The notes beneath the pieces were generated by a model. The model was not told where the DNA came from, searched no databases, and worked only from the letters and a program-made list of their open reading frames with translations. A DNA stretch of 34,786 nucleotides from IMG/VR virus record IMGVR_UViG_3300045988_092324, positions 1 through 34,786 of that record; one strand, given 5' to 3'. A program made the translations under genes and the position numbers. Source of the stretch: a virus. This document shows positions 1-34,786 of this stretch, piece by piece (the stretch's first letter is position 1; the number at the start of each line of letters is the position of its first letter).

Positions 1-77
1 TGAACGAGTGAATAGTTCCATCCCTCGGCAGTCCCGCTGCGGTCGAGCGACGGGTCGCGGCCTTGGGATACAGAATC
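1..77. repeat. Left copy of the 77-bp terminal inverted repeat
   Basis: Read directly: 1-77 is the exact reverse complement of 34710-34786 (77/77). Identity breaks at position 78 versus 34709. Confidence 0.97.
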
Positions 78-942
78 ACCATTCCATGGCCGTGCTGTAC
101 GTATCGCTCGCCCTTGCCACGACCGTTCGAAATGACTGCAGGTAGTGGCTCATGGCAGTGTTGACCGTGCTGTGTCCCAACGCCACGGCAATGTCCTCGA
201 TGGCGGCTCCGTGCTCAAGCGAGATGGTCGCCCACGAGTGGCGCAGGCATGTCATGGGCACATGCGGCAAGTCAAAGCGGCGGCAGAAAGCGCGGAATCG
301 GCGAGCGACGGTATTCGGGTCGAGCAGACACAAACGCCCAGACCTACGCGCCCCACGTATCGCACGCAGACGTTCCAACGCAAATCGCGGCAGCTTGAGC
401 CGCCTGTCGCTGAGCTTCGTCTTGCACCCCGTCTCGACCATCTTGCCGCCGACAACGTGGAGTCCGCGCTGCACATGCACCCAGCCGCTGCGCCAGTCCA
501 CATCCTCGATTCTCACCGCACACGCCTCGCAGCGCCGCAGGCCGAGCGCGGCACCCAAGAGCACAGCGGCCTCGAATGGTTGTCCGACTATCGCCTTAAG
601 CGTCACGCGCTCTTGCTCAGCCGTGAGCGTCGGTCGGCGCACCGTGGGCTTTTTCGGCAGCTCAACCCCTTGCGTTACGTCCCAGATTCTGAGCTGATGG
701 CGGCGCAATACCCATCGGTAAATCTGGCGGAAGGTCTTGTAGGCCTTTTCCGCCGCGCCGGGAAGGTCGATTCCGTCCACCCAATCTTGTACCTGCTCGA
801 ATGTGATCGTCTCTACCTCACGCTCACCCCACTGCGGCATCAGGTGGCAGCGGATGGCGCTGCGGTAGCCCTCCAGAGTGGTTGCGCGGAGGCGCTTGCC
901 CTTGTCGGCCATGTACTCGGTTACGGCTTCTGAAAACAGCAT
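76..942 (-). CDS. Small tyrosine recombinase (XerC/D-like, 288 aa); candidate DNA invertase
   Basis: Catalytic-domain signature LGLRRCEA (Arg), GCKTK (Lys), LRHSWAT (His-x-x-Arg), LGHST (His), MSHYL (Tyr), with an N-terminal SAM-like core-binding region. The stop codon (76-78) overlaps the inverted repeat by 2 nt. Confidence 0.9.
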   Translation of the reverse strand: MLFSEAVTEYMADKGKRLRATTLEGYRSAIRCHLMPQWGEREVETITFEQVQDWVDGIDLPGAAEKAYKTFRQIYRWVLRRHQLRIWDVTQGVELPKKPTVRRPTLTAEQERVTLKAIVGQPFEAAVLLGAALGLRRCEACAVRIEDVDWRSGWVHVQRGLHVVGGKMVETGCKTKLSDRRLKLPRFALERLRAIRGARRSGRLCLLDPNTVARRFRAFCRRFDLPHVPMTCLRHSWATISLEHGAAIEDIAVALGHSTVNTAMSHYLQSFRTVVARASDTYSTAMEW

Positions 943-949
943 TTTTGGC

Positions 950-1045
950 AGCCCAATCTCTAAAAAATCCCAGACCTAACGAATGGTAGCCCGCCGCGTT
1001 ACGTCTGGGATTAATTGCTTGCAGCGGGCGGCGGAGCCCAATCTC
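950..1045. promoter_or_regulatory. Divergent intergenic control region: 11-bp direct repeat flanking a 10-bp inverted repeat
   Basis: AGCCCAATCTC occurs at 950-960 and 1035-1045. AATCCCAGAC at 966-975 pairs with GTCTGGGATT at 1003-1012. The region lies between the recombinase gene (-) and the lysis cassette (+). Confidence 0.4.
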
Positions 1046-1094
1046 ACGCCGCCCGTAGGATGGCGCGGAAAGCGAGAGGAAAGGAGGGTCGAGC

Positions 1095-1433
1095 GTGGAA
1101 TCACTGGTGGCCATCGCCATAACCGACATCGTCTCGTGCGTCGTGGCGGCGTGCGTCGCGTCGGTCGTGGCCACCGTCAAGGCCCAGGGGCGGAAGGTGT
1201 CCGAGAGGTCCGAGCGGGAGCGCGTGGAGTCCGAGGCCATGAAGGCCGGGATGCGGGCGTTGCTCTGGGCTGAGCTCCAACGTATCCACGAGAGAGCGAC
1301 GGCGCAGGGCGGCCTGACCGTCGAGGAGCGCCGCCACCTGGAAAGCGTCTACGCCGCCTATCACGGGCTAGGTGGCAACGGTACCGGCACGCGCCTGTAC
1401 ACGGACGCGATGAACATGCCCGTACTCGATTAG
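1095..1433 (+). CDS. Membrane-anchored protein, first gene of the lysis cassette (function unknown)
   Basis: GTG start preceded by AGGAGG. N-terminal hydrophobic helix (LVAIAITDIVSCVVAACVASVVATV) followed by a charged helical domain. Sits directly upstream of the holin. Confidence 0.6.
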   Translation: MESLVAIAITDIVSCVVAACVASVVATVKAQGRKVSERSERERVESEAMKAGMRALLWAELQRIHERATAQGGLTVEERRHLESVYAAYHGLGGNGTGTRLYTDAMNMPVLD

Positions 1434-1445
1434 GAGGAGGAATCA

Positions 1446-1676
1446 ATGACCAGAGACGAGATCGTCAAGAAGCTGACGAGCCGAAAGTTCTGGCTGTGCA
1501 CGGCTGCCTTCTTGGGCTCCGTCGCGACCAGCGTTGCCGGCATCGCCACGGACAACCAGACCGTCGCCGCCATCGGCACGGTGTGCGGGGTCGCGAGCGC
1601 GGCCATCTATGCAGCGGCCGAGCAGGCCGTGGACGCCGCGCGACTCAAGGCGGGAGGCGAGCATGACGGAGACTAA
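1446..1676 (+). CDS. Holin (two predicted transmembrane helices, charged C-terminus)
   Basis: 76 aa. RBS is AGGAGGAGG 5 nt upstream. Hydrophobic segments are FWLCTAAFLGSVATSVAGIA and VAAIGTVCGVASAAIYAAA. The 3' end overlaps the endolysin start. Confidence 0.75.
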   Translation: MTRDEIVKKLTSRKFWLCTAAFLGSVATSVAGIATDNQTVAAIGTVCGVASAAIYAAAEQAVDAARLKAGGEHDGD

Positions 1677-2802
1677 CGCCGGGCCCAAGCGCAAGCTGCC
1701 GATGCGCAGCGTTTTTGCAATCGTCCTCGCGCTCGTCGCGGCCCTCGCCGCCCCGTGCGGAGCCGAGGCGTACCAGAGTGTCGACAAGTACGTTAGCAGC
1801 GGCCACGGCTACCTCAATGCGAGCTACCTCGTCATCCACGAGACAGCGAACCCCGGCGCGAGCGCCTACAACCACACGCTGCTCTGGTCGCGCGACGATA
1901 CCTACGCCGTCCATCACGTGATGGAGCTGGACGGCTCCACCGTGTACAACACCGTGCCCGAGAACCGCCTTTGCTGGCATGTCGGTAACGGCAATTACGC
2001 CACGATCGGCATCGAGCTGGCGCACGCCACCAACGCCTCCGATTTCGCAAAGCAGTGGAATGAAGCCGTGAAGTGGGCTGGCGACGAACTCCGCTCTCGC
2101 GGCTGGGATACGTCCCGCCTTTTGAGCCACTACGAAGCGGCTCAGCGCTGGGGCGGGTCCGATCACACCGACCCGAATGGCTATTTCGCCCAGTACGGCA
2201 AGTCGTGGTGGGAGTTCAAGCAGGCGGTCGCAGCCTATCTCGGCAGCGGTTATGTCGCTCCCATCGCGCCGACTGACGGCAACGGCGGCACGTATGCCCC
2301 GTCGACGTCCGCCGGTCGCACCAAGTTCCCCAAGTCTACCGGCGCGTCCGTCAATATCCACTACGCTTTGCACAATCGTGGCGGCGGATGGAATGATGTC
2401 GTTACCAACTTCGACGACAGCACCAGCGAGGGTTTCGCCGGCGTACCCTATGGATCGCACGACATGCTCATCGCCTGGGTGGATTCTGGCACCCTCATGT
2501 ACCGCGTCCACACCAAGGAGAGCGGCTGGCTCGACTACGTCCAGACCGCCAATTACGGTGACTCCGTCAATGGCATGGCGGGCTTGTGGGGCCAGACTAT
2601 CGACGGCGTGAAGATGTGCTACATCACCCCGTCTGGCGAGTACAAGCAGGTCTACTACCGTAGCCAGGACGTTGCCCACGCTGGCTACTGGGACGAGGTC
2701 TGCGATGATGGATCCACCTACGGCGGCGATGACTACGCAGGCATGTACGGCTATGCGCTCGATCGTCTGCAGTGCTACGTGTCCGACGGTACCCGCCGAT
2801 AA
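1663..2802 (+). CDS. Endolysin: N-acetylmuramoyl-L-alanine amidase (Amidase_2/PGRP type) with N-terminal signal peptide and C-terminal putative wall-binding domain
   Basis: An in-frame ATG at 1663 with GGGAGG upstream was chosen over the track start at 1534, whose N-terminus is Arg/Pro-rich. Signal-like N-terminus [28 protein letters not shown]. Amidase_2-like motifs are [27 protein letters not shown] and [17 protein letters not shown]. Confidence 0.85.
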
Positions 2803-2910
2803 TCGCGCTGGCGTTCGTCCTCGGCGCGCTTTTCGGCGGCACCGTGGCAACAATCGGGCTGTGTCTCGTGAGCATCAACCGGCGCTAGCGGCCGCGGGCG
2901 ATAGCAACAG

Positions 2911-2950
2911 AAAGGGGCCGTGGCGGTTCGTCGCCACGGCCCCTTTCTCT
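2911..2950. terminator. Strong bidirectional intrinsic terminator after the lysis cassette
   Basis: Perfect 15-bp stem, AAAGGGGCCGTGGCG (2911-2925) with CGCCACGGCCCCTTT (2932-2946), and a 6-nt loop. T-rich tracts follow it on both strands. Confidence 0.85.
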
Positions 2951-3139
2951 TATCCCTCGAATATCCCAAGTGGGCGCAAAACCCTAAGTACGGTCAGCTT
3001 ATTGCGGCACTGTCAGCGAGTTTTGCCTGATGGTCAGCATCAATAGCGAGCTGCGGCAAACTGTCTCAGTACTGCCACAACTAACAGTAGGGCTTCTACC
3101 TGCGGGTTTGCGGGGGATTATCCTAACTTGTCCCAAGTG
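2950..3139. other. Candidate attP region next to the integrase 3' end
   Basis: About 170 bp non-coding between the terminator and the int stop. Imperfect direct repeats TTATCC(N7-8)TCCCAAGTG occur at 2950-2972 and 3117-3139. GGTCAGC and TGCGGCA motifs are also repeated inside. The position is classic for attP. Confidence 0.4.
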
Positions 3140-4250
3140 CGTCGAAGACGGCGCGGACGACCTGCTCGGCGGTGGGGCGGATGTAGTGCCTGCCCGACAC
3201 GCCGGGGAGGGCGTGGCCCATCAGCATCTCTATGAGGTCCCACGGCAGGCGAAGCTCGACCTCCGCTATCGTACGCCACGAGTTGCGGAGGTTCGACCAC
3301 GGGATGTGCTCAATGCCGCGGGCGGCGCAGAGTTTCCGCCAGCGGTCGTTGCATATGCCCCGGTTCATGGGCAGCCCGTCGCCCCGGTCGCTCAGCCACT
3401 CGCGGCCCTCGGCGGCGCGGGCGGCCGCTATCTCGACGAGGCGGTCGGCGGCCTGTGGCAAGATCACGATGGTGCGGGCGGACTTGGCGGTCTTGAGGGC
3501 GCCCACCGGCTCGGTGCCGGACTGCTGCATTTGGCGGCAGATGTCGGCGGAGGCGAGGACGGTGCCGCTACGCTCCCAGCGCAGTACCTCCTCGGTGCGG
3601 ACGCCCAGCGACTCGCCCGAGCGGCAGGAGCCGAAGCACGCGAGGATGAACGCGGGCTCCAGGGGGTTGCCGCGCAGTGCGTCGAGGACGCCCAGGGCCT
3701 CGTCGAGGGTGTAGACGCGCTTTGAGCGCTCGCGGGTCTTGCGGGTGGGCATGGTGTACCTGACGCTGGCGGCGAACGGGTCGAGCGGCAGGCGGATGAA
3801 GGTCGAGACGCAGGCATAGACCTTGCGCAGGGTGAGCAGGGCGGTGTCGGCGGTGGCGGCGGGCAGCGTCAGCAGCCACCCCTGCAGCTCGACGGCGCGC
3901 AGCTGGTCGACGGGCGCCTGCCCCCAGCGGGGTCCGACGTAGTTCCTCCACGAGCGCAGTACGAGGTCGCGGGTGTTGGGGGCGAGCGTCCCCGCCTCGA
4001 CCTGTGCGGCCATCTTGGGGACGAGCCACGTCTCGTAGGCCTTGGCTATGGTGGGCACGGGGACGTCGTCGGCGTGCTCGACGTGGATGCGGTCGAGTTC
4101 CGCGCACGCCTCGCGGTAGGTGCCGTACACGGTCTTGGTCTTGCGCCTGCGGCCCTGCGGCGTGTTCTGCATCCAGCGCAGGACGTACTTCTTGCCGCGC
4201 CTCATCTCGGTCACGGAGCCCCAGACGCGGCGGCGCTGCTTCTTTGTCAT
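3123..4250 (-). CDS. int: Phage integrase (tyrosine recombinase, 375 aa)
   Basis: Basic N-terminal arm-type region (MTKKQRRRVWGSVTEMRRGKKYVLRW). Catalytic signature CRSGE (Arg), LKTAKS (Lys), LRNSWRT, MGHALPG (His), GRHY (Tyr). Confidence 0.92.
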   Translation of the reverse strand: MTKKQRRRVWGSVTEMRRGKKYVLRWMQNTPQGRRRKTKTVYGTYREACAELDRIHVEHADDVPVPTIAKAYETWLVPKMAAQVEAGTLAPNTRDLVLRSWRNYVGPRWGQAPVDQLRAVELQGWLLTLPAATADTALLTLRKVYACVSTFIRLPLDPFAASVRYTMPTRKTRERSKRVYTLDEALGVLDALRGNPLEPAFILACFGSCRSGESLGVRTEEVLRWERSGTVLASADICRQMQQSGTEPVGALKTAKSARTIVILPQAADRLVEIAAARAAEGREWLSDRGDGLPMNRGICNDRWRKLCAARGIEHIPWSNLRNSWRTIAEVELRLPWDLIEMLMGHALPGVSGRHYIRPTAEQVVRAVFDALGTS

Positions 4251-4306
4251 ATAATCAGATCCGTTCAGATCGCGGGCTTATTCTCCGTTTCGCCCGGTTC
4301 TGACTC
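4251..4306. repeat. Direct repeat copy A (about 56 bp), immediately 5' of the int start codon
   Basis: ATAATCAGATCCGTTCAGAT is identical (20/20) to 4941-4960. Overall about 51 matches over about 58 aligned columns to 4941-4995. Confidence 0.9.
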
Positions 4307-4350
4307 CGGCCCCGTCTCACGTTCCAAAGTGCAGGGGCCGTCTCCTTAGT

Positions 4351-4390
4351 CTCGGGGCCGCGGCATCAGCCTACGGCCCCGAGATTTTTC
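4351..4390 (+). terminator. Hairpin plus T-tract (plus-strand orientation) between int and the upstream minus-strand gene
   Basis: CTCGGGGCC (4351-4359) pairs with GGCCCCGAG (4375-4383), followed by ATTTTTC. A second hairpin is CGGCCCC 4307-4313 with GGGGCCG 4334-4340. Confidence 0.5.
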
Positions 4391-4411
4391 GCTTTCATGG
4401 GCATCACCTCC

Positions 4412-4813
4412 CTAACCGATGATGAGCGCTGTCGCTATGGCACCGGCGAAAGCGCCGACGATTGCGCCAACTGAAGCCATCAGCAGGTCTCGCACGAGCT
4501 TGCCTCTTTCGTCCTGCTTTTGGCGCTTTGCCCACGCATCCCTTCTCTTCTCGTATTCGGCCTTGTCGGATGCGTAGGACTTCCCCTTGGGCGTTATCTC
4601 CCACTTAGCGTACTGTCGGAAGTAAAAGACCAGATCGCGGACATAGCCAAGTTCCTCGAGCTCGGCGGCGTTCTCTCGGCTGTCGAACCCGCCCTCATCG
4701 ACCATCTTCGCCAAGGTCGTCTCAAGCCGGGTCGGCAACGGGGTGAAGCCGTACGGATCTGCATAGCCCGAGAAGTCGGGCTCGGAACGGAAGGGGTTTT
4801 CGATATGAATCAT
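4412..4813 (-). CDS. Tail-anchored membrane protein (133 aa), function unknown; moron-like
   Basis: Start moved to the internal ATG at 4813 (MIHIENPF...), which has GAGAGGAG 4 nt upstream. C-terminal hydrophobic helix LLMASVGAIVGAFAGAIATALIIG. GC content is visibly lower than neighbouring genes. Confidence 0.65.
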   Translation of the reverse strand: MIHIENPFRSEPDFSGYADPYGFTPLPTRLETTLAKMVDEGGFDSRENAAELEELGYVRDLVFYFRQYAKWEITPKGKSYASDKAEYEKRRDAWAKRQKQDERGKLVRDLLMASVGAIVGAFAGAIATALIIG

Positions 4814-4900
4814 GACACTCCTCTCTACAGGTATCTGCTCGATTTTCTGGTCGGCTTTCTCATCGGCTTCGTCGTGACCTGCGTGCTGCTCGGGGTCTAC

Positions 4901-4926
4901 TAAAGGCATCGAATTCGACGCCTTTA
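4901..4926. repeat. 26-bp near-perfect palindrome centred on GAATTC
   Basis: TAAAGGCATCGAA/TTCGACGCCTTTA, 12 of 13 pairs. Lies between repeat copy B and the membrane-protein gene. Possible operator or hairpin. Confidence 0.6.
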
Positions 4927-4940
4927 AAGTCGGCGCTCCT

Positions 4941-4995
4941 ATAATCAGATCCGTTCAGATAGCGGGCCCTATTCTTCGTTTCGCTCGGTTCTCTC
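4941..4995. repeat. Direct repeat copy B (about 55 bp)
   Basis: Aligned by eye to 4251-4306. The first 20 nt are identical, then there are point differences and two short indels. Confidence 0.9.
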
Positions 4996-5107
4996 CACAA
5001 CGTGTTCGGTTTACTTTTACTGCCGCTGAGGCATAATAAGGACGAGCCCTTTGCTTAAAGCTCAGGACCTGGCCGCACCTCGGGGCCCGAAATCCGGGGT
5101 TTTTTCT

Positions 5108-6397
5108 TTAGGCGAGCGGGTGGAAAATGCCCCTCTCGCGCAACTTCTCGCTCGTCCGGTACTGTTCGGCGTCGGGCACGCTGTGGAACTCGACGGTCTT
5201 GTCGTAGTTCGCCTTGACGACCTCCTCGATCTCATCGAGCGACACGCGGAAGAACTCCCTGCGCTGGTTGACTATGTTCACCTTCCTGTCCTCGAAGGCC
5301 CGGTGCAGCGCTGCCTCGAGCTTCGGGGCGTCATCGCAGAAGATGAGCGCGTGCACGTCGAAATTGAACGGGACGGACGCGTCTCCGAGCTCGCGGATGC
5401 GGTCCATCGGCTCAAGGCGCCTCGTCATCCCGATCTTGTAGACGCCCTCACCGAATGAGCCGATGTTGGAGATTACGTATACGAAGCCCGCCTTCTGGTT
5501 CGCCTCTCGGTAATCGACATCCGACACCGCCCTGTCCACGTCGTCGAGCTTCGCCTTGAGCTCAGCGGCCTTCTCCTCGAGATCGGCGCGCTCGTCGTCG
5601 CCGGCATCCTTCAGGCGTGCCGAGACGTCCTTGTACGCCTTGAGGTACTGGGAGCGCTCCTTCTCGAGCTTCTTGCGCTCGGCCGCTATCTCGCGCTCGA
5701 GTTTCCGGGCCTCGCGCTCCTGCTCGCGGGCCTCGCGCAGCGCCTCCTTCTCCTCCTCTTTCTCCTGTGCGAACTCGAAGGCCAGCTGGACCTCCTCCTG
5801 CTTGAGGAGGACGTATGCGGCGGGGATGGATATGCCGAGGGTCTTGCCGTTGCGGTTGATGGCCGCGGCCGACTTCTCGATTCTCTCGAGCGAGCGCTCG
5901 ACGTTGGTCGCCTTGACCTTGCGCACGATTTCGTCGCACTCGCCGTTGTACGCCATCATGAGCAGCTTCGAGATTTCGCGGACCATCGCCTTGCCCTTCG
6001 AGGCGCTGCCGTTGACCGTCCAGGACGTCTTGTCCGCGGCCTTGCTGAAGCTCTTGACGGCCTCCTTCTGTTTCCTGCGGCATCGGTCGAGGGCGTCCTT
6101 GTAGTGAGTCGAGTCGGCGAAGTCGAAGCGCGGGCGGTACAGGCCGAACTCCTCGACCAGCAGCTCGTCATCGAGGACGCGCGACTTGGACTCCTTTGCC
6201 TTGACGATGGCATCCAGTTTGCCGTTCTGCTTCTCCAGCTTCTCGAGCGAGGCCCTCTCCTCCTCGATTCTCTTCCTGAGGCCCTCGGCCTCGCGCCTGA
6301 GCCTATCCGCGTCCGCCATCTCCGGCGTGAGCATGGACTCGAGCTCCTCTACCCGCTGCTTGTACTCGGTCGCCTTGAACATGTCCCTGAAAGCCAT
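5108..6397 (-). CDS. DUF4041 plus T5orf172 (GIY-YIG-like, MUG113) domain protein; candidate phage-defence or superinfection-exclusion nuclease
   Basis: 429 aa. N-terminal coiled coil. Central block ...WTVNGSASKGKAMVREISKLLMMAYNGECDEIVRKVKATNVE... is typical of DUF4041. The C-terminus GFVYVISNIGSFGEGVYKIGMTRRLEPMDRIRELGDASVPFNFDVHALIF...REFFRVSLDEI is typical of T5orf172. Confidence 0.8.
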   Translation of the reverse strand: MAFRDMFKATEYKQRVEELESMLTPEMADADRLRREAEGLRKRIEEERASLEKLEKQNGKLDAIVKAKESKSRVLDDELLVEEFGLYRPRFDFADSTHYKDALDRCRRKQKEAVKSFSKAADKTSWTVNGSASKGKAMVREISKLLMMAYNGECDEIVRKVKATNVERSLERIEKSAAAINRNGKTLGISIPAAYVLLKQEEVQLAFEFAQEKEEEKEALREAREQEREARKLEREIAAERKKLEKERSQYLKAYKDVSARLKDAGDDERADLEEKAAELKAKLDDVDRAVSDVDYREANQKAGFVYVISNIGSFGEGVYKIGMTRRLEPMDRIRELGDASVPFNFDVHALIFCDDAPKLEAALHRAFEDRKVNIVNQRREFFRVSLDEIEEVVKANYDKTVEFHSVPDAEQYRTSEKLRERGIFHPLA

Positions 6398-6415
6398 CGG
6401 TTCGCCTTTCTGTCT

Positions 6416-7051
6416 CTAATACCTTTTGACCTCGCTGGCCTGGTGCCACTTGACGACGCCGCGGAAGCTCACGCTGGCGTTCTCCGGATCGTCGAACACT
6501 ATGTCGGTGTAGCCGTCCTCGTAGCTGTCCGGCGACAGCACGAGGGTCGACGCCCCGCGGTAGTAGCTTCTAAGGATCATCTCGCCGTTGTACTCGGCCG
6601 CCACGGCGTCGCCGTTGCGCGGTTCGCACCTGGGGGAGAGCAGTGCGTTCTCGCCGTCGGCAAACCTGCGATTCATGCATGAGCCGCGCACGCGCATGAG
6701 GTAGGCGTCCGGGTCGTTGACGCGCTCGAGGACTGAGATCGGCACGTCAGCGACCTCGTCGGGACCGAATTCGTCGGTGAACTCGCCTGCGTGCCCGGCG
6801 ACGAGCACGGGCAGGGTCACGTACTGGGCGCCGTTGGGGCGCACGGCCTCCGTGGCGTCCTCTCCCATGAGGTCGGCTACCGTCGTGTTGAAGAGGTCGG
6901 CGAGTTGACGAAGGATAGGCGTCCTCGGCGTGGCGCGCCCGCTTTCCCACTGACTTACCGACGAGTAGGTAAGACCGAGCTTGTCCGCCAACTCTGCCTG
7001 CGTGAGGCCCAGCTCGTCGCGGTGTGCGCGAATCTTTTTCCCGAGGTCCAT
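6416..7051 (-). CDS. CI-like repressor: XRE-family HTH fused to an S24 (LexA-like) autopeptidase domain
   Basis: N-terminus IRAHRDELGLTQAELADKLGLTYSSVSQWESGR (HTH_3). The C-terminal domain has a GSCM Ser motif and a downstream Lys (VVKW). Divergent from a cro-like gene. Confidence 0.9.
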   Translation of the reverse strand: MDLGKKIRAHRDELGLTQAELADKLGLTYSSVSQWESGRATPRTPILRQLADLFNTTVADLMGEDATEAVRPNGAQYVTLPVLVAGHAGEFTDEFGPDEVADVPISVLERVNDPDAYLMRVRGSCMNRRFADGENALLSPRCEPRNGDAVAAEYNGEMILRSYYRGASTLVLSPDSYEDGYTDIVFDDPENASVSFRGVVKWHQASEVKRY

Positions 7052-7158
7052 CTTTTCACCCCTTTAGGTAAATTACAATTTCCCTTTAATTTTATTAAAA
7101 AAGTAGTTTGAATTATCTTGAATGTGTTGTAATATGATTACAGCGAAAGGAGGACGGG
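7052..7158. promoter_or_regulatory. AT-rich divergent immunity switch region with operator-like palindromes and a sigma70-like rightward promoter
   Basis: TTGAAT (7108-7113), a 16-nt spacer, then TAATAT (7130-7135). A perfect palindrome TGTAAT-ATG-ATTACA (7128-7142) overlaps the -10. A related dyad GTAA-A-TTAC is at 7068-7076. The RBS AAAGGAGG precedes the ATG at 7159. Confidence 0.7.
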
Positions 7159-7356
7159 ATGACAGAAACGTTGAGAGAGGTCCGAGAGCGCAAGGGCGTC
7201 AAAAAGGGCGCCGTAGCCGAGGCGATGGGCGTCACTTACCCCACCTATCAGCGGTATGAGGAGACGAACCGAATGCCCACCGACGCATTCGACGCGGCCT
7301 GCCGCTTCTTGGGCGTCTCGCGAGATTCTATTTTTTTGGCCAACGACTTGAATTAA
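7159..7356 (+). CDS. Cro-like XRE-family HTH regulator (65 aa)
   Basis: VRERKGVKKGAVAEAMGVTYPTYQRYEE HTH pattern. Strong RBS. Divergent from the repressor gene. Confidence 0.85.
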   Translation: MTETLREVRERKGVKKGAVAEAMGVTYPTYQRYEETNRMPTDAFDAACRFLGVSRDSIFLANDLN

Positions 7357-7386
7357 ATTAAAGTCACAAACGAAACGGAGAGAACT

Positions 7387-7497
7387 ATGAACGAGAACTA
7401 CATCGACATCGAGCTGGGCGGCTGGAACATCCCCGAGGCCATCACGGTCGAGGCCGAGCCCGCCGAGGCCCGCGACTTTTCCGACTTCGAGCTGTAG
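7387..7497 (+). CDS. Small acidic protein (36 aa), hypothetical
   Basis: Below the track size cut-off. ATG preceded by ACGGAGAG. Translation is MNENYIDIELGGWNIPEAITVEAEPAEARDFSDFEL. GC3-rich and fills an operon gap. Confidence 0.45.
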   Translation: MNENYIDIELGGWNIPEAITVEAEPAEARDFSDFEL

Positions 7498-7508
7498 GGG
7501 AGGGCGAC

Positions 7509-7802
7509 ATGAGCACCAGGAAGAACTACCCCGTCACCTTCGCGCCGAACGAGGACCTCGACGGCGCCATGTGCGAGACGACGGAGTCGGTGGTGAACCG
7601 CATCTGCCACCTGTTCGGCTTCGCTGACTGGGCCGTGAGCATGGTCGAGGGCGACCTCGACAGCGCCGAGATCGCCGGCACGCGCTACTACGCGTACACC
7701 TCCGTGCGCTTCACCGCCAACGGCATCGGCTGGTCGACGGACTTCGAGGACCTGGTCCGCGACGAGGCGCTCGACGAGCAGCCCGCCGGCTCCGAACGCT
7801 AG
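7509..7802 (+). CDS. Hypothetical early protein (97 aa)
   Basis: RBS GGGGAGGG. Non-biased composition and operon context. Confidence 0.65.
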   Translation: MSTRKNYPVTFAPNEDLDGAMCETTESVVNRICHLFGFADWAVSMVEGDLDSAEIAGTRYYAYTSVRFTANGIGWSTDFEDLVRDEALDEQPAGSER

Positions 7803-7812
7803 GGAGGGCGTC

Positions 7813-8145
7813 ATGGGAGACGTGAAGATGCGCCGCGAGAACATCAGGTACGAGGCGCGCGGGAAGTCCTTCGAGATCGAGTGCCCGAGCGGCTTCTCGG
7901 GCATCGAGGCCATCGTCTGCTGGTGCGACGCCGGCGGCGGCTGGCACCGCGAGGCCTTCGAGTCGTTCCTCGACGCCCGCGGGCGACTGGACGGGCTGCT
8001 GCGCGGCGAGGCGGTCATGGCCTACGTCCAGCGCACGGTCTGCATGAACACCGCCGACGCCATCGACCCCGGCATCCAGCCGGTTGAGGTCGGCCTCGCC
8101 GCGGGCGAGTGGGTCATGTATCAGCTGCAGAAGGGGCGTGAGTAG
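7813..8145 (+). CDS. Hypothetical early protein (110 aa)
   Basis: RBS GGGAGGG 5 nt upstream and operon context. Confidence 0.65.
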   Translation: MGDVKMRRENIRYEARGKSFEIECPSGFSGIEAIVCWCDAGGGWHREAFESFLDARGRLDGLLRGEAVMAYVQRTVCMNTADAIDPGIQPVEVGLAAGEWVMYQLQKGRE

Positions 8146-8147
8146 CG

Positions 8148-8360
8148 ATGTTGAACCTTATCCATGCGGCCGTCCGGGTCTTCCTCGACGTTCTCGCGGT
8201 CGCGTTCGTGCTAGAGCACACCCGCGAGCTTCATGAGAAACATCGCGAGATCAACGACGCGCCCAAGCAGGTCGCAGGCGTCGTTGATGAACCCGGCGAG
8301 GACGATCGCGGCGCTGATGCGAGGGTGCCGCTCGACCCAGTCGACGAGCCGCACGAGTAG
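8148..8360 (+). CDS. Possible small membrane protein (70 aa); coding strand uncertain
   Basis: Starts 3 nt after the previous stop. Has a hydrophobic N-terminus. An antisense ORF (8211-8447) has equally good codon bias, so the call is weak. Confidence 0.35.
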   Translation: MLNLIHAAVRVFLDVLAVAFVLEHTRELHEKHREINDAPKQVAGVVDEPGEDDRGADARVPLDPVDEPHE

Positions 8361-8646
8361 GGGGGCCGCTGGTCGGACGTGCTTCGGGCGATATGTCTGC
8401 TGTCTACGAATCATGGCCCGAAGCCTAACGCGTGTGTAACGCGTCAACGCGGGTATTGCCGCTCAGGCAACCCGCAGGCCCCATCACCGGGGCGGCACCG
8501 TTGCCCCGCGGCTCTCCAATAACCATCCGCGGGGACGTTCCCTACCGGTGCCGTGCCGGGGGCGGGGCCCCGAAAGCAAGCAACAAAAAAGGAGCCGCCC
8601 GGTGTGGAAAGCGGGGACGGCTCCCTGACCTGAAAGGAGGTCACTC
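8361..8646. other. Structured GC-rich non-coding gap (possible ncRNA, leader or origin-like element)
   Basis: 9-bp stem 8382-8390/8417-8425. AACGCG x3 at 8428-8452. Nested stems 8494-8501/8547-8554 and 8505-8512/8528-8535. Palindrome CGGGGCCCCG at 8564-8573. Hairpin 8592-8625 preceded by A6 (a minus-strand terminator shape). Confidence 0.5.
8586..8625 (-). terminator. Intrinsic-terminator-shaped hairpin oriented for leftward transcription
   Basis: GGAGCCG (8592-8598) pairs with CGGCTCC (8619-8625), plus an inner CCCG/CGGG. On the minus strand it is followed by TTTTTT (8586-8591). Confidence 0.5.
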
Positions 8647-8895
8647 ATGGATTCTAGCAGAGCCAAAACGTTCCAGCAGATGGCCGACGAGCTTGGCATC
8701 AGGCACAAGCTGATGTACACGCTGCGCGAGGCGTCGAGGGTGACGGGGGTGCCCTACGACACGCTGCGCATCGAGTGCAAGGCGGGCCGCCTGCGCTCGC
8801 AGCTGCCCGAGGGGCGCAAGGTGGGGCGCATGGTGCGCCCGGAATGGGTGGAGCAGTGGATCGAGGAGGGAACGCATGGCATCGAGGCTGCTTAG
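8647..8895 (+). CDS. Excisionase/MerR-type (HTH_17-like) DNA-binding protein
   Basis: RBS AAAGGAGG. The pattern MYTLREASRVTGVPYDTLRIECKAGRL...V..EWVEQWIEE is typical of excisionase-family HTH proteins. Confidence 0.7.
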   Translation: MDSSRAKTFQQMADELGIRHKLMYTLREASRVTGVPYDTLRIECKAGRLRSQLPEGRKVGRMVRPEWVEQWIEEGTHGIEAA

Positions 8896-9016
8896 GTGCG
8901 CTGCGTACATCGCGCTCCTGTTCGCGGTGTACGCGCTCATGCCTTACGTCCTGCGGGCGATGCTGCTCGCGGCGGACGGTGTCCGCGTCGTGCTCGGGAT
9001 GGGGTCGGTACTGTGA
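8876..9016 (+). CDS. Small hydrophobic protein (46 aa), translationally coupled
   Basis: Not in the track. RBS GAGGAGGG. Translation is MASRLLRCAAYIALLFAVYALMPYVLRAMLLAADGVRVVLGMGSVL. Very high GC3. Its TGA overlaps the RusA GTG (GTGA). Confidence 0.5.
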   Translation: MASRLLRCAAYIALLFAVYALMPYVLRAMLLAADGVRVVLGMGSVL

Positions 9017-9471
9017 TCGGCAGGCGATTCGCGTTCACCGTCCCGTTCGTGGCGGGCAAGCAGCGCCACAGGCTCGACCGACGCCACGCGCGGATGTACA
9101 CGCCTAACGAGACCATCCGCAACGAGGCCGCCATCCGCGACGCGGCGCTCAAGGCCATGCGGGAGGCGTACCCGGGTCTCAAGGGGATGCTGTTCCCGTT
9201 CAGGGTCCCCGTCGCGGTACGCATCGACGCGTACGGCCCGCTGCCGGAGTCGAGGCCGAAGCGCGTCACGTCGGAGCCTTACACGTTCAAGCCGGACGCG
9301 GACAACATAGCCAAGCTGGTGCTGGACGGGATGAACGGGGCGGTCTGGGGTGACGACAGCCAGGTGGTCGAGCTCCATGTCGTCAAGTGGCCCCGAATGC
9401 GCGGCATCGAACCGCACATGGACATACAGGTATATCGCGGCTGGGCAGACCCAGCCGAGGAGAAAAAGTAG
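9013..9471 (+). CDS. rusA: RusA-family Holliday junction resolvase
   Basis: The GTG at 9013 was chosen because the track N-terminus is Arg-rich. Hallmark KPDADNIAKLVLDGMNGAVWGDDSQVVEL. Confidence 0.85.
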   Translation: MIGRRFAFTVPFVAGKQRHRLDRRHARMYTPNETIRNEAAIRDAALKAMREAYPGLKGMLFPFRVPVAVRIDAYGPLPESRPKRVTSEPYTFKPDADNIAKLVLDGMNGAVWGDDSQVVELHVVKWPRMRGIEPHMDIQVYRGWADPAEEKK

Positions 9472-9487
9472 AAACGGAGACATAGAA

Positions 9488-9784
9488 ATGAAACGCAAGG
9501 CACTCAAGGAACTCATGAGGCAGGCCGTGGGCAACGTCCTCATCAACACGGAGCTCAACGCCGAGGCGTTCAAGAAGGATATCGACCCCGCAGTGCTCCG
9601 CGGCGTCGCCTACGGTATGGCGGTCGCGCCCGTGATGATGGACGAGGAGCCCATCGAGTTCGACCGCGAGTTCCTTGCCGTCATCATCGCGTATGCCAAG
9701 AAGTGCGATGACGTCTACGCCGAGAGCGGCGCCGTCGCCACGATCTCCAAGCTCTACGGATGCGAGGTGAGAGTCGATGAGTAA
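9488..9784 (+). CDS. Hypothetical protein (98 aa)
   Basis: ATG at 9488 with ACGGAGA upstream. The track ORF's upstream extension overlaps rusA. Confidence 0.6.
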   Translation: MKRKALKELMRQAVGNVLINTELNAEAFKKDIDPAVLRGVAYGMAVAPVMMDEEPIEFDREFLAVIIAYAKKCDDVYAESGAVATISKLYGCEVRVDE

Positions 9785-10694
9785 CGGGATCATCGAGTAC
9801 AAGGACGACGCGGGCATGCCCGTGAAGTTCACCTCGCAGGACATCCGCGAGCGCCTGTGCCCGAACGCGACCGAAAGCGAGCTGGCGCTGTGCGTGGAGC
9901 TTTGCAACCGCCAGCACCTGAACCCGTTCACCAAGGAGGTGTACCTGGTCAAGTACGGCAGCGCCCCGGCGAGCATCATCACTTCCTACCAGGTGTTCAA
10001 CCGCCGCGCGAACCGCCAGCCCAACTACGGCGGCATCGAGAGCGGCGTCGTGGTGCTCCGCGACGGCGAGGTCGTCAAGAAGAAGGGCTCCGCAGTCTAC
10101 AAGATGATCGGGGAGCAGCTCATCGGCGGCTGGGCAGAGGTCGCGTTCACCGACGGCAAGAAGCCCGCATACGTCGAGCTGGCGCTCACCGACTACAGCA
10201 CCGGCAAGAGCAACTGGGCGAAGATGCCGGGCGTCATGATCGAGAAGTGCGCCAAGGCCGGCGCGTGGCGCCTGGCCTACCCCGACGAGTTCGGCGGGAT
10301 GTACACGGGCGAGGAGATGGACCAGAAGGTCGAACGCGACATGCACGCCGGCACTCAGGCCGTCGAGGCCGAGAGCGTCGAGCCCGTGGCCGACCTGCAG
10401 CCCGTGCGCGAGCTGTTCAAGCCGTTCATGGCGGCGACTGGGCTCGACAGCGCCGGGGCCATGGCTGCCATCTGCGCCGCCGTGGGCTGCACGTCGGGCT
10501 CCATGCACGACATGACGCTCATGCAGGCGCGCCGCGCGGCCTCGTGGATGGAGGAGGAGATCGCGGCCCGCAAGGCGCAACCCGAGCCCGCCGTCCCCGA
10601 ACCGGAGCCCGCGCCCGCCTATGAGCCCGCGCCCGCCTATGAGCCCGCGCCCGCCGAGTACGCGACCGACGACGACCTTCTGGGAGGCTTCTGA
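9777..10694 (+). CDS. recT: RecT/Bet-family single-strand annealing recombinase
   Basis: LALCVELCNRQHLNPFTKEVYLVKYG... and WAKMPGVMIEKCAKAGAWRLAYPDEFGGMY are typical of RecT/Bet. The C-terminus carries PAPAYE repeats. Confidence 0.85.
   Translation: MSNGIIEYKDDAGMPVKFTSQDIRERLCPNATESELALCVELCNRQHLNPFTKEVYLVKYGSAPASIITSYQVFNRRANRQPNYGGIESGVVVLRDGEVVKKKGSAVYKMIGEQLIGGWAEVAFTDGKKPAYVELALTDYSTGKSNWAKMPGVMIEKCAKAGAWRLAYPDEFGGMYTGEEMDQKVERDMHAGTQAVEAESVEPVADLQPVRELFKPFMAATGLDSAGAMAAICAAVGCTSGSMHDMTLMQARRAASWMEEEIAARKAQPEPAVPEPEPAPAYEPAPAYEPAPAEYATDDDLLGGF
10605..10655. repeat. Tandem 18-bp repeat (about 2.8 copies) inside the recT 3' end
   Basis: GAGCCCGCGCCCGCCTAT at 10605-10622 and 10623-10640, with a partial third copy. 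Encodes (E)PAPAY repeats. Confidence 0.9.
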
Positions 10695-11680
10695 TGGCAG
10701 ACGAGGTTTTGGCGGTCGAGGCCGTGCCGCTCGAGGAGGACTTCGACACGCTGGTGGCGTCTCTCGCCATCGACGACACGCTCGAGGACAAGCTGGCACA
10801 GCTCAAGAAGGAAGTCGACGAGAAGCTGGCGGACTACGTGGACGTCAAGCGCATCGAGAAGGACGAGGACTTCAAGGCGGCGAAGAAGTACCGCGCGGCG
10901 GTCAACGACGTGAAGAAGCCCATCGAGGCGCAGCGCAAGGCCGCGAAGAAGAAGTACAGCGACCTGCTCAAGACGTTCGACAAGACCATCGGCGAGATCA
11001 CGGCGCCGATCGACAGGCTCTCCGATGAGTACAAGGCCGAGATCGACCGCTACGACGGAGAGTGCAGGGCCCGGCGCCTCGCCGCGCTCGAGGGCCACTA
11101 CTACGACCTCGCGGGCGAGATGGGGCCGCTGGTGCCATACGAGCGCATCGCCGACGACAGGTGGCTCAACGCGAGCTTCGGCGAGGTCAAGGCCAAGAAC
11201 ATCATCGAGCGCCGGGTGGGCGAGCTGCTGCACCAGTTCAAGTTCGTCAACGGCCTCGACTACGCGGACGAGGACGAGAGGGCGTGGGCCGTCGCGTGGT
11301 GGGCGAGGACGCTGCCGGCGGACTCGGGCGAGGTGGCGGCGGCTGTCGCCGCGCACCGCGAGGAGGTCGCCAAGGCCGCCGCGCTCGCGGCGACCTACGA
11401 GCAGGCGATGGCGCCCGCACCGGAGCCCGAGTCGGAGCCCGCGCCGCTGCCGCCCGAGCCCGCGCCGGTGCCCGCCGAGGAACCTGAGCCGCCCCTGGGC
11501 GTGCCGAGGTGCGTGCGGGTGGTGCCGTCGCGCCCCGAGCCGGATGTGGCCGAGGATGCGGCCCCGGCACCGCAGAGGGGCTACCGCGTGGTCATCGAGT
11601 GCGCCACGGCGGACGAGCTGCGCCGCGTGAGGGCCGTCATGGTCGAGAACGGCATCCACGGATACGTCGAGAGGATGTAG
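10694..11680 (+). CDS. DUF1351-like recombination-module protein (328 aa)
   Basis: Lys/Glu-rich coiled N-terminal half (KKPIEAQRKAAKKKYSDLLKTFDKTIGEI) directly after RecT, as in many RecT modules. Pro/Glu-rich linker and small C-terminal domain. Confidence 0.6.
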   Translation: MADEVLAVEAVPLEEDFDTLVASLAIDDTLEDKLAQLKKEVDEKLADYVDVKRIEKDEDFKAAKKYRAAVNDVKKPIEAQRKAAKKKYSDLLKTFDKTIGEITAPIDRLSDEYKAEIDRYDGECRARRLAALEGHYYDLAGEMGPLVPYERIADDRWLNASFGEVKAKNIIERRVGELLHQFKFVNGLDYADEDERAWAVAWWARTLPADSGEVAAAVAAHREEVAKAAALAATYEQAMAPAPEPESEPAPLPPEPAPVPAEEPEPPLGVPRCVRVVPSRPEPDVAEDAAPAPQRGYRVVIECATADELRRVRAVMVENGIHGYVERM

Positions 11681-11683
11681 GAC

Positions 11684-12025
11684 ATGGAGGAGAAAAACCT
11701 GCCGCCGCTCCGAACGCCGGAGCAGCGCAAGGAGGCGATGGCGAAGGCCATCCACACGCGCCGCGAGCGCGCCGCGTTCAAGGCGGCGTGCAAGGCGGGG
11801 AACATCCCGCCCGAGGTCGCCATCGAGGCTCCCATCGCGGCAAGGCTCAAGGTCGACGAGTTCGCCCGCTCGTTCCCGGGCATCGGCCCGGTCACGGCGC
11901 AGAAGATCGTCGAGGTGTGCCACATCCGCGACGGCCGCCGCGTGAGCGGCCTGGGCTACATGCAGGGGCCGCGCCTCGTCGATGCCATCAAGGGCTGCAT
12001 GACCGCAAAGGAGGACGGGCAGTGA
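11684..12025 (+). CDS. Actinobacterial-type integration host factor (mIHF-like)
   Basis: Collinear similarity to mycobacterial mIHF, recalled from memory: LTPEQRKEA..KA...RRERA..K, KV.EF..SFPGIGPVTAQKI and RRVSGLG. Confidence 0.7.
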   Translation: MEEKNLPPLRTPEQRKEAMAKAIHTRRERAAFKAACKAGNIPPEVAIEAPIAARLKVDEFARSFPGIGPVTAQKIVEVCHIRDGRRVSGLGYMQGPRLVDAIKGCMTAKEDGQ

Positions 12026-12471
12026 GCATCAATCGAGTGAACATCACCGGCAACCTCACTCGCGACCCGGAGCTGCGCGCCACCGCGGGCGGGACGCAGG
12101 TCCTGTCCTTCGGCGTCGCCGTGAACGACCGCCGACGCAACGCGCAGACGGGCGAGTGGGAGGACTATCCCAACTTCGTCGACTGCACCATGTTCGGCAA
12201 CCGCGCCGAGGCCGTGGGCCGTTTCCTTGCCAAGGGGATGAAGGTCGCCATCGAGGGCAAGCTGCGCTACAGCTCCTGGGATAAGGATGGCCAGAAGCGC
12301 TCGAAGCTCGAGGTGATCGTCGACGAGCTCGATGTCATGGTGCGCCGCGAGGGGCAGGCGCAGGCCCAGCCGCAGCAGAGCCTCGCGGACACGGTGCCCG
12401 TGCAGCCACAGGCGCAGGCCTACGCCGCGGCCCCGCAGCCCGAGTTCTACGACGAGGACGTGCCGTTCTGA
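12022..12471 (+). CDS. ssb: Single-stranded DNA-binding protein
   Basis: The GTG overlaps the preceding TGA. OB-fold N-terminus INRVNITGNLTRDPELR. Gln/Ala-rich linker and acidic tip DEDVPF. Confidence 0.92.
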   Translation: MSINRVNITGNLTRDPELRATAGGTQVLSFGVAVNDRRRNAQTGEWEDYPNFVDCTMFGNRAEAVGRFLAKGMKVAIEGKLRYSSWDKDGQKRSKLEVIVDELDVMVRREGQAQAQPQQSLADTVPVQPQAQAYAAAPQPEFYDEDVPF

Positions 12472-12581
12472 TGAGGCGCGTACCCGACACCATCCGCGAC
12501 CACTGGGAGGCGGCCCTGTTCGCCGCCTCCTTCGCCGCGGGGTTCCTGTTCTTCTCTTCGCTTCTATGGGGGTGGTTCTGA
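12471..12581 (+). CDS. Small hydrophobic protein (36 aa), coupled at both ends
   Basis: Not in the track. TGATG overlaps at both start and stop. Translation is MRRVPDTIRDHWEAALFAASFAAGFLFFSSLLWGWF. Confidence 0.45.
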   Translation: MRRVPDTIRDHWEAALFAASFAAGFLFFSSLLWGWF

Positions 12582-13405
12582 TGGCCAAGGACTTCACGGT
12601 TTTCGCCAACTCGATAGCCGAGCTTTACGACGATTACGACCCGAACGACCCCGAGGACATGAGGGAGCGCATGATGCTCGCGGACGCGGTGCTCATGTAC
12701 GGCCTCCACGGGGTCGAGATCGAGTTGCCCAAGAACGTCAAGAGGGCCTTCAAGGGACTCAAGAACGCCATCGACAACTCCAAGGAAAGGCGAGAGCAGG
12801 CCAAGAAAGGCGGCAGGCCCCGCAAGGCCAAGGCAGAGCCGGAGCCCGAACCCAAGCCTGAGCAAAAACCCGAAACCGAGGTTTCCGAAAGCGAAAACCC
12901 TAACCTAGCCTATCCTAGCCTAGCTTTACCTAGCCTAGCTTGTGTTGATGGTACGCGCAGCGGCGACGCCGACGGCTTCGCCCCGCCGACCCTTGACGAG
13001 TGCCGCGCGTACTTCGCCGCAAACTGCATCAGCGGCGACCCCGACAAGTTCTGGGCGCACTACGAGTCGCAGGGCTGGATCCGCTCGAACGGGATGCCCG
13101 TGACCTCGCTCAAGGCCGCGGCGATGCTGTGGAACGGCAACCAGAAGCGCCTCGACGCCGAGGCCCATGCCCGCGGCAAGCCGACCGATGCCGAGATTCA
13201 GGCCGCCACGTTCAAGCCGACGAGGACGCCCGAGCAGACGAGGGCCGAGCTCGAGCGCAGGTGGCGCGAGGAACATCCGGGCATCGACCCGGCGAAAGTG
13301 AAGGCCCCGAGGGGGACGACCGCCGACCCGGTGGCGCTCAGGGCGTACCAGGACGCGCGGAGGCTGCTGGCCGCCCGCGCCGCGTGCGAGAGGAGGGCGT
13401 CGTGA
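12581..13405 (+). CDS. Putative replisome organiser / replication initiation helper
   Basis: Start at ATG 12581. The N-terminal domain ends in a KKGGRPRK motif. The C-terminal block TLDECRAYFAANCISGDPDKFWAHYESQGWIRSNGMPVTSLKAAAMLW resembles DnaD-like phage replication proteins. A repeat cluster is embedded mid-gene. Confidence 0.55.
   Translation: MAKDFTVFANSIAELYDDYDPNDPEDMRERMMLADAVLMYGLHGVEIELPKNVKRAFKGLKNAIDNSKERREQAKKGGRPRKAKAEPEPEPKPEQKPETEVSESENPNLAYPSLALPSLACVDGTRSGDADGFAPPTLDECRAYFAANCISGDPDKFWAHYESQGWIRSNGMPVTSLKAAAMLWNGNQKRLDAEAHARGKPTDAEIQAATFKPTRTPEQTRAELERRWREEHPGIDPAKVKAPRGTTADPVALRAYQDARRLLAARAACERRAS
12903..12941. repeat. CTAG-rich iteron-like repeats inside the replication gene (candidate ori)
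   Basis: CCTAGCCTA at 12904, 12914 and 12929. CCTAGCCTAGCTT is repeated at 12914-12926 and 12929-12941 (15-bp period). Six CTAG tetranucleotides fall within about 40 bp. Confidence 0.5.
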
Positions 13406-13620
13406 ACCTCGAGAGGGACGGGGCGCCGGACATCCCCGACGGCGCCGTGAGGTGCTGCGAGACGTGCGACCGCTGGGTGCCGGGCGACGGGTGCGGCATC
13501 TGCGCCCACCGGGCCGAGTCGGCCGTGCTGCCGCGCGGCGTGGACCTCGACGCGATGGCCGCGAGCATCACGCAGGGCGACCACTCCTGCGGGAGGTGGG
13601 AGCCGTGGCGCGGGCTGTGA
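13402..13620 (+). CDS. Small Cys-rich (zinc-ribbon-like) protein (72 aa)
   Basis: GTGA overlap with the upstream stop. RBS GAGGAGGG. Cys motifs are CCETC...GCGIC...HSCGRWE. Confidence 0.6.
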   Translation: MNLERDGAPDIPDGAVRCCETCDRWVPGDGCGICAHRAESAVLPRGVDLDAMAASITQGDHSCGRWEPWRGL

Positions 13621-14003
13621 GGCCGTGCGAGGGACAGGCCGCGCTCGACCTGTTCGGGCCGCCGCGCAGGCGCCCCATCGACGAGGACCTGCGCTGGCTC
13701 GTGAGGGTCTGGGGCTGCCGCGAGGAGGACGTCATGCCGCACCTCAGGCGCCTCTACGCCGAGTTCGCGGCGTGGGACGCCGACGAGCGGGCGAAGGTGC
13801 TCGTCGACTTCTACTGGCCGCGCCACAAGCCCGCGTTCGACGGGCTGACGCCAGAGCAGGTCGGGATGTACGACCGGACCATCGACTACCACACGGCATG
13901 GGACCGCTGCTGGGCGATCAAGCGGGGCATGGACCCGCGCGAGGCGCTCAAAGTCGTGTCGTGGGACTACGGAAACGACAGGCCGTCCGAGACGGCGGCC
14001 TAG
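13605..14003 (+). CDS. Hypothetical protein (132 aa)
   Basis: GTG at 13605 with GGGAGGTG upstream. The downstream portion has normal composition, unlike the Arg-rich alternative frame 13625-14020. Confidence 0.55.
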   Translation: MARAVRPCEGQAALDLFGPPRRRPIDEDLRWLVRVWGCREEDVMPHLRRLYAEFAAWDADERAKVLVDFYWPRHKPAFDGLTPEQVGMYDRTIDYHTAWDRCWAIKRGMDPREALKVVSWDYGNDRPSETAA

Positions 14004-14016
14004 GAAGGAGGAGGCC

Positions 14017-14208
14017 ATGAGCTCGAGATACGGCAAATGGCCCGAGGAGGACCCGCGCCGCTGCGACGGGTGCAGGTTCGCGGAGCGCGTCGAGCGCGTG
14101 ATGGCGGCATCGGGCGACGTCCGCACCGTGTACCGCTGCGCAAGGCGCCCGGAGTTCGTGCACCGCACGCAGGCCGAGGCCCGCTGCAACTACTGGGAGG
14201 CGCGATGA
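14017..14208 (+). CDS. Small Cys-rich protein (63 aa)
   Basis: RBS GGAAGGAGGAGG. Cys motifs are RRCDGC...YRC...RCNYWE. Confidence 0.65.
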   Translation: MSSRYGKWPEEDPRRCDGCRFAERVERVMAASGDVRTVYRCARRPEFVHRTQAEARCNYWEAR

Positions 14209-14402
14209 GCGTAATCGACTGGAACATGGAGGCCCGGAACATCCTTAAGGCTGTGAGGGCCGTCGGGTACCTCGAGGGCATGAGCGCGACCCTGTGGCGG
14301 CTCGCCGGGCCGGAGATCGCCGACGAGGCGATAGTCGACTACGACAGGAGCGTGGCGGACGTCGCCGCGCTCCTGGGACTGGAGGCGAGGGACCATGACT
14401 GA
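14205..14402 (+). CDS. Hypothetical protein (65 aa)
   Basis: ATGA overlap with the upstream stop, and GGAGG upstream. Confidence 0.55.
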   Translation: MSVIDWNMEARNILKAVRAVGYLEGMSATLWRLAGPEIADEAIVDYDRSVADVAALLGLEARDHD

Positions 14403-14697
14403 CGGTTACCTGCTCAACCTGCGAACGTTCCGCGAGGTGAGGGACGACAAGGCACAGGCGCTCAAGCCGCTCGAGGAGGCGGCCGAGGTGTTCGGCGCGT
14501 GGCAGAACTGCGACGGCATACGCCAAAGCCAGATCATGACGGCGCGCCGGGCGTTCCGCGTGGACCTCATCGACGAATGTGTAGACACCGTGCAGGCGGT
14601 CGCCAACCTGCTGGCAGCCGTAGGCGCCACGCAGGGTGAGGTCGACGCCGCCATCAAGCGCATGGACGAGAGGAACTGTGGGAGAGGGCGTCTGTGA
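14395..14697 (+). CDS. MazG-like all-alpha nucleotide pyrophosphohydrolase (putative)
   Basis: 100 aa with KPLEEAAEV and LIDECVDTVQAVANLL acidic motifs, ending in ERNCGRG. The pattern is typical of small phage MazG-like proteins. Confidence 0.5.
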   Translation: MTDGYLLNLRTFREVRDDKAQALKPLEEAAEVFGAWQNCDGIRQSQIMTARRAFRVDLIDECVDTVQAVANLLAAVGATQGEVDAAIKRMDERNCGRGRL

Positions 14698-14921
14698 TGG
14701 AGACTTTGGAGCAGATCAAGGCTGATGCGGTCGAGGTGTTCTGCTACGACCGCGAGTGCAGGCCGCAGGACAGGGCGCACGCCGAGGCGGGAAGGGCGGA
14801 GGTCGCCGGCGCGAACCTCGTGCAGAACCTGCGCCGCCAGCTGACGAGCATCGAGGCGACCGTCGGGGATGCCATCGACCTGCTCGACGAGAGCACGGGG
14901 GCGGTGGAGTGCGATGAGTGA
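14694..14921 (+). CDS. Hypothetical protein (about 75 aa)
   Basis: GTGATG start context overlapping the upstream stop, and operon context. Confidence 0.55.
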   Translation: MMETLEQIKADAVEVFCYDRECRPQDRAHAEAGRAEVAGANLVQNLRRQLTSIEATVGDAIDLLDESTGAVECDE

Positions 14922-15216
14922 CTCGAGGGTCGGAGGCTACCCGATGGGGGTGACCGACGCCACGATAGAGCGCTGCTACGGCGGCACCCGTGAGCCTAGG
15001 ATGTGCGGGAACTGCAGGCATTTCTGCGGCAGCGACATCCACGCCGACTACGGCTACTGCCGCCTCGAGTTCGAGCGAGTCTACGACACGGAGGCGCCGG
15101 GGCGCAAGGAGGGCTTCTGGCGGCTGGCGCAGTGGGCCGTGGCGTGGCTCATGGGGAACCTGCTGTACTGCGAGGACGAGTGCGGCGAGTGCCGCGACTA
15201 CGAGGGGATTGAATGA
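14914..15216 (+). CDS. Small Cys-rich protein (100 aa)
   Basis: ATG at 14914 (MSDSRVGG...). Cys motifs are MCGNCRHFCG...YCRLEF...CEDECGECRDYE. Confidence 0.6.
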   Translation: MSDSRVGGYPMGVTDATIERCYGGTREPRMCGNCRHFCGSDIHADYGYCRLEFERVYDTEAPGRKEGFWRLAQWAVAWLMGNLLYCEDECGECRDYEGIE

Positions 15217-15608
15217 TGAACATCGACATCAAGACAGCCGACGGCAAGGACATCGAGTTTGGCGGGACGTATTACGACGGGGCGGGTGCCCGTTATCGCG
15301 TGACCGGTATCAGGGTCCCCGACCATCAATTTCTCGCCAAATCGAAGCTCTACTGCATCAAGGAAGGAAGCGGCCCCGTATTGACGAATCCAGGCAGTCT
15401 CTATCTTGCCCCACCGGACAGCCTGGAGAAGCTGAGAGACGATCTGGACAGGTATGTCCGCAATCCAAATGGAACCATCTGCTCGTATTTCAATCGAGAG
15501 AGAAAGGATTGCGATGGCTGTAAGTTCCGGAACAACATCTTCTGCATCAACGCCTTGGTGCAAGACATCGACGAGCGCGTCCACCGTCTGTGCGGTGATG
15601 GCAAATGA
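15213..15608 (+). CDS. Accessory protein, paralogue 1 (131 aa)
   Basis: ATGA overlap. C-terminal block PDSLEKLRDDLDRYV...C.YF....CDGC is shared with the next gene. The drop in GC begins here. Confidence 0.65.
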   Translation: MMNIDIKTADGKDIEFGGTYYDGAGARYRVTGIRVPDHQFLAKSKLYCIKEGSGPVLTNPGSLYLAPPDSLEKLRDDLDRYVRNPNGTICSYFNRERKDCDGCKFRNNIFCINALVQDIDERVHRLCGDGK

Positions 15609-16021
15609 TCAAGCTGCCGAAAGATGCCGAGGGCCGCGAGATTCCGCTGGATACCGAGGTGCTGTATGACGAGTGCGGAACAAAGGTGAGCGTGAAGGAG
15701 TTTCTATCCAGAACGTTGGTGGAGAGCCAGAAAACCGAATGGACGATTAAAGCCCAGTACGAAGGCAACTTTTACTACAACAGCTTCAAGCCGAAGAACA
15801 TGCACCTCACTCTGCCAGACACATGGGAGAAGCTGGAGGAGGACTTGGGAAGAGCGGCAGAACGCGATGTTGTTCCGACGTGCTGCCGATACTTCAACGC
15901 CGCCAACAAATGCAACGTTTGTCCGCTTTATGGCAGCGTTAACTGTGATGCGCATAGTGACGAGCGTGCATTTGAGAACATTCTCGACCGTATCCGCAAG
16001 CTGAGGGGCGAGGACAAATGA
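15605..16021 (+). CDS. Accessory protein, paralogue 2 (138 aa)
   Basis: PDTWEKLEEDLGRAA...CCRYF...CNVC...ILDRIRKLRGE parallels the preceding protein. Confidence 0.65.
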   Translation: MIKLPKDAEGREIPLDTEVLYDECGTKVSVKEFLSRTLVESQKTEWTIKAQYEGNFYYNSFKPKNMHLTLPDTWEKLEEDLGRAAERDVVPTCCRYFNAANKCNVCPLYGSVNCDAHSDERAFENILDRIRKLRGEDK

Positions 16022-16275
16022 ACATGACGCCATGCTGGATTTCCGAAATGCCCGGAGAGAAGACGAAAGCGCTGCTTATGGGTTTCTACCAAAAAGCGTG
16101 GACGCATGATGCATCGCCCCTAATCGGAGGGTTTCCCGCAGGGCAAATCGCGTACCCGGTCGCGGTCGTGCTGCTCGAATCGGGCGATGTTGTTACCGTA
16201 AACGCTGAATGCGTGACTATCGACTCGCCCGCAGAACTGTTTGAGCAGTACGCATGGATGGATGGTGAGGCCTGA
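16018..16275 (+). CDS. Hypothetical protein (85 aa)
   Basis: Overlapping start and stop, in the lower-GC island. Confidence 0.55.
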   Translation: MNMTPCWISEMPGEKTKALLMGFYQKAWTHDASPLIGGFPAGQIAYPVAVVLLESGDVVTVNAECVTIDSPAELFEQYAWMDGEA

Positions 16276-16460
16276 TGGACAAAATCAAGCTGAAACCCTG
16301 TCCGTTCTGTGGTGGCGATGCCGAGATGCAGCAGGGCAAGTATCAAGGTCTGTGCACCTTCTACGTGAGCTGCTTGGGATGCGGCGCACGGACGGACCTA
16401 GAGTACGCCGAGGAGTTCGCTGCAGATCTATGGAATGAAAGGGTGAGCTATGTTGAATAA
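16275..16460 (+). CDS. lar: Lar-family restriction-alleviation-like zinc-ribbon protein
   Basis: 61 aa. Hallmark LKPCPFCGG...C..CGA...A..LWNER. Confidence 0.7.
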   Translation: MDKIKLKPCPFCGGDAEMQQGKYQGLCTFYVSCLGCGARTDLEYAEEFAADLWNERVSYVE

Positions 16461-16779
16461 GCGAGCGATGATTTCACAGCCTATGGCTGGTAAGACAGAC
16501 GAGGAGATCGCGGAGGCGAGGGACAAGGCACACGCCAAGCTGCGCGAGATGGGCTACGAGTTCGTAAACACCCTGTTCACCGACGAGTGGTACAGCGACG
16601 AGGCCATGGAGGAGCGCGGCGTGGTGCAGGTCCCGCTCTGCTATCTCGCGAAATCTCTTGAGAACATGAGCCTGTGCCATGCGGCCTACTTCTGCAAAGG
16701 CTGGGAAAACGCACGCGGATGCCGCATCGAGCATGATGCCGCCGTCGCGTACGGGCTTGAGGTGCTGTATGAGGGTTAG
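16450..16779 (+). CDS. DUF4406 / nucleoside 2-deoxyribosyltransferase-like protein
   Basis: MISQPMAGKTDEEI N-terminus and C-terminal CKGWENARGCRIEHDAAVAYGLEV. The pattern is typical of this family. Confidence 0.5.
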   Translation: MLNKRAMISQPMAGKTDEEIAEARDKAHAKLREMGYEFVNTLFTDEWYSDEAMEERGVVQVPLCYLAKSLENMSLCHAAYFCKGWENARGCRIEHDAAVAYGLEVLYEG

Positions 16780-16975
16780 CAATGAAGAGCGCCGCGAGGT
16801 GGCCGAGAATTTGCGAAACCTTACAATCGGCTACTTCATCCAGTACAAGGAGCAGTTCTTTGACGAGCTCGCCGAGGTGGTGGTCGGCTTCGAGGACTAC
16901 CACGACTTCAATGTTGTCCTCGAAAAGCTCGCCGACCTCATCGACCCGGAAGGGGGAGGCGATGATTACCGATAA
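16769..16975 (+). CDS. Hypothetical protein (68 aa)
   Basis: ATG at 16769 (MRVSNEERREVAENLRN...). Preferred over the Ser/Thr-rich N-terminal extension of the overlapping 16782 ORF. Confidence 0.5.
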   Translation: MRVSNEERREVAENLRNLTIGYFIQYKEQFFDELAEVVVGFEDYHDFNVVLEKLADLIDPEGGGDDYR

Positions 16976-17363
16976 GCAGCGCCGCAAGGCCGTCGATTTC
17001 CTGCGCTCAGGCAAGTGCTTGTACTTTGCCGAGCACCGGAAAACGGAGCTCGACTGTAGCCGGTGCATGAAGGTGAGCACGATGCTTTTCGGCCACTACG
17101 ATGCACTTTGCGATTTGGACAGCTGCGGGACCGATACATGGCAGAGATTGGCAGACCTAATCGACCGCCCGACCTGCTACGACCTTGTCGAGCACAAGCA
17201 GGATCCGTTCATCCCGGGCAAGCGGATGGTCGACGGCTACTTCCACTGTTCCGACTGCGGATGGGATGGGCAGATCTGGGAGCATATCGGCTTCGGGGAC
17301 ATGCTTGCGTATGAAGCCGTCCATTGCCCGAAGTGCGGGGCCAGAATCGAGCGCCGTGCGTGA
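16962..17363 (+). CDS. Zinc-ribbon protein (133 aa), related motif to the 15213/15605 paralogues
   Basis: ATG at 16962 with GGGGGAGG upstream. Carries the TDTWQRLADLIDRPTC motif and a C-terminal HCSDCGW...HCPKCGA. Confidence 0.6.
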   Translation: MITDKQRRKAVDFLRSGKCLYFAEHRKTELDCSRCMKVSTMLFGHYDALCDLDSCGTDTWQRLADLIDRPTCYDLVEHKQDPFIPGKRMVDGYFHCSDCGWDGQIWEHIGFGDMLAYEAVHCPKCGARIERRA

Positions 17364-17445
17364 TGTGGTCCCCGGCTCTTGGTATGGTAGCCGAAGCAAA
17401 CCGAGCGCGAGGGGGTATGCGAATGGCGTGTAGGCCACCTGTAGG

Positions 17446-17467
17446 AGATGGGCCAAAAGGCCCATCT
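17446..17467. terminator. Stable hairpin closing the accessory island
   Basis: AGATGGGCC-AAAA-GGCCCATCT, a 9-bp perfect stem. No clear T-tract. Confidence 0.4.
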
Positions 17468-17485
17468 ACAAAGTCAACACATCCG

Positions 17486-17839
17486 TTGAGGGACGAGTGG
17501 GCGCTCCGGAAGGGGCGCTCCTCTTACGTCCTGTGGACCGACGAGATGATAGGGCGGATGCAGGCGCACCCGGAGCGGACGGCGGCGGAGATCGCCGCGG
17601 AGCTGAGGGTGACGCCGAGCGCCGTGAGGCACGCGCGGCAGCGGTACGGGCGCTTTTCGACCGGAACGGATGGGCTGTGCATCGTGTGCGACGCGCGGCC
17701 CGTGTTCGACACGTCGGCGCAGGCGAAGAAGTGGAGGCTGTGCAAGGGATGCTATCTGGCGGAGCGGAAGAGGCGGCTCGAGGAGGAGGCGGAGAGCAAC
17801 CGCATACGACAGGCCGCGCACAGGAAGAAGGCCGAGTAG
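17486..17839 (+). CDS. HTH plus CxxC DNA-binding protein upstream of terS (candidate late-gene regulator); start uncertain
   Basis: WTDEMIGRMQAHPERTAAEIAAELRVTPSAVRHARQRYG is an HTH pattern, followed by CIVC...CKGC. A TTG at 17486 or an ATG at 17546 are possible starts. The track start at 17324 crosses the hairpin and was rejected. Confidence 0.55.
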   Translation: MRDEWALRKGRSSYVLWTDEMIGRMQAHPERTAAEIAAELRVTPSAVRHARQRYGRFSTGTDGLCIVCDARPVFDTSAQAKKWRLCKGCYLAERKRRLEEEAESNRIRQAAHRKKAE

Positions 17840-17842
17840 CCG

Positions 17843-17874
17843 AAAGGCCCCGGGAAACCGGGGCCTTTTCTTTG
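17843..17874 (+). terminator. Intrinsic terminator
   Basis: AAAGGCCCCGG-GAAA-CCGGGGCCTTT followed by TCTTT. Confidence 0.85.
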
Positions 17875-17881
17875 CCCGTTA

Positions 17882-17940
17882 CCCCCTTTTTACGCTCGTG
17901 GGCAAACGCACGCGCTTGTCCACGTGCGTAAAAAGGTGGG
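17882..17940. repeat. 59-bp imperfect palindrome upstream of terS
   Basis: Arms 17882-17908 and 17913-17940 pair over about 27 bp with 3 mismatches. TTTTTACGC pairs with GCGTAAAAA and CGTGG with CCACG. Confidence 0.8.
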
Positions 17941-17987
17941 AACGTTCGCGTTTCCATATGGCTATCTAGCAGCGGAAACGTGATTTT

Positions 17988-18383
17988 GTGGCGGGAAAAG
18001 GGCGCGAAAAACTGACCAAGGAGGGCATCGAGGATGCCGTCCGCCTGTGCCGTGCCGGACTGACCGACAGGGACATCGCCGCATATCTCGGGGTCGCACG
18101 CGAGACATACAGCCGCTGGATCAACCACCCCAGAACCGACAATCAGCGTCAACTGTGTCACGTTCTAAAAAAGGCCGAGGTCGAGCGCAAGGCGACGCTC
18201 GTGGGCCGCATCATGGACGCGAGCGGCGACAGCTGGCAGGCGGCGGCGTGGCTGCTCGAGCGCAAGTACCCGCAGGAGTACGCCAAGGCGCAGCGCATCA
18301 TGGACACCACCGACACGGCGGTGCTCAAGGCCGCCAAGGAGCTGGTGCTGTCCGTGCCGTCCTCAATCGGCGGGGACGAGTAG
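17988..18383 (+). CDS. terS: Terminase small subunit
   Basis: N-terminal HTH (GLTDRDIAAYLGVARETYSRW) and the SWQAAAWLLERKYPQEY motif typical of TerS. Directly upstream of TerL. Confidence 0.85.
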   Translation: MAGKGREKLTKEGIEDAVRLCRAGLTDRDIAAYLGVARETYSRWINHPRTDNQRQLCHVLKKAEVERKATLVGRIMDASGDSWQAAAWLLERKYPQEYAKAQRIMDTTDTAVLKAAKELVLSVPSSIGGDE

Positions 18384-18386
18384 CCG

Positions 18387-19613
18387 ATGCCGCTCACGAG
18401 GATGCAGCGCGAGTACCTCGCCAACTGCACGCACCGCTACAACGTGAAGTGCGGGGCGACGGGCTCGGGCAAGAGCTACGTCGACATAGCCGTGACCATA
18501 CCGCAGAGGCTTCTCGCCATGAGGGGCGAGGGGCTGGCGGTGATGATAGGCAACACCCGCTCGACGCTCGAGCGCAACATCCTCGAGCCGATGCGCTCGC
18601 TCTACAGCGAGGACGTCGTCAGCCAGATCGGGCGGGACAACACTGCCCGGATATTCGGGCGCAAGGTCTACTGCCTCGGGGCGGACAAGAAGACGAGCGT
18701 ATCCAAGATTCAGGGCGCCACGTTCGAGTGGGTCTACGGCGACGAGGTCGCCACGTGGAGCGAAGACGTGTTCCAGATGCTCAAGAGCCGCCTGCGCTGC
18801 GAGCACAGCCGATTCGACGGCACCTGCAACCCCGACAGCCCCAACCACTGGTTCAAGCGGTTCCTCGACGGCGACAGCGACATCTACAGGCAGGACTACA
18901 CGATCTGGGACGGTGCGCTGGCACCGGATGTCATCGAGGCCCTCATCAAGGACTACGGCAGCGGCGTGTACTACGACCGCTACATCCTGGGCAAGTGGAC
19001 GCTGGCCGAGGGCCTGGTCTACCCCGGGTGGGAGGGTGCCCTAGAGAGCCGGTATGCGGGCGGCGCCGCCAAGTACGCGGTGTCTTGCGACTACGGAACT
19101 CAGAACGCCTTTGCGGCGCTTCTGTGGGCGTTTGACGGCCGTGTGTGGCACGTGGTGGACGAGTACCGCTACTCGGGCCGCGACACGGGGCACCAGAAGA
19201 CGGACGCCGACTACGTGGCCGACATGGCCGACTTCGTGCGCGGGCTGGGCAAGCCGCCCACGTTCATCATCGACCCGAGCGCCACGAGCTTCATCGCCGC
19301 GATGCGGCAGGCCGGGTTCAAGACCAAGAAGGGGCGCAACGACGTCGCGGACGGCATACGGGAGACGGGGGTGTGCCTGGGCAACGGCGCGGTGCGCATC
19401 TCCGACGCCTGCGCGGGGCTGATAGGCGAGCTCGGCGGCTACTGCTGGGACGCCAAGGCCGACGGCGACAGGCCCGTCAAGGTCGAGGACCACAGCTGCG
19501 ACGCGCTCCGTTACGGCGTGGCGACACTGCGCATGTACAAACCGCAGAAACAGCAGGTAAACCCGCTGTTCGATAGGGAAGGGAGGGGCCGATGGCAGAC
19601 GGCCCGATCGTGA
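18387..19613 (+). CDS. terL: Terminase large subunit (PBSX/Terminase_3-like)
   Basis: Walker A GATGSGKS. 408 aa, with a C-terminal nuclease-region acidic motif (VEDHSCDALRY). Confidence 0.92.
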   Translation: MPLTRMQREYLANCTHRYNVKCGATGSGKSYVDIAVTIPQRLLAMRGEGLAVMIGNTRSTLERNILEPMRSLYSEDVVSQIGRDNTARIFGRKVYCLGADKKTSVSKIQGATFEWVYGDEVATWSEDVFQMLKSRLRCEHSRFDGTCNPDSPNHWFKRFLDGDSDIYRQDYTIWDGALAPDVIEALIKDYGSGVYYDRYILGKWTLAEGLVYPGWEGALESRYAGGAAKYAVSCDYGTQNAFAALLWAFDGRVWHVVDEYRYSGRDTGHQKTDADYVADMADFVRGLGKPPTFIIDPSATSFIAAMRQAGFKTKKGRNDVADGIRETGVCLGNGAVRISDACAGLIGELGGYCWDAKADGDRPVKVEDHSCDALRYGVATLRMYKPQKQQVNPLFDREGRGRWQTARS

Positions 19614-21028
19614 CGGCGGCTGACATGGCGGCGGCGGGCTCGGCGGCGGGGTTCGCCGCGGACGCCGTGAGGCGCCACATGGCCGGCGAGATGTACCGCA
19701 ACGCCGTGGCGGCCAACGACTACTACCGCCAGCAGAACGTGACCATCAGCAGGTTCACCAAGATCGTGTACTCGAGCGCCGGCACGCCGGTCGACGACTA
19801 CACGGCGTCGGACATGCGAATCAAGTCCAACCTGTTCAAGCGCCTGAACGGGCAGCGCTGCTCATACTCGCTCGGCAAGGGCGTGAGCTTCGTCGACGTC
19901 TCGAAGGGCGGCGAGGACACCACCAAGGAGGCGCTGGGCGACCGCTTCGACGACGACGTGATGAAGATAGGCCTTTACGCGCTCATCCACGGCATCTCGT
20001 TCCCGTTCTGGAACCTCGACCACATCGACGTGTTCACCGCCGACGAGTTCTGCCCGGTGTGGGACGAGGTGAGCGGCGCGATGGTGGCCGGCGTGCGCTT
20101 CTGGCGCCTGGACCCGGACCACCCGTGGAACGCCACGCTCTACGAGCAGGACGGCTACACGCAGATGGCGGCCCCGGCCGCCGGCACGCTCGACTTCGCC
20201 GTGACGGAGGCGAAGCGCGCCTACAAGGTGACCTACGAGGAGGTGCCGGCCGACGGCCTCGCGCTGGCCGTTGACGAGGAGAACTACTCGCGCCTGCCCA
20301 TCGTGCCCGTGTGGGGCAGCGACGCGCACCAGTCCACGCTCGTGGGCATGCGCGGGGGCATCGACGCCTACGACATGATCAAGAGCGGCCTGTGCAACGA
20401 CGTCAACGACTGCGCGCAGGTCTACTGGATAGTCAACGGCGCCGGCGGCATGGACGACCGCGAGCTCGACCTTTGGCGCGCCAAGCTCAAGCTGACGCAC
20501 GTGGCGCAGGTCGACGCCGAGCAGGGGCAGGCCGCGACGCCGTATGTGCAGGAGGTGCCCGTGGCGAGCCGCCGCGAGACGCTGGCCCAGATAAAGGCCG
20601 ACATCTACGAGGACTTCGGCGCGCTCGACGTGCACACCATCGCCGCCGGCGCGACCAACGACCACATCGACGCCGCATACCAGCCGCTCGACGAGGAGGC
20701 CGCGGAGTTCGAGCGCCACATGCGAGAGGGCATCATGGACCTGCTCGCGCTCCAGGGCATCGAGGACACGCCGATCTTCACCCGCACGCGCATCAGCAAC
20801 ACCAAGGAGCAGATCGAGAACGTGTGCCTGGAGGCCGAGTGGCTCGACGAGGAGACCATCCTGCGCAAGCTGCCGAACATCACGCCCGACGAGGCCGCCG
20901 AGATTTTGGAGCGCAAGCGGCGGGAGCAGGAGGAGCGCATGGCAGCGCTGCCGCCGGCGCTCGCTGCCAACGCGACGGGGGCCGCGGGTACAGACGACGA
21001 CAGCGACGACGGGGACGGCGAGGAGTAG
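19592..21028 (+). CDS. Portal protein (SPP1 gp6-like)
   Basis: 478 aa immediately after TerL. RBS GGAAGGGAGGGG. Acidic C-terminus DDDSDDGDGEE. Confidence 0.88.
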   Translation: MADGPIVTAADMAAAGSAAGFAADAVRRHMAGEMYRNAVAANDYYRQQNVTISRFTKIVYSSAGTPVDDYTASDMRIKSNLFKRLNGQRCSYSLGKGVSFVDVSKGGEDTTKEALGDRFDDDVMKIGLYALIHGISFPFWNLDHIDVFTADEFCPVWDEVSGAMVAGVRFWRLDPDHPWNATLYEQDGYTQMAAPAAGTLDFAVTEAKRAYKVTYEEVPADGLALAVDEENYSRLPIVPVWGSDAHQSTLVGMRGGIDAYDMIKSGLCNDVNDCAQVYWIVNGAGGMDDRELDLWRAKLKLTHVAQVDAEQGQAATPYVQEVPVASRRETLAQIKADIYEDFGALDVHTIAAGATNDHIDAAYQPLDEEAAEFERHMREGIMDLLALQGIEDTPIFTRTRISNTKEQIENVCLEAEWLDEETILRKLPNITPDEAAEILERKRREQEERMAALPPALAANATGAAGTDDDSDDGDGEE

Positions 21029-21031
21029 CGC

Positions 21032-22762
21032 ATGGCCGCGGACGAGGCCCACGAGTTCTCAGACGCCGAGATTCGGGCGTTCGAGCGCGAGGTGGCGGGA
21101 GTGTACGGCGAGGCGGGCAAGACTGTATACGCCAACCTCAAGCGCTATCTGGCGCAGTTCGAGGCCGACGACGAGAAGATGCGCGGGCGTCTCGAGGCCG
21201 GCGAGATCACCAAGGCTCAATACAGGTCTTGGCGAAGCGGGAAGATAGCGGCCGGCAGGCGCTACCGAATCGTCCTCAAGCAGTGCGCCGAGGCCATGAC
21301 GCACGCTAACGTCGTCGCAGCCGCCGCCATCGAGGGCAGGCTGCCCGAGGTCTACGCCGAGAACTACAACTACGGCACGTGGCAGGTCGAGAGCGCCGTG
21401 GGCTGGGACACGTCATTCGCGCTGCAGGACGCCTCGACCGTGCAGAGGCTGCTCACCGACCACGACAGCTACCTGCCCAAGCCGTCCGTCAACGTCGCCA
21501 AGGACATGGCGTGGAACCGCCGGCTCATCGCCAACCAGATCACGCAGGGCGTGCTGCTCGGCGAGTCGATACCCAAGATAGCCAAGCGCATGCAGGACGT
21601 GACGGGGGCGAACCGCGCGGCGGCGGTGCGCTTGGCGCGGACCTCGACGACGGCGGCGGAGAACGCCGGGCGCGTCGACAGCTACAAGAGGGCCAAGGGG
21701 CTCGGCATCAAGGTGCAGCAGGAGTGGCTGGCGACGATGGACGGCCGCACGCGCTCGAGCCACAGGAAGCTCGACGGCGAGAAGGTCGAGGTCGGGGAGA
21801 AGTTCAGCAACGGGTGCCGCTATCCCGGCGACCCGGAGGCGCCGTATGCCGAGACGTGCAACTGCCGCTGCACGCTCATCGCGGCCGTGGATGGCGTGGA
21901 CTACAGCGACGGCAAGCGCTGGAGCAGGCTGCCCGAGGGCATGACCTACGAGGAGTGGAAGGCCGGCAAGCCCGCCGTCACAGGCGCCAAACCGGCCGAC
22001 CGCACCATCTCCGAGTTCATGGGGATGCCCGGCACGGCCCGCAAGCTCGACGCCGCTGGCGTGTCGCCGACCGAGGCGAGAAAGAGGCTCACCGAGCAGC
22101 TCAAGGAGTACGGCATACCGTCCGGCTCGTTCCGCAAGATGAGCGCGGGCGACCAGCAGAAGGTGCTGGACACGGCGCTGGCGACGGAGAGGGGTATCAC
22201 CTCGAAGCGACATTCGGCCCGCGGCTCGAAGGTCAACATGGACCTCGTGAAGTCGGACGGCTACGCCGCGAAGTTCTCGAAGCTGGACATGCCGAGGGAT
22301 GCCGCCGCGTCTGTCCGCAAGTCGGCGGTCGCCATGCTGTCGCACCGCTCTGGAAGCGATCTCGAGGACCTCGTCCTCGTGTCGAAGTCCGATGGCAGGG
22401 TGGTCGCGCGGAGCACGGCCGGAACGGTTCCGTTCGAGACCGCCAGAAACGCGGAAGTCGACAGGGCCATCTCGACACATCCGCGCGGAGACCTCGTCTC
22501 GGTCCATAACCACCCGACCGACCTGCCGCCGACGGGCAGCGACTTCGTCTCGGCGGGCTACAAGGGATACGGCGGCGGCGTCGTGGCCCTGCACAACGGC
22601 GAGGTGTTCTATTACGAGGTGGGGGACATTCCATTTAGAGTCGAGTCCTTCGACAACAAGGTCGAGAATAAAGTTAAAATGGGGACAAGCAGGTATGACG
22701 CCATTATCGAAGTCATGCGCGAGTTTGAGAGGAGCCATGGCATCAAATGGGAAAAGCTATAG
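21032..22762 (+). CDS. MuF / SPP1 gp7-like head morphogenesis protein with a C-terminal RadC/JAB-like extension
   Basis: The MuF core is RLARTSTTAAENAGRVDSYKRA...WLATMDGRTRSSHRKLDGE...ETCNCRCTL. The C-terminal 150 aa carry EDLVLVSKSDGRVVA...GDLVSVHNHPTDLPPTGSDFVS (HxH...T/SxxD). Confidence 0.85.
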   Translation: MAADEAHEFSDAEIRAFEREVAGVYGEAGKTVYANLKRYLAQFEADDEKMRGRLEAGEITKAQYRSWRSGKIAAGRRYRIVLKQCAEAMTHANVVAAAAIEGRLPEVYAENYNYGTWQVESAVGWDTSFALQDASTVQRLLTDHDSYLPKPSVNVAKDMAWNRRLIANQITQGVLLGESIPKIAKRMQDVTGANRAAAVRLARTSTTAAENAGRVDSYKRAKGLGIKVQQEWLATMDGRTRSSHRKLDGEKVEVGEKFSNGCRYPGDPEAPYAETCNCRCTLIAAVDGVDYSDGKRWSRLPEGMTYEEWKAGKPAVTGAKPADRTISEFMGMPGTARKLDAAGVSPTEARKRLTEQLKEYGIPSGSFRKMSAGDQQKVLDTALATERGITSKRHSARGSKVNMDLVKSDGYAAKFSKLDMPRDAAASVRKSAVAMLSHRSGSDLEDLVLVSKSDGRVVARSTAGTVPFETARNAEVDRAISTHPRGDLVSVHNHPTDLPPTGSDFVSAGYKGYGGGVVALHNGEVFYYEVGDIPFRVESFDNKVENKVKMGTSRYDAIIEVMREFERSHGIKWEKL

Positions 22763-22938
22763 ACTATGACTCCTTTGGGGTCGACGACCGACCGGATAGG
22801 CTCTCCGACGTTCCCGATGAGGCCCTCGAAGCCCTGCTCGAGGACGAGCGCCAAAATCCGCCGAAAACATGGGAAGAGGCATGGCGCCGCAGCATCGACT
22901 GGGAGCTCGAGCACGGCGTCAGGAGCACTAATGGCTAA
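22747..22938 (+). CDS. Small acidic protein (63 aa)
   Basis: RBS GAGAGGAG. Overlaps the MuF 3' end by 16 nt. Highly acidic (DVPDEALEALLEDERQ). Confidence 0.6.
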   Translation: MGKAIDYDSFGVDDRPDRLSDVPDEALEALLEDERQNPPKTWEEAWRRSIDWELEHGVRSTNG

Positions 22939-23272
22939 GAACGACTACCACGTGATCGTCTACCGCATCCTCCTGTACCTCTATACGTGCCTGAAGGGCG
23001 GGGAGGACGTCGACCCCAAGAGGCTCGACGAGATCGCCCTCGCCGCAGGCGCGAACGAGCGGTACTGGCACTACATCCTGTGCAGCCTGCTCGACTACGG
23101 ATTCATCTCGGGGGCGGTCAGGGTCGAGGTCGACAACACGTTCGACCGCGTCTACGGCCTCGACGGCGCCTGCATCACGCCCCGCGGCATCGAGTACCTG
23201 ACCGACAACTCCTTCATGGCCAAGGTGAGGAAGTTCCTCAAGGAGGCCAAGGACATAGACCCGTTCATCTGA
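22931..23272 (+). CDS. YjcQ-like winged-helix protein (113 aa)
   Basis: ATG at 22931 with AGGAG upstream. ITPRGIEYLTDNSFMAKVRKFLKE matches the YjcQ-family C-terminal pattern. Confidence 0.65.
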   Translation: MAKNDYHVIVYRILLYLYTCLKGGEDVDPKRLDEIALAAGANERYWHYILCSLLDYGFISGAVRVEVDNTFDRVYGLDGACITPRGIEYLTDNSFMAKVRKFLKEAKDIDPFI

Positions 23273-23278
23273 CTGTGA

Positions 23279-23304
23279 GGCCCCGCCGTGGCGGGGCCTT
23301 TTCC
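23279..23304 (+). terminator. Intrinsic terminator inside the head module
   Basis: GGCCCCGC-CGTG-GCGGGGCC followed by TTTTCC. Confidence 0.8.
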
Positions 23305-23355
23305 ATGCCGCGTGACCGCGGCGGGAACATCCTCCCAGACGCGAGGGAGGACCCC

Positions 23356-23577
23356 ATGAACCCCATAACCGAATGTAAGCGATGCTCCGACTGCGCCATC
23401 AGGCTCGGCTTCGGCTTCACCCAGCCCGACGTGCTGATATGCACCGTGCGAGGCGACGATGTGGGGCCGGGCGACGGCTGCACCATGGGCATCCCCGGTG
23501 AGCCCGTGCAGGCCGTCGAGGCGTGCGAGGTAGACGTGTCCGGCCGCGTCGGCTACGGCACGGAGGTGCTGGACTGA
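23356..23577 (+). CDS. Small Cys-rich protein (73 aa)
   Basis: RBS GAGGGAGG. Cys motifs are ECKRCSDC...ICTV...GCTMG. Confidence 0.55.
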   Translation: MNPITECKRCSDCAIRLGFGFTQPDVLICTVRGDDVGPGDGCTMGIPGEPVQAVEACEVDVSGRVGYGTEVLD

Positions 23578-24050
23578 TGGCCGCGCCGCGAAGGGTCGGC
23601 AAGGAGAAGTGGAGCGCCAAGAACGACACGTGGACTGACCGAAACGGCGTCGTCACGGAGGGCATGGGCGAGAAGGGCTTTACCAGGGGCACCGCCAAGG
23701 GCCTGCTCGCCTCCGACATCTCCGGCCTCGTCGAGATACGGCAGGACAACCGCGAGGCCATCGCCGACGCCATCGACCGGGCGCTCGTCGCCGCGCTGGA
23801 GGAGGTCGGCCTCGCCGCGGAGGGCTACGCCAAGCGCGCCTGCCCGGTCGACACGGGCCGCCTCCGCAACTCAATCACCCACATCCTCGACGAGGGCACC
23901 CGCCACGTCATCATCGGCACGAACGTCGAGTACGCGCCCTACGTCGAGCTGGGGACGAGGCACCAGAGGCCGCAGCCGTTCCTAAAGCCGGCCGCCAACG
24001 ACCACTACTCCACGTACAAGGGAATCTTCCTCAAGCACCTCCGCGGCTAG
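23577..24050 (+). CDS. HK97 gp10-family head-tail component
   Basis: KRACPVDTGRLRNSI...IGTNVEYAPYVELGTRHQRPQPFLKPA is the gp10-family signature. TGATG coupling to the upstream gene. Confidence 0.75.
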   Translation: MAAPRRVGKEKWSAKNDTWTDRNGVVTEGMGEKGFTRGTAKGLLASDISGLVEIRQDNREAIADAIDRALVAALEEVGLAAEGYAKRACPVDTGRLRNSITHILDEGTRHVIIGTNVEYAPYVELGTRHQRPQPFLKPAANDHYSTYKGIFLKHLRG

Positions 24051-24157
24051 GGCCGCGTTACGCGCCACGGACGATGTCGCCGCGGCGACGGACTGCCGCA
24101 CGGGGAGGCCGCGACGAAAAGCCGGCGCCCCGGTCCATCCGAGGAAAAGGAGACAGC

Positions 24158-24718
24158 GTGGCACTGACGCGGAAGATGCTCAAGGCAATGGGCATCGAGG
24201 ACGAGAAGATCGAGCAGATCATCGAGGAGCACGTCGAGAGCGTCGACGGCCTGAAGGCCGAGCGCGACCGCTACAAGGCGGGCGCCGACGAGGCAGAGGG
24301 CCTGCGAAGGCAGCTCGAGGAGGCCAAGAAGGCCGGCGAGGGCGCCGGCGAGTACGAGGAGAAGTACAAGGCCAAGTGCAAGGAGCTCGACGACTTCAAG
24401 GCGAAGGTCGACGGCGAGGCGGCGGAGCGCGAGAAGCGCGGCCTGTACCGCGAGCTGCTGGCCGGCGCGGGCGTCGACCCCAAGCGCATCGACACCGTGC
24501 TCAAGGTCTCCGACCTGTCGGGCGTGACCGTCAAGGACGGCGCCATCGAGGGCGCCGACGAGCTGACCGAGTCCATCAAGTCCGACTGGGCCGACTTCAT
24601 CGCGGTCAAGACCACGCAGGGCGCGACCGTGCCCAACCCGCCCAAGAGCACCGGCGGCGCCGCAGCGCCCAAGAACCTGCGCGAGGCGCTCCACCAACGC
24701 TACGAGAACAAGGAGTAA
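24158..24718 (+). CDS. Scaffolding protein (GP20-like)
   Basis: GTG at 24158 with AAAAGGAGA upstream. Charged coiled coil (LKAMGIEDEKIEQIIEEHVESVDGLKAERD...). Directly upstream of the capsid gene. Confidence 0.8.
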   Translation: MALTRKMLKAMGIEDEKIEQIIEEHVESVDGLKAERDRYKAGADEAEGLRRQLEEAKKAGEGAGEYEEKYKAKCKELDDFKAKVDGEAAEREKRGLYRELLAGAGVDPKRIDTVLKVSDLSGVTVKDGAIEGADELTESIKSDWADFIAVKTTQGATVPNPPKSTGGAAAPKNLREALHQRYENKE

Positions 24719-24721
24719 CAC

Positions 24722-25717
24722 ATGCCCATCACACTCGAAGAGGCAAAGGTCGGCATGTCCGACCGCGTCGACCAGTCCGTGGTCGACACCTTCCAGCGCT
24801 CGTCCCTCCTGCTGGACAAGCTGACGTTCGACAACGCCATCTCGCCCGGCACCGGCGGCTCCACGCTGGCCTACGGCTACACGCAGCTCAAGACCCCGGC
24901 GACCGCCGGCGTCCGCGCCATCAACGTCGAGTACACGGCGAACGAGGCCAAGCGCGAGAAGAAGACCACCAACGCCGTCATCATGGGCGGTGCCTTCCAG
25001 GTCGACCGCGTCCTGCAGAACACCTCCGGCGCCGTGGACGAGCTGGCCTTCCAGCTGGAGCAGAAGATCAAGGCCGTGGCCAACGAGTTCCACTACCTCG
25101 TCATCAACGGCAAGGCGGCCGGCACCGCCGGCGCCGGCAAGCCCGACGGCACGTTCGACGGCCTCGCCAAGCTGCTCTCCGGCACGTCCAACGAAATCGC
25201 CTCCGCCGTCGACGTGTCCACCGCCGACCTCATGACCAAGAACGCCCAGGCGTTCCTCGACGAGGTCGACTACCTGCTCTCGCAGGTCGACGGCCCGAAC
25301 ATGCTGATGATGAACGGCAAGATGCTGACGAAGTTCCGCGGCATCGCCCGACGCGCCGGCTACTACGAGCGCACCAAGGACGACGCCGGCCGATACATCG
25401 AGACCTACAACGGCGTGCCCATCGTCGACCTCGGCAAGTACTACAACGGCACCACCGCCGTCGACGCCGTCGCCGACACCGCCGCCACGGCAGCCGCGCT
25501 CGGCAAGTCCGACATCTATGCCGTATCCCTCGGCCTCGACGGCTTCCACGGCATCTCGCCGACCGGCACCGGCGTGGTCCAGTCCTACATGCCCGACATG
25601 GCGCAGCCCGGCGCCGTCAAGACCGGCGAGGTCGAGCTCGTGGCCGGCGTGGCCCTCAAGAACACGCTCAAGGCCGGCGTCCTCAAGGGCATCGGCACCG
25701 CCCCGAAGCTGGGCTAA
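24722..25717 (+). CDS. Major capsid protein
   Basis: 331 aa directly after the scaffold gene. Balanced composition and high expression-type codon usage. Confidence 0.85.
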   Translation: MPITLEEAKVGMSDRVDQSVVDTFQRSSLLLDKLTFDNAISPGTGGSTLAYGYTQLKTPATAGVRAINVEYTANEAKREKKTTNAVIMGGAFQVDRVLQNTSGAVDELAFQLEQKIKAVANEFHYLVINGKAAGTAGAGKPDGTFDGLAKLLSGTSNEIASAVDVSTADLMTKNAQAFLDEVDYLLSQVDGPNMLMMNGKMLTKFRGIARRAGYYERTKDDAGRYIETYNGVPIVDLGKYYNGTTAVDAVADTAATAAALGKSDIYAVSLGLDGFHGISPTGTGVVQSYMPDMAQPGAVKTGEVELVAGVALKNTLKAGVLKGIGTAPKLG

Positions 25718-25720
25718 GCC

Positions 25721-26140
25721 ATGCTCGAGGAGCTGCTGCGCGCCCTGCGCAACTGGTTCGTCCGCGACAAGGCCACCGGCCGAATTCGTGTCGAGGGCGG
25801 GGCGCTGGTCCCGCCCGAGGGCCTCGCGCTGGCGGACGGCCAGTACATCCGCGTGACCGGCTCCGTGTTCAACGACGGCCTGCACCGCTGGCCCTGCACG
25901 GGCATGACCGACGAGGAGTTCGTCGGCACCGTGTGGGCGCTCGCGGTGCCGAAGGCCGTCCTCGACCTCGCGGACGAGATCGACGCGTGGCGCAAGGAGC
26001 ACGCCGGGGAGCTGGACGGCCCGTACCAGTCCGAGAGCTTCGGCGGATACAGCTACACCCGCGTGATGGGCGCCGACGGCCGACCGCTGACGTGGCGCGA
26101 CCAGTTCAAGGCGCGCATGGACCCCTGGAGGAAGCTGTGA
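25721..26140 (+). CDS. Head-tail connector / head completion protein (position-based)
   Basis: 139 aa following the capsid gene. Confidence 0.5.
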   Translation: MLEELLRALRNWFVRDKATGRIRVEGGALVPPEGLALADGQYIRVTGSVFNDGLHRWPCTGMTDEEFVGTVWALAVPKAVLDLADEIDAWRKEHAGELDGPYQSESFGGYSYTRVMGADGRPLTWRDQFKARMDPWRKL

Positions 26141-26490
26141 GCCGCCTGTACGAGCGCATGCGCGTGCCGTGCGTGCGCATGGTCCGCAGGAGCGTGCCGG
26201 ACGGCGAGGGCGGCTGGACGGAGACGTGGGCCACGGGCCGCAGCTTCGCCGCGACCATCGTCCGCGACACGTCGGCCGAGGCCCGAATCGCCGAGGCGGC
26301 GGGCGTCGCCAACTCCTACACGGTGACGTGCAGCGAGGAACTGTCCCACGGCGACGTGTTCAGGCGCGTCTCCGACGGGCAGGTGTTCCGCGTCACGTCC
26401 GACGCCGACGACGGACGTCCGCCAGCGTGCGCGACGTTCTCGTTCACCCAGTGCACGGCCGAGGAATGGAGGCTGCCGGATGCCGACTAG
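26137..26490 (+). CDS. Head closure / head-tail joining protein (position-based)
   Basis: GTGA overlap. 117 aa. It is the real tail end of a long shadow ORF (24376-26490). Confidence 0.55.
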   Translation: MSRLYERMRVPCVRMVRRSVPDGEGGWTETWATGRSFAATIVRDTSAEARIAEAAGVANSYTVTCSEELSHGDVFRRVSDGQVFRVTSDADDGRPPACATFSFTQCTAEEWRLPDAD

Positions 26491-26851
26491 GACCGCGGCG
26501 CTCGCCGCATGGCTCGGGGGCTTCGGCATGCCCGCCTATTCCGCGCAGGCCGTTCCCGATGACGCCGAGCTGCCGTACCTCACGTTCACGCCGGTCTCCG
26601 GCGCCTGGGGCGACGGCGAGCAGGGCGTCACCGTGGAGACATGGCGCCGCACCGAGTCCGAGGCCGAGGCCAACGCCGACGCCGAGGCCGTCGGGCGCGC
26701 GCTGGGGCTCGGCGGCGTGATGCTGCCCTGCGACGGCGGCGGCCTGTGGGTCAGGCGCGGCTCGCCGTTCTGGCAGGCCGCCGACTCGGGCGAGCCGGGC
26801 GTCAAGCGCCGCTACGTAAACCTCTCAATCGAGAACATCACGACCTTTTAG
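26480..26851 (+). CDS. Tail completion/terminator-like protein (position-based)
   Basis: 123 aa between the head-closure and major-tail genes. Confidence 0.5.
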   Translation: MPTRTAALAAWLGGFGMPAYSAQAVPDDAELPYLTFTPVSGAWGDGEQGVTVETWRRTESEAEANADAEAVGRALGLGGVMLPCDGGGLWVRRGSPFWQAADSGEPGVKRRYVNLSIENITTF

Positions 26852-26859
26852 GGGGTCCC

Positions 26860-27462
26860 ATGAAATACACCCAGATCCCGCAGGACACGTTCAACAACAT
26901 CCAGCTGAACGCCGGCGTCCTGCTCAAGGCGTTCACCCCGGACACCGGCACGCTCAAGGCGACCGACATCCTCGGCGCGACGTCCGGCGGCGTCAACTTC
27001 ACCGCCACGCCGAGCTTCATCGACTACGGCGAGGACATCGACAACTGTCCGAAGAACATGAAGGAGCTCAAGCAGCTCGACGGCTGGGAGGCCAAGATGT
27101 CCGGCACGTTCGTGACCGTGACCGCCGAGCTCGCCACCAAGCTCACGGGCGCCGCCGACACCGCCGCCGAGAAGGTGACCCCGCGCAACGACCTCAAGTC
27201 CGCCGACTTCGCCGACCTGTGGTGGGTGGGCGACTACAGCGCCGTCAACGAGGACGGCACCAAGGGCGCGAGCGCCGGCTTCTGCGCCATCCGCCTGCTC
27301 AACTCCCTGAGCACCGGCGGCTTCCAGATCCAGTCCGGCGACAAGGCCAAGGCGCAGTTTGAATTCGAGTTCACCGGGCACTACTCGATGGAGCACCCCG
27401 AGACGGTGCCGTTCGAGATCTACGTCAAGGCCGGTACCGACGGCACGGGGGTGGCAGCCTGA
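26860..27462 (+). CDS. Major tail protein
   Basis: ATG at 26860. 200 aa, located immediately before the frameshifted chaperone pair. Confidence 0.8.
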   Translation: MKYTQIPQDTFNNIQLNAGVLLKAFTPDTGTLKATDILGATSGGVNFTATPSFIDYGEDIDNCPKNMKELKQLDGWEAKMSGTFVTVTAELATKLTGAADTAAEKVTPRNDLKSADFADLWWVGDYSAVNEDGTKGASAGFCAIRLLNSLSTGGFQIQSGDKAKAQFEFEFTGHYSMEHPETVPFEIYVKAGTDGTGVAA

Positions 27463-27860
27463 TGCGAATCGACGAGTTCACGGCGGACGAGTTCCTGACC
27501 TCGGCGCAGCTGCTCGCCGAGGTGGCCGAGGAGGCCATGGGCGGCAAGCTCGGCGAGGAGCTCAAGCGCTCCTACATGTCCTACCGCGCCGCGGCCAAAG
27601 CCGCCAAGGCCGAGGGCGGCGAAGAGGACGAGGTCAAGGCCAAGGTCGAGGTCCAGGCCGTCGATATGTTGGGCGGCCTGCTGCCCGTCCTGCTGCGCGA
27701 GGGCGGCGAGCTGTCGCTCAAGCTCCTCGCCGCGCTGGACGGCCAGACCCTCGACGAGTACAAGGCCTGCTTCACCATGGCCAAGTACGCCGCCGACATC
27801 AAGGCCGCGGTCGACAGCATCGACACCGTCAAGGAGATCGCCGCGCCTTTTTTCGGCTAG
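27462..27860 (+). CDS. Tail assembly chaperone (G-like, short product)
   Basis: 132 aa, acidic. Ends 6 nt after a slippery T-run. Confidence 0.85.
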   Translation: MRIDEFTADEFLTSAQLLAEVAEEAMGGKLGEELKRSYMSYRAAAKAAKAEGGEEDEVKAKVEVQAVDMLGGLLPVLLREGGELSLKLLAALDGQTLDEYKACFTMAKYAADIKAAVDSIDTVKEIAAPFFG

Positions 27861-28144
27861 CCGCCGACGACCCGGAGCTGCTCTGGCTCTACCTGGGCGA
27901 GTACACCGGACCACGGCGTGCTCGCCCTTTTGCTAGGTACCTGTCCGCGCGGCAGCGCAGGGAGGCCGAGGAGGACGCGTACAGGGTGTACCTGACGGAG
28001 TCCATCCGCCTCGCCGTGCAGTCGCGCTACATCGCCAAGCCCTACCTGGAGCTCGTGCGGGGCGCGGCAGAGCCGGCAGACACCCGGAGCGGCGACGAGA
28101 TCGCGGCGGACGTAATCGGCAAGTTGGGATTGGAGGTGCTGTAG
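27462..28144 (+). CDS. Tail assembly chaperone, -1 frameshift fusion product (GT-like, about 227 aa)
   Basis: A -1 slip on T_TTT_TTC (27848-27854) joins ...IAAPFF to RLAADDPELLWLYLGEY..., which ends 1 nt before the tape measure ATG. Confidence 0.8.
27848..27854 (+). promoter_or_regulatory. Programmed -1 ribosomal frameshift slippery heptamer
   Basis: T TTT TTC in the zero frame (CCT TTT TTC GGC TAG). The -1 frame is open to 28144. Confidence 0.8.
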
Positions 28145-30376
28145 ATGGACCTTCTCGACCTCTTGGTCAAGATCGGCGTCGACGACCAGGCATCCGGCAA
28201 GGTCGACGGCATCGCCGGCGGCATCGGCAGCAAGCTCGGGGCGGCCGCCGGCAAGGCCGCGTCGCTGGTCGCGGCCGGAGTAACGGCAGTGGCTGCCGGC
28301 GTCGCGGCGGTGACCGGCATGAGCATGAGCGCCTACGCCGCCTACGAGCAGAACGTCGGCGGCATACAGAAGATTTTCGGCAACATGGGCAAGTCCCTCG
28401 AGGACTACGCCGCCATGACCGGCCAGACCGTCGAGCAGTGCTCCGGTAAGTGGGAGCAGCTCGAGCAGGCCCAGACGACGGTGCTGGCCAACGCCGACGC
28501 AGCCTACAAGACGGCCGGCATGAGCGCCAACCGGTACATGGAGCAGGTGACCGGCTTCTCGGCCGCGCTCGTCTCCTCGCTCGGCGGCGACACGGTCAAG
28601 GCCGCCGAGTACGCCGACACGGCCATGGTCGACATGGGCGACAACGCGAACACCTTCGGCACGGCGATGGAGGACCTCCAGAACGCGTACCAGGGCTTCG
28701 CGAAACAGAACTACACCATGCTCGACAACTTGAAGCTGGGATACGGCGGCACCAGGGAGGAGATGCAGCGCCTCGTCAAGGACGCGCACGCCGTCAACTC
28801 CGCCGTGGACGAGTCGAGCCTCTCATTCGACAACATCGTGCTCGCCATCCACACGATGCAGGAGCAGATGCAGATCGCCGGCACGACCTCGCGCGAGGCC
28901 GCGACGACCATCGAGGGCTCCTGCAACATGGCCAAGGCCGCGTGGGAGAACTGGGTGACGGAGCTCGGCAAGGACGACGCCGACATGGGCAAGCTCACGA
29001 CAGAGCTGGTCGAGTCGGTCGAGACGGCGGCCTCCAACATCGTGCCGCGCGTGGCGACCATCGTGTCCACGGCCGTCGAGCAGCTCCCCGGGGTCATAGC
29101 GACGCTGGCGCCGGTCGCCGGCGAGGCCTTCATGTCCATCGCCGACAGCGCCATGTCGGCGCTCTCGGGCGCCTTCGGCGGGTTGGACGAGATAGGCGCG
29201 CAGGTCGGACCGGTGCTCTACGACGGAATCGTGAACGGCCTGTCGTTCCTCTCCGGCGCGGCGGCCGACATCATGACCCGGCTGGGCGGCTACCTGGCCG
29301 AGAACCTGCCGTCCATCATGGAGAGCGGCCTGCAGATTCTCACCGGCCTCTCAGAGTCCATAGCCGAGAACGCGGGCGTTCTTGCCGAGGGCGCGGCGAA
29401 CCTCATAGTCGGCCTGGCGCAGGGTATCGCCGACAGCCTGCCGACCATCATCGAGCAGGCGCCGGTTATCGTGCAGAACCTCGCCGGTGCGATCAACGAC
29501 AACGCGCCGACGCTGCTCGGTGCCGGCATCCAGGCAATCGTGACGCTGGCGCTCGGCATCGTGCAGGCGATACCGACGCTCATCGCCAACATCCCGGCCA
29601 TCTTCTCGGCCTTCGTCTCGGCTTGGTCGGCGCTCGACTGGCTGAGCCTAGGCAGGAACGCCATCACGTTCCTGGGCAACGGCATCGCCGGCATGGCCGG
29701 TTTCGTCAGCACGTGCGGCACCAACATCGTGTCCGCCATCCGCGGGGCCATCGCCAACCTGCCGGCGACGCTGGCGAACCTCGGCAAGGTTGCCATGTAC
29801 AACCTGCAGGGCGCCATCTCGGGCGCAGTCGGTGCAGTGAAGGGCGCGGCGCTACGCATCGCGTCGAACATCGAGTCCTCCTTCCTTGGCTTGCCGGCCC
29901 GCGTGGCCTCCATCGGCCGCAACATCGTTCAGGGCATCGCCAACGGAATCAGCGGTGCGGCCGGCGTGGTCGTCAACAAGATAACCGGCGTGGTCGGCGG
30001 CGCCATCGAGGCGGCCAAGAACCTGCTCGGCATCCACTCGCCCTCGCGCGTGTTCCGCAAGATATTCGGCTACGTGATGCAGGGCGCGGCCCTCGGCATC
30101 GACGACACGGCGGACGAGCCCGTGAAGTCAATGGAGTCCGCCGTCGGGAGGGTCGAGCGCGCCGCGGCGTTCGATGCGACGGTCAGGGCCGACGGCCCGC
30201 GTTACGGCGACCGGACCATTTCCGGCACCGGGGAGGGCGTTGTCGCGGACGGCGGCGCATCGGCCGTCATCGGCTGGCTGGCCGAGAACCTGCCCTCCAT
30301 CATCGCGGAGTTCACGCCCGTCATGGGCGAGTCGGAGTTCGGGCGCAGGGCGAGGAAGGCGGTCGCGTATGCCTGA
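28145..30376 (+). CDS. Tape measure protein
   Basis: 743 aa. Ala/Gly/Ile-rich repetitive hydrophobic core. Canonical position after the chaperone pair. Confidence 0.9.
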   Translation: MDLLDLLVKIGVDDQASGKVDGIAGGIGSKLGAAAGKAASLVAAGVTAVAAGVAAVTGMSMSAYAAYEQNVGGIQKIFGNMGKSLEDYAAMTGQTVEQCSGKWEQLEQAQTTVLANADAAYKTAGMSANRYMEQVTGFSAALVSSLGGDTVKAAEYADTAMVDMGDNANTFGTAMEDLQNAYQGFAKQNYTMLDNLKLGYGGTREEMQRLVKDAHAVNSAVDESSLSFDNIVLAIHTMQEQMQIAGTTSREAATTIEGSCNMAKAAWENWVTELGKDDADMGKLTTELVESVETAASNIVPRVATIVSTAVEQLPGVIATLAPVAGEAFMSIADSAMSALSGAFGGLDEIGAQVGPVLYDGIVNGLSFLSGAAADIMTRLGGYLAENLPSIMESGLQILTGLSESIAENAGVLAEGAANLIVGLAQGIADSLPTIIEQAPVIVQNLAGAINDNAPTLLGAGIQAIVTLALGIVQAIPTLIANIPAIFSAFVSAWSALDWLSLGRNAITFLGNGIAGMAGFVSTCGTNIVSAIRGAIANLPATLANLGKVAMYNLQGAISGAVGAVKGAALRIASNIESSFLGLPARVASIGRNIVQGIANGISGAAGVVVNKITGVVGGAIEAAKNLLGIHSPSRVFRKIFGYVMQGAALGIDDTADEPVKSMESAVGRVERAAAFDATVRADGPRYGDRTISGTGEGVVADGGASAVIGWLAENLPSIIAEFTPVMGESEFGRRARKAVAYA

Positions 30377-31184
30377 TATCGAATATGAATCGGGCATGGG
30401 GGCGGTCATCCCGCTCAATTCCGGCATCTACGTCGGCAGGCCGAACGACCTCTTCAGCCGCGAATGGGACTACAAGATCGGGTACCGCGCGCTGTCGACC
30501 GCATCGCGCGGCGCCCGCAAGGCCTCGTTCAGGGCGGTCTTCGCCGACATGGGGCTGGCCGACGAGTTCCGCCGCTGCGCGGACCTCGACGTCTCGGGCA
30601 ACACGCCCGGGACGCTGAGGGTCGGGGACTGGTTCCAGCGCTGCCTCGTCCTCGCGTCGAAGGTCGACGGGGTGCGGGACGGGCTCTTCACCGCGAAGAT
30701 CACCGTCGTGCTGCTCGACGGCCTGTGGCGCAGGGGCGTCACGACGGAGTTCGCGCCCGTCAACGGCTCGTCCGGGTACGAGTTCCTCGACCTGCCGCAT
30801 GATTTGCCGTACGACCTAGGCGTGACCCCACCGCTGCAATACGCCATCAACCCAGGCTACTCCGGCAGCCCCGCGAAGTTTGTCGTGTACGGGCCCGCGG
30901 TCAACCCTTCTGTGCGCCTGGCTGGCAATCTGTACCAGGTGGACGTGACCGTTCCCGAGGGCGGTTACATGGATATCGACCCATTGCGGCGCACCGTCAC
31001 CGTTGTCGCCGCAGACGGCACCACGATGGACGCCTTCGGCAAGGCGCACCGAGGCAGCGGGGCAGGCTCGGGAGAGTACATCTTCGAGCGCGTGCCGGCC
31101 GGCACCTGCGAGGTCTCGTGGGACAACAGCTTCGGCTTCGACCTGACGCTCTACGAGGAGGAGGGGGAGCCGGCATGGTCCTAG
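30369..31184 (+). CDS. Distal tail protein (Dit-like)
   Basis: ATG at 30369 overlaps the tape measure stop. 271 aa, in the canonical position. Confidence 0.7.
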
Positions 31185-33310
31185 TGGTGAGCGACCCGGC
31201 GGCCGGGGACGTCCGCGAGATCGAGGACTTCGAGCTCGACCTCGCGTTCGGCAGCGACGAGAACGCCCTGAAGCTCGAGGCGCGCGCCGGCGAGGCCCCC
31301 GCCGAGGGGCATCTCGTGTTCATCGACGGGACCGAGTACGGCGGCGTCGTCGACGAGGTCGCCTACGAGGCGGGCAGGGAGGCCTCCGGCACCGTCCTGT
31401 GCAAGGGCCGCACGTGGCACGGCATCCTGGCGGGCAAGCGCCTGCTCCCCGACTCGGGCAGCGGGTACCTCGCGGTGAGCGGCAAGGCGGGCGAGGTGCT
31501 CGCGTCCCTCATATCCCGCATGGGGCTGTCCGGGCTGTTCTCGGCAGCCGTGGACGATACGGCGGTCAGCTATACCTTCGACCGCTTCGCGGACGGGTAC
31601 GGCGGCCTGAAGGCCCTGGCGGAGGCGAACGGGCGCAAGGTCTCGATGCGCCGCCTAGGCGGCAAGGTCGAGCTATCGCTGCCCCCGGTCGTCGACTACG
31701 CGGACAAGGTCGACTCGGACCTGCTCGACTTCACGCTGACGAGCGTCCACCGCTGCGTCAACCATCTGGTGTGCGCCGGCACGGGCGAGCTCGAGAACCG
31801 CGCCGTGGTCCATTTCTACGCCGACGCGGCGGGCAACGTCAGCCACACCCAGAGCCTCTTCGGCGTCGACGAGATATGCGCGCTCTACGACTACAGCAAC
31901 GCCGACGAGGCGAAGCTCGAGGAGGAGGGCGGCAAGAAGCTCAGGGAGTACCAGACCCGGGGCAGCGTCGAGGTCGACGCGCACGAGGATATCGACGTCG
32001 ACGTCGGCGACATCATCTCGGCGCGCGACAACGCGCACGGCAGGACCGTCAGCGCGACCGTGGTGAAGAAGATCGTGCAGGTCTCGCGCGGCGTGGCAAC
32101 GTATAGGTATGAGGTCGGCAGCGAGACCACGACGAAGAACTCGTCCAGCGCGATCGCCGACGGAGGTGGCGGGCACGCTTACCTGGCGGGAAAGGGCCTG
32201 AAGCTCGAGAACTACACGTTTAGTGCGGAGGTCGACGCGGAATCGCTCAAGGCCGTTGAGGCCAAGGCCGACAAGGCCGTAACAGACGCCTCAAGCTCGC
32301 TCCAGACGTGGGCGCAGGCGGATATCGCCATGGGAGAAGTGTCAACGCTCACGGAAGGCTCTAAGGCCACCGCTTCGCTCTCAGGCGAAGGGCTGGTCAA
32401 GACACTCTCGCTCGGAATTCCACGCGGCGCGACCGGCATCCAGGGTCCGAGGGGCGAACGCGGGGCCACTGGTCCCCAAGGCCCGCAGGGAATCAAGGGT
32501 GACACCGGCGCGACAGGCTCGCAGGGACCTACGGGACCACAAGGCCCCAAGGGAGCCACTGGTCCGCAGGGTCCCAAGGGAGACACGGGCGAGCAGGGAC
32601 CGCAGGGCGTTCAGGGAAAGCAGGGGCCGCAGGGCATACAGGGCGAGACGGGGCCGCGCGGTCCGCAGGGATTGCAGGGCATCCAAGGTCCCAAGGGAGA
32701 CACGGGCGAGGGCTTCTCCATCTCGAAGGTATACGCGAGCTACGACGCGATGCGGGCGGGGTGGAAGACGGACGGCGTGAAGGTCGGCGGGTTCGCGGTC
32801 ATCGGCTCGAATGTCGAGGACCCGCACAACGCCGAGCTGTACGTGAAGTCGGCAGACGGCTACTCGCTGATCGCCGACATGAGCGGCGCGACCGGCGTCA
32901 AGGGCGAGCAGGGCCCCACGGGCCCGCAGGGCCCGGTCGGCGCGACCGGAGCGGCGGGGGCAACTGGGCCGCAAGGCCCGAAGGGAGCCACCGGCGCAAC
33001 CGGTCCGCAGGGCCCCAAGGGCGAGACGGGGGCAACCGGCGCGACCGGCGCGAAGGGCGCGACCGGCCCCACGGGGCCGCAGGGCGTGAAGGGCGAGCAG
33101 GGCGAACGCGGCCCGCAGGGTATACAGGGCCCGAAGGGCGAGAAGGGCGAGCGCGGCGACTCGGGCGTCACCGTACCGCTGTCGGGGTTCTTCTCGCTGA
33201 CGGTGGACGCCGACGGCAACCTCTGGTCGCACGTGGCGGACGGGGCGGCAGCCCCGCCGCTCTCATACGACTCGTCCACTGGCGAGCTTTACTATGAGAT
33301 AGGTGAATAA
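31175..33310 (+). CDS. Tail-tip/fibre protein: Sipho_Gp37-like N-terminus plus two collagen-like (G-X-Y) blocks
   Basis: ATG at 31175 after GAGGAGGAGGGGG. The N-terminus is [33 protein letters not shown] runs lie at 32426-32710 and 32885-33166. Confidence 0.8.
32426..32710 (+). repeat. Collagen-like G-X-Y triplet block 1 (95 triplets)
   Basis: Uninterrupted GGN-NNN-NNN periodicity ([28 protein letters not shown]...). Confidence 0.95.
32885..33166 (+). repeat. Collagen-like G-X-Y triplet block 2
   Basis: [34 protein letters not shown]...GERGDSG. Confidence 0.95.
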
Positions 33311-33312
33311 TC

Positions 33313-33999
33313 ATGGCGAGATATTTAGTGGGCAACATCAAGGGCCCCAAGGGTGACACCGGCGCGACAGGACCACAAGGGCCCGCCGGCGCGCGAGGGG
33401 CCACGGGAGCCACGGGCCCGCAGGGTCCGAAAGGCGACGCGGGCGCGACAGGACCGCAAGGGCCAACCGGCAAGCAGGGGCCGACAGGCCCCACTGGCCC
33501 CGCGGGCTCGCAAGGACCGCAGGGCATCCAGGGGCCTAAAGGTCCGACAGGCCCGCAGGGGCCGCGAGGCCCGCAGGGGCCGTCTGGCGGCGAAATCAAG
33601 GACACGCGCAACGACAACCAGCCGCCGAGCTGGTACATGAAGAACCACGCGAATGAGACTGTAGTCGAGTTCAAGAATGCCAAGGTCATCGGGCTTTCGA
33701 GCAGCGAGACCTATGCGACCCTCGTCACCTTCGTGCAATGGGGCGAAAGTTCCGGCGGGTACCCGAAGCAGGTCGCTATGAGCGGCGAAGACATATGGTG
33801 GCGGCGCGGCGGGTCGGACTCTTCGTGGACGGCGTGGCAGCACATCCTCGATATCCTCGACCCGAACACGATGTGGATCATAGCCCATCGTGTCGGCGAG
33901 TACTTGGAGACGGACGGCTCGTTTGACCCGAACAACATCGGCGGTACATGGGTGCGGGCACCGAGTATCGGGCCGCACACGTGGCTGAGAACTAGTTAA
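33313..33999 (+). CDS. Tail fibre with collagen-like stalk and globular C-terminal (receptor-binding-like) domain
   Basis: 228 aa. G-X-Y block at residues 11-94, then a Trp-rich globular domain ([30 protein letters not shown]). Confidence 0.8.
33343..33594 (+). repeat. Collagen-like G-X-Y triplet block 3 (84 residues)
   Basis: [34 protein letters not shown]...GPQGPSGGE. Confidence 0.95.
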
Positions 34000-34009
34000 A
34001 GGAGAGAAC

Positions 34010-34240
34010 ATGGCAAAGACAGAGAATTTCACCCACTACACCTGCGACCGATGCGGCGCTGACGCGTACCTCCAGCAAGGTGCTGCGGCGACTGGTGACT
34101 GGCGCGAGGTCGAGCGCTTCGACCAGTACGGCAGCAGGGCCACGCGCCTGCTGTGCAAGGGGTGCACGGACGCGTACAAGAAGCTCGCCGCCAAGCACGA
34201 CGGCGAGTTCCAGCAGTTCATGAGCAACGCGAAGGAGTAG
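34010..34240 (+). CDS. Small zinc-ribbon protein (76 aa) between fibre genes
   Basis: RBS AAAGGAGAG. Cys motifs are CDRCGA...CKGC. Confidence 0.65.
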   Translation: MAKTENFTHYTCDRCGADAYLQQGAAATGDWREVERFDQYGSRATRLLCKGCTDAYKKLAAKHDGEFQQFMSNAKE

Positions 34241-34244
34241 TAAC

Positions 34245-34786
34245 ATGGCATTTGAAATCGTGGACGGCATGACGGGGACCAAGCACATCAGCTCAGACGA
34301 CCTGTCGGCGCTGAACGTCGCGACCATCGGCAAAGCAAACTGCGTGCTGGAGTACGGTGACGACTTCAAGCTCACGATGGCGAGCGCGAACAGCGCGACG
34401 CTCGGCACCGGTGTAGGTATGGTCGGCGGCAAGAGATTTTGGAACCAGGCGGCAACCTCGCTGACGGTCCAGTCTGGTACGCAGGGCCAGAAGCGTAACG
34501 ACCTCGTCGTAGCCCGCTACGCGAAGACCAGCGCGGGCATCGAGAGCATCACGCCCGTCGTCGTCAAGGGCACGCCCAGCACGGGGACGGCGGCGGACCC
34601 CGCGACGACCTCCAACGACCTGAAGCTCTGGCGCATCCCGCTGAACGGCATCAGCGTCGGCACGCCCGTGAGGCTCTTCGACCCCGTGGCCTCGCTCGCG
34701 ACCCTCGGGGATTCTGTATCCCAAGGCCGCGACCCGTCGCTCGACCGCAGCGGGACTGCCGAGGGATGGAACTATTCACTCGTTCA
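34245..34786 (+). CDS. Fibre/tail-tip-like protein, 5' part only (open at the window end); the last 77 nt are the inverted repeat
   Basis: Not in the track because it has no stop. ATG at 34245 after GAAGGAG. 180 codons open to the window edge. Translation is MAFEIVDGMTGTKHISSDDLSALNVATIG...QKRNDLVVARY...GDSVSQGRDPSLDRSGTAEGWNYSLV. Confidence 0.75.
   Translation, partial: MAFEIVDGMTGTKHISSDDLSALNVATIGKANCVLEYGDDFKLTMASANSATLGTGVGMVGGKRFWNQAATSLTVQSGTQGQKRNDLVVARYAKTSAGIESITPVVVKGTPSTGTAADPATTSNDLKLWRIPLNGISVGTPVRLFDPVASLATLGDSVSQGRDPSLDRSGTAEGWNYSLV
34710..34786. repeat. Right copy of the 77-bp terminal inverted repeat
   Basis: Exact reverse complement of 1-77. Lies within the open fibre-like ORF. 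Confidence 0.97.

Follow-up and report, generated by a model that had tools for sequence, protein, structure and literature searches.

A Rin-type tyrosine recombinase and a putative shufflon of receptor-binding heads in a temperate siphovirus of Collinsella

Organization of the locus

The stretch of DNA analyzed here, referred to below as the window, is a viral contig of 34,786 nucleotides (IMGVR_UViG_3300045988_092324:1-34786). Its left end is occupied by rin (76..942, minus strand), which encodes a protein of 288 aa with the domain composition of an armless tyrosine recombinase, the candidate shufflon invertase of this phage. The gene was delimited and assigned by ORF calling, Pfam, PHROGs, matches to PDB sequences and a family alignment. 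The ORF starts with ATG and ends with TGA at 78..76, and its position, strand and length agree with those given in a preliminary description of this sequence. The two extreme ends of the window are formed by the arms of an inverted repeat (1-80 and 34707-34786) that is exact over 77 nt (1-77 versus 34710-34786); the overlap of 2 nt between the rin stop codon and the repeat, also pointed out in that description, was confirmed.

At the right end lies the gene of a receptor-binding protein (RBP), of which the window holds the constant N-terminal part, hereafter Rc (34245..34709, plus strand; 155 aa by translation; phrog_13141/9994). The Rc reading frame leaves the window at its right end, and a core sequence within the repeat is in frame with it and encodes Asp-Ser-Val-Ser. 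The tail module closes with the RBP gene, downstream of the tape-measure gene (28145-30373) and of a pair of genes for collagen-like fibres (31118-33307 and 33313-33996); across the junction, the genes for holin and endolysin come next (1095-2799).

The recombinase

Two Pfam domains were detected on the 288-aa protein, the SAM-like core-binding domain Phage_int_SAM_3 (residues 3-56, 5.6e-10) and the Phage_integrase catalytic domain (residues 125-270, 2.5e-11). Since the SAM-like domain begins at residue 3, there is no space for an N-terminal arm-binding domain in Rin. Pfam finds tyrosine-recombinase domains only, a serine-recombinase (resolvase/invertase) domain being absent. In PHROGs the protein belongs to phrog_1, annotated as 'integrase' (8.9e-44), and the nearest solved structures by sequence are the XerA-like 4a8e (8.5e-10), XerD 1a0p and 5hxy.

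The NCBIfam models of Xer enzymes and integron integrases score Rin at 16-49 bits against cut-offs of 220-435; the best Xer score is that of XerA (48.6 bits, cut-off 220), and XerD reaches 36 against 330. As these scores lie far under the cut-offs, Rin is regarded as a 'simple' tyrosine recombinase, outside the Xer and integron-integrase families. An Rci-specific family is absent among its NCBIfam matches. The profile comparison that had been proposed as a check of the preliminary description thus came down on the side of an enzyme that behaves neither like Xer nor like a second integrase.

The recombinase has 443 homologues at E<=1e-10. In the family alignment, which includes relatives spanning 36-93% identity, R136, K174, R234, H257 and Y267 are invariant, and Rin shares only 27% identity with the 375-aa integrase of the same phage. 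The full catalytic set that had been read from the sequence therefore stands for these five of six residues; at the sixth, the position aligned with the His of HxxR in XerD, Rin has Thr231, and the R234-H235 dyad was probably taken for HxxR. The substitution is kept in most of the Rin family, where Thr at this position is probably tolerated.

A separate integration system

An integrase of 375 aa is encoded at 3123..4250 (minus strand; ORF, Pfam and PHROGs) and has ~65 extra N-terminal residues relative to Rin in the alignment. The approximate attP core, GTGGCAGTACTGAGACAG on the minus strand, was placed at 3055..3079 by means of the prophage/host junctions: the homology of the window to chromosomal Collinsella prophages ends at 3079 in six loci. 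At the junction lies the 3' end of a host gene of 276 aa that ends ...HMWQY*, with its last codons supplied by the phage, and which, judging from its translation, we take to be ThiD-like. No tRNA was found at the attachment site, either in the window or in five prophage loci. The attP is intact in the window, so the window represents the excised, circular form of the phage.

The features of an arm-type integrase are lacking in Rin, which has no N-terminal extension, and the prophage junction adjoins the other integrase gene. The earlier proposal that rin is surplus to integration is borne out by this separate 375-aa integrase with its own attP, to which the prophage junctions map. Regarding the integrase itself, the gene and its length were correctly described; the attP is found just 3' of the gene, at ~3055-3079, and not at 3123-4250.

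The terminal repeat and the crossover core

In comparisons between the window and 24 related prophage loci, homology on the left side ends at window positions 64-66; on the right side it ends at 34723 in L009, the one locus that covers that side. Because homology stops at the core on both sides, only the inner 12-13 nt of the repeat (65-77 and 34710-34722) constitute the site, and the outer 64 nt are the start of a variable cassette. The rin-proximal crossover site, or rix core, GATTCTGTATCCC (65..77, minus strand), overlaps the rin stop, and it is there that homology to the 24 prophage loci ends. The Rc-internal rix core, GATTCTGTATCCC (34710..34722, plus strand), encodes D-S-V-S and is inverted with respect to the rin-proximal one. 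Exactly two copies of the core ATTCYGTATCCC occur in the window, in addition to one match with 1 mismatch; the shuffled window gave a mean of 0.06 matches to ATTCYGTATCCC when up to one mismatch was allowed.

The outer parts of the repeat correspond to the first 64 nt of a variable (Rv) cassette designated A. On the rin side these occupy 1..64 (minus strand); the encoded peptide has SVSQGRDPSLDRSGTAEGWNYSLV at its start, where the core contributes the initial residues, and the window ends inside the cassette. On the Rc side they occupy 34723..34786 (plus strand) and are in frame with Rc, as reconstructed with L002, a contig from another sample.

Regarding the length of the repeat, 77 is a usual maximal k-mer of the SPAdes assembler. 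When a de Bruijn assembly runs at both ends into one and the same sequence, read in opposite directions, the resulting contig begins with the reverse complement of its final k-mer. We infer that the 77-nt repeat consists of the 13-nt recombination core plus 64 nt of cassette A, cut by the assembler, which would have set its length. The assembly pattern and the differences between samples suggest that the sampled population contained both orientations; the same window ends would also be obtained, with no inversion going on, from a genome that has cassette A in two inverted copies.

Cassette arrays in related loci

Two MEGAHIT contigs from other samples (L001 and L002) encode a recombinase 100% identical to that of the window. 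Directly after ...GTATCCC, L002 continues as the window repeat and further, and L001 turns to unrelated sequence. In L002, cassette A runs to 106 aa followed by a stop, and three cassettes are visible. The entire shufflon is spanned by L029, a 2.6-kb SPAdes contig of a near relative (rin 94% and Rc 96% identical), in the order Rc, six cassettes of 79-106 aa in mixed orientation, and rin. Its Rc side is a truncated tail gene like the one that leaves the right end of the window, the core is found before every cassette, the last site adjoins the rin stop, and cassette A is present in one copy, in a silent position. In the assembled sequences, the breakpoints of rearrangements between genomes and samples lie at the repeat, L001, L002, L029 and the window differing at the core.

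The survey of relatives called for in the preliminary description was performed by scanning one genome per species and resulted in 24 loci whose rin is 88-94% identical and which, with a single exception, are labelled Collinsella; the layout of recombinase, site and tail gene is shared by these loci. Those that are run through contain 4-17 sites, the complete genome NZ_AP031421 having 12 and one C. aerofaciens contig 17; five cassettes are present in L009 and up to 17 in the loci L004-L026. Read in the frame of Rc, all cassettes start with a site-encoded SVS, SVC or SVF, and their length in the 24 prophage loci is 43-118 aa, with one exception of 266 aa (L016). Cassettes located ahead of a site of the same orientation end in a stop codon, usually TAG, with which that site begins on its 5' side.

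Cassette A is not conserved beside rin in other loci. Among four closely related prophages (L004, L006, L007 and L008) identical cassettes are reordered and reoriented: the SVSQVPSFWGDV... cassette, silent in L004, L007 and L008, is joined to Rc in L006. Four independent assemblies (L005, L014, L017 and L025) break precisely at cores. Two relatives (L034 and L035) appear 'frozen', with rin deleted and the RBP intact.

The conserved stretch of the site comprises 16 nt, TAGCATTCCGTATCCC in the family consensus, with no information on either flank. The site is one-sided, without an inverted half-site, and the core of this phage is ATTCTGTATCCC. At core positions 9-11 the variant bases go with the downstream cassette, and one upstream flank pairs with up to four variants; as these variants are linked to the downstream cassette, the crossover must occur within or to the left of TTCCGTAT. 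A C/T variant at core position 4 is clearly unlinked to the downstream cassette and shows a linkage to the upstream side that is inconsistent between lineages; it was used only to bound the crossover loosely.

The receptor-binding protein

Joining Rc to the L002 sequence gives a 262-aa Rc-A protein that ends in a stop codon (P0121 and P0122). Rc has 2057 homologues at E<=1e-5. In the best 120 of these 2057 the N-terminus is 85-99% identical, the total length is 215-274 aa and the C-termini are dissimilar, the switch taking place at residue ~157. Within the same best 120 of 2057, 71 proteins have the junction motif and display 48 distinct 12-residue starts; by our own grouping, roughly 20 or more cassette types are represented in this set. 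All of the L029 cassettes (6/6) and all of those in L009 (5/5) occur as tails of full-length RBPs, two of them at 100% identity, including an L009 cassette that is silent beside rin.

The fold was modelled for one cassette type, A. The AF2 model of P0121 reaches a pLDDT of ~88 over residues 160-262, against <50 over residues 1-159 (shallow alignment). Foldseek searches with the P0121 cassette returned TP901-1 RBP 4ios_A, 2f0c and 4hem (TMt 0.45-0.68, rmsd ~3.1-3.4 A) at a modest E of 1.5e-3. The top match, 4ios_A, has a TMt of 0.67 and an rmsd of 3.4 A over 103 columns, and the RBP head of phage p2 is also among the best. The Rc-Rv profile had no match among PDB sequences even at E<=10, and Pfam searches on full-length RBPs gave nothing except a sub-threshold MSP1_barrel in one cassette type. 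The resemblance of the cassette A model to the TP901-1 and p2 heads suggests that the shuffled part is the receptor-binding head and not the collagen-like fibre; a fibre had been named as the target beforehand, and this assignment is not upheld by the model. The target would be a protein of ~235-274 aa with a TP901-1-like head.

Proposed mechanism and alternative explanations

Taken together, the comparisons point to the 288-aa protein as the Rin-type invertase of a multi-inversion shufflon that would swap the C-terminal receptor-binding head of a tail protein, a reading to which we assign a probability of roughly 0.9. In the complete genome, Rc would end in a short asymmetric site, followed by promoterless cassettes and then by an inverted site abutting the rin stop. 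Each cassette would be preceded by the same site, and the TAG stop of each would be part of the next one. Rin, the likely catalyst of the inversions, would recombine any two inverted sites, leaving the upstream DNA in place and exchanging the DNA downstream. Another cassette would in this way be fused in frame to Rc via the site-encoded Ser-Val-Ser, and rin would never be disrupted. The choice of cassette may in turn change the host range.

The window would correspond to the circular form of a temperate Collinsella siphovirus of ~36.6 kb minus a cassette block of ~1.8 kb, both values being estimated with the help of L029 and of related contigs measuring 36-39 kb. From either boundary, the assembly would have proceeded into cassette A and ended after one k-mer (77 nt), giving rise to the 'terminal inverted repeat'. 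The shufflon substrate itself is absent from the window, which holds the two outer boundaries and 64 nt of one cassette only; the shufflon body was reconstructed from relatives, namely L002 (identical rin) and L029 (94%).

It is quite improbable that the array, though real, is reshuffled by host homologous recombination or is a relic, the phage having cassette A permanently in two inverted copies and a rin that is inactive or otherwise employed. Such a state would be in line with the Thr that replaces the HxxR His and with the loss of rin in L034 and L035, in which the RBP is intact. However, the 11-16 nt of shared sequence are too short for efficient exchange of the RecA type, and the breakpoints are precise to within the core. 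An enzyme out of use is also hard to reconcile with a Rin that is conserved, always adjacent to the array and invariant in R-K-R-H-Y across 36-93% identity, and a fixed phage with the occurrence of cassette A as a single copy in all three relatives that cover it. Besides, for the Rin phages of Bifidobacterium, sequencing reads showed inversion taking place at rix sites (PMC6109161).

A two-state inverton of the Gin kind, in which the 77-nt repeats would be the recombination sites around one segment with two fibre ends, is a highly improbable reading as well. What speaks for it is the perfect 77-nt inverted repeat beside a recombinase gene and inside a tail gene, but conservation ends at the 13-nt core, the other 64 nt differing among loci with the same rin, and 77 nt is a common assembler k-mer. 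L029, moreover, has six cassettes with six sites, and up to 17 are found elsewhere. The idea of a Gin-like job done by a tyrosine recombinase survives in part: the alternative Rc fusions and the spanned L029 array argue for an inversion system acting on the receptor-binding gene of the tail, which would not be two-state and would draw on 6 to 17 cassettes.

Finally, it is hardly credible that the genome is linear and truly ends in the inverted repeat, with a recombinase that has nothing to do with these ends, such as an Xer-like resolvase or a second integrase: the repeat does lie at the exact sequence ends, and the best solved-structure and NCBIfam matches of Rin are Xer-like, but the contigs L002, L029 and L035 read through either 'end' of the window into further cassettes, the Xer scores are far under the curated cut-offs, the site is repeated 4-17 times in tail-gene cassettes without a dif-like or att-like partner, and integration is explained by the 375-aa integrase and the attP at ~3055-3079.

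Significance

As interpreted here, the range of the Rin shufflon, described in Bifidobacterium and Eggerthella, now includes Collinsella. This genus is very common in the human gut, and the system would be widespread in it, with recombinase clusters numbering in the hundreds and RBP clusters in the thousands. The availability of about six to seventeen interchangeable heads per phage is relevant to host-range prediction and to phage-host dynamics in the gut. With regard to method, the perfect terminal inverted repeat of this viral contig would be the sign of an invertible region dropped by the assembler and neither a genome end nor the recombination site; the 'complete' genome would thus be without ~1.8 kb (estimated from L029) encoding host-range determinants.

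A more far-reaching proposal is put forward tentatively, at somewhat less than even odds. With up to 17 heads for one constant stem and a single armless recombinase, the shufflons of Collinsella phages may be the largest phage-encoded RBP shufflons yet seen. The crossover would take place within ~8 nt (TTCCGTAT) of a one-sided 16-nt site, a one-sidedness that would explain inversions without deletions, as for the sfx sites of R64, and contigs with a terminal inverted repeat of exactly one k-mer, which could be mis-scored as complete linear genomes, might serve as a general detector of active invertons in viromes.

Comparison with known systems

The Rin shufflon was described in the Bifidobacterium breve and Bifidobacterium longum prophages Bb423phi1, Bl157phi1 and Bl30698phi1 (Mavrich et al., 2018; PMC6109161). 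Besides an armless tyrosine invertase, it includes an Rc of 168 aa and Rv cassettes that span 95-100 aa and encode TP901-1-like heads. Its rix is an asymmetric site of 11 bp, TTCCCTAACCC, and inversions were seen in reads; a similarity of Rc to the RBP of phage 1358 was reported for Bifidobacterium, the authors termed their system the first phage-encoded tyrosine invertase, and the reason why inversions but not deletions occur was a question left open (PMC6109161). Another Rin shufflon, with the crossover repeat ttccgtat, is that of the Eggerthella lenta clade 1 prophages (2022; PMC8778435). The combination that the preliminary description considered unusual had thus already been described in Bifidobacterium and E. 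lenta; Collinsella and a shufflon together were not found in the literature searched.

The Rin systems of Bifidobacterium and E. lenta and that of this phage have in common an armless recombinase at one flank, with a canonical integrase elsewhere, and a constant RBP N-terminus at the other flank (168 aa there, ~157 here), as well as promoterless C-terminal cassettes placed after a short asymmetric site, to which the inversions map. They differ in host genus, here Collinsella, in which the arrays can be much larger than those of Bifidobacterium (12 sites in NZ_AP031421 and 17 in a C. aerofaciens contig, versus about 5). The consensus core TTCCGTATCCC coincides with the Bifidobacterium rix, TTCCCTAACCC, at 9/11 positions, and the core of this phage, TTCTGTATCCC, at 8/11. 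The E. lenta repeat coincides fully with nucleotides 1-8 of the consensus core, and this phage matches it at 7/8 positions (ttctgtat, with T at the fourth). The only Bifidobacterium-phage homologue compared was the 'integrase' of PMBT6, an isolated B. thermophilum phage, which aligns with 95% of the Rin query at 37% identity (E 3e-36). The layout is the same in PMBT6, the recombinase being followed by TAGCTTTCCGTAACCC sites and small inverted genes, and its site, TTCCGTAACCC, agrees with the consensus core at 10/11 and with the core of this phage at 9/11 positions.

In the R64 shufflon, Rci carries out multiple inversions among short asymmetric sfx sites, of which one arm is conserved, and thereby provides alternative C-termini of pilV. 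Rci has no arm-binding domain, like Rin, and in both systems a constant N-terminal part receives alternative C-termini. However, R64 is a plasmid and the protein concerned is the adhesin of a conjugative pilus, whereas Rin is associated with a phage tail protein, and the site sequences are unrelated. Rci is placed in the IntP2 subgroup, whereas the best matches of Rin are Xer-like or 'simple'. The likeness between Rin and R64 is functional only.

The same outcome, in which C-termini are swapped onto a constant N-terminus with the recombinase gene adjacent, is produced by the Gin, Cin and Pin invertons and the Min shufflon (Mu, P1, e14 and p15B). All of these enzymes belong to the serine recombinases and depend on an enhancer bound by Fis, whereas Rin is a tyrosine enzyme according to Pfam. 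Gin, Cin and Pin act as two-state switches. With XerA, XerC and XerD, Rin shares the 'simple' two-domain architecture (SAM-like core-binding plus catalytic domain), but its scores are 34-49 bits against cut-offs of 220-335, no dif site is present, and the gene lies in the tail module beside its own array of sites. The class of mechanism is already known; the modest additions here are the new host genus, the very large arrays, the rin-deleted relatives and the lesson on inverted-repeat contigs.

Shufflons and Loss of rin in Related Loci

Very large shufflons occur in relatives of this Collinsella phage. A Collinsella aerofaciens contig (L015, 8868-12686) carries 17 sites with their cassettes, 16 of the 17 cassettes being silent, that is, not fused to the constant N-terminal part (Rc) of the receptor-binding protein (RBP), and all of these sharing one orientation; the complete Collinsella genome NZ_AP031421 (L008, 8868-11424) holds 12 sites and cassettes. 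Several independent metagenome assemblies (L005, L017 and L025) end at the final base of a rix core, the short crossover site heading each cassette; L014 ends one base past such a core, and other metagenome contigs stop 53-125 nt beyond one. Contig ends at or near rix cores are consistent with branching of the assembly graph caused by inversion heterogeneity in the source samples.

The recombinase gene, rin, has been lost from two related loci, L034 (827-1700) and L035 (2495-4050). The deletion in L035 covers the counterpart of window positions 148-925; L034 lacks rin and most cassettes and retains a truncated cassette remnant. In both, the RBP is "frozen" with a single head after the loss of rin.

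Genes Adjacent to the Receptor-Binding Protein

Directly upstream of Rc lies a small gene (34010-34240, forward strand) of unknown function (phrog_28750) encoding a 76-aa protein with four Cys arranged as two CxxC motifs. A gene of 76-77 aa, matched by size and place, is found at the equivalent position in L034 and L035. The 76-aa protein may act as an adaptor for the RBP or help to assemble it. Farther upstream, two consecutive tail-fibre genes on the same strand (31118-33307 and 33313-33996) contain long collagen-like Gly-X-Y repeat tracts, the source of most direct-repeat families detected in the window.

Genome Form and Other Features

Prophage/host junctions map attP approximately to 3055-3079, directly 3' of the integrase gene, and since this site is intact the window represents the excised, circular form. 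Prophages integrate at the 3' end of a host gene of 276 aa (L009, 5047-5877), the last codons of which (WQY and the stop) come from the phage; judged from its translation, the product looks ThiD-like. Between the integrase gene and the early region, a reverse-strand gene (5108-6397) encodes a 429-aa protein with DUF4041 and T5orf172/MUG113 domains, its N-terminal half forming a long coiled coil; this gene may be a moron or act in defence or superinfection exclusion. GC content falls to 0.56-0.57 at 15-17 kb, versus about 0.66 in the rest of the window, and directly downstream of this stretch a near-perfect hairpin or palindrome (17877-17944; 33-nt arms, 85% complementary, 2-nt gap) could serve as an origin, operator or terminator.

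Follow-up and report, generated by a model that had tools for sequence, protein, structure and literature searches.

A phage MuF head protein with a predicted JAB-type domain as probable capsid-delivered cargo and a small partner gene in a mobile cassette

The DNA analysed here, referred to as the window, is the complete stretch of 34,786 nt of IMG/VR virus record IMGVR_UViG_3300045988_092324. It derives from a temperate phage, the genome of which encodes an integrase and a CI-like repressor. A metagenomic contig of identical sequence, with gene calls and Pfam matches to Terminase, SPP1_portal and Phage_Mu_F, places a terminase gene at 18387-19613 and an SPP1-type portal gene at 19592-21028. 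Directly 3' of the latter, which is the gene order seen with MuF proteins, starts at position 21032 a gene that encodes a MuF head protein fused to a C-terminal domain (hereafter C-domain) that resembles JAB and RadC proteins. The gene, its parts and its downstream neighbours are as follows.

21032..22762, + strand: MuF-JAB fusion gene, 576 aa, taken from the ORF list
21527..21880, + strand: Phage_Mu_F domain (MuF1, SPP1 gp7-like), aa 166-283, identified by PF04233, TIGR01641 and PHROG
21881..22186, + strand: linker, aa 284-385, with native GC3 (0.90-0.95) and partly conserved in close relatives
22187..22210, + strand: boundary motif ERGITSKR, aa 386-393, shared by the listed fused members of the family
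22187..22759, + strand: JAB/RadC-like C-terminal domain, aa 386-576, of an uncatalogued family, with a folded part at about aa 403-576
22343..22369, + strand: H438-R439 ... E445-D446, an invariant catalytic-type Glu with near-invariant HR and D
22505..22543, + strand: HNHPTDLPPTGSD, aa 492-504, with H492, H494, T501 and D504 in the pattern HxH-x6-[ST]-x2-D
22747..22938, + strand: orf63, small acidic partner gene, 63 aa, net charge -9
22931-23272: second downstream gene, YjcQ-like, GC3 0.95

PF04233 matches the MuF-JAB protein with an E-value of 4.8e-20 and 72.8 bits, compared with a Pfam gathering cut-off of 29.6, and TIGR01641 (phageSPP1_gp7) does so with an E-value of 2.3e-14 and a score of 53.7, compared with a cut-off of 39.65. 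PHROG matches are to head-morphogenesis and minor-head families. The first-pass annotation, made by a model from the sequence alone, let the MuF core end near residue 290, which agrees with the Pfam span of residues 166-283. The subsequent linker is kept in truncated relatives P0009 and P0325. The boundary motif ERGITSKR has its counterpart in proteins that consist of the C-domain only, since these solo proteins start at the equivalent motif E-x-QRYGRNK. The motif is probably flexible, given that predicted pLDDT is low here in both structural models.

Direct searches with the C-terminal 176-190 aa gave no match in Pfam, NCBIfam, PHROGs, PADLOC or PDB sequences. A k-mer-limited homologue search retrieved five close fragments only; the family was reached by an exhaustive HMMER search and comprises 932 clusters at 50% identity. 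Conservation was counted in an alignment of 385 unique members. The motif named in the first-pass annotation is present, consisting of E445-D446 (22364-22369) and HNHPTDLPPTGSD. Its description as one residue shorter than the canonical motif, with Thr for Ser, is exact, because the counterpart in E. coli YicR/RadC, HNHPSGCAEPSKAD, reads x7-S-x2-D. The canonical HxH-x7-S-x2-D spacing does not occur: the C-domain family has x6 throughout, and alignment to the HNHPSG...PS..D of RadC requires a one-residue gap. The JAB/JAMM catalytic set of Glu, HxH, Ser/Thr and Asp is complete, with Glu in 376/376 members, both His in 385/385 and Asp in 384/385. The fifth position is Ser in 280 and Thr in 99, hence S/T in 379 of the 385 (98%), Ser being the majority state. 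H438 (96%), R439 (93%) and D446 (96%) are conserved as well. The residue conservation extends over members down to about 22% identity and, judged from this alignment, the motif is not a chance occurrence. The non-canonical x6 spacing and the Thr in the window protein might be taken as signs of a chance motif or of an inactive, structural (MPN-minus) JAB-like domain, but the invariance of Glu, both His and Asp and the 98% Ser/Thr over the 385 members make this extremely improbable.

Upon screening 39 family members with Pfam, RadC (PF04002) was the sole recurrent family, matched by nine, with single matches to Prok-JAB and DUF4329 (=Tox-JAB-2), hence 11/39 for the related families in total. All nine RadC matches are sub-threshold, the best with an E-value of 0.005, and the window protein shows no RadC match even at E<=5. 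Alignment of the C-domain with the RadC profile by hhalign gave a probability of 87-89% (P about 2-4e-6) over 31-41 columns around the motif, compared with 0.8% (P 0.066) for the reversed-template control. A profile search of the PDB lines the motif up with RadC 2qlc, with an E-value of 0.08 for HMM versus PDB. The JAB/RadC relationship initially proposed is supported by profile: at the level of sequence the hhalign signal represents homology to RadC at superfamily level, not family membership, and the C-domain is JAB-like but, by Pfam threshold, not a member of RadC.

The structural model of the C-domain has a pLDDT of 94. Its best low-RMSD PDB match, as determined by Foldseek, is PfJAMM1 (probability 0.99, TM 0.57), followed by RadC 2qlc (probability 0.84, TM 0.50). 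The RadC probability is 0.84-0.93 over the two models and BubCD is among the best structural matches with the first model. The modelled elements are, in the numbering of the modelled piece, E61-65, E71-75, H88-96, E102-108, H116-125, E129-134 and E139-143, hence an order strand-strand-helix-strand(HxH)-helix(T..D)-strand-strand. E445 lies immediately before strand 1 (61-65), E102-108 ends in HNH, and H116-125 starts after T115 and contains D118. The predicted fold is the JAB (deaminase-like) core: HxH closes a strand, S/T-x-x-D opens the helix after it and, relative to these elements, the metal-ligand candidates are placed as in JAMM enzymes. Since the similarities to solved JAB structures are marginal in E-value (about 1e-2 in Foldseek), the JAB assignment rests on converging weak signals together with the invariance of the motif. 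Taken this way, the C-domain is a predicted divergent JAB (JAMM/RadC-like) metal-dependent hydrolase in which all catalytic residues are present.

Two other enzyme classes were considered and rejected. Matches of the model to yeast cytosine deaminase are at 12-13 A rmsd with low probability, and the deaminase motif H/C-x-E...PCxxC is lacking. An HNH endonuclease, as the letters HNH might suggest, was ruled out on fold. Profile and structure searches had been named beforehand as the places where the JAB/RadC reading could fail; both came out in its favour.

With RadC/YicR (PF04002, 2qlc) the C-domain shares the fold class and the catalytic constellation E...HNHP...[ST]xxD. It differs by its x6 rather than x7 spacing and by the window protein scoring below any Pfam RadC score. 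It adds an N-terminal helical segment with the conserved HR, as well as two C-terminal helices and a strand, and the window protein lacks the HhH N-domain (PF20582) that, according to Pfam, is found on many YicR relatives. Moreover, unlike RadC, the C-domain comes with an obligatory micro-partner gene. JAMM/MPN+ isopeptidases (PfJAMM1 5ld9, Cap3, BubCD 9ea4) provide the best structural match to the model and have the same metal-ligand pattern, but identity is 17%, the motif spacing differs and Ubl, E1 or E2 genes are absent from the loci examined.

The same C-domain is fused behind MuF1, MuF2 or portal proteins (PF04233, PF06152, PF04860), and in 64/66 IMG/VR loci it forms the C-terminus of head proteins of 540-598 aa. 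The closest MuF1 relatives, those of Ceridwen and Chenonceau, have unrelated C-termini. A fixed carrier N-terminus with interchangeable C-terminal domains, as in MuF toxins, is what is found here, and the idea of variable C-terminal cargo on a capsid carrier gains support because one and the same domain recurs on all three carriers.

The late head module in which the gene lies lacks a called prohead protease gene between portal and major capsid protein, and PHROG 595 ('head maturation protease') matches the N-terminal 349 aa of the MuF-JAB protein. This could suggest that the JAB domain is a morphogenetic peptidase that processes scaffold, capsid or MuF in the procapsid and replaces the missing protease. 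However, the PHROG 595 match leaves the JAB domain uncovered, phages with the most similar head module do not have the domain, and domain plus partner also form solo cassettes that are surrounded by housekeeping genes, without phage genes in the vicinity. It is known, too, that heads of the SPP1 type form in the absence of a protease. We consider this role very unlikely.

Solo C-domain genes encoding about 190 aa, for example those of Ruminococcus/Oscillospiraceae, occur in Clostridia chromosomes among housekeeping genes. Short solo genes make up 51/80 genomic copies, with several per genome, their contexts are syntenic between MAGs, and truncated prophage remnants keep the cassette. This distribution speaks for a primarily cellular module of the toxin-antitoxin or abortive-infection type that was captured by phages, the fusion to MuF or portal being incidental or serving to keep the toxin inert. 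Yet the domain was joined independently to three different capsid-interior carriers, each time at their C-terminus, which is difficult to account for unless packaging is selected, and PADLOC matches are absent; this reading seems decidedly unlikely to us.

orf63 starts with an ATG that lies inside the 3' end of the MuF-JAB gene, an overlap of 16 nt, and is preceded by GGAG 12 nt upstream. Homologues of orf63, which surfaced on the contigs of the closest C-domain relatives, have the same overlapping position behind the four closest C-domains (80, 66, 48 and 46% identity to the window's). An ORF of 42-70 aa lies directly after the C-domain in 76/80 genomic loci (95%), compared with 21/233 control genes (9%); in these 76 loci it starts -37 to +8 nt from the C-domain stop. 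The partner ORFs of the genomic loci form one clear family, and each solo gene of about 190 aa examined is followed by an ORF of 43-52 aa. A small cognate downstream ORF thus travels with the C-domain, as in MuF toxin-immunity pairs. Comparison by hhalign links the partner families of separate clades only weakly (P 7e-5 to 2e-3, probability 12-63%). Neither the Clostridial partner-family profile nor the profile of small ORFs from the IMG/VR loci detected orf63, jackhmmer queries with orf63 and with YjcQ matched nothing across the 66 IMG/VR loci, and Pfam gave no support for identifying the partner as a ribbon-helix-helix antitoxin.

The first-pass annotation envisaged a swapped cassette that included two downstream genes with lower GC. 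The cassette stands for the domain plus one downstream gene, orf63. The YjcQ-like gene was excluded: its GC3 is native and it is absent behind relatives L159 and L160. GC3, at 0.93-1.0 over MuF core and linker, drops to 0.82-0.87 in the opening part of the C-domain and to 0.73-0.77 over the final 60 codons, and is 0.69 in orf63. The lower GC hence holds for the 3' part of the fusion gene and orf63, to which the low-GC3 patch is limited, and not for the YjcQ-like gene, the lower total GC of which is due to its amino-acid composition. This is a modest dip that ranks near the 5th percentile of 60-codon windows; the structural module has no lower patch, but the window as a whole does. C-domain and orf63 constitute a mobile two-gene cassette.

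Fusions of effectors to MuF or portal proteins have been described before. Iyer et al. 2017 (PMC5512222) reported RadC domains among prophage polyvalent proteins and described injected effectors that are fused to MuF or portal. The polymorphic toxins of MuF type (Jamet et al. 2017, PMC5576092) are described from temperate phages with downstream small ORFs as proposed immunity genes, and SPP1 gp7 is stated to bind the portal at 1-2 copies per capsid. The window protein resembles the systems of both papers by its MuF1/MuF2 N-terminus after the portal, variable C-terminal enzymatic domain, small ORF directly downstream, temperate phage and gut Firmicutes-type relatives. Its C-domain is absent from the toxin domains named in the part of PMC5576092 consulted (nucleases, metallopeptidases, ADP-ribosyltransferases and RelA-like), where it would fit the class 'extension without known domain', and differs from MuF toxins by being also abundant as solo chromosomal cassettes. 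Tox-JAB toxins (2012, PMC3482391) are likewise divergent C-terminal JAB modules that are followed by an immunity gene and predicted to act on nucleic acid, and one member of the present family weakly matches DUF4329. Their carriers are of the RHS, T2SS, T6SS or T7SS kind and their partners are Imm65 or Imm-NTF2, whereas the C-domain rides on MuF or portal, pairs with a partner of 42-70 aa and shows no significant sequence match to them. An explicit description of MuF-JAB was not found in the literature, in which PMC5512222 and PMC3482391 hold general statements only. Capsid delivery of an effector or toxin with its neutraliser is a known concept, met here in an uncatalogued form.

We therefore favour, as the probable explanation, a MuF head protein that bears a JAB-type enzyme as capsid-delivered cargo and forms, with its cognate small partner, a mobile cassette; a packaged JAB-type effector or toxin with a partner or neutraliser is the most likely form. 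The MuF part would place a few enzyme copies inside the capsid at the portal and the enzyme would therefore enter the next host along with the DNA. We infer virion incorporation and ejection from the parallels with SPP1 gp7 and with the MuF-toxin hypothesis. Coupled translation of the late transcript that also carries the fusion gene would supply the orf63 protein, and this would neutralise the enzyme by binding it in the lysogen or in the cell that makes it; we infer this neutralisation as well as the toxicity or effector activity of the C-domain. The cassette exists alone in chromosomes of gut Clostridia and, in phages, grafted onto the MuF1, MuF2 and portal carriers of portal vertex and capsid interior. 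In line with proposals for RadC and Tox-JAB, the substrate may be nucleic-acid or nucleotide-linked instead of a ubiquitin-like tail, which is a guess and the weakest step.

Delivery with the DNA, or late expression beside structural proteins, would also suit an anti-defence enzyme rather than a toxin, that is, a JAB isopeptidase that strips the ubiquitin-like or CD-NTase-type conjugates of host defences (Bil/Bub-like, type II CBASS), or an enzyme that degrades a signalling nucleotide, with the small ORF as regulator or chaperone. All biochemically characterised JAB domains are isopeptidases (PMC5512222) and the best structural matches are the deubiquitinase-type JAMM PfJAMM1 (0.99) and, with the first model, BubCD. 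The sequence signal, however, is on the side of RadC and Tox-JAB, for which a Ub-tail groove has been argued to be lacking (PMC5512222, PMC3482391), no ubiquitin-like, E1 or E2 genes adjoin any copy examined, and a tightly coupled micro-partner in 95% of loci, solo copies included, is more like the inhibitor of a harmful enzyme. We regard counter-defence as rather unlikely and retain the packaged effector or toxin with its neutraliser.

MuF- and portal-fused cargo is thought to be injected before gene expression and few examples have been characterised so far, while the biochemical function of RadC-type JAB domains has been contested over decades ('RadC, a misleading name?', a title that PMC5512222 cites). 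A predicted intact JAMM-type site, a coupled micro-partner and three independent carriers make the two genes a tractable pair for studies of activity, inhibition and delivery. More tentatively, domain and 42-70-aa partner could be an uncatalogued toxin-immunity or effector-inhibitor family that occurs solo in gut Clostridia and as capsid-delivered cargo. If so, the family, with its selectable phenotype and its cognate inhibitor, could reveal the biochemistry of RadC-type JAB domains; this might then be shown as that of a metal-dependent nuclease or nucleotide hydrolase, or as that of an injected deconjugase that disarms ubiquitin-like defence. About 930 clusters (50% identity) are unannotated in Pfam, NCBIfam, PHROGs and PADLOC, and annotation would improve for many genes now listed as 'minor capsid protein' plus hypothetical in gut phages and Clostridia. 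As to the solo chromosomal cassettes, these could point to a primarily cellular role, TA-like or in defence, and not to phage offence.

The window, 34.8 kb long with a GC content of 0.656, contains integrase-like genes, a CI-type HTH+S24 repressor, RecT, SSB and an amidase endolysin, and looks like the whole genome of a temperate siphophage. The genes of its late region are ordered as follows:

18387-19613, large terminase
19592-21028, SPP1-type portal
21032-22762 (+), MuF-JAB gene, 576 aa
22747-22938 (+), orf63, 63 aa, overlapping the MuF-JAB stop
22931-23272 (+), YjcQ-like gene (PF09639, E 1e-15; phrog_3675)
next, a 73-aa ORF
23577-24050 (+), HK97-gp10-like gene, then scaffold, then SU10-type major capsid protein

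The YjcQ-like gene follows the MuF/orf63 pair, overlapping the end of orf63 by 8 nt, and precedes the HK97-gp10-like gene. The latter, a head-tail connector gene, precedes the scaffold and major capsid genes rather than following them, an order common to Butyrivibrio virus Ceridwen and Flavonifractor phage Chenonceau.

Pfam places a Phage_Mu_F domain at aa 166-283 of the 576-aa protein (E 4.8e-20), which TIGR01641 phageSPP1_gp7 and PHROG head-morphogenesis families also match. The string on which the first-pass annotation had based a RadC/JAB-like C-terminus was found in the protein as E445-D446 and H492-N-H494-PTDLPP-T501-GS-D504, and its spacing is indeed one residue shorter than that of E. 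coli YicR's HNHPSGCAEPSKAD.

The C-terminal domain alone (aa 386-576, hereafter C-domain) has no match in Pfam, NCBIfam, PHROGs, PADLOC or PDB sequences. Its putative place in the JAB superfamily draws on four independent lines: Pfam scan, PDB profile, profile-profile comparison and structure. When 39 diverse family members were each scanned singly at a relaxed Pfam threshold, RadC was the sole family matched repeatedly (9/39 members, best E 0.005); Prok-JAB and DUF4329, which is Tox-JAB-2 (PMC3482391), were matched once each. In a PDB profile search the HNHP...D segment lined up with RadC 2qlc, leaving the expected one-residue gap (E 0.08). By hhalign, a 39-sequence YicR/RadC JAB profile was matched at 89% probability (P 2e-6), and a deeper 109-sequence query matched the RadC profile at 87.5% (P 3.6e-6), against 0.8% (P 0.066) for a column-reversed template control. 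Top PDB matches of a first AF2 model (6 sequences, pLDDT 81) included RadC, PfJAMM1 and BubCD, mixed with cytidine and cytosine deaminases sharing the fold. A second model (109 sequences, pLDDT 94, pTM 0.89) matched PfJAMM1 first (probability 0.99, TM 0.57 on target, rmsd 4.5 A), and RadC with probability 0.84 and TM 0.50. Yeast cytosine deaminase matches interleaved with these were rejected, at 12-13 A rmsd and low probability. In the second model E445 lies just before a strand, HNH ends strand 102-108 and T..D starts the next helix, a modelled order that is the JAMM arrangement; extra helices flank the core on both sides. Foldseek E-values are near 1e-2, therefore the fold call rests on convergent weak signals and not on a single strong match. 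We filed the C-domain as a distinct JAB superfamily clade, nearest RadC and Tox-JAB, rather than as a RadC family member.

Searching exhaustively with HMMER and a small profile gave 932 representative clusters at E<=1e-3 and 546 at <=1e-10, most representatives being 500-600-aa proteins matched at their C-terminus. An alignment of 385 unique members was built from these representatives, the hits of a further homologue search and the loci from viruses (66) and genomes (80). Glu (E445) is conserved in 376/376, both His (H492, H494) in 385/385 and Asp (D504) in 384/385, whereas the fifth position (T501) holds Ser in 280 and Thr in 99. A chance motif or a dead domain is excluded by the invariance of the E/H/H/D positions. 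Also conserved are P500 (384/385), H521 and Y528 (97% each), H438 and D446 (96% each) and R439 (93%).

Nucleic-acid-directed activity has been predicted for the RadC and Tox-JAB clades (PMC5512222, PMC3482391), and the proximity of the C-domain to both favours such a substrate here. A deconjugase acting against ubiquitin-like defence is a live alternative, in line with the closest solved structure being an isopeptidase.

Profile searches also found many solo C-domains of ~189-198 aa on long contigs. The four solo loci inspected lie among housekeeping genes (e.g. murJ, purC, response regulators, ABC transporters), and each is followed 1-2 nt on by a 43-52-aa ORF. The first residues of solo proteins, E-x-QRYGRNK, correspond to ERGITSKR in the window, which fixes the 5' boundary of the cassette (C-domain plus downstream partner) at aa 386-393. 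A genomic scan, one genome per species, gave 80 loci, mostly from Oscillospiraceae, Ruminococcus (including R. bromii ATCC 27255) and Lachnospiraceae MAGs, some genomes holding several copies. At 76/80 a 42-70-aa ORF starts -37 to +8 nt from the C-domain stop, compared with 21/233 (9%) of other genes of at least 150 aa in the same loci. These small ORFs form one obvious family (consensus ..KEYFIDDRVIIPE.IK.M[ST].EE..AEI.RLE.EA...), found behind solo and MuF-fused C-domains alike and matching nothing in Pfam, PHROG or PADLOC. The C-domain, conserved at its catalytic positions, and a translationally coupled micro-partner travel together as one module.

Profiles built on the other small-ORF groups do not pick up the window's own partner, orf63. 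When the contigs carrying the nearest four C-domain relatives (80, 66, 48 and 46% identity) were retrieved, each proved to encode an evident orf63 homologue at the equivalent overlapping position, with DD[RL]P...E.L...NPPK[ST]W.EA..W in common. YjcQ follows the homologue only in the two closest (L157, L158), not in L159 or L160. In profile-profile comparison the three partner groups matched one another colinearly but weakly (P 7e-5, 5e-4 and 2e-3; probabilities 63, 32 and 12%), so at the sequence level a single divergent family is possible.

Several solo or decayed copies deserve mention. L159 (ENA ERZ27245998 k119_103702, 3001-4170) and L160 (3001-4217) are 5'-truncated MuF genes that start within the MuF domain, retain linker, JAB domain and orf63-like ORF, and adjoin chromosomal genes (prfA-prmC; a Nitro_FeMo-Co gene); both resemble degenerate prophages in which the cassette was selectively kept. 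The small ORF of L159 is missing from the source annotation's gene calls. Three separate solo JAB-like plus micro-partner copies occur both in the Clostridia MAG Lapin-030__bin80 (L076, L080, L083) and in MAG SC0389_S3_11 (L111, L129, L138), suggesting that the pair has expanded by paralogy, as TA or immunity modules do. The solo member P0342 is labelled 'ribonuclease HI' by JGI with no RNase H domain recorded for it, probably an annotation error.

Base composition follows the cassette. In-frame GC3 is 0.93-1.0 in the MuF core and linker, 0.82-0.87 in the first part of the C-domain, 0.73-0.77 in its last 60 codons and 0.69 in orf63; the remaining structural genes have at least 0.86. The swapped low-GC cassette proposed in the first-pass annotation fits the C-domain end and orf63, but its inclusion of the second downstream gene, YjcQ, whose GC3 of 0.95 is native, is unsupported. 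The coincidence of the patch with the C-domain and orf63 unit suggests acquisition from a lower-GC donor, in agreement with Clostridial relatives of ~40-50% GC, although the dip is modest and the gene's own 5' end also falls to 0.82-0.88.

Searched against BFVD, the C-domain model matched the C-terminal ends of 'minor capsid proteins' from uncultured gut siphophages (TM up to 0.91), with phage RadC and MPN proteins ranking lower. In 64/66 IMG/VR loci the C-domain ends a 540-598-aa protein. At its N-terminus some loci have Phage_Mu_F (MuF1) as carrier and others Phage_min_cap2 (PF06152), the 'MuF2' of PMC5576092, the loci whose C-domains most resemble the window's included. Among the ten longest representatives eight fuse the C-domain to MuF2 and one, P0019, to Phage_portal. 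Proteins seated at the portal inside capsids have acquired the C-domain on at least three occasions. Conversely, the most similar MuF1 N-termini, of Ceridwen (620 aa) and Chenonceau (433 aa), ~40% identical over aa 4-313, carry unrelated C-termini. This polymorphic carrier-plus-cargo pattern matches the one described for MuF toxins (PMC5576092) and for the MuF/portal fusions of polyvalent proteins (PMC5512222). A morphogenetic protease is unlikely, because solo cassettes exist outside phages and closely related head modules do without the C-domain.

Each SPP1 capsid contains 1-2 copies of gp7, which binds the portal (PMC5576092); by analogy, the MuF-JAB fusion would be packaged, leave with the DNA and act in the newly infected cell, and orf63 would protect the producing cell. 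Earlier work had already reported RadC domains within polyvalent proteins of prophages, and the role of MuF and portal proteins as effector carriers was known too. This JAB clade, its x6 motif, its micro-partner and the dual life as solo chromosomal gene and capsid cargo were absent from the libraries and literature searched, and the cassette is chiefly of value as an experimentally accessible way into the function of RadC-type JAB domains.

Elsewhere in the window, the largest low-GC3 patch (15213-17363 (+); gene GC3 0.62-0.78 vs ~0.9 or higher elsewhere) lies just upstream of the terminase region; its small accessory genes include a Lar-type restriction-alleviation gene (PF14354, 16275-16460) and DUF4406 (16450-16779), and it looks like a moron or anti-restriction island. 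Two tyrosine-recombinase-like genes (PF00589) occur in this one 35-kb phage, one with a SAM-like N-domain (76-942 (-)) and one matching weakly (3123-4250 (-), E 2e-4). In the lysogeny region, adjoining the CI-like repressor (6416-7051), 5108-6397 (-) encodes a 429-aa protein with DUF4041 and T5orf172/MUG113 (GIY-YIG-like) domains, possibly a defence or exclusion factor encoded by the prophage. Collagen-like repeats (PF01391 on the matching contig) occur in a large ORF for a tail or fibre protein (~31118-33310 (+)).

Follow-up and report, generated by a model that had tools for sequence, protein, structure and literature searches.

A probable Rin-type shufflon at the predicted receptor-binding tail protein locus of a putative temperate Collinsella siphovirus

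The window, by which is meant the whole 34,786-bp stretch of viral DNA that was analysed, has a G+C content of 65.6% and carries a complete siphovirus gene set, with genes for the large terminase, portal, head morphogenesis protein, and major head protein, as well as a major tail protein, a tape measure protein, and a RecT-like protein. The tape-measure gene is located upstream of an open reading frame that begins with an ATG at 34245, is preceded by AAGGAG, and stays open through 34786, the last base of the window, with no stop codon. The genes that bear on the interpretation of this locus are the following:

76..942, minus strand: rin, a 288-aa XerC/D-like tyrosine recombinase, predicted from Pfam and PDB matches and from its motifs to be an invertase
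1095-2802: a holin-like ORF and an amidase endolysin
3123-4250, minus strand: a 375-aa integrase (phrog_1, E 1e-25; Pfam Phage_integrase)
31118-33310, plus strand: the first collagen-repeat tail-fibre gene (Pfam Collagen, E 1e-30)
33313-33999, plus strand: the second collagen-repeat tail-fibre gene (Pfam Collagen, E 8e-15)
34010-34240, plus strand: a 76-aa ORF (phrog_28750, E 1.5e-12) between the collagen genes and Rc
34245..34709, plus strand: Rc, predicted from its homologues and a structural model to be the constant N-terminal 155 codons ('shoulder') of a receptor-binding tail protein

The two fibre genes (31118..33999) additionally match Sipho_Gp37 and PHROG tail-fibre families. The 76-aa ORF, which went unmentioned in the initial annotation of this DNA, has 76-78-aa counterparts in the equivalent position in the related loci L070-L074 and in the Bifidobacterium phage PMBT6.

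The two ends of the window carry the same sequence in opposite orientation. Positions 1-77 match the reverse complement of 34710-34786 exactly, and agreement first fails at base 78, as the initial annotation had reported and as was confirmed; its placement of the right copy within an open ORF (ATG 34245) downstream of two collagen-like genes was likewise borne out, the latter by Pfam Collagen matches. A repeat search scored the end pair as 80 nt at 99% identity, bases 79-80 agreeing by chance, and the runner-up inverted repeat in the window measured only 41 nt at 78% identity, so the terminal 77-mer cannot be put down to chance. The repeat in the right copy translates, in frame with Rc, to DSVSQGRDPSLDRSGTAEGWNYSLV, and at the left end the TGA stop codon of rin (76-78) overlaps the repeat by two bases.

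The enzyme encoded beside the left copy is a two-domain protein, composed of a SAM-like core-binding domain (Pfam Phage_int_SAM_3, E 5.6e-10, residues 3-56) and a catalytic domain (Phage_integrase, E 2.5e-11, residues 125-270), with no room for an arm-binding domain. Its PDB sequence matches comprise the XerC-like structure 4a8e (E 8.5e-10), XerD (1a0p), and XerA, and the motifs GLRRCE, LRHSWAT, LGHS, and SHY occur in the order expected of an active site with Arg, Arg-His, His, and Tyr, of which Tyr267 is the predicted nucleophile. A resolvase domain is absent from the product of 76-942, for which Pfam and PHROGs return tyrosine-recombinase families only. Rin is also distinct from the phage integrase, which is the separate 375-aa protein encoded at 3123-4250(-) near the predicted attP, and it is probably Rin that catalyses the inversion described below.

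Relatives of rin that are 88-94% identical occur at 24 loci in the genome collection, isolates and one complete chromosome among them, and at every one of these loci a cassette array follows rin. Since 23 of the 24 are titled Collinsella and the remaining one Olsenella uli, the phage probably has a Collinsella sp. (Coriobacteriia) as its host. Homology between the window and the integrated prophage L008 ends at ~3079, between the endolysin and the integrase, which would place attP at ~3079-3123 of the window; a tRNA scan for a marker of attP found no tRNA. Because the window crosses this putative attP, it would represent the excised, circular form of the phage, opened by the assembler at the repeat.

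Rc has 2057 homologues in the database at E <= 1e-5, and its conservation was read from the best 120. Among these best 120 of 2057, residues 1-~159 are near-invariant and there is no consensus past DSVS, beyond which at least 25 unrelated C-termini give total lengths of 215-274 aa. The relatives P0001 and P0002 contain Rc fused to the same C-terminal sequence, here called cassette X, that begins at the right end of the window. PHROG matches on the N-terminal part of Rc belong to unknown-function or 'tail protein' families, and the source records of a few Rc homologues give the product as 'receptor binding protein' or 'tail fiber protein'. A Pfam search with Rc and ten Rc::cassette fusions returned no family, with one sub-threshold jelly-roll match in one cassette class, and a PDB sequence search with an Rc::X protein found nothing.

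The structure of the fusion was modelled with AF2 on P0002, a close Rc::X homologue. A first model, from a shallow alignment of near-identical sequences, was poor (pLDDT 46), and once the Bifidobacterium clade had been added to the alignment the mean rose to 60.6. The model consists of an N-domain (residues 40-145, pLDDT ~75-84), a linker that holds DSVS (147-166, pLDDT <50), and a C-terminal β-sandwich. The best Foldseek match in the PDB is the receptor-binding protein (RBP) of lactococcal phage p2 (2bsd/1zru, E 1.5e-4 to 2.8e-4, probability 1.0, at a mean pLDDT of 60.6), with full-length TM-scores that are low (~0.3) for models with mean pLDDT of 46-61. The better-resolved C-domain of the first model matched the RBP heads of p2 and TP901-1 (2bse, 4ios; TMt 0.63-0.65), and further matches were the 1358 RBP and SPP1 gp22 (TMt 0.57). 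Together, these models give moderate support to a modular RBP of shoulder, linker, and head, in which the shufflon would exchange the head and the site would lie in the linker before it.

The cassette array itself lies outside the window and was reconstructed from contigs of the same phage, found by exact-protein look-up in two other human-gut metagenome assemblies, ERZ19662500 and ERZ27258677. Each assembly holds one contig that leaves Rc and one that leaves rin:

L073 (ERZ19662500): Rc-X-B-C-D', with 0 mismatches to window 34010-34786, continuing through X to a stop codon (an Rc::X protein of 262 aa), then B and C on the other strand, then the end of D
L001 (ERZ19662500): rin, 100% identical at the DNA level, followed right after GATTCTGTATCCC by D and then C
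L074 (ERZ27258677): Rc-D, matching the window without difference as far as 34722, then D
L002 (ERZ27258677): rin-X-B-C-D', with rin 100% identical

The 884-nt block past the site shows 0 mismatches between L073, where it stands behind Rc, and L002, where it stands behind rin, and cassette D matches at 275/276 positions between L074 (behind Rc) and L001 (behind rin). The whole ~1.17 kb segment is thus inverted between ERZ19662500 and ERZ27258677, with the breakpoint inside the 13-mer GATTCTGTATCCC. Given a rin gene at 100% identity and 0 mismatches across the 884-nt block, the inversion appears to be very recent. Where L073 and L001, both from one sample, overlap by 157 nt, 16 positions differ (89% identity), and the array length of ~1.17 kb is therefore an estimate; strain mixtures exist in ERZ19662500 and could mimic switching within that sample. 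What these four contigs show directly is the anatomy of the array, its site, and an inversion that distinguishes the two samples and breaks at that site.

The inverted repeat formed by the outer sites extends in both of these samples over no more than the 13-bp GATTCTGTATCCC, which encodes D-S-V-S. Immediately past it, X begins AAGGCC... and D begins CGACAG..., one at each junction. The real inverted repeat is this 13-mer, and the other 64 nt of the terminal repeat are the start of cassette X, so that the ends of the window resolve into four parts:

34710..34722, plus strand: the Rc-proximal crossover site (rix), GATTCTGTATCCC, D-S-V-S, past which L074 diverges at 34723 and L073 stays identical
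34723..34786, plus strand: the opening 64 nt of cassette X, in frame with Rc (the expressed position), identical to L073
1..64, minus strand: those same 64 nt of X, beside the recombinase flank (the silent position), corresponding to L002 3016-3079
65..77, minus strand: the rin-proximal crossover site (rix), GATTCTGTATCCC, which shares two bases with the stop codon of rin and right after which L001 enters D

The 77-mer is in all likelihood no repeat of any single molecule, consisting rather of the site and 64 nt of X collected from two junctions. Several predictions of the initial annotation can be judged against these contigs. The layout it had described, of a constant fibre 5' part, an inverted repeat, absent DNA, an inverted repeat copy, and a recombinase gene, agrees with them; its reading of the contig as a circular genome's unique arc is upheld by such independent contigs of the same phage; the variable tips do lie just outside the window, given that L073 runs into X and further cassettes and L002 into the same 884-nt block; and the presence of the segment in both orientations is seen in L074 and L001, which place the alternative cassette D at the two junctions. 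Its suggestion that the true inverted repeat might exceed 77 bp fails, as the repeat is 13 bp in two samples with one orientation assembled, and in place of the two opposed ORFs that it had proposed to look for, each starting with the repeat-encoded peptide, there are four cassettes sharing only (D/H)SVS.

The four cassettes of this phage, X, B, C, and D, each stand behind ATTCYGTATCCC, with X and B tail to tail, and their fusions to Rc would be proteins of 262, 251, 235, and 260 aa, respectively. What is common to all of them is confined to the (D/H)SVS codons and does not extend to the 25-aa peptide. A complete related array, L048, contains X, B, C, and D once each. Within the window, ATTCYGTATCCC is found only at 65-76(-) and 34711-34722(+), against an expected number of 0.06, and a single copy with one mismatch lies inside the major head gene.

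The same site motif precedes every cassette in ~70 related loci, and at the 24 loci of the genome collection it sits only in the arrays that lie between rin and Rc, bar one stray copy in L015. Related arrays carry 3 to 13 sites and cassettes, in both orientations, the 13-cassette array coming from one Collinsella aerofaciens isolate. Internal sites mostly come after the stop codon of the preceding cassette, in the arrangement TAG-CA-TTCCGTATCCC. Identical cassettes occupy differing positions and orientations across genomes; those starting with QVPSFWGD and RVQFAQEG, for example, are placed differently in L003, L005, L006, and L007. Among the 232 sites of the ~70 loci, no two cassettes of the same locus were found to have similar starts (>=32/40 identical). 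Position 5 of the site is polymorphic (C/T), and in an attempt to map the strand exchange its linkage to the left flank proved inconsistent between phages. Two relatives, L070 and L071, are devoid of rin and have a frozen tip.

A working model can be built from these elements. The predicted tail RBP has an unvarying portion, Rc (codons 1-155, 34245-34709), and interchangeable tips, the latter being promoterless C-terminal 'head' cassettes of ~80-107 codons, each starting with the 12-13-bp asymmetric site ATTCYGTATCCC, read as (D/H)-S-V-S. Rin, encoded directly beside the array, would recombine two inverted sites and thereby flip the intervening DNA, and whichever cassette abuts Rc after the flip would be translated as the tip. 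Successive inversions between opposed sites could in principle bring X, B, C, or D to Rc. The tips may in turn bind different receptors and so alter host range.

The form of the window's ends is informative in its own right. A k of 77 is a standard assembler value, and in de Bruijn assembly a contig breaks off once it reaches a k-mer with two distinct predecessors. If X were joined to Rc ('on') and also to the rin flank (inverted) in one data set assembled with k = 77, the branching 77-mer would start at the first base common to the flank of Rc (..GGGGA) and that of rin (..GGTGA), and since this shared 77-mer would be reached from both flanks, the contig would stop there at both ends. Both orientations thus probably coexist in the sample from which the window derives. 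Two whole-segment states alone, at equal depth, should give a plain unitig that ends at the 13-mer and not inside X; for X to be entered at both ends, the assembler must have pruned or missed the Rc-D and rin-D junctions, or else have extended the path. Comparable ends recur among the related contigs, which terminate exactly k bases past the start of the site at 55 (L006, L020, L027) and 77 (L035), and likewise at 99 (L010) and 127 bases (L018, a cultured isolate), while others run to the final base of the site and stop exactly there (L004, L016, L024, L054, L058). Both kinds of contig end are the branch points expected under mixed orientations.

It is conceivable that the inverted repeat really spans at least 77 bp in one genome, as a fixed feature formed by two cassettes with identical 5' parts, in which case it could support homologous recombination and the window would carry no sign of mixed orientations. 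A de Bruijn assembler yields the same picture for any inverted repeat of at least k, flipping or not, and a repeat of this kind would account simply for the 64 nt of X at both ends. Against it, X is single-copy in both other samples, where the opposite junction holds D, the complete array L048 has X, B, C, and D singly, and the survey of 232 sites at ~70 loci yielded no pair with similar starts. A duplication of X is disfavoured because X is single-copy elsewhere and no starts are shared at those sites, and both the long repeat and the lack of mixed orientations that it would entail are considered very unlikely. The signature might, alternatively, have arisen through a purely technical error such as a fold-back, a chimeric read, or a palindromic library artefact, for which the standard k value and the exact coincidence of the repeat with the contig ends could be cited. 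The initial annotation had itself named such an artefact as one case that would overturn its proposal. The Rc-X junction in L073 and the rin-X junction in L002, each with 0 mismatches and continuing into real coding sequence, refute a fold-back and leave artefacts in general scarcely credible. A linear genome with terminal inverted repeats was also considered and was rejected.

A separate question is whether the orientations switch at all or are fixed strain variants, left by an old static inversion or a mixture of strains. The comparison across samples in itself dates nothing and shows only that inversion occurred at the site, the C/D region occurs in one sample as two sequence variants (89% identity over 157 nt), and rin-less relatives with frozen tips exist (L070, L071). 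Outside the segment, however, the samples are nearly identical, with rin at 100% and 0 mismatches in the 884-nt block; rin is intact, with its catalytic motifs present; the k-mer signature likewise marks breaks at the site in assemblies of cultured isolates (L018, k = 127); and in the homologous Bifidobacterium system, sequencing reads have shown switching within a culture (PMC6109161). Fixed variants without active switching are accordingly regarded as quite unlikely. A two-state segment of the Mu G, P1 C, or e14 P type, turned by a serine invertase of the Gin/Cin/Pin group at 26-34-bp inverted repeats, has the same functional layout of a constant fibre 5' part, invertible 3' alternatives, and an adjacent recombinase. 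The enzyme encoded here is instead a tyrosine recombinase with no resolvase domain, and the site is a 12-13-bp asymmetric sequence in four copies that serves four cassettes, so that multiple nested inversions are possible. The domain content of the gene at 76-942 rules out a serine-invertase system, and this reading retains almost no probability. The most probable account by a wide measure is that the window represents a temperate Collinsella siphovirus with a circular genome of ~35.8 kb, which assembly cut open at a Rin-type shufflon; the ~1.0 kb absent from the window is estimated from the contigs of the other samples.

The finding has a bearing on several fields. Collinsella is a common human gut genus, and its temperate phage would offer four alternative tips, with many more among relatives, which is relevant to phage host range, to gut phage-host dynamics, and to the engineering of phages with swappable tips. 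Shufflon loci systematically break short-read assemblies, and the form of the break is itself evidence of mixed orientations. The 2057 Rc homologues, the at least 25 head classes, and arrays of up to 13 cassettes lend themselves to the reading that Rin-type shufflons make up a very large, actively switching family in human-gut Coriobacteriia phages and are the largest RBP shufflons known, a proposal for which the chances are about even. Frozen rin-less derivatives and an exchange of cassettes between phages are part of this reading too. If it is true, the k-mer signature at contig ends could reveal within-sample switching from ordinary assemblies.

The closest published system is the Rin shufflon of Bifidobacterium prophages (Bb423phi1, Bl157phi1, and Bl30698phi1), which is composed of rin, Rc, and Rv cassettes, uses an 11-bp rix, TTCCCTAACCC, and undergoes inversions, detected in sequencing reads, that vary the RBP C-terminus (Mavrich et al., 2018; PMC6109161). 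Clade 1 prophages of Eggerthella lenta likewise possess a Rin shufflon, with the 8-bp repeat ttccgtat (PMC8778435). As in these systems, the locus described here lies between the tail and lysis genes and combines an XerD-like tyrosine invertase, adjacent to the array and separate from the integrase, with a constant gene for the RBP N-terminus and several dissimilar promoterless Rv cassettes. The rix sequences are near-identical (TTCCCTAACCC and ttccgtat vs TTCYGTATCCC here), the E. lenta octamer being present with a single C/T variant. The differences from published Rin shufflons lie in the host genus, which is probably Collinsella, in the site variant TTCTGTATCCC, and in the four cassettes with X and B tail to tail. 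Among the papers covered by a literature search, none links Collinsella with a shufflon, and a DNA search of phage GenBank records with the right end of the window gave no match. A protein search reached Bifidobacterium phage PMBT6, which has the same layout, with a Rin 37% identical (E 3e-36; annotated 'integrase') and an Rc 36% identical (E 3e-29). The Rc-like gene of PMBT6 ends in DSVT, and its site, TTCCGTAACCC, occurs in the form TAGCTTTCCGTAACCC four times, with one copy oriented against the other three. PMBT6 serves here as a Bifidobacterium representative that is not among the prophages of the 2018 paper, and its equivalence to the published Rin system is deduced from layout and site.

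More distant systems resemble the locus in part. The Rci shufflon of plasmid R64 (IncI1) is alike in mechanism, as a tyrosine recombinase acts there at short asymmetric repeats and nested inversions choose the C-terminus of an adhesin; it differs in its target, the PilV tip adhesin of a conjugative pilus rather than a phage tail protein, and in its 19-bp sfx sites. The inversion systems of Gin (Mu G), Cin (P1 C), Pin (e14 P), and Min (p15B) also swap fibre C-termini with the recombinase gene adjacent, in a layout like the one found here, and Min is likewise multi-segment. These enzymes are, however, serine invertases that use Fis-dependent enhancers and act at 26-bp sites with a 2-bp crossover, a mechanism unrelated to that of a tyrosine recombinase, so the comparison with Mu G, P1 C, and e14 P drawn in the initial annotation stands as a functional analogy and falls as a kinship (Pfam Phage_integrase and SAM_3). 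On the side of the tail protein, the RBPs of lactococcal phages p2 (ORF18), TP901-1 (ORF49), and 1358 consist of a shoulder, a linker, and a β-sandwich head, and a similar organization is predicted here, at only 10-15% identity and with modest model confidence; lactococcal heads, which are naturally interchangeable modules, have been swapped by evolution, whereas the phage described here would carry a built-in invertase for the exchange. The features examined as marks of the Rin family were all found in this phage, namely the enzyme domains, a separate integrase, Rc, Rv cassettes, inversions with their breakpoint at the site, and homology. The locus is a Rin-type shufflon of published architecture, now in a phage predicted to infect Collinsella, and it extends a known system with no new mechanism.

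Many contigs of related phages stop exactly on the last base of the crossover site (rix) that heads each tip cassette of the shufflon, or exactly 55, 77, 99 or 127 bases past the start of this site (loci L004, L006, L010, L016, L018, L020, L024, L027, L035, L054 and L058). Such site-linked contig ends are a reusable mark of mixed orientations in short-read assemblies. The window contig itself represents the excised, circular form of the phage. Homology to the integrated prophage in locus L008 ends at positions 3079-3123 of the window, between the genes for endolysin and integrase, and attP is probably within this same stretch; no tRNA gene was found in the window.

Three further repeats or site-like sequences are present in the window:

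17877-17944, near-perfect palindrome with arms of 33 nt that are 85% complementary and a loop of 2 nt
25518-25529, single near-copy of the site, ATGCCGTATCCC, with 1 mismatch, inside the major head protein gene
32420-33580, long collagen-like Gly-X-Y repeat arrays in both fibre genes

The palindrome sits immediately upstream of the terminase region, where it may act in termination, as an operator or in packaging. The near-copy in the major head protein gene probably reflects chance. The Gly-X-Y arrays contain numerous internal direct repeats with a 9-bp phase, and are likely to differ in length among strains.

Variation within the cassettes was observed in a single sample (ERZ19662500), from which two contigs of the same phage, L073 (5466-5623) and L001 (5133-5289), overlap by 157 nt at the boundary of cassettes C and D. 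The overlap differs at 16 positions (89% identity) and the phage is otherwise identical, which points to cassette microdiversity or a second strain in this sample.

Two related loci carry further arrays:

L014 10861-14700, array of at least 13 sites and cassettes in a Collinsella aerofaciens isolate
L029 1411-2347, paired junctions of the type found at Rc, the constant part of the receptor-binding tail protein gene, in an IMG/VR contig (junction sequence TCGGGGATTCCGTATCCC)

In the isolate, 12 of these sites and cassettes are arranged in tandem and share one orientation. The two junctions of the IMG/VR contig face each other across ∼900 bp, as if one small array were common to two constant genes, though a misassembly could also produce this arrangement.

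Two relatives bear an Rc that is 99% identical, and neither the recombinase gene rin nor a cassette array is present in either locus:

L070 827-1640, region in a relative lacking rin
L071 542-1380, region in a second relative lacking rin

Both encode one fixed gene in which Rc is joined to a cassette. Beyond this gene there is one further site with the stub of a decayed cassette (33 codons in L070, 15 codons in L071), and holin and lysin come directly after the stub. The two loci look like ‘frozen’ shufflons.
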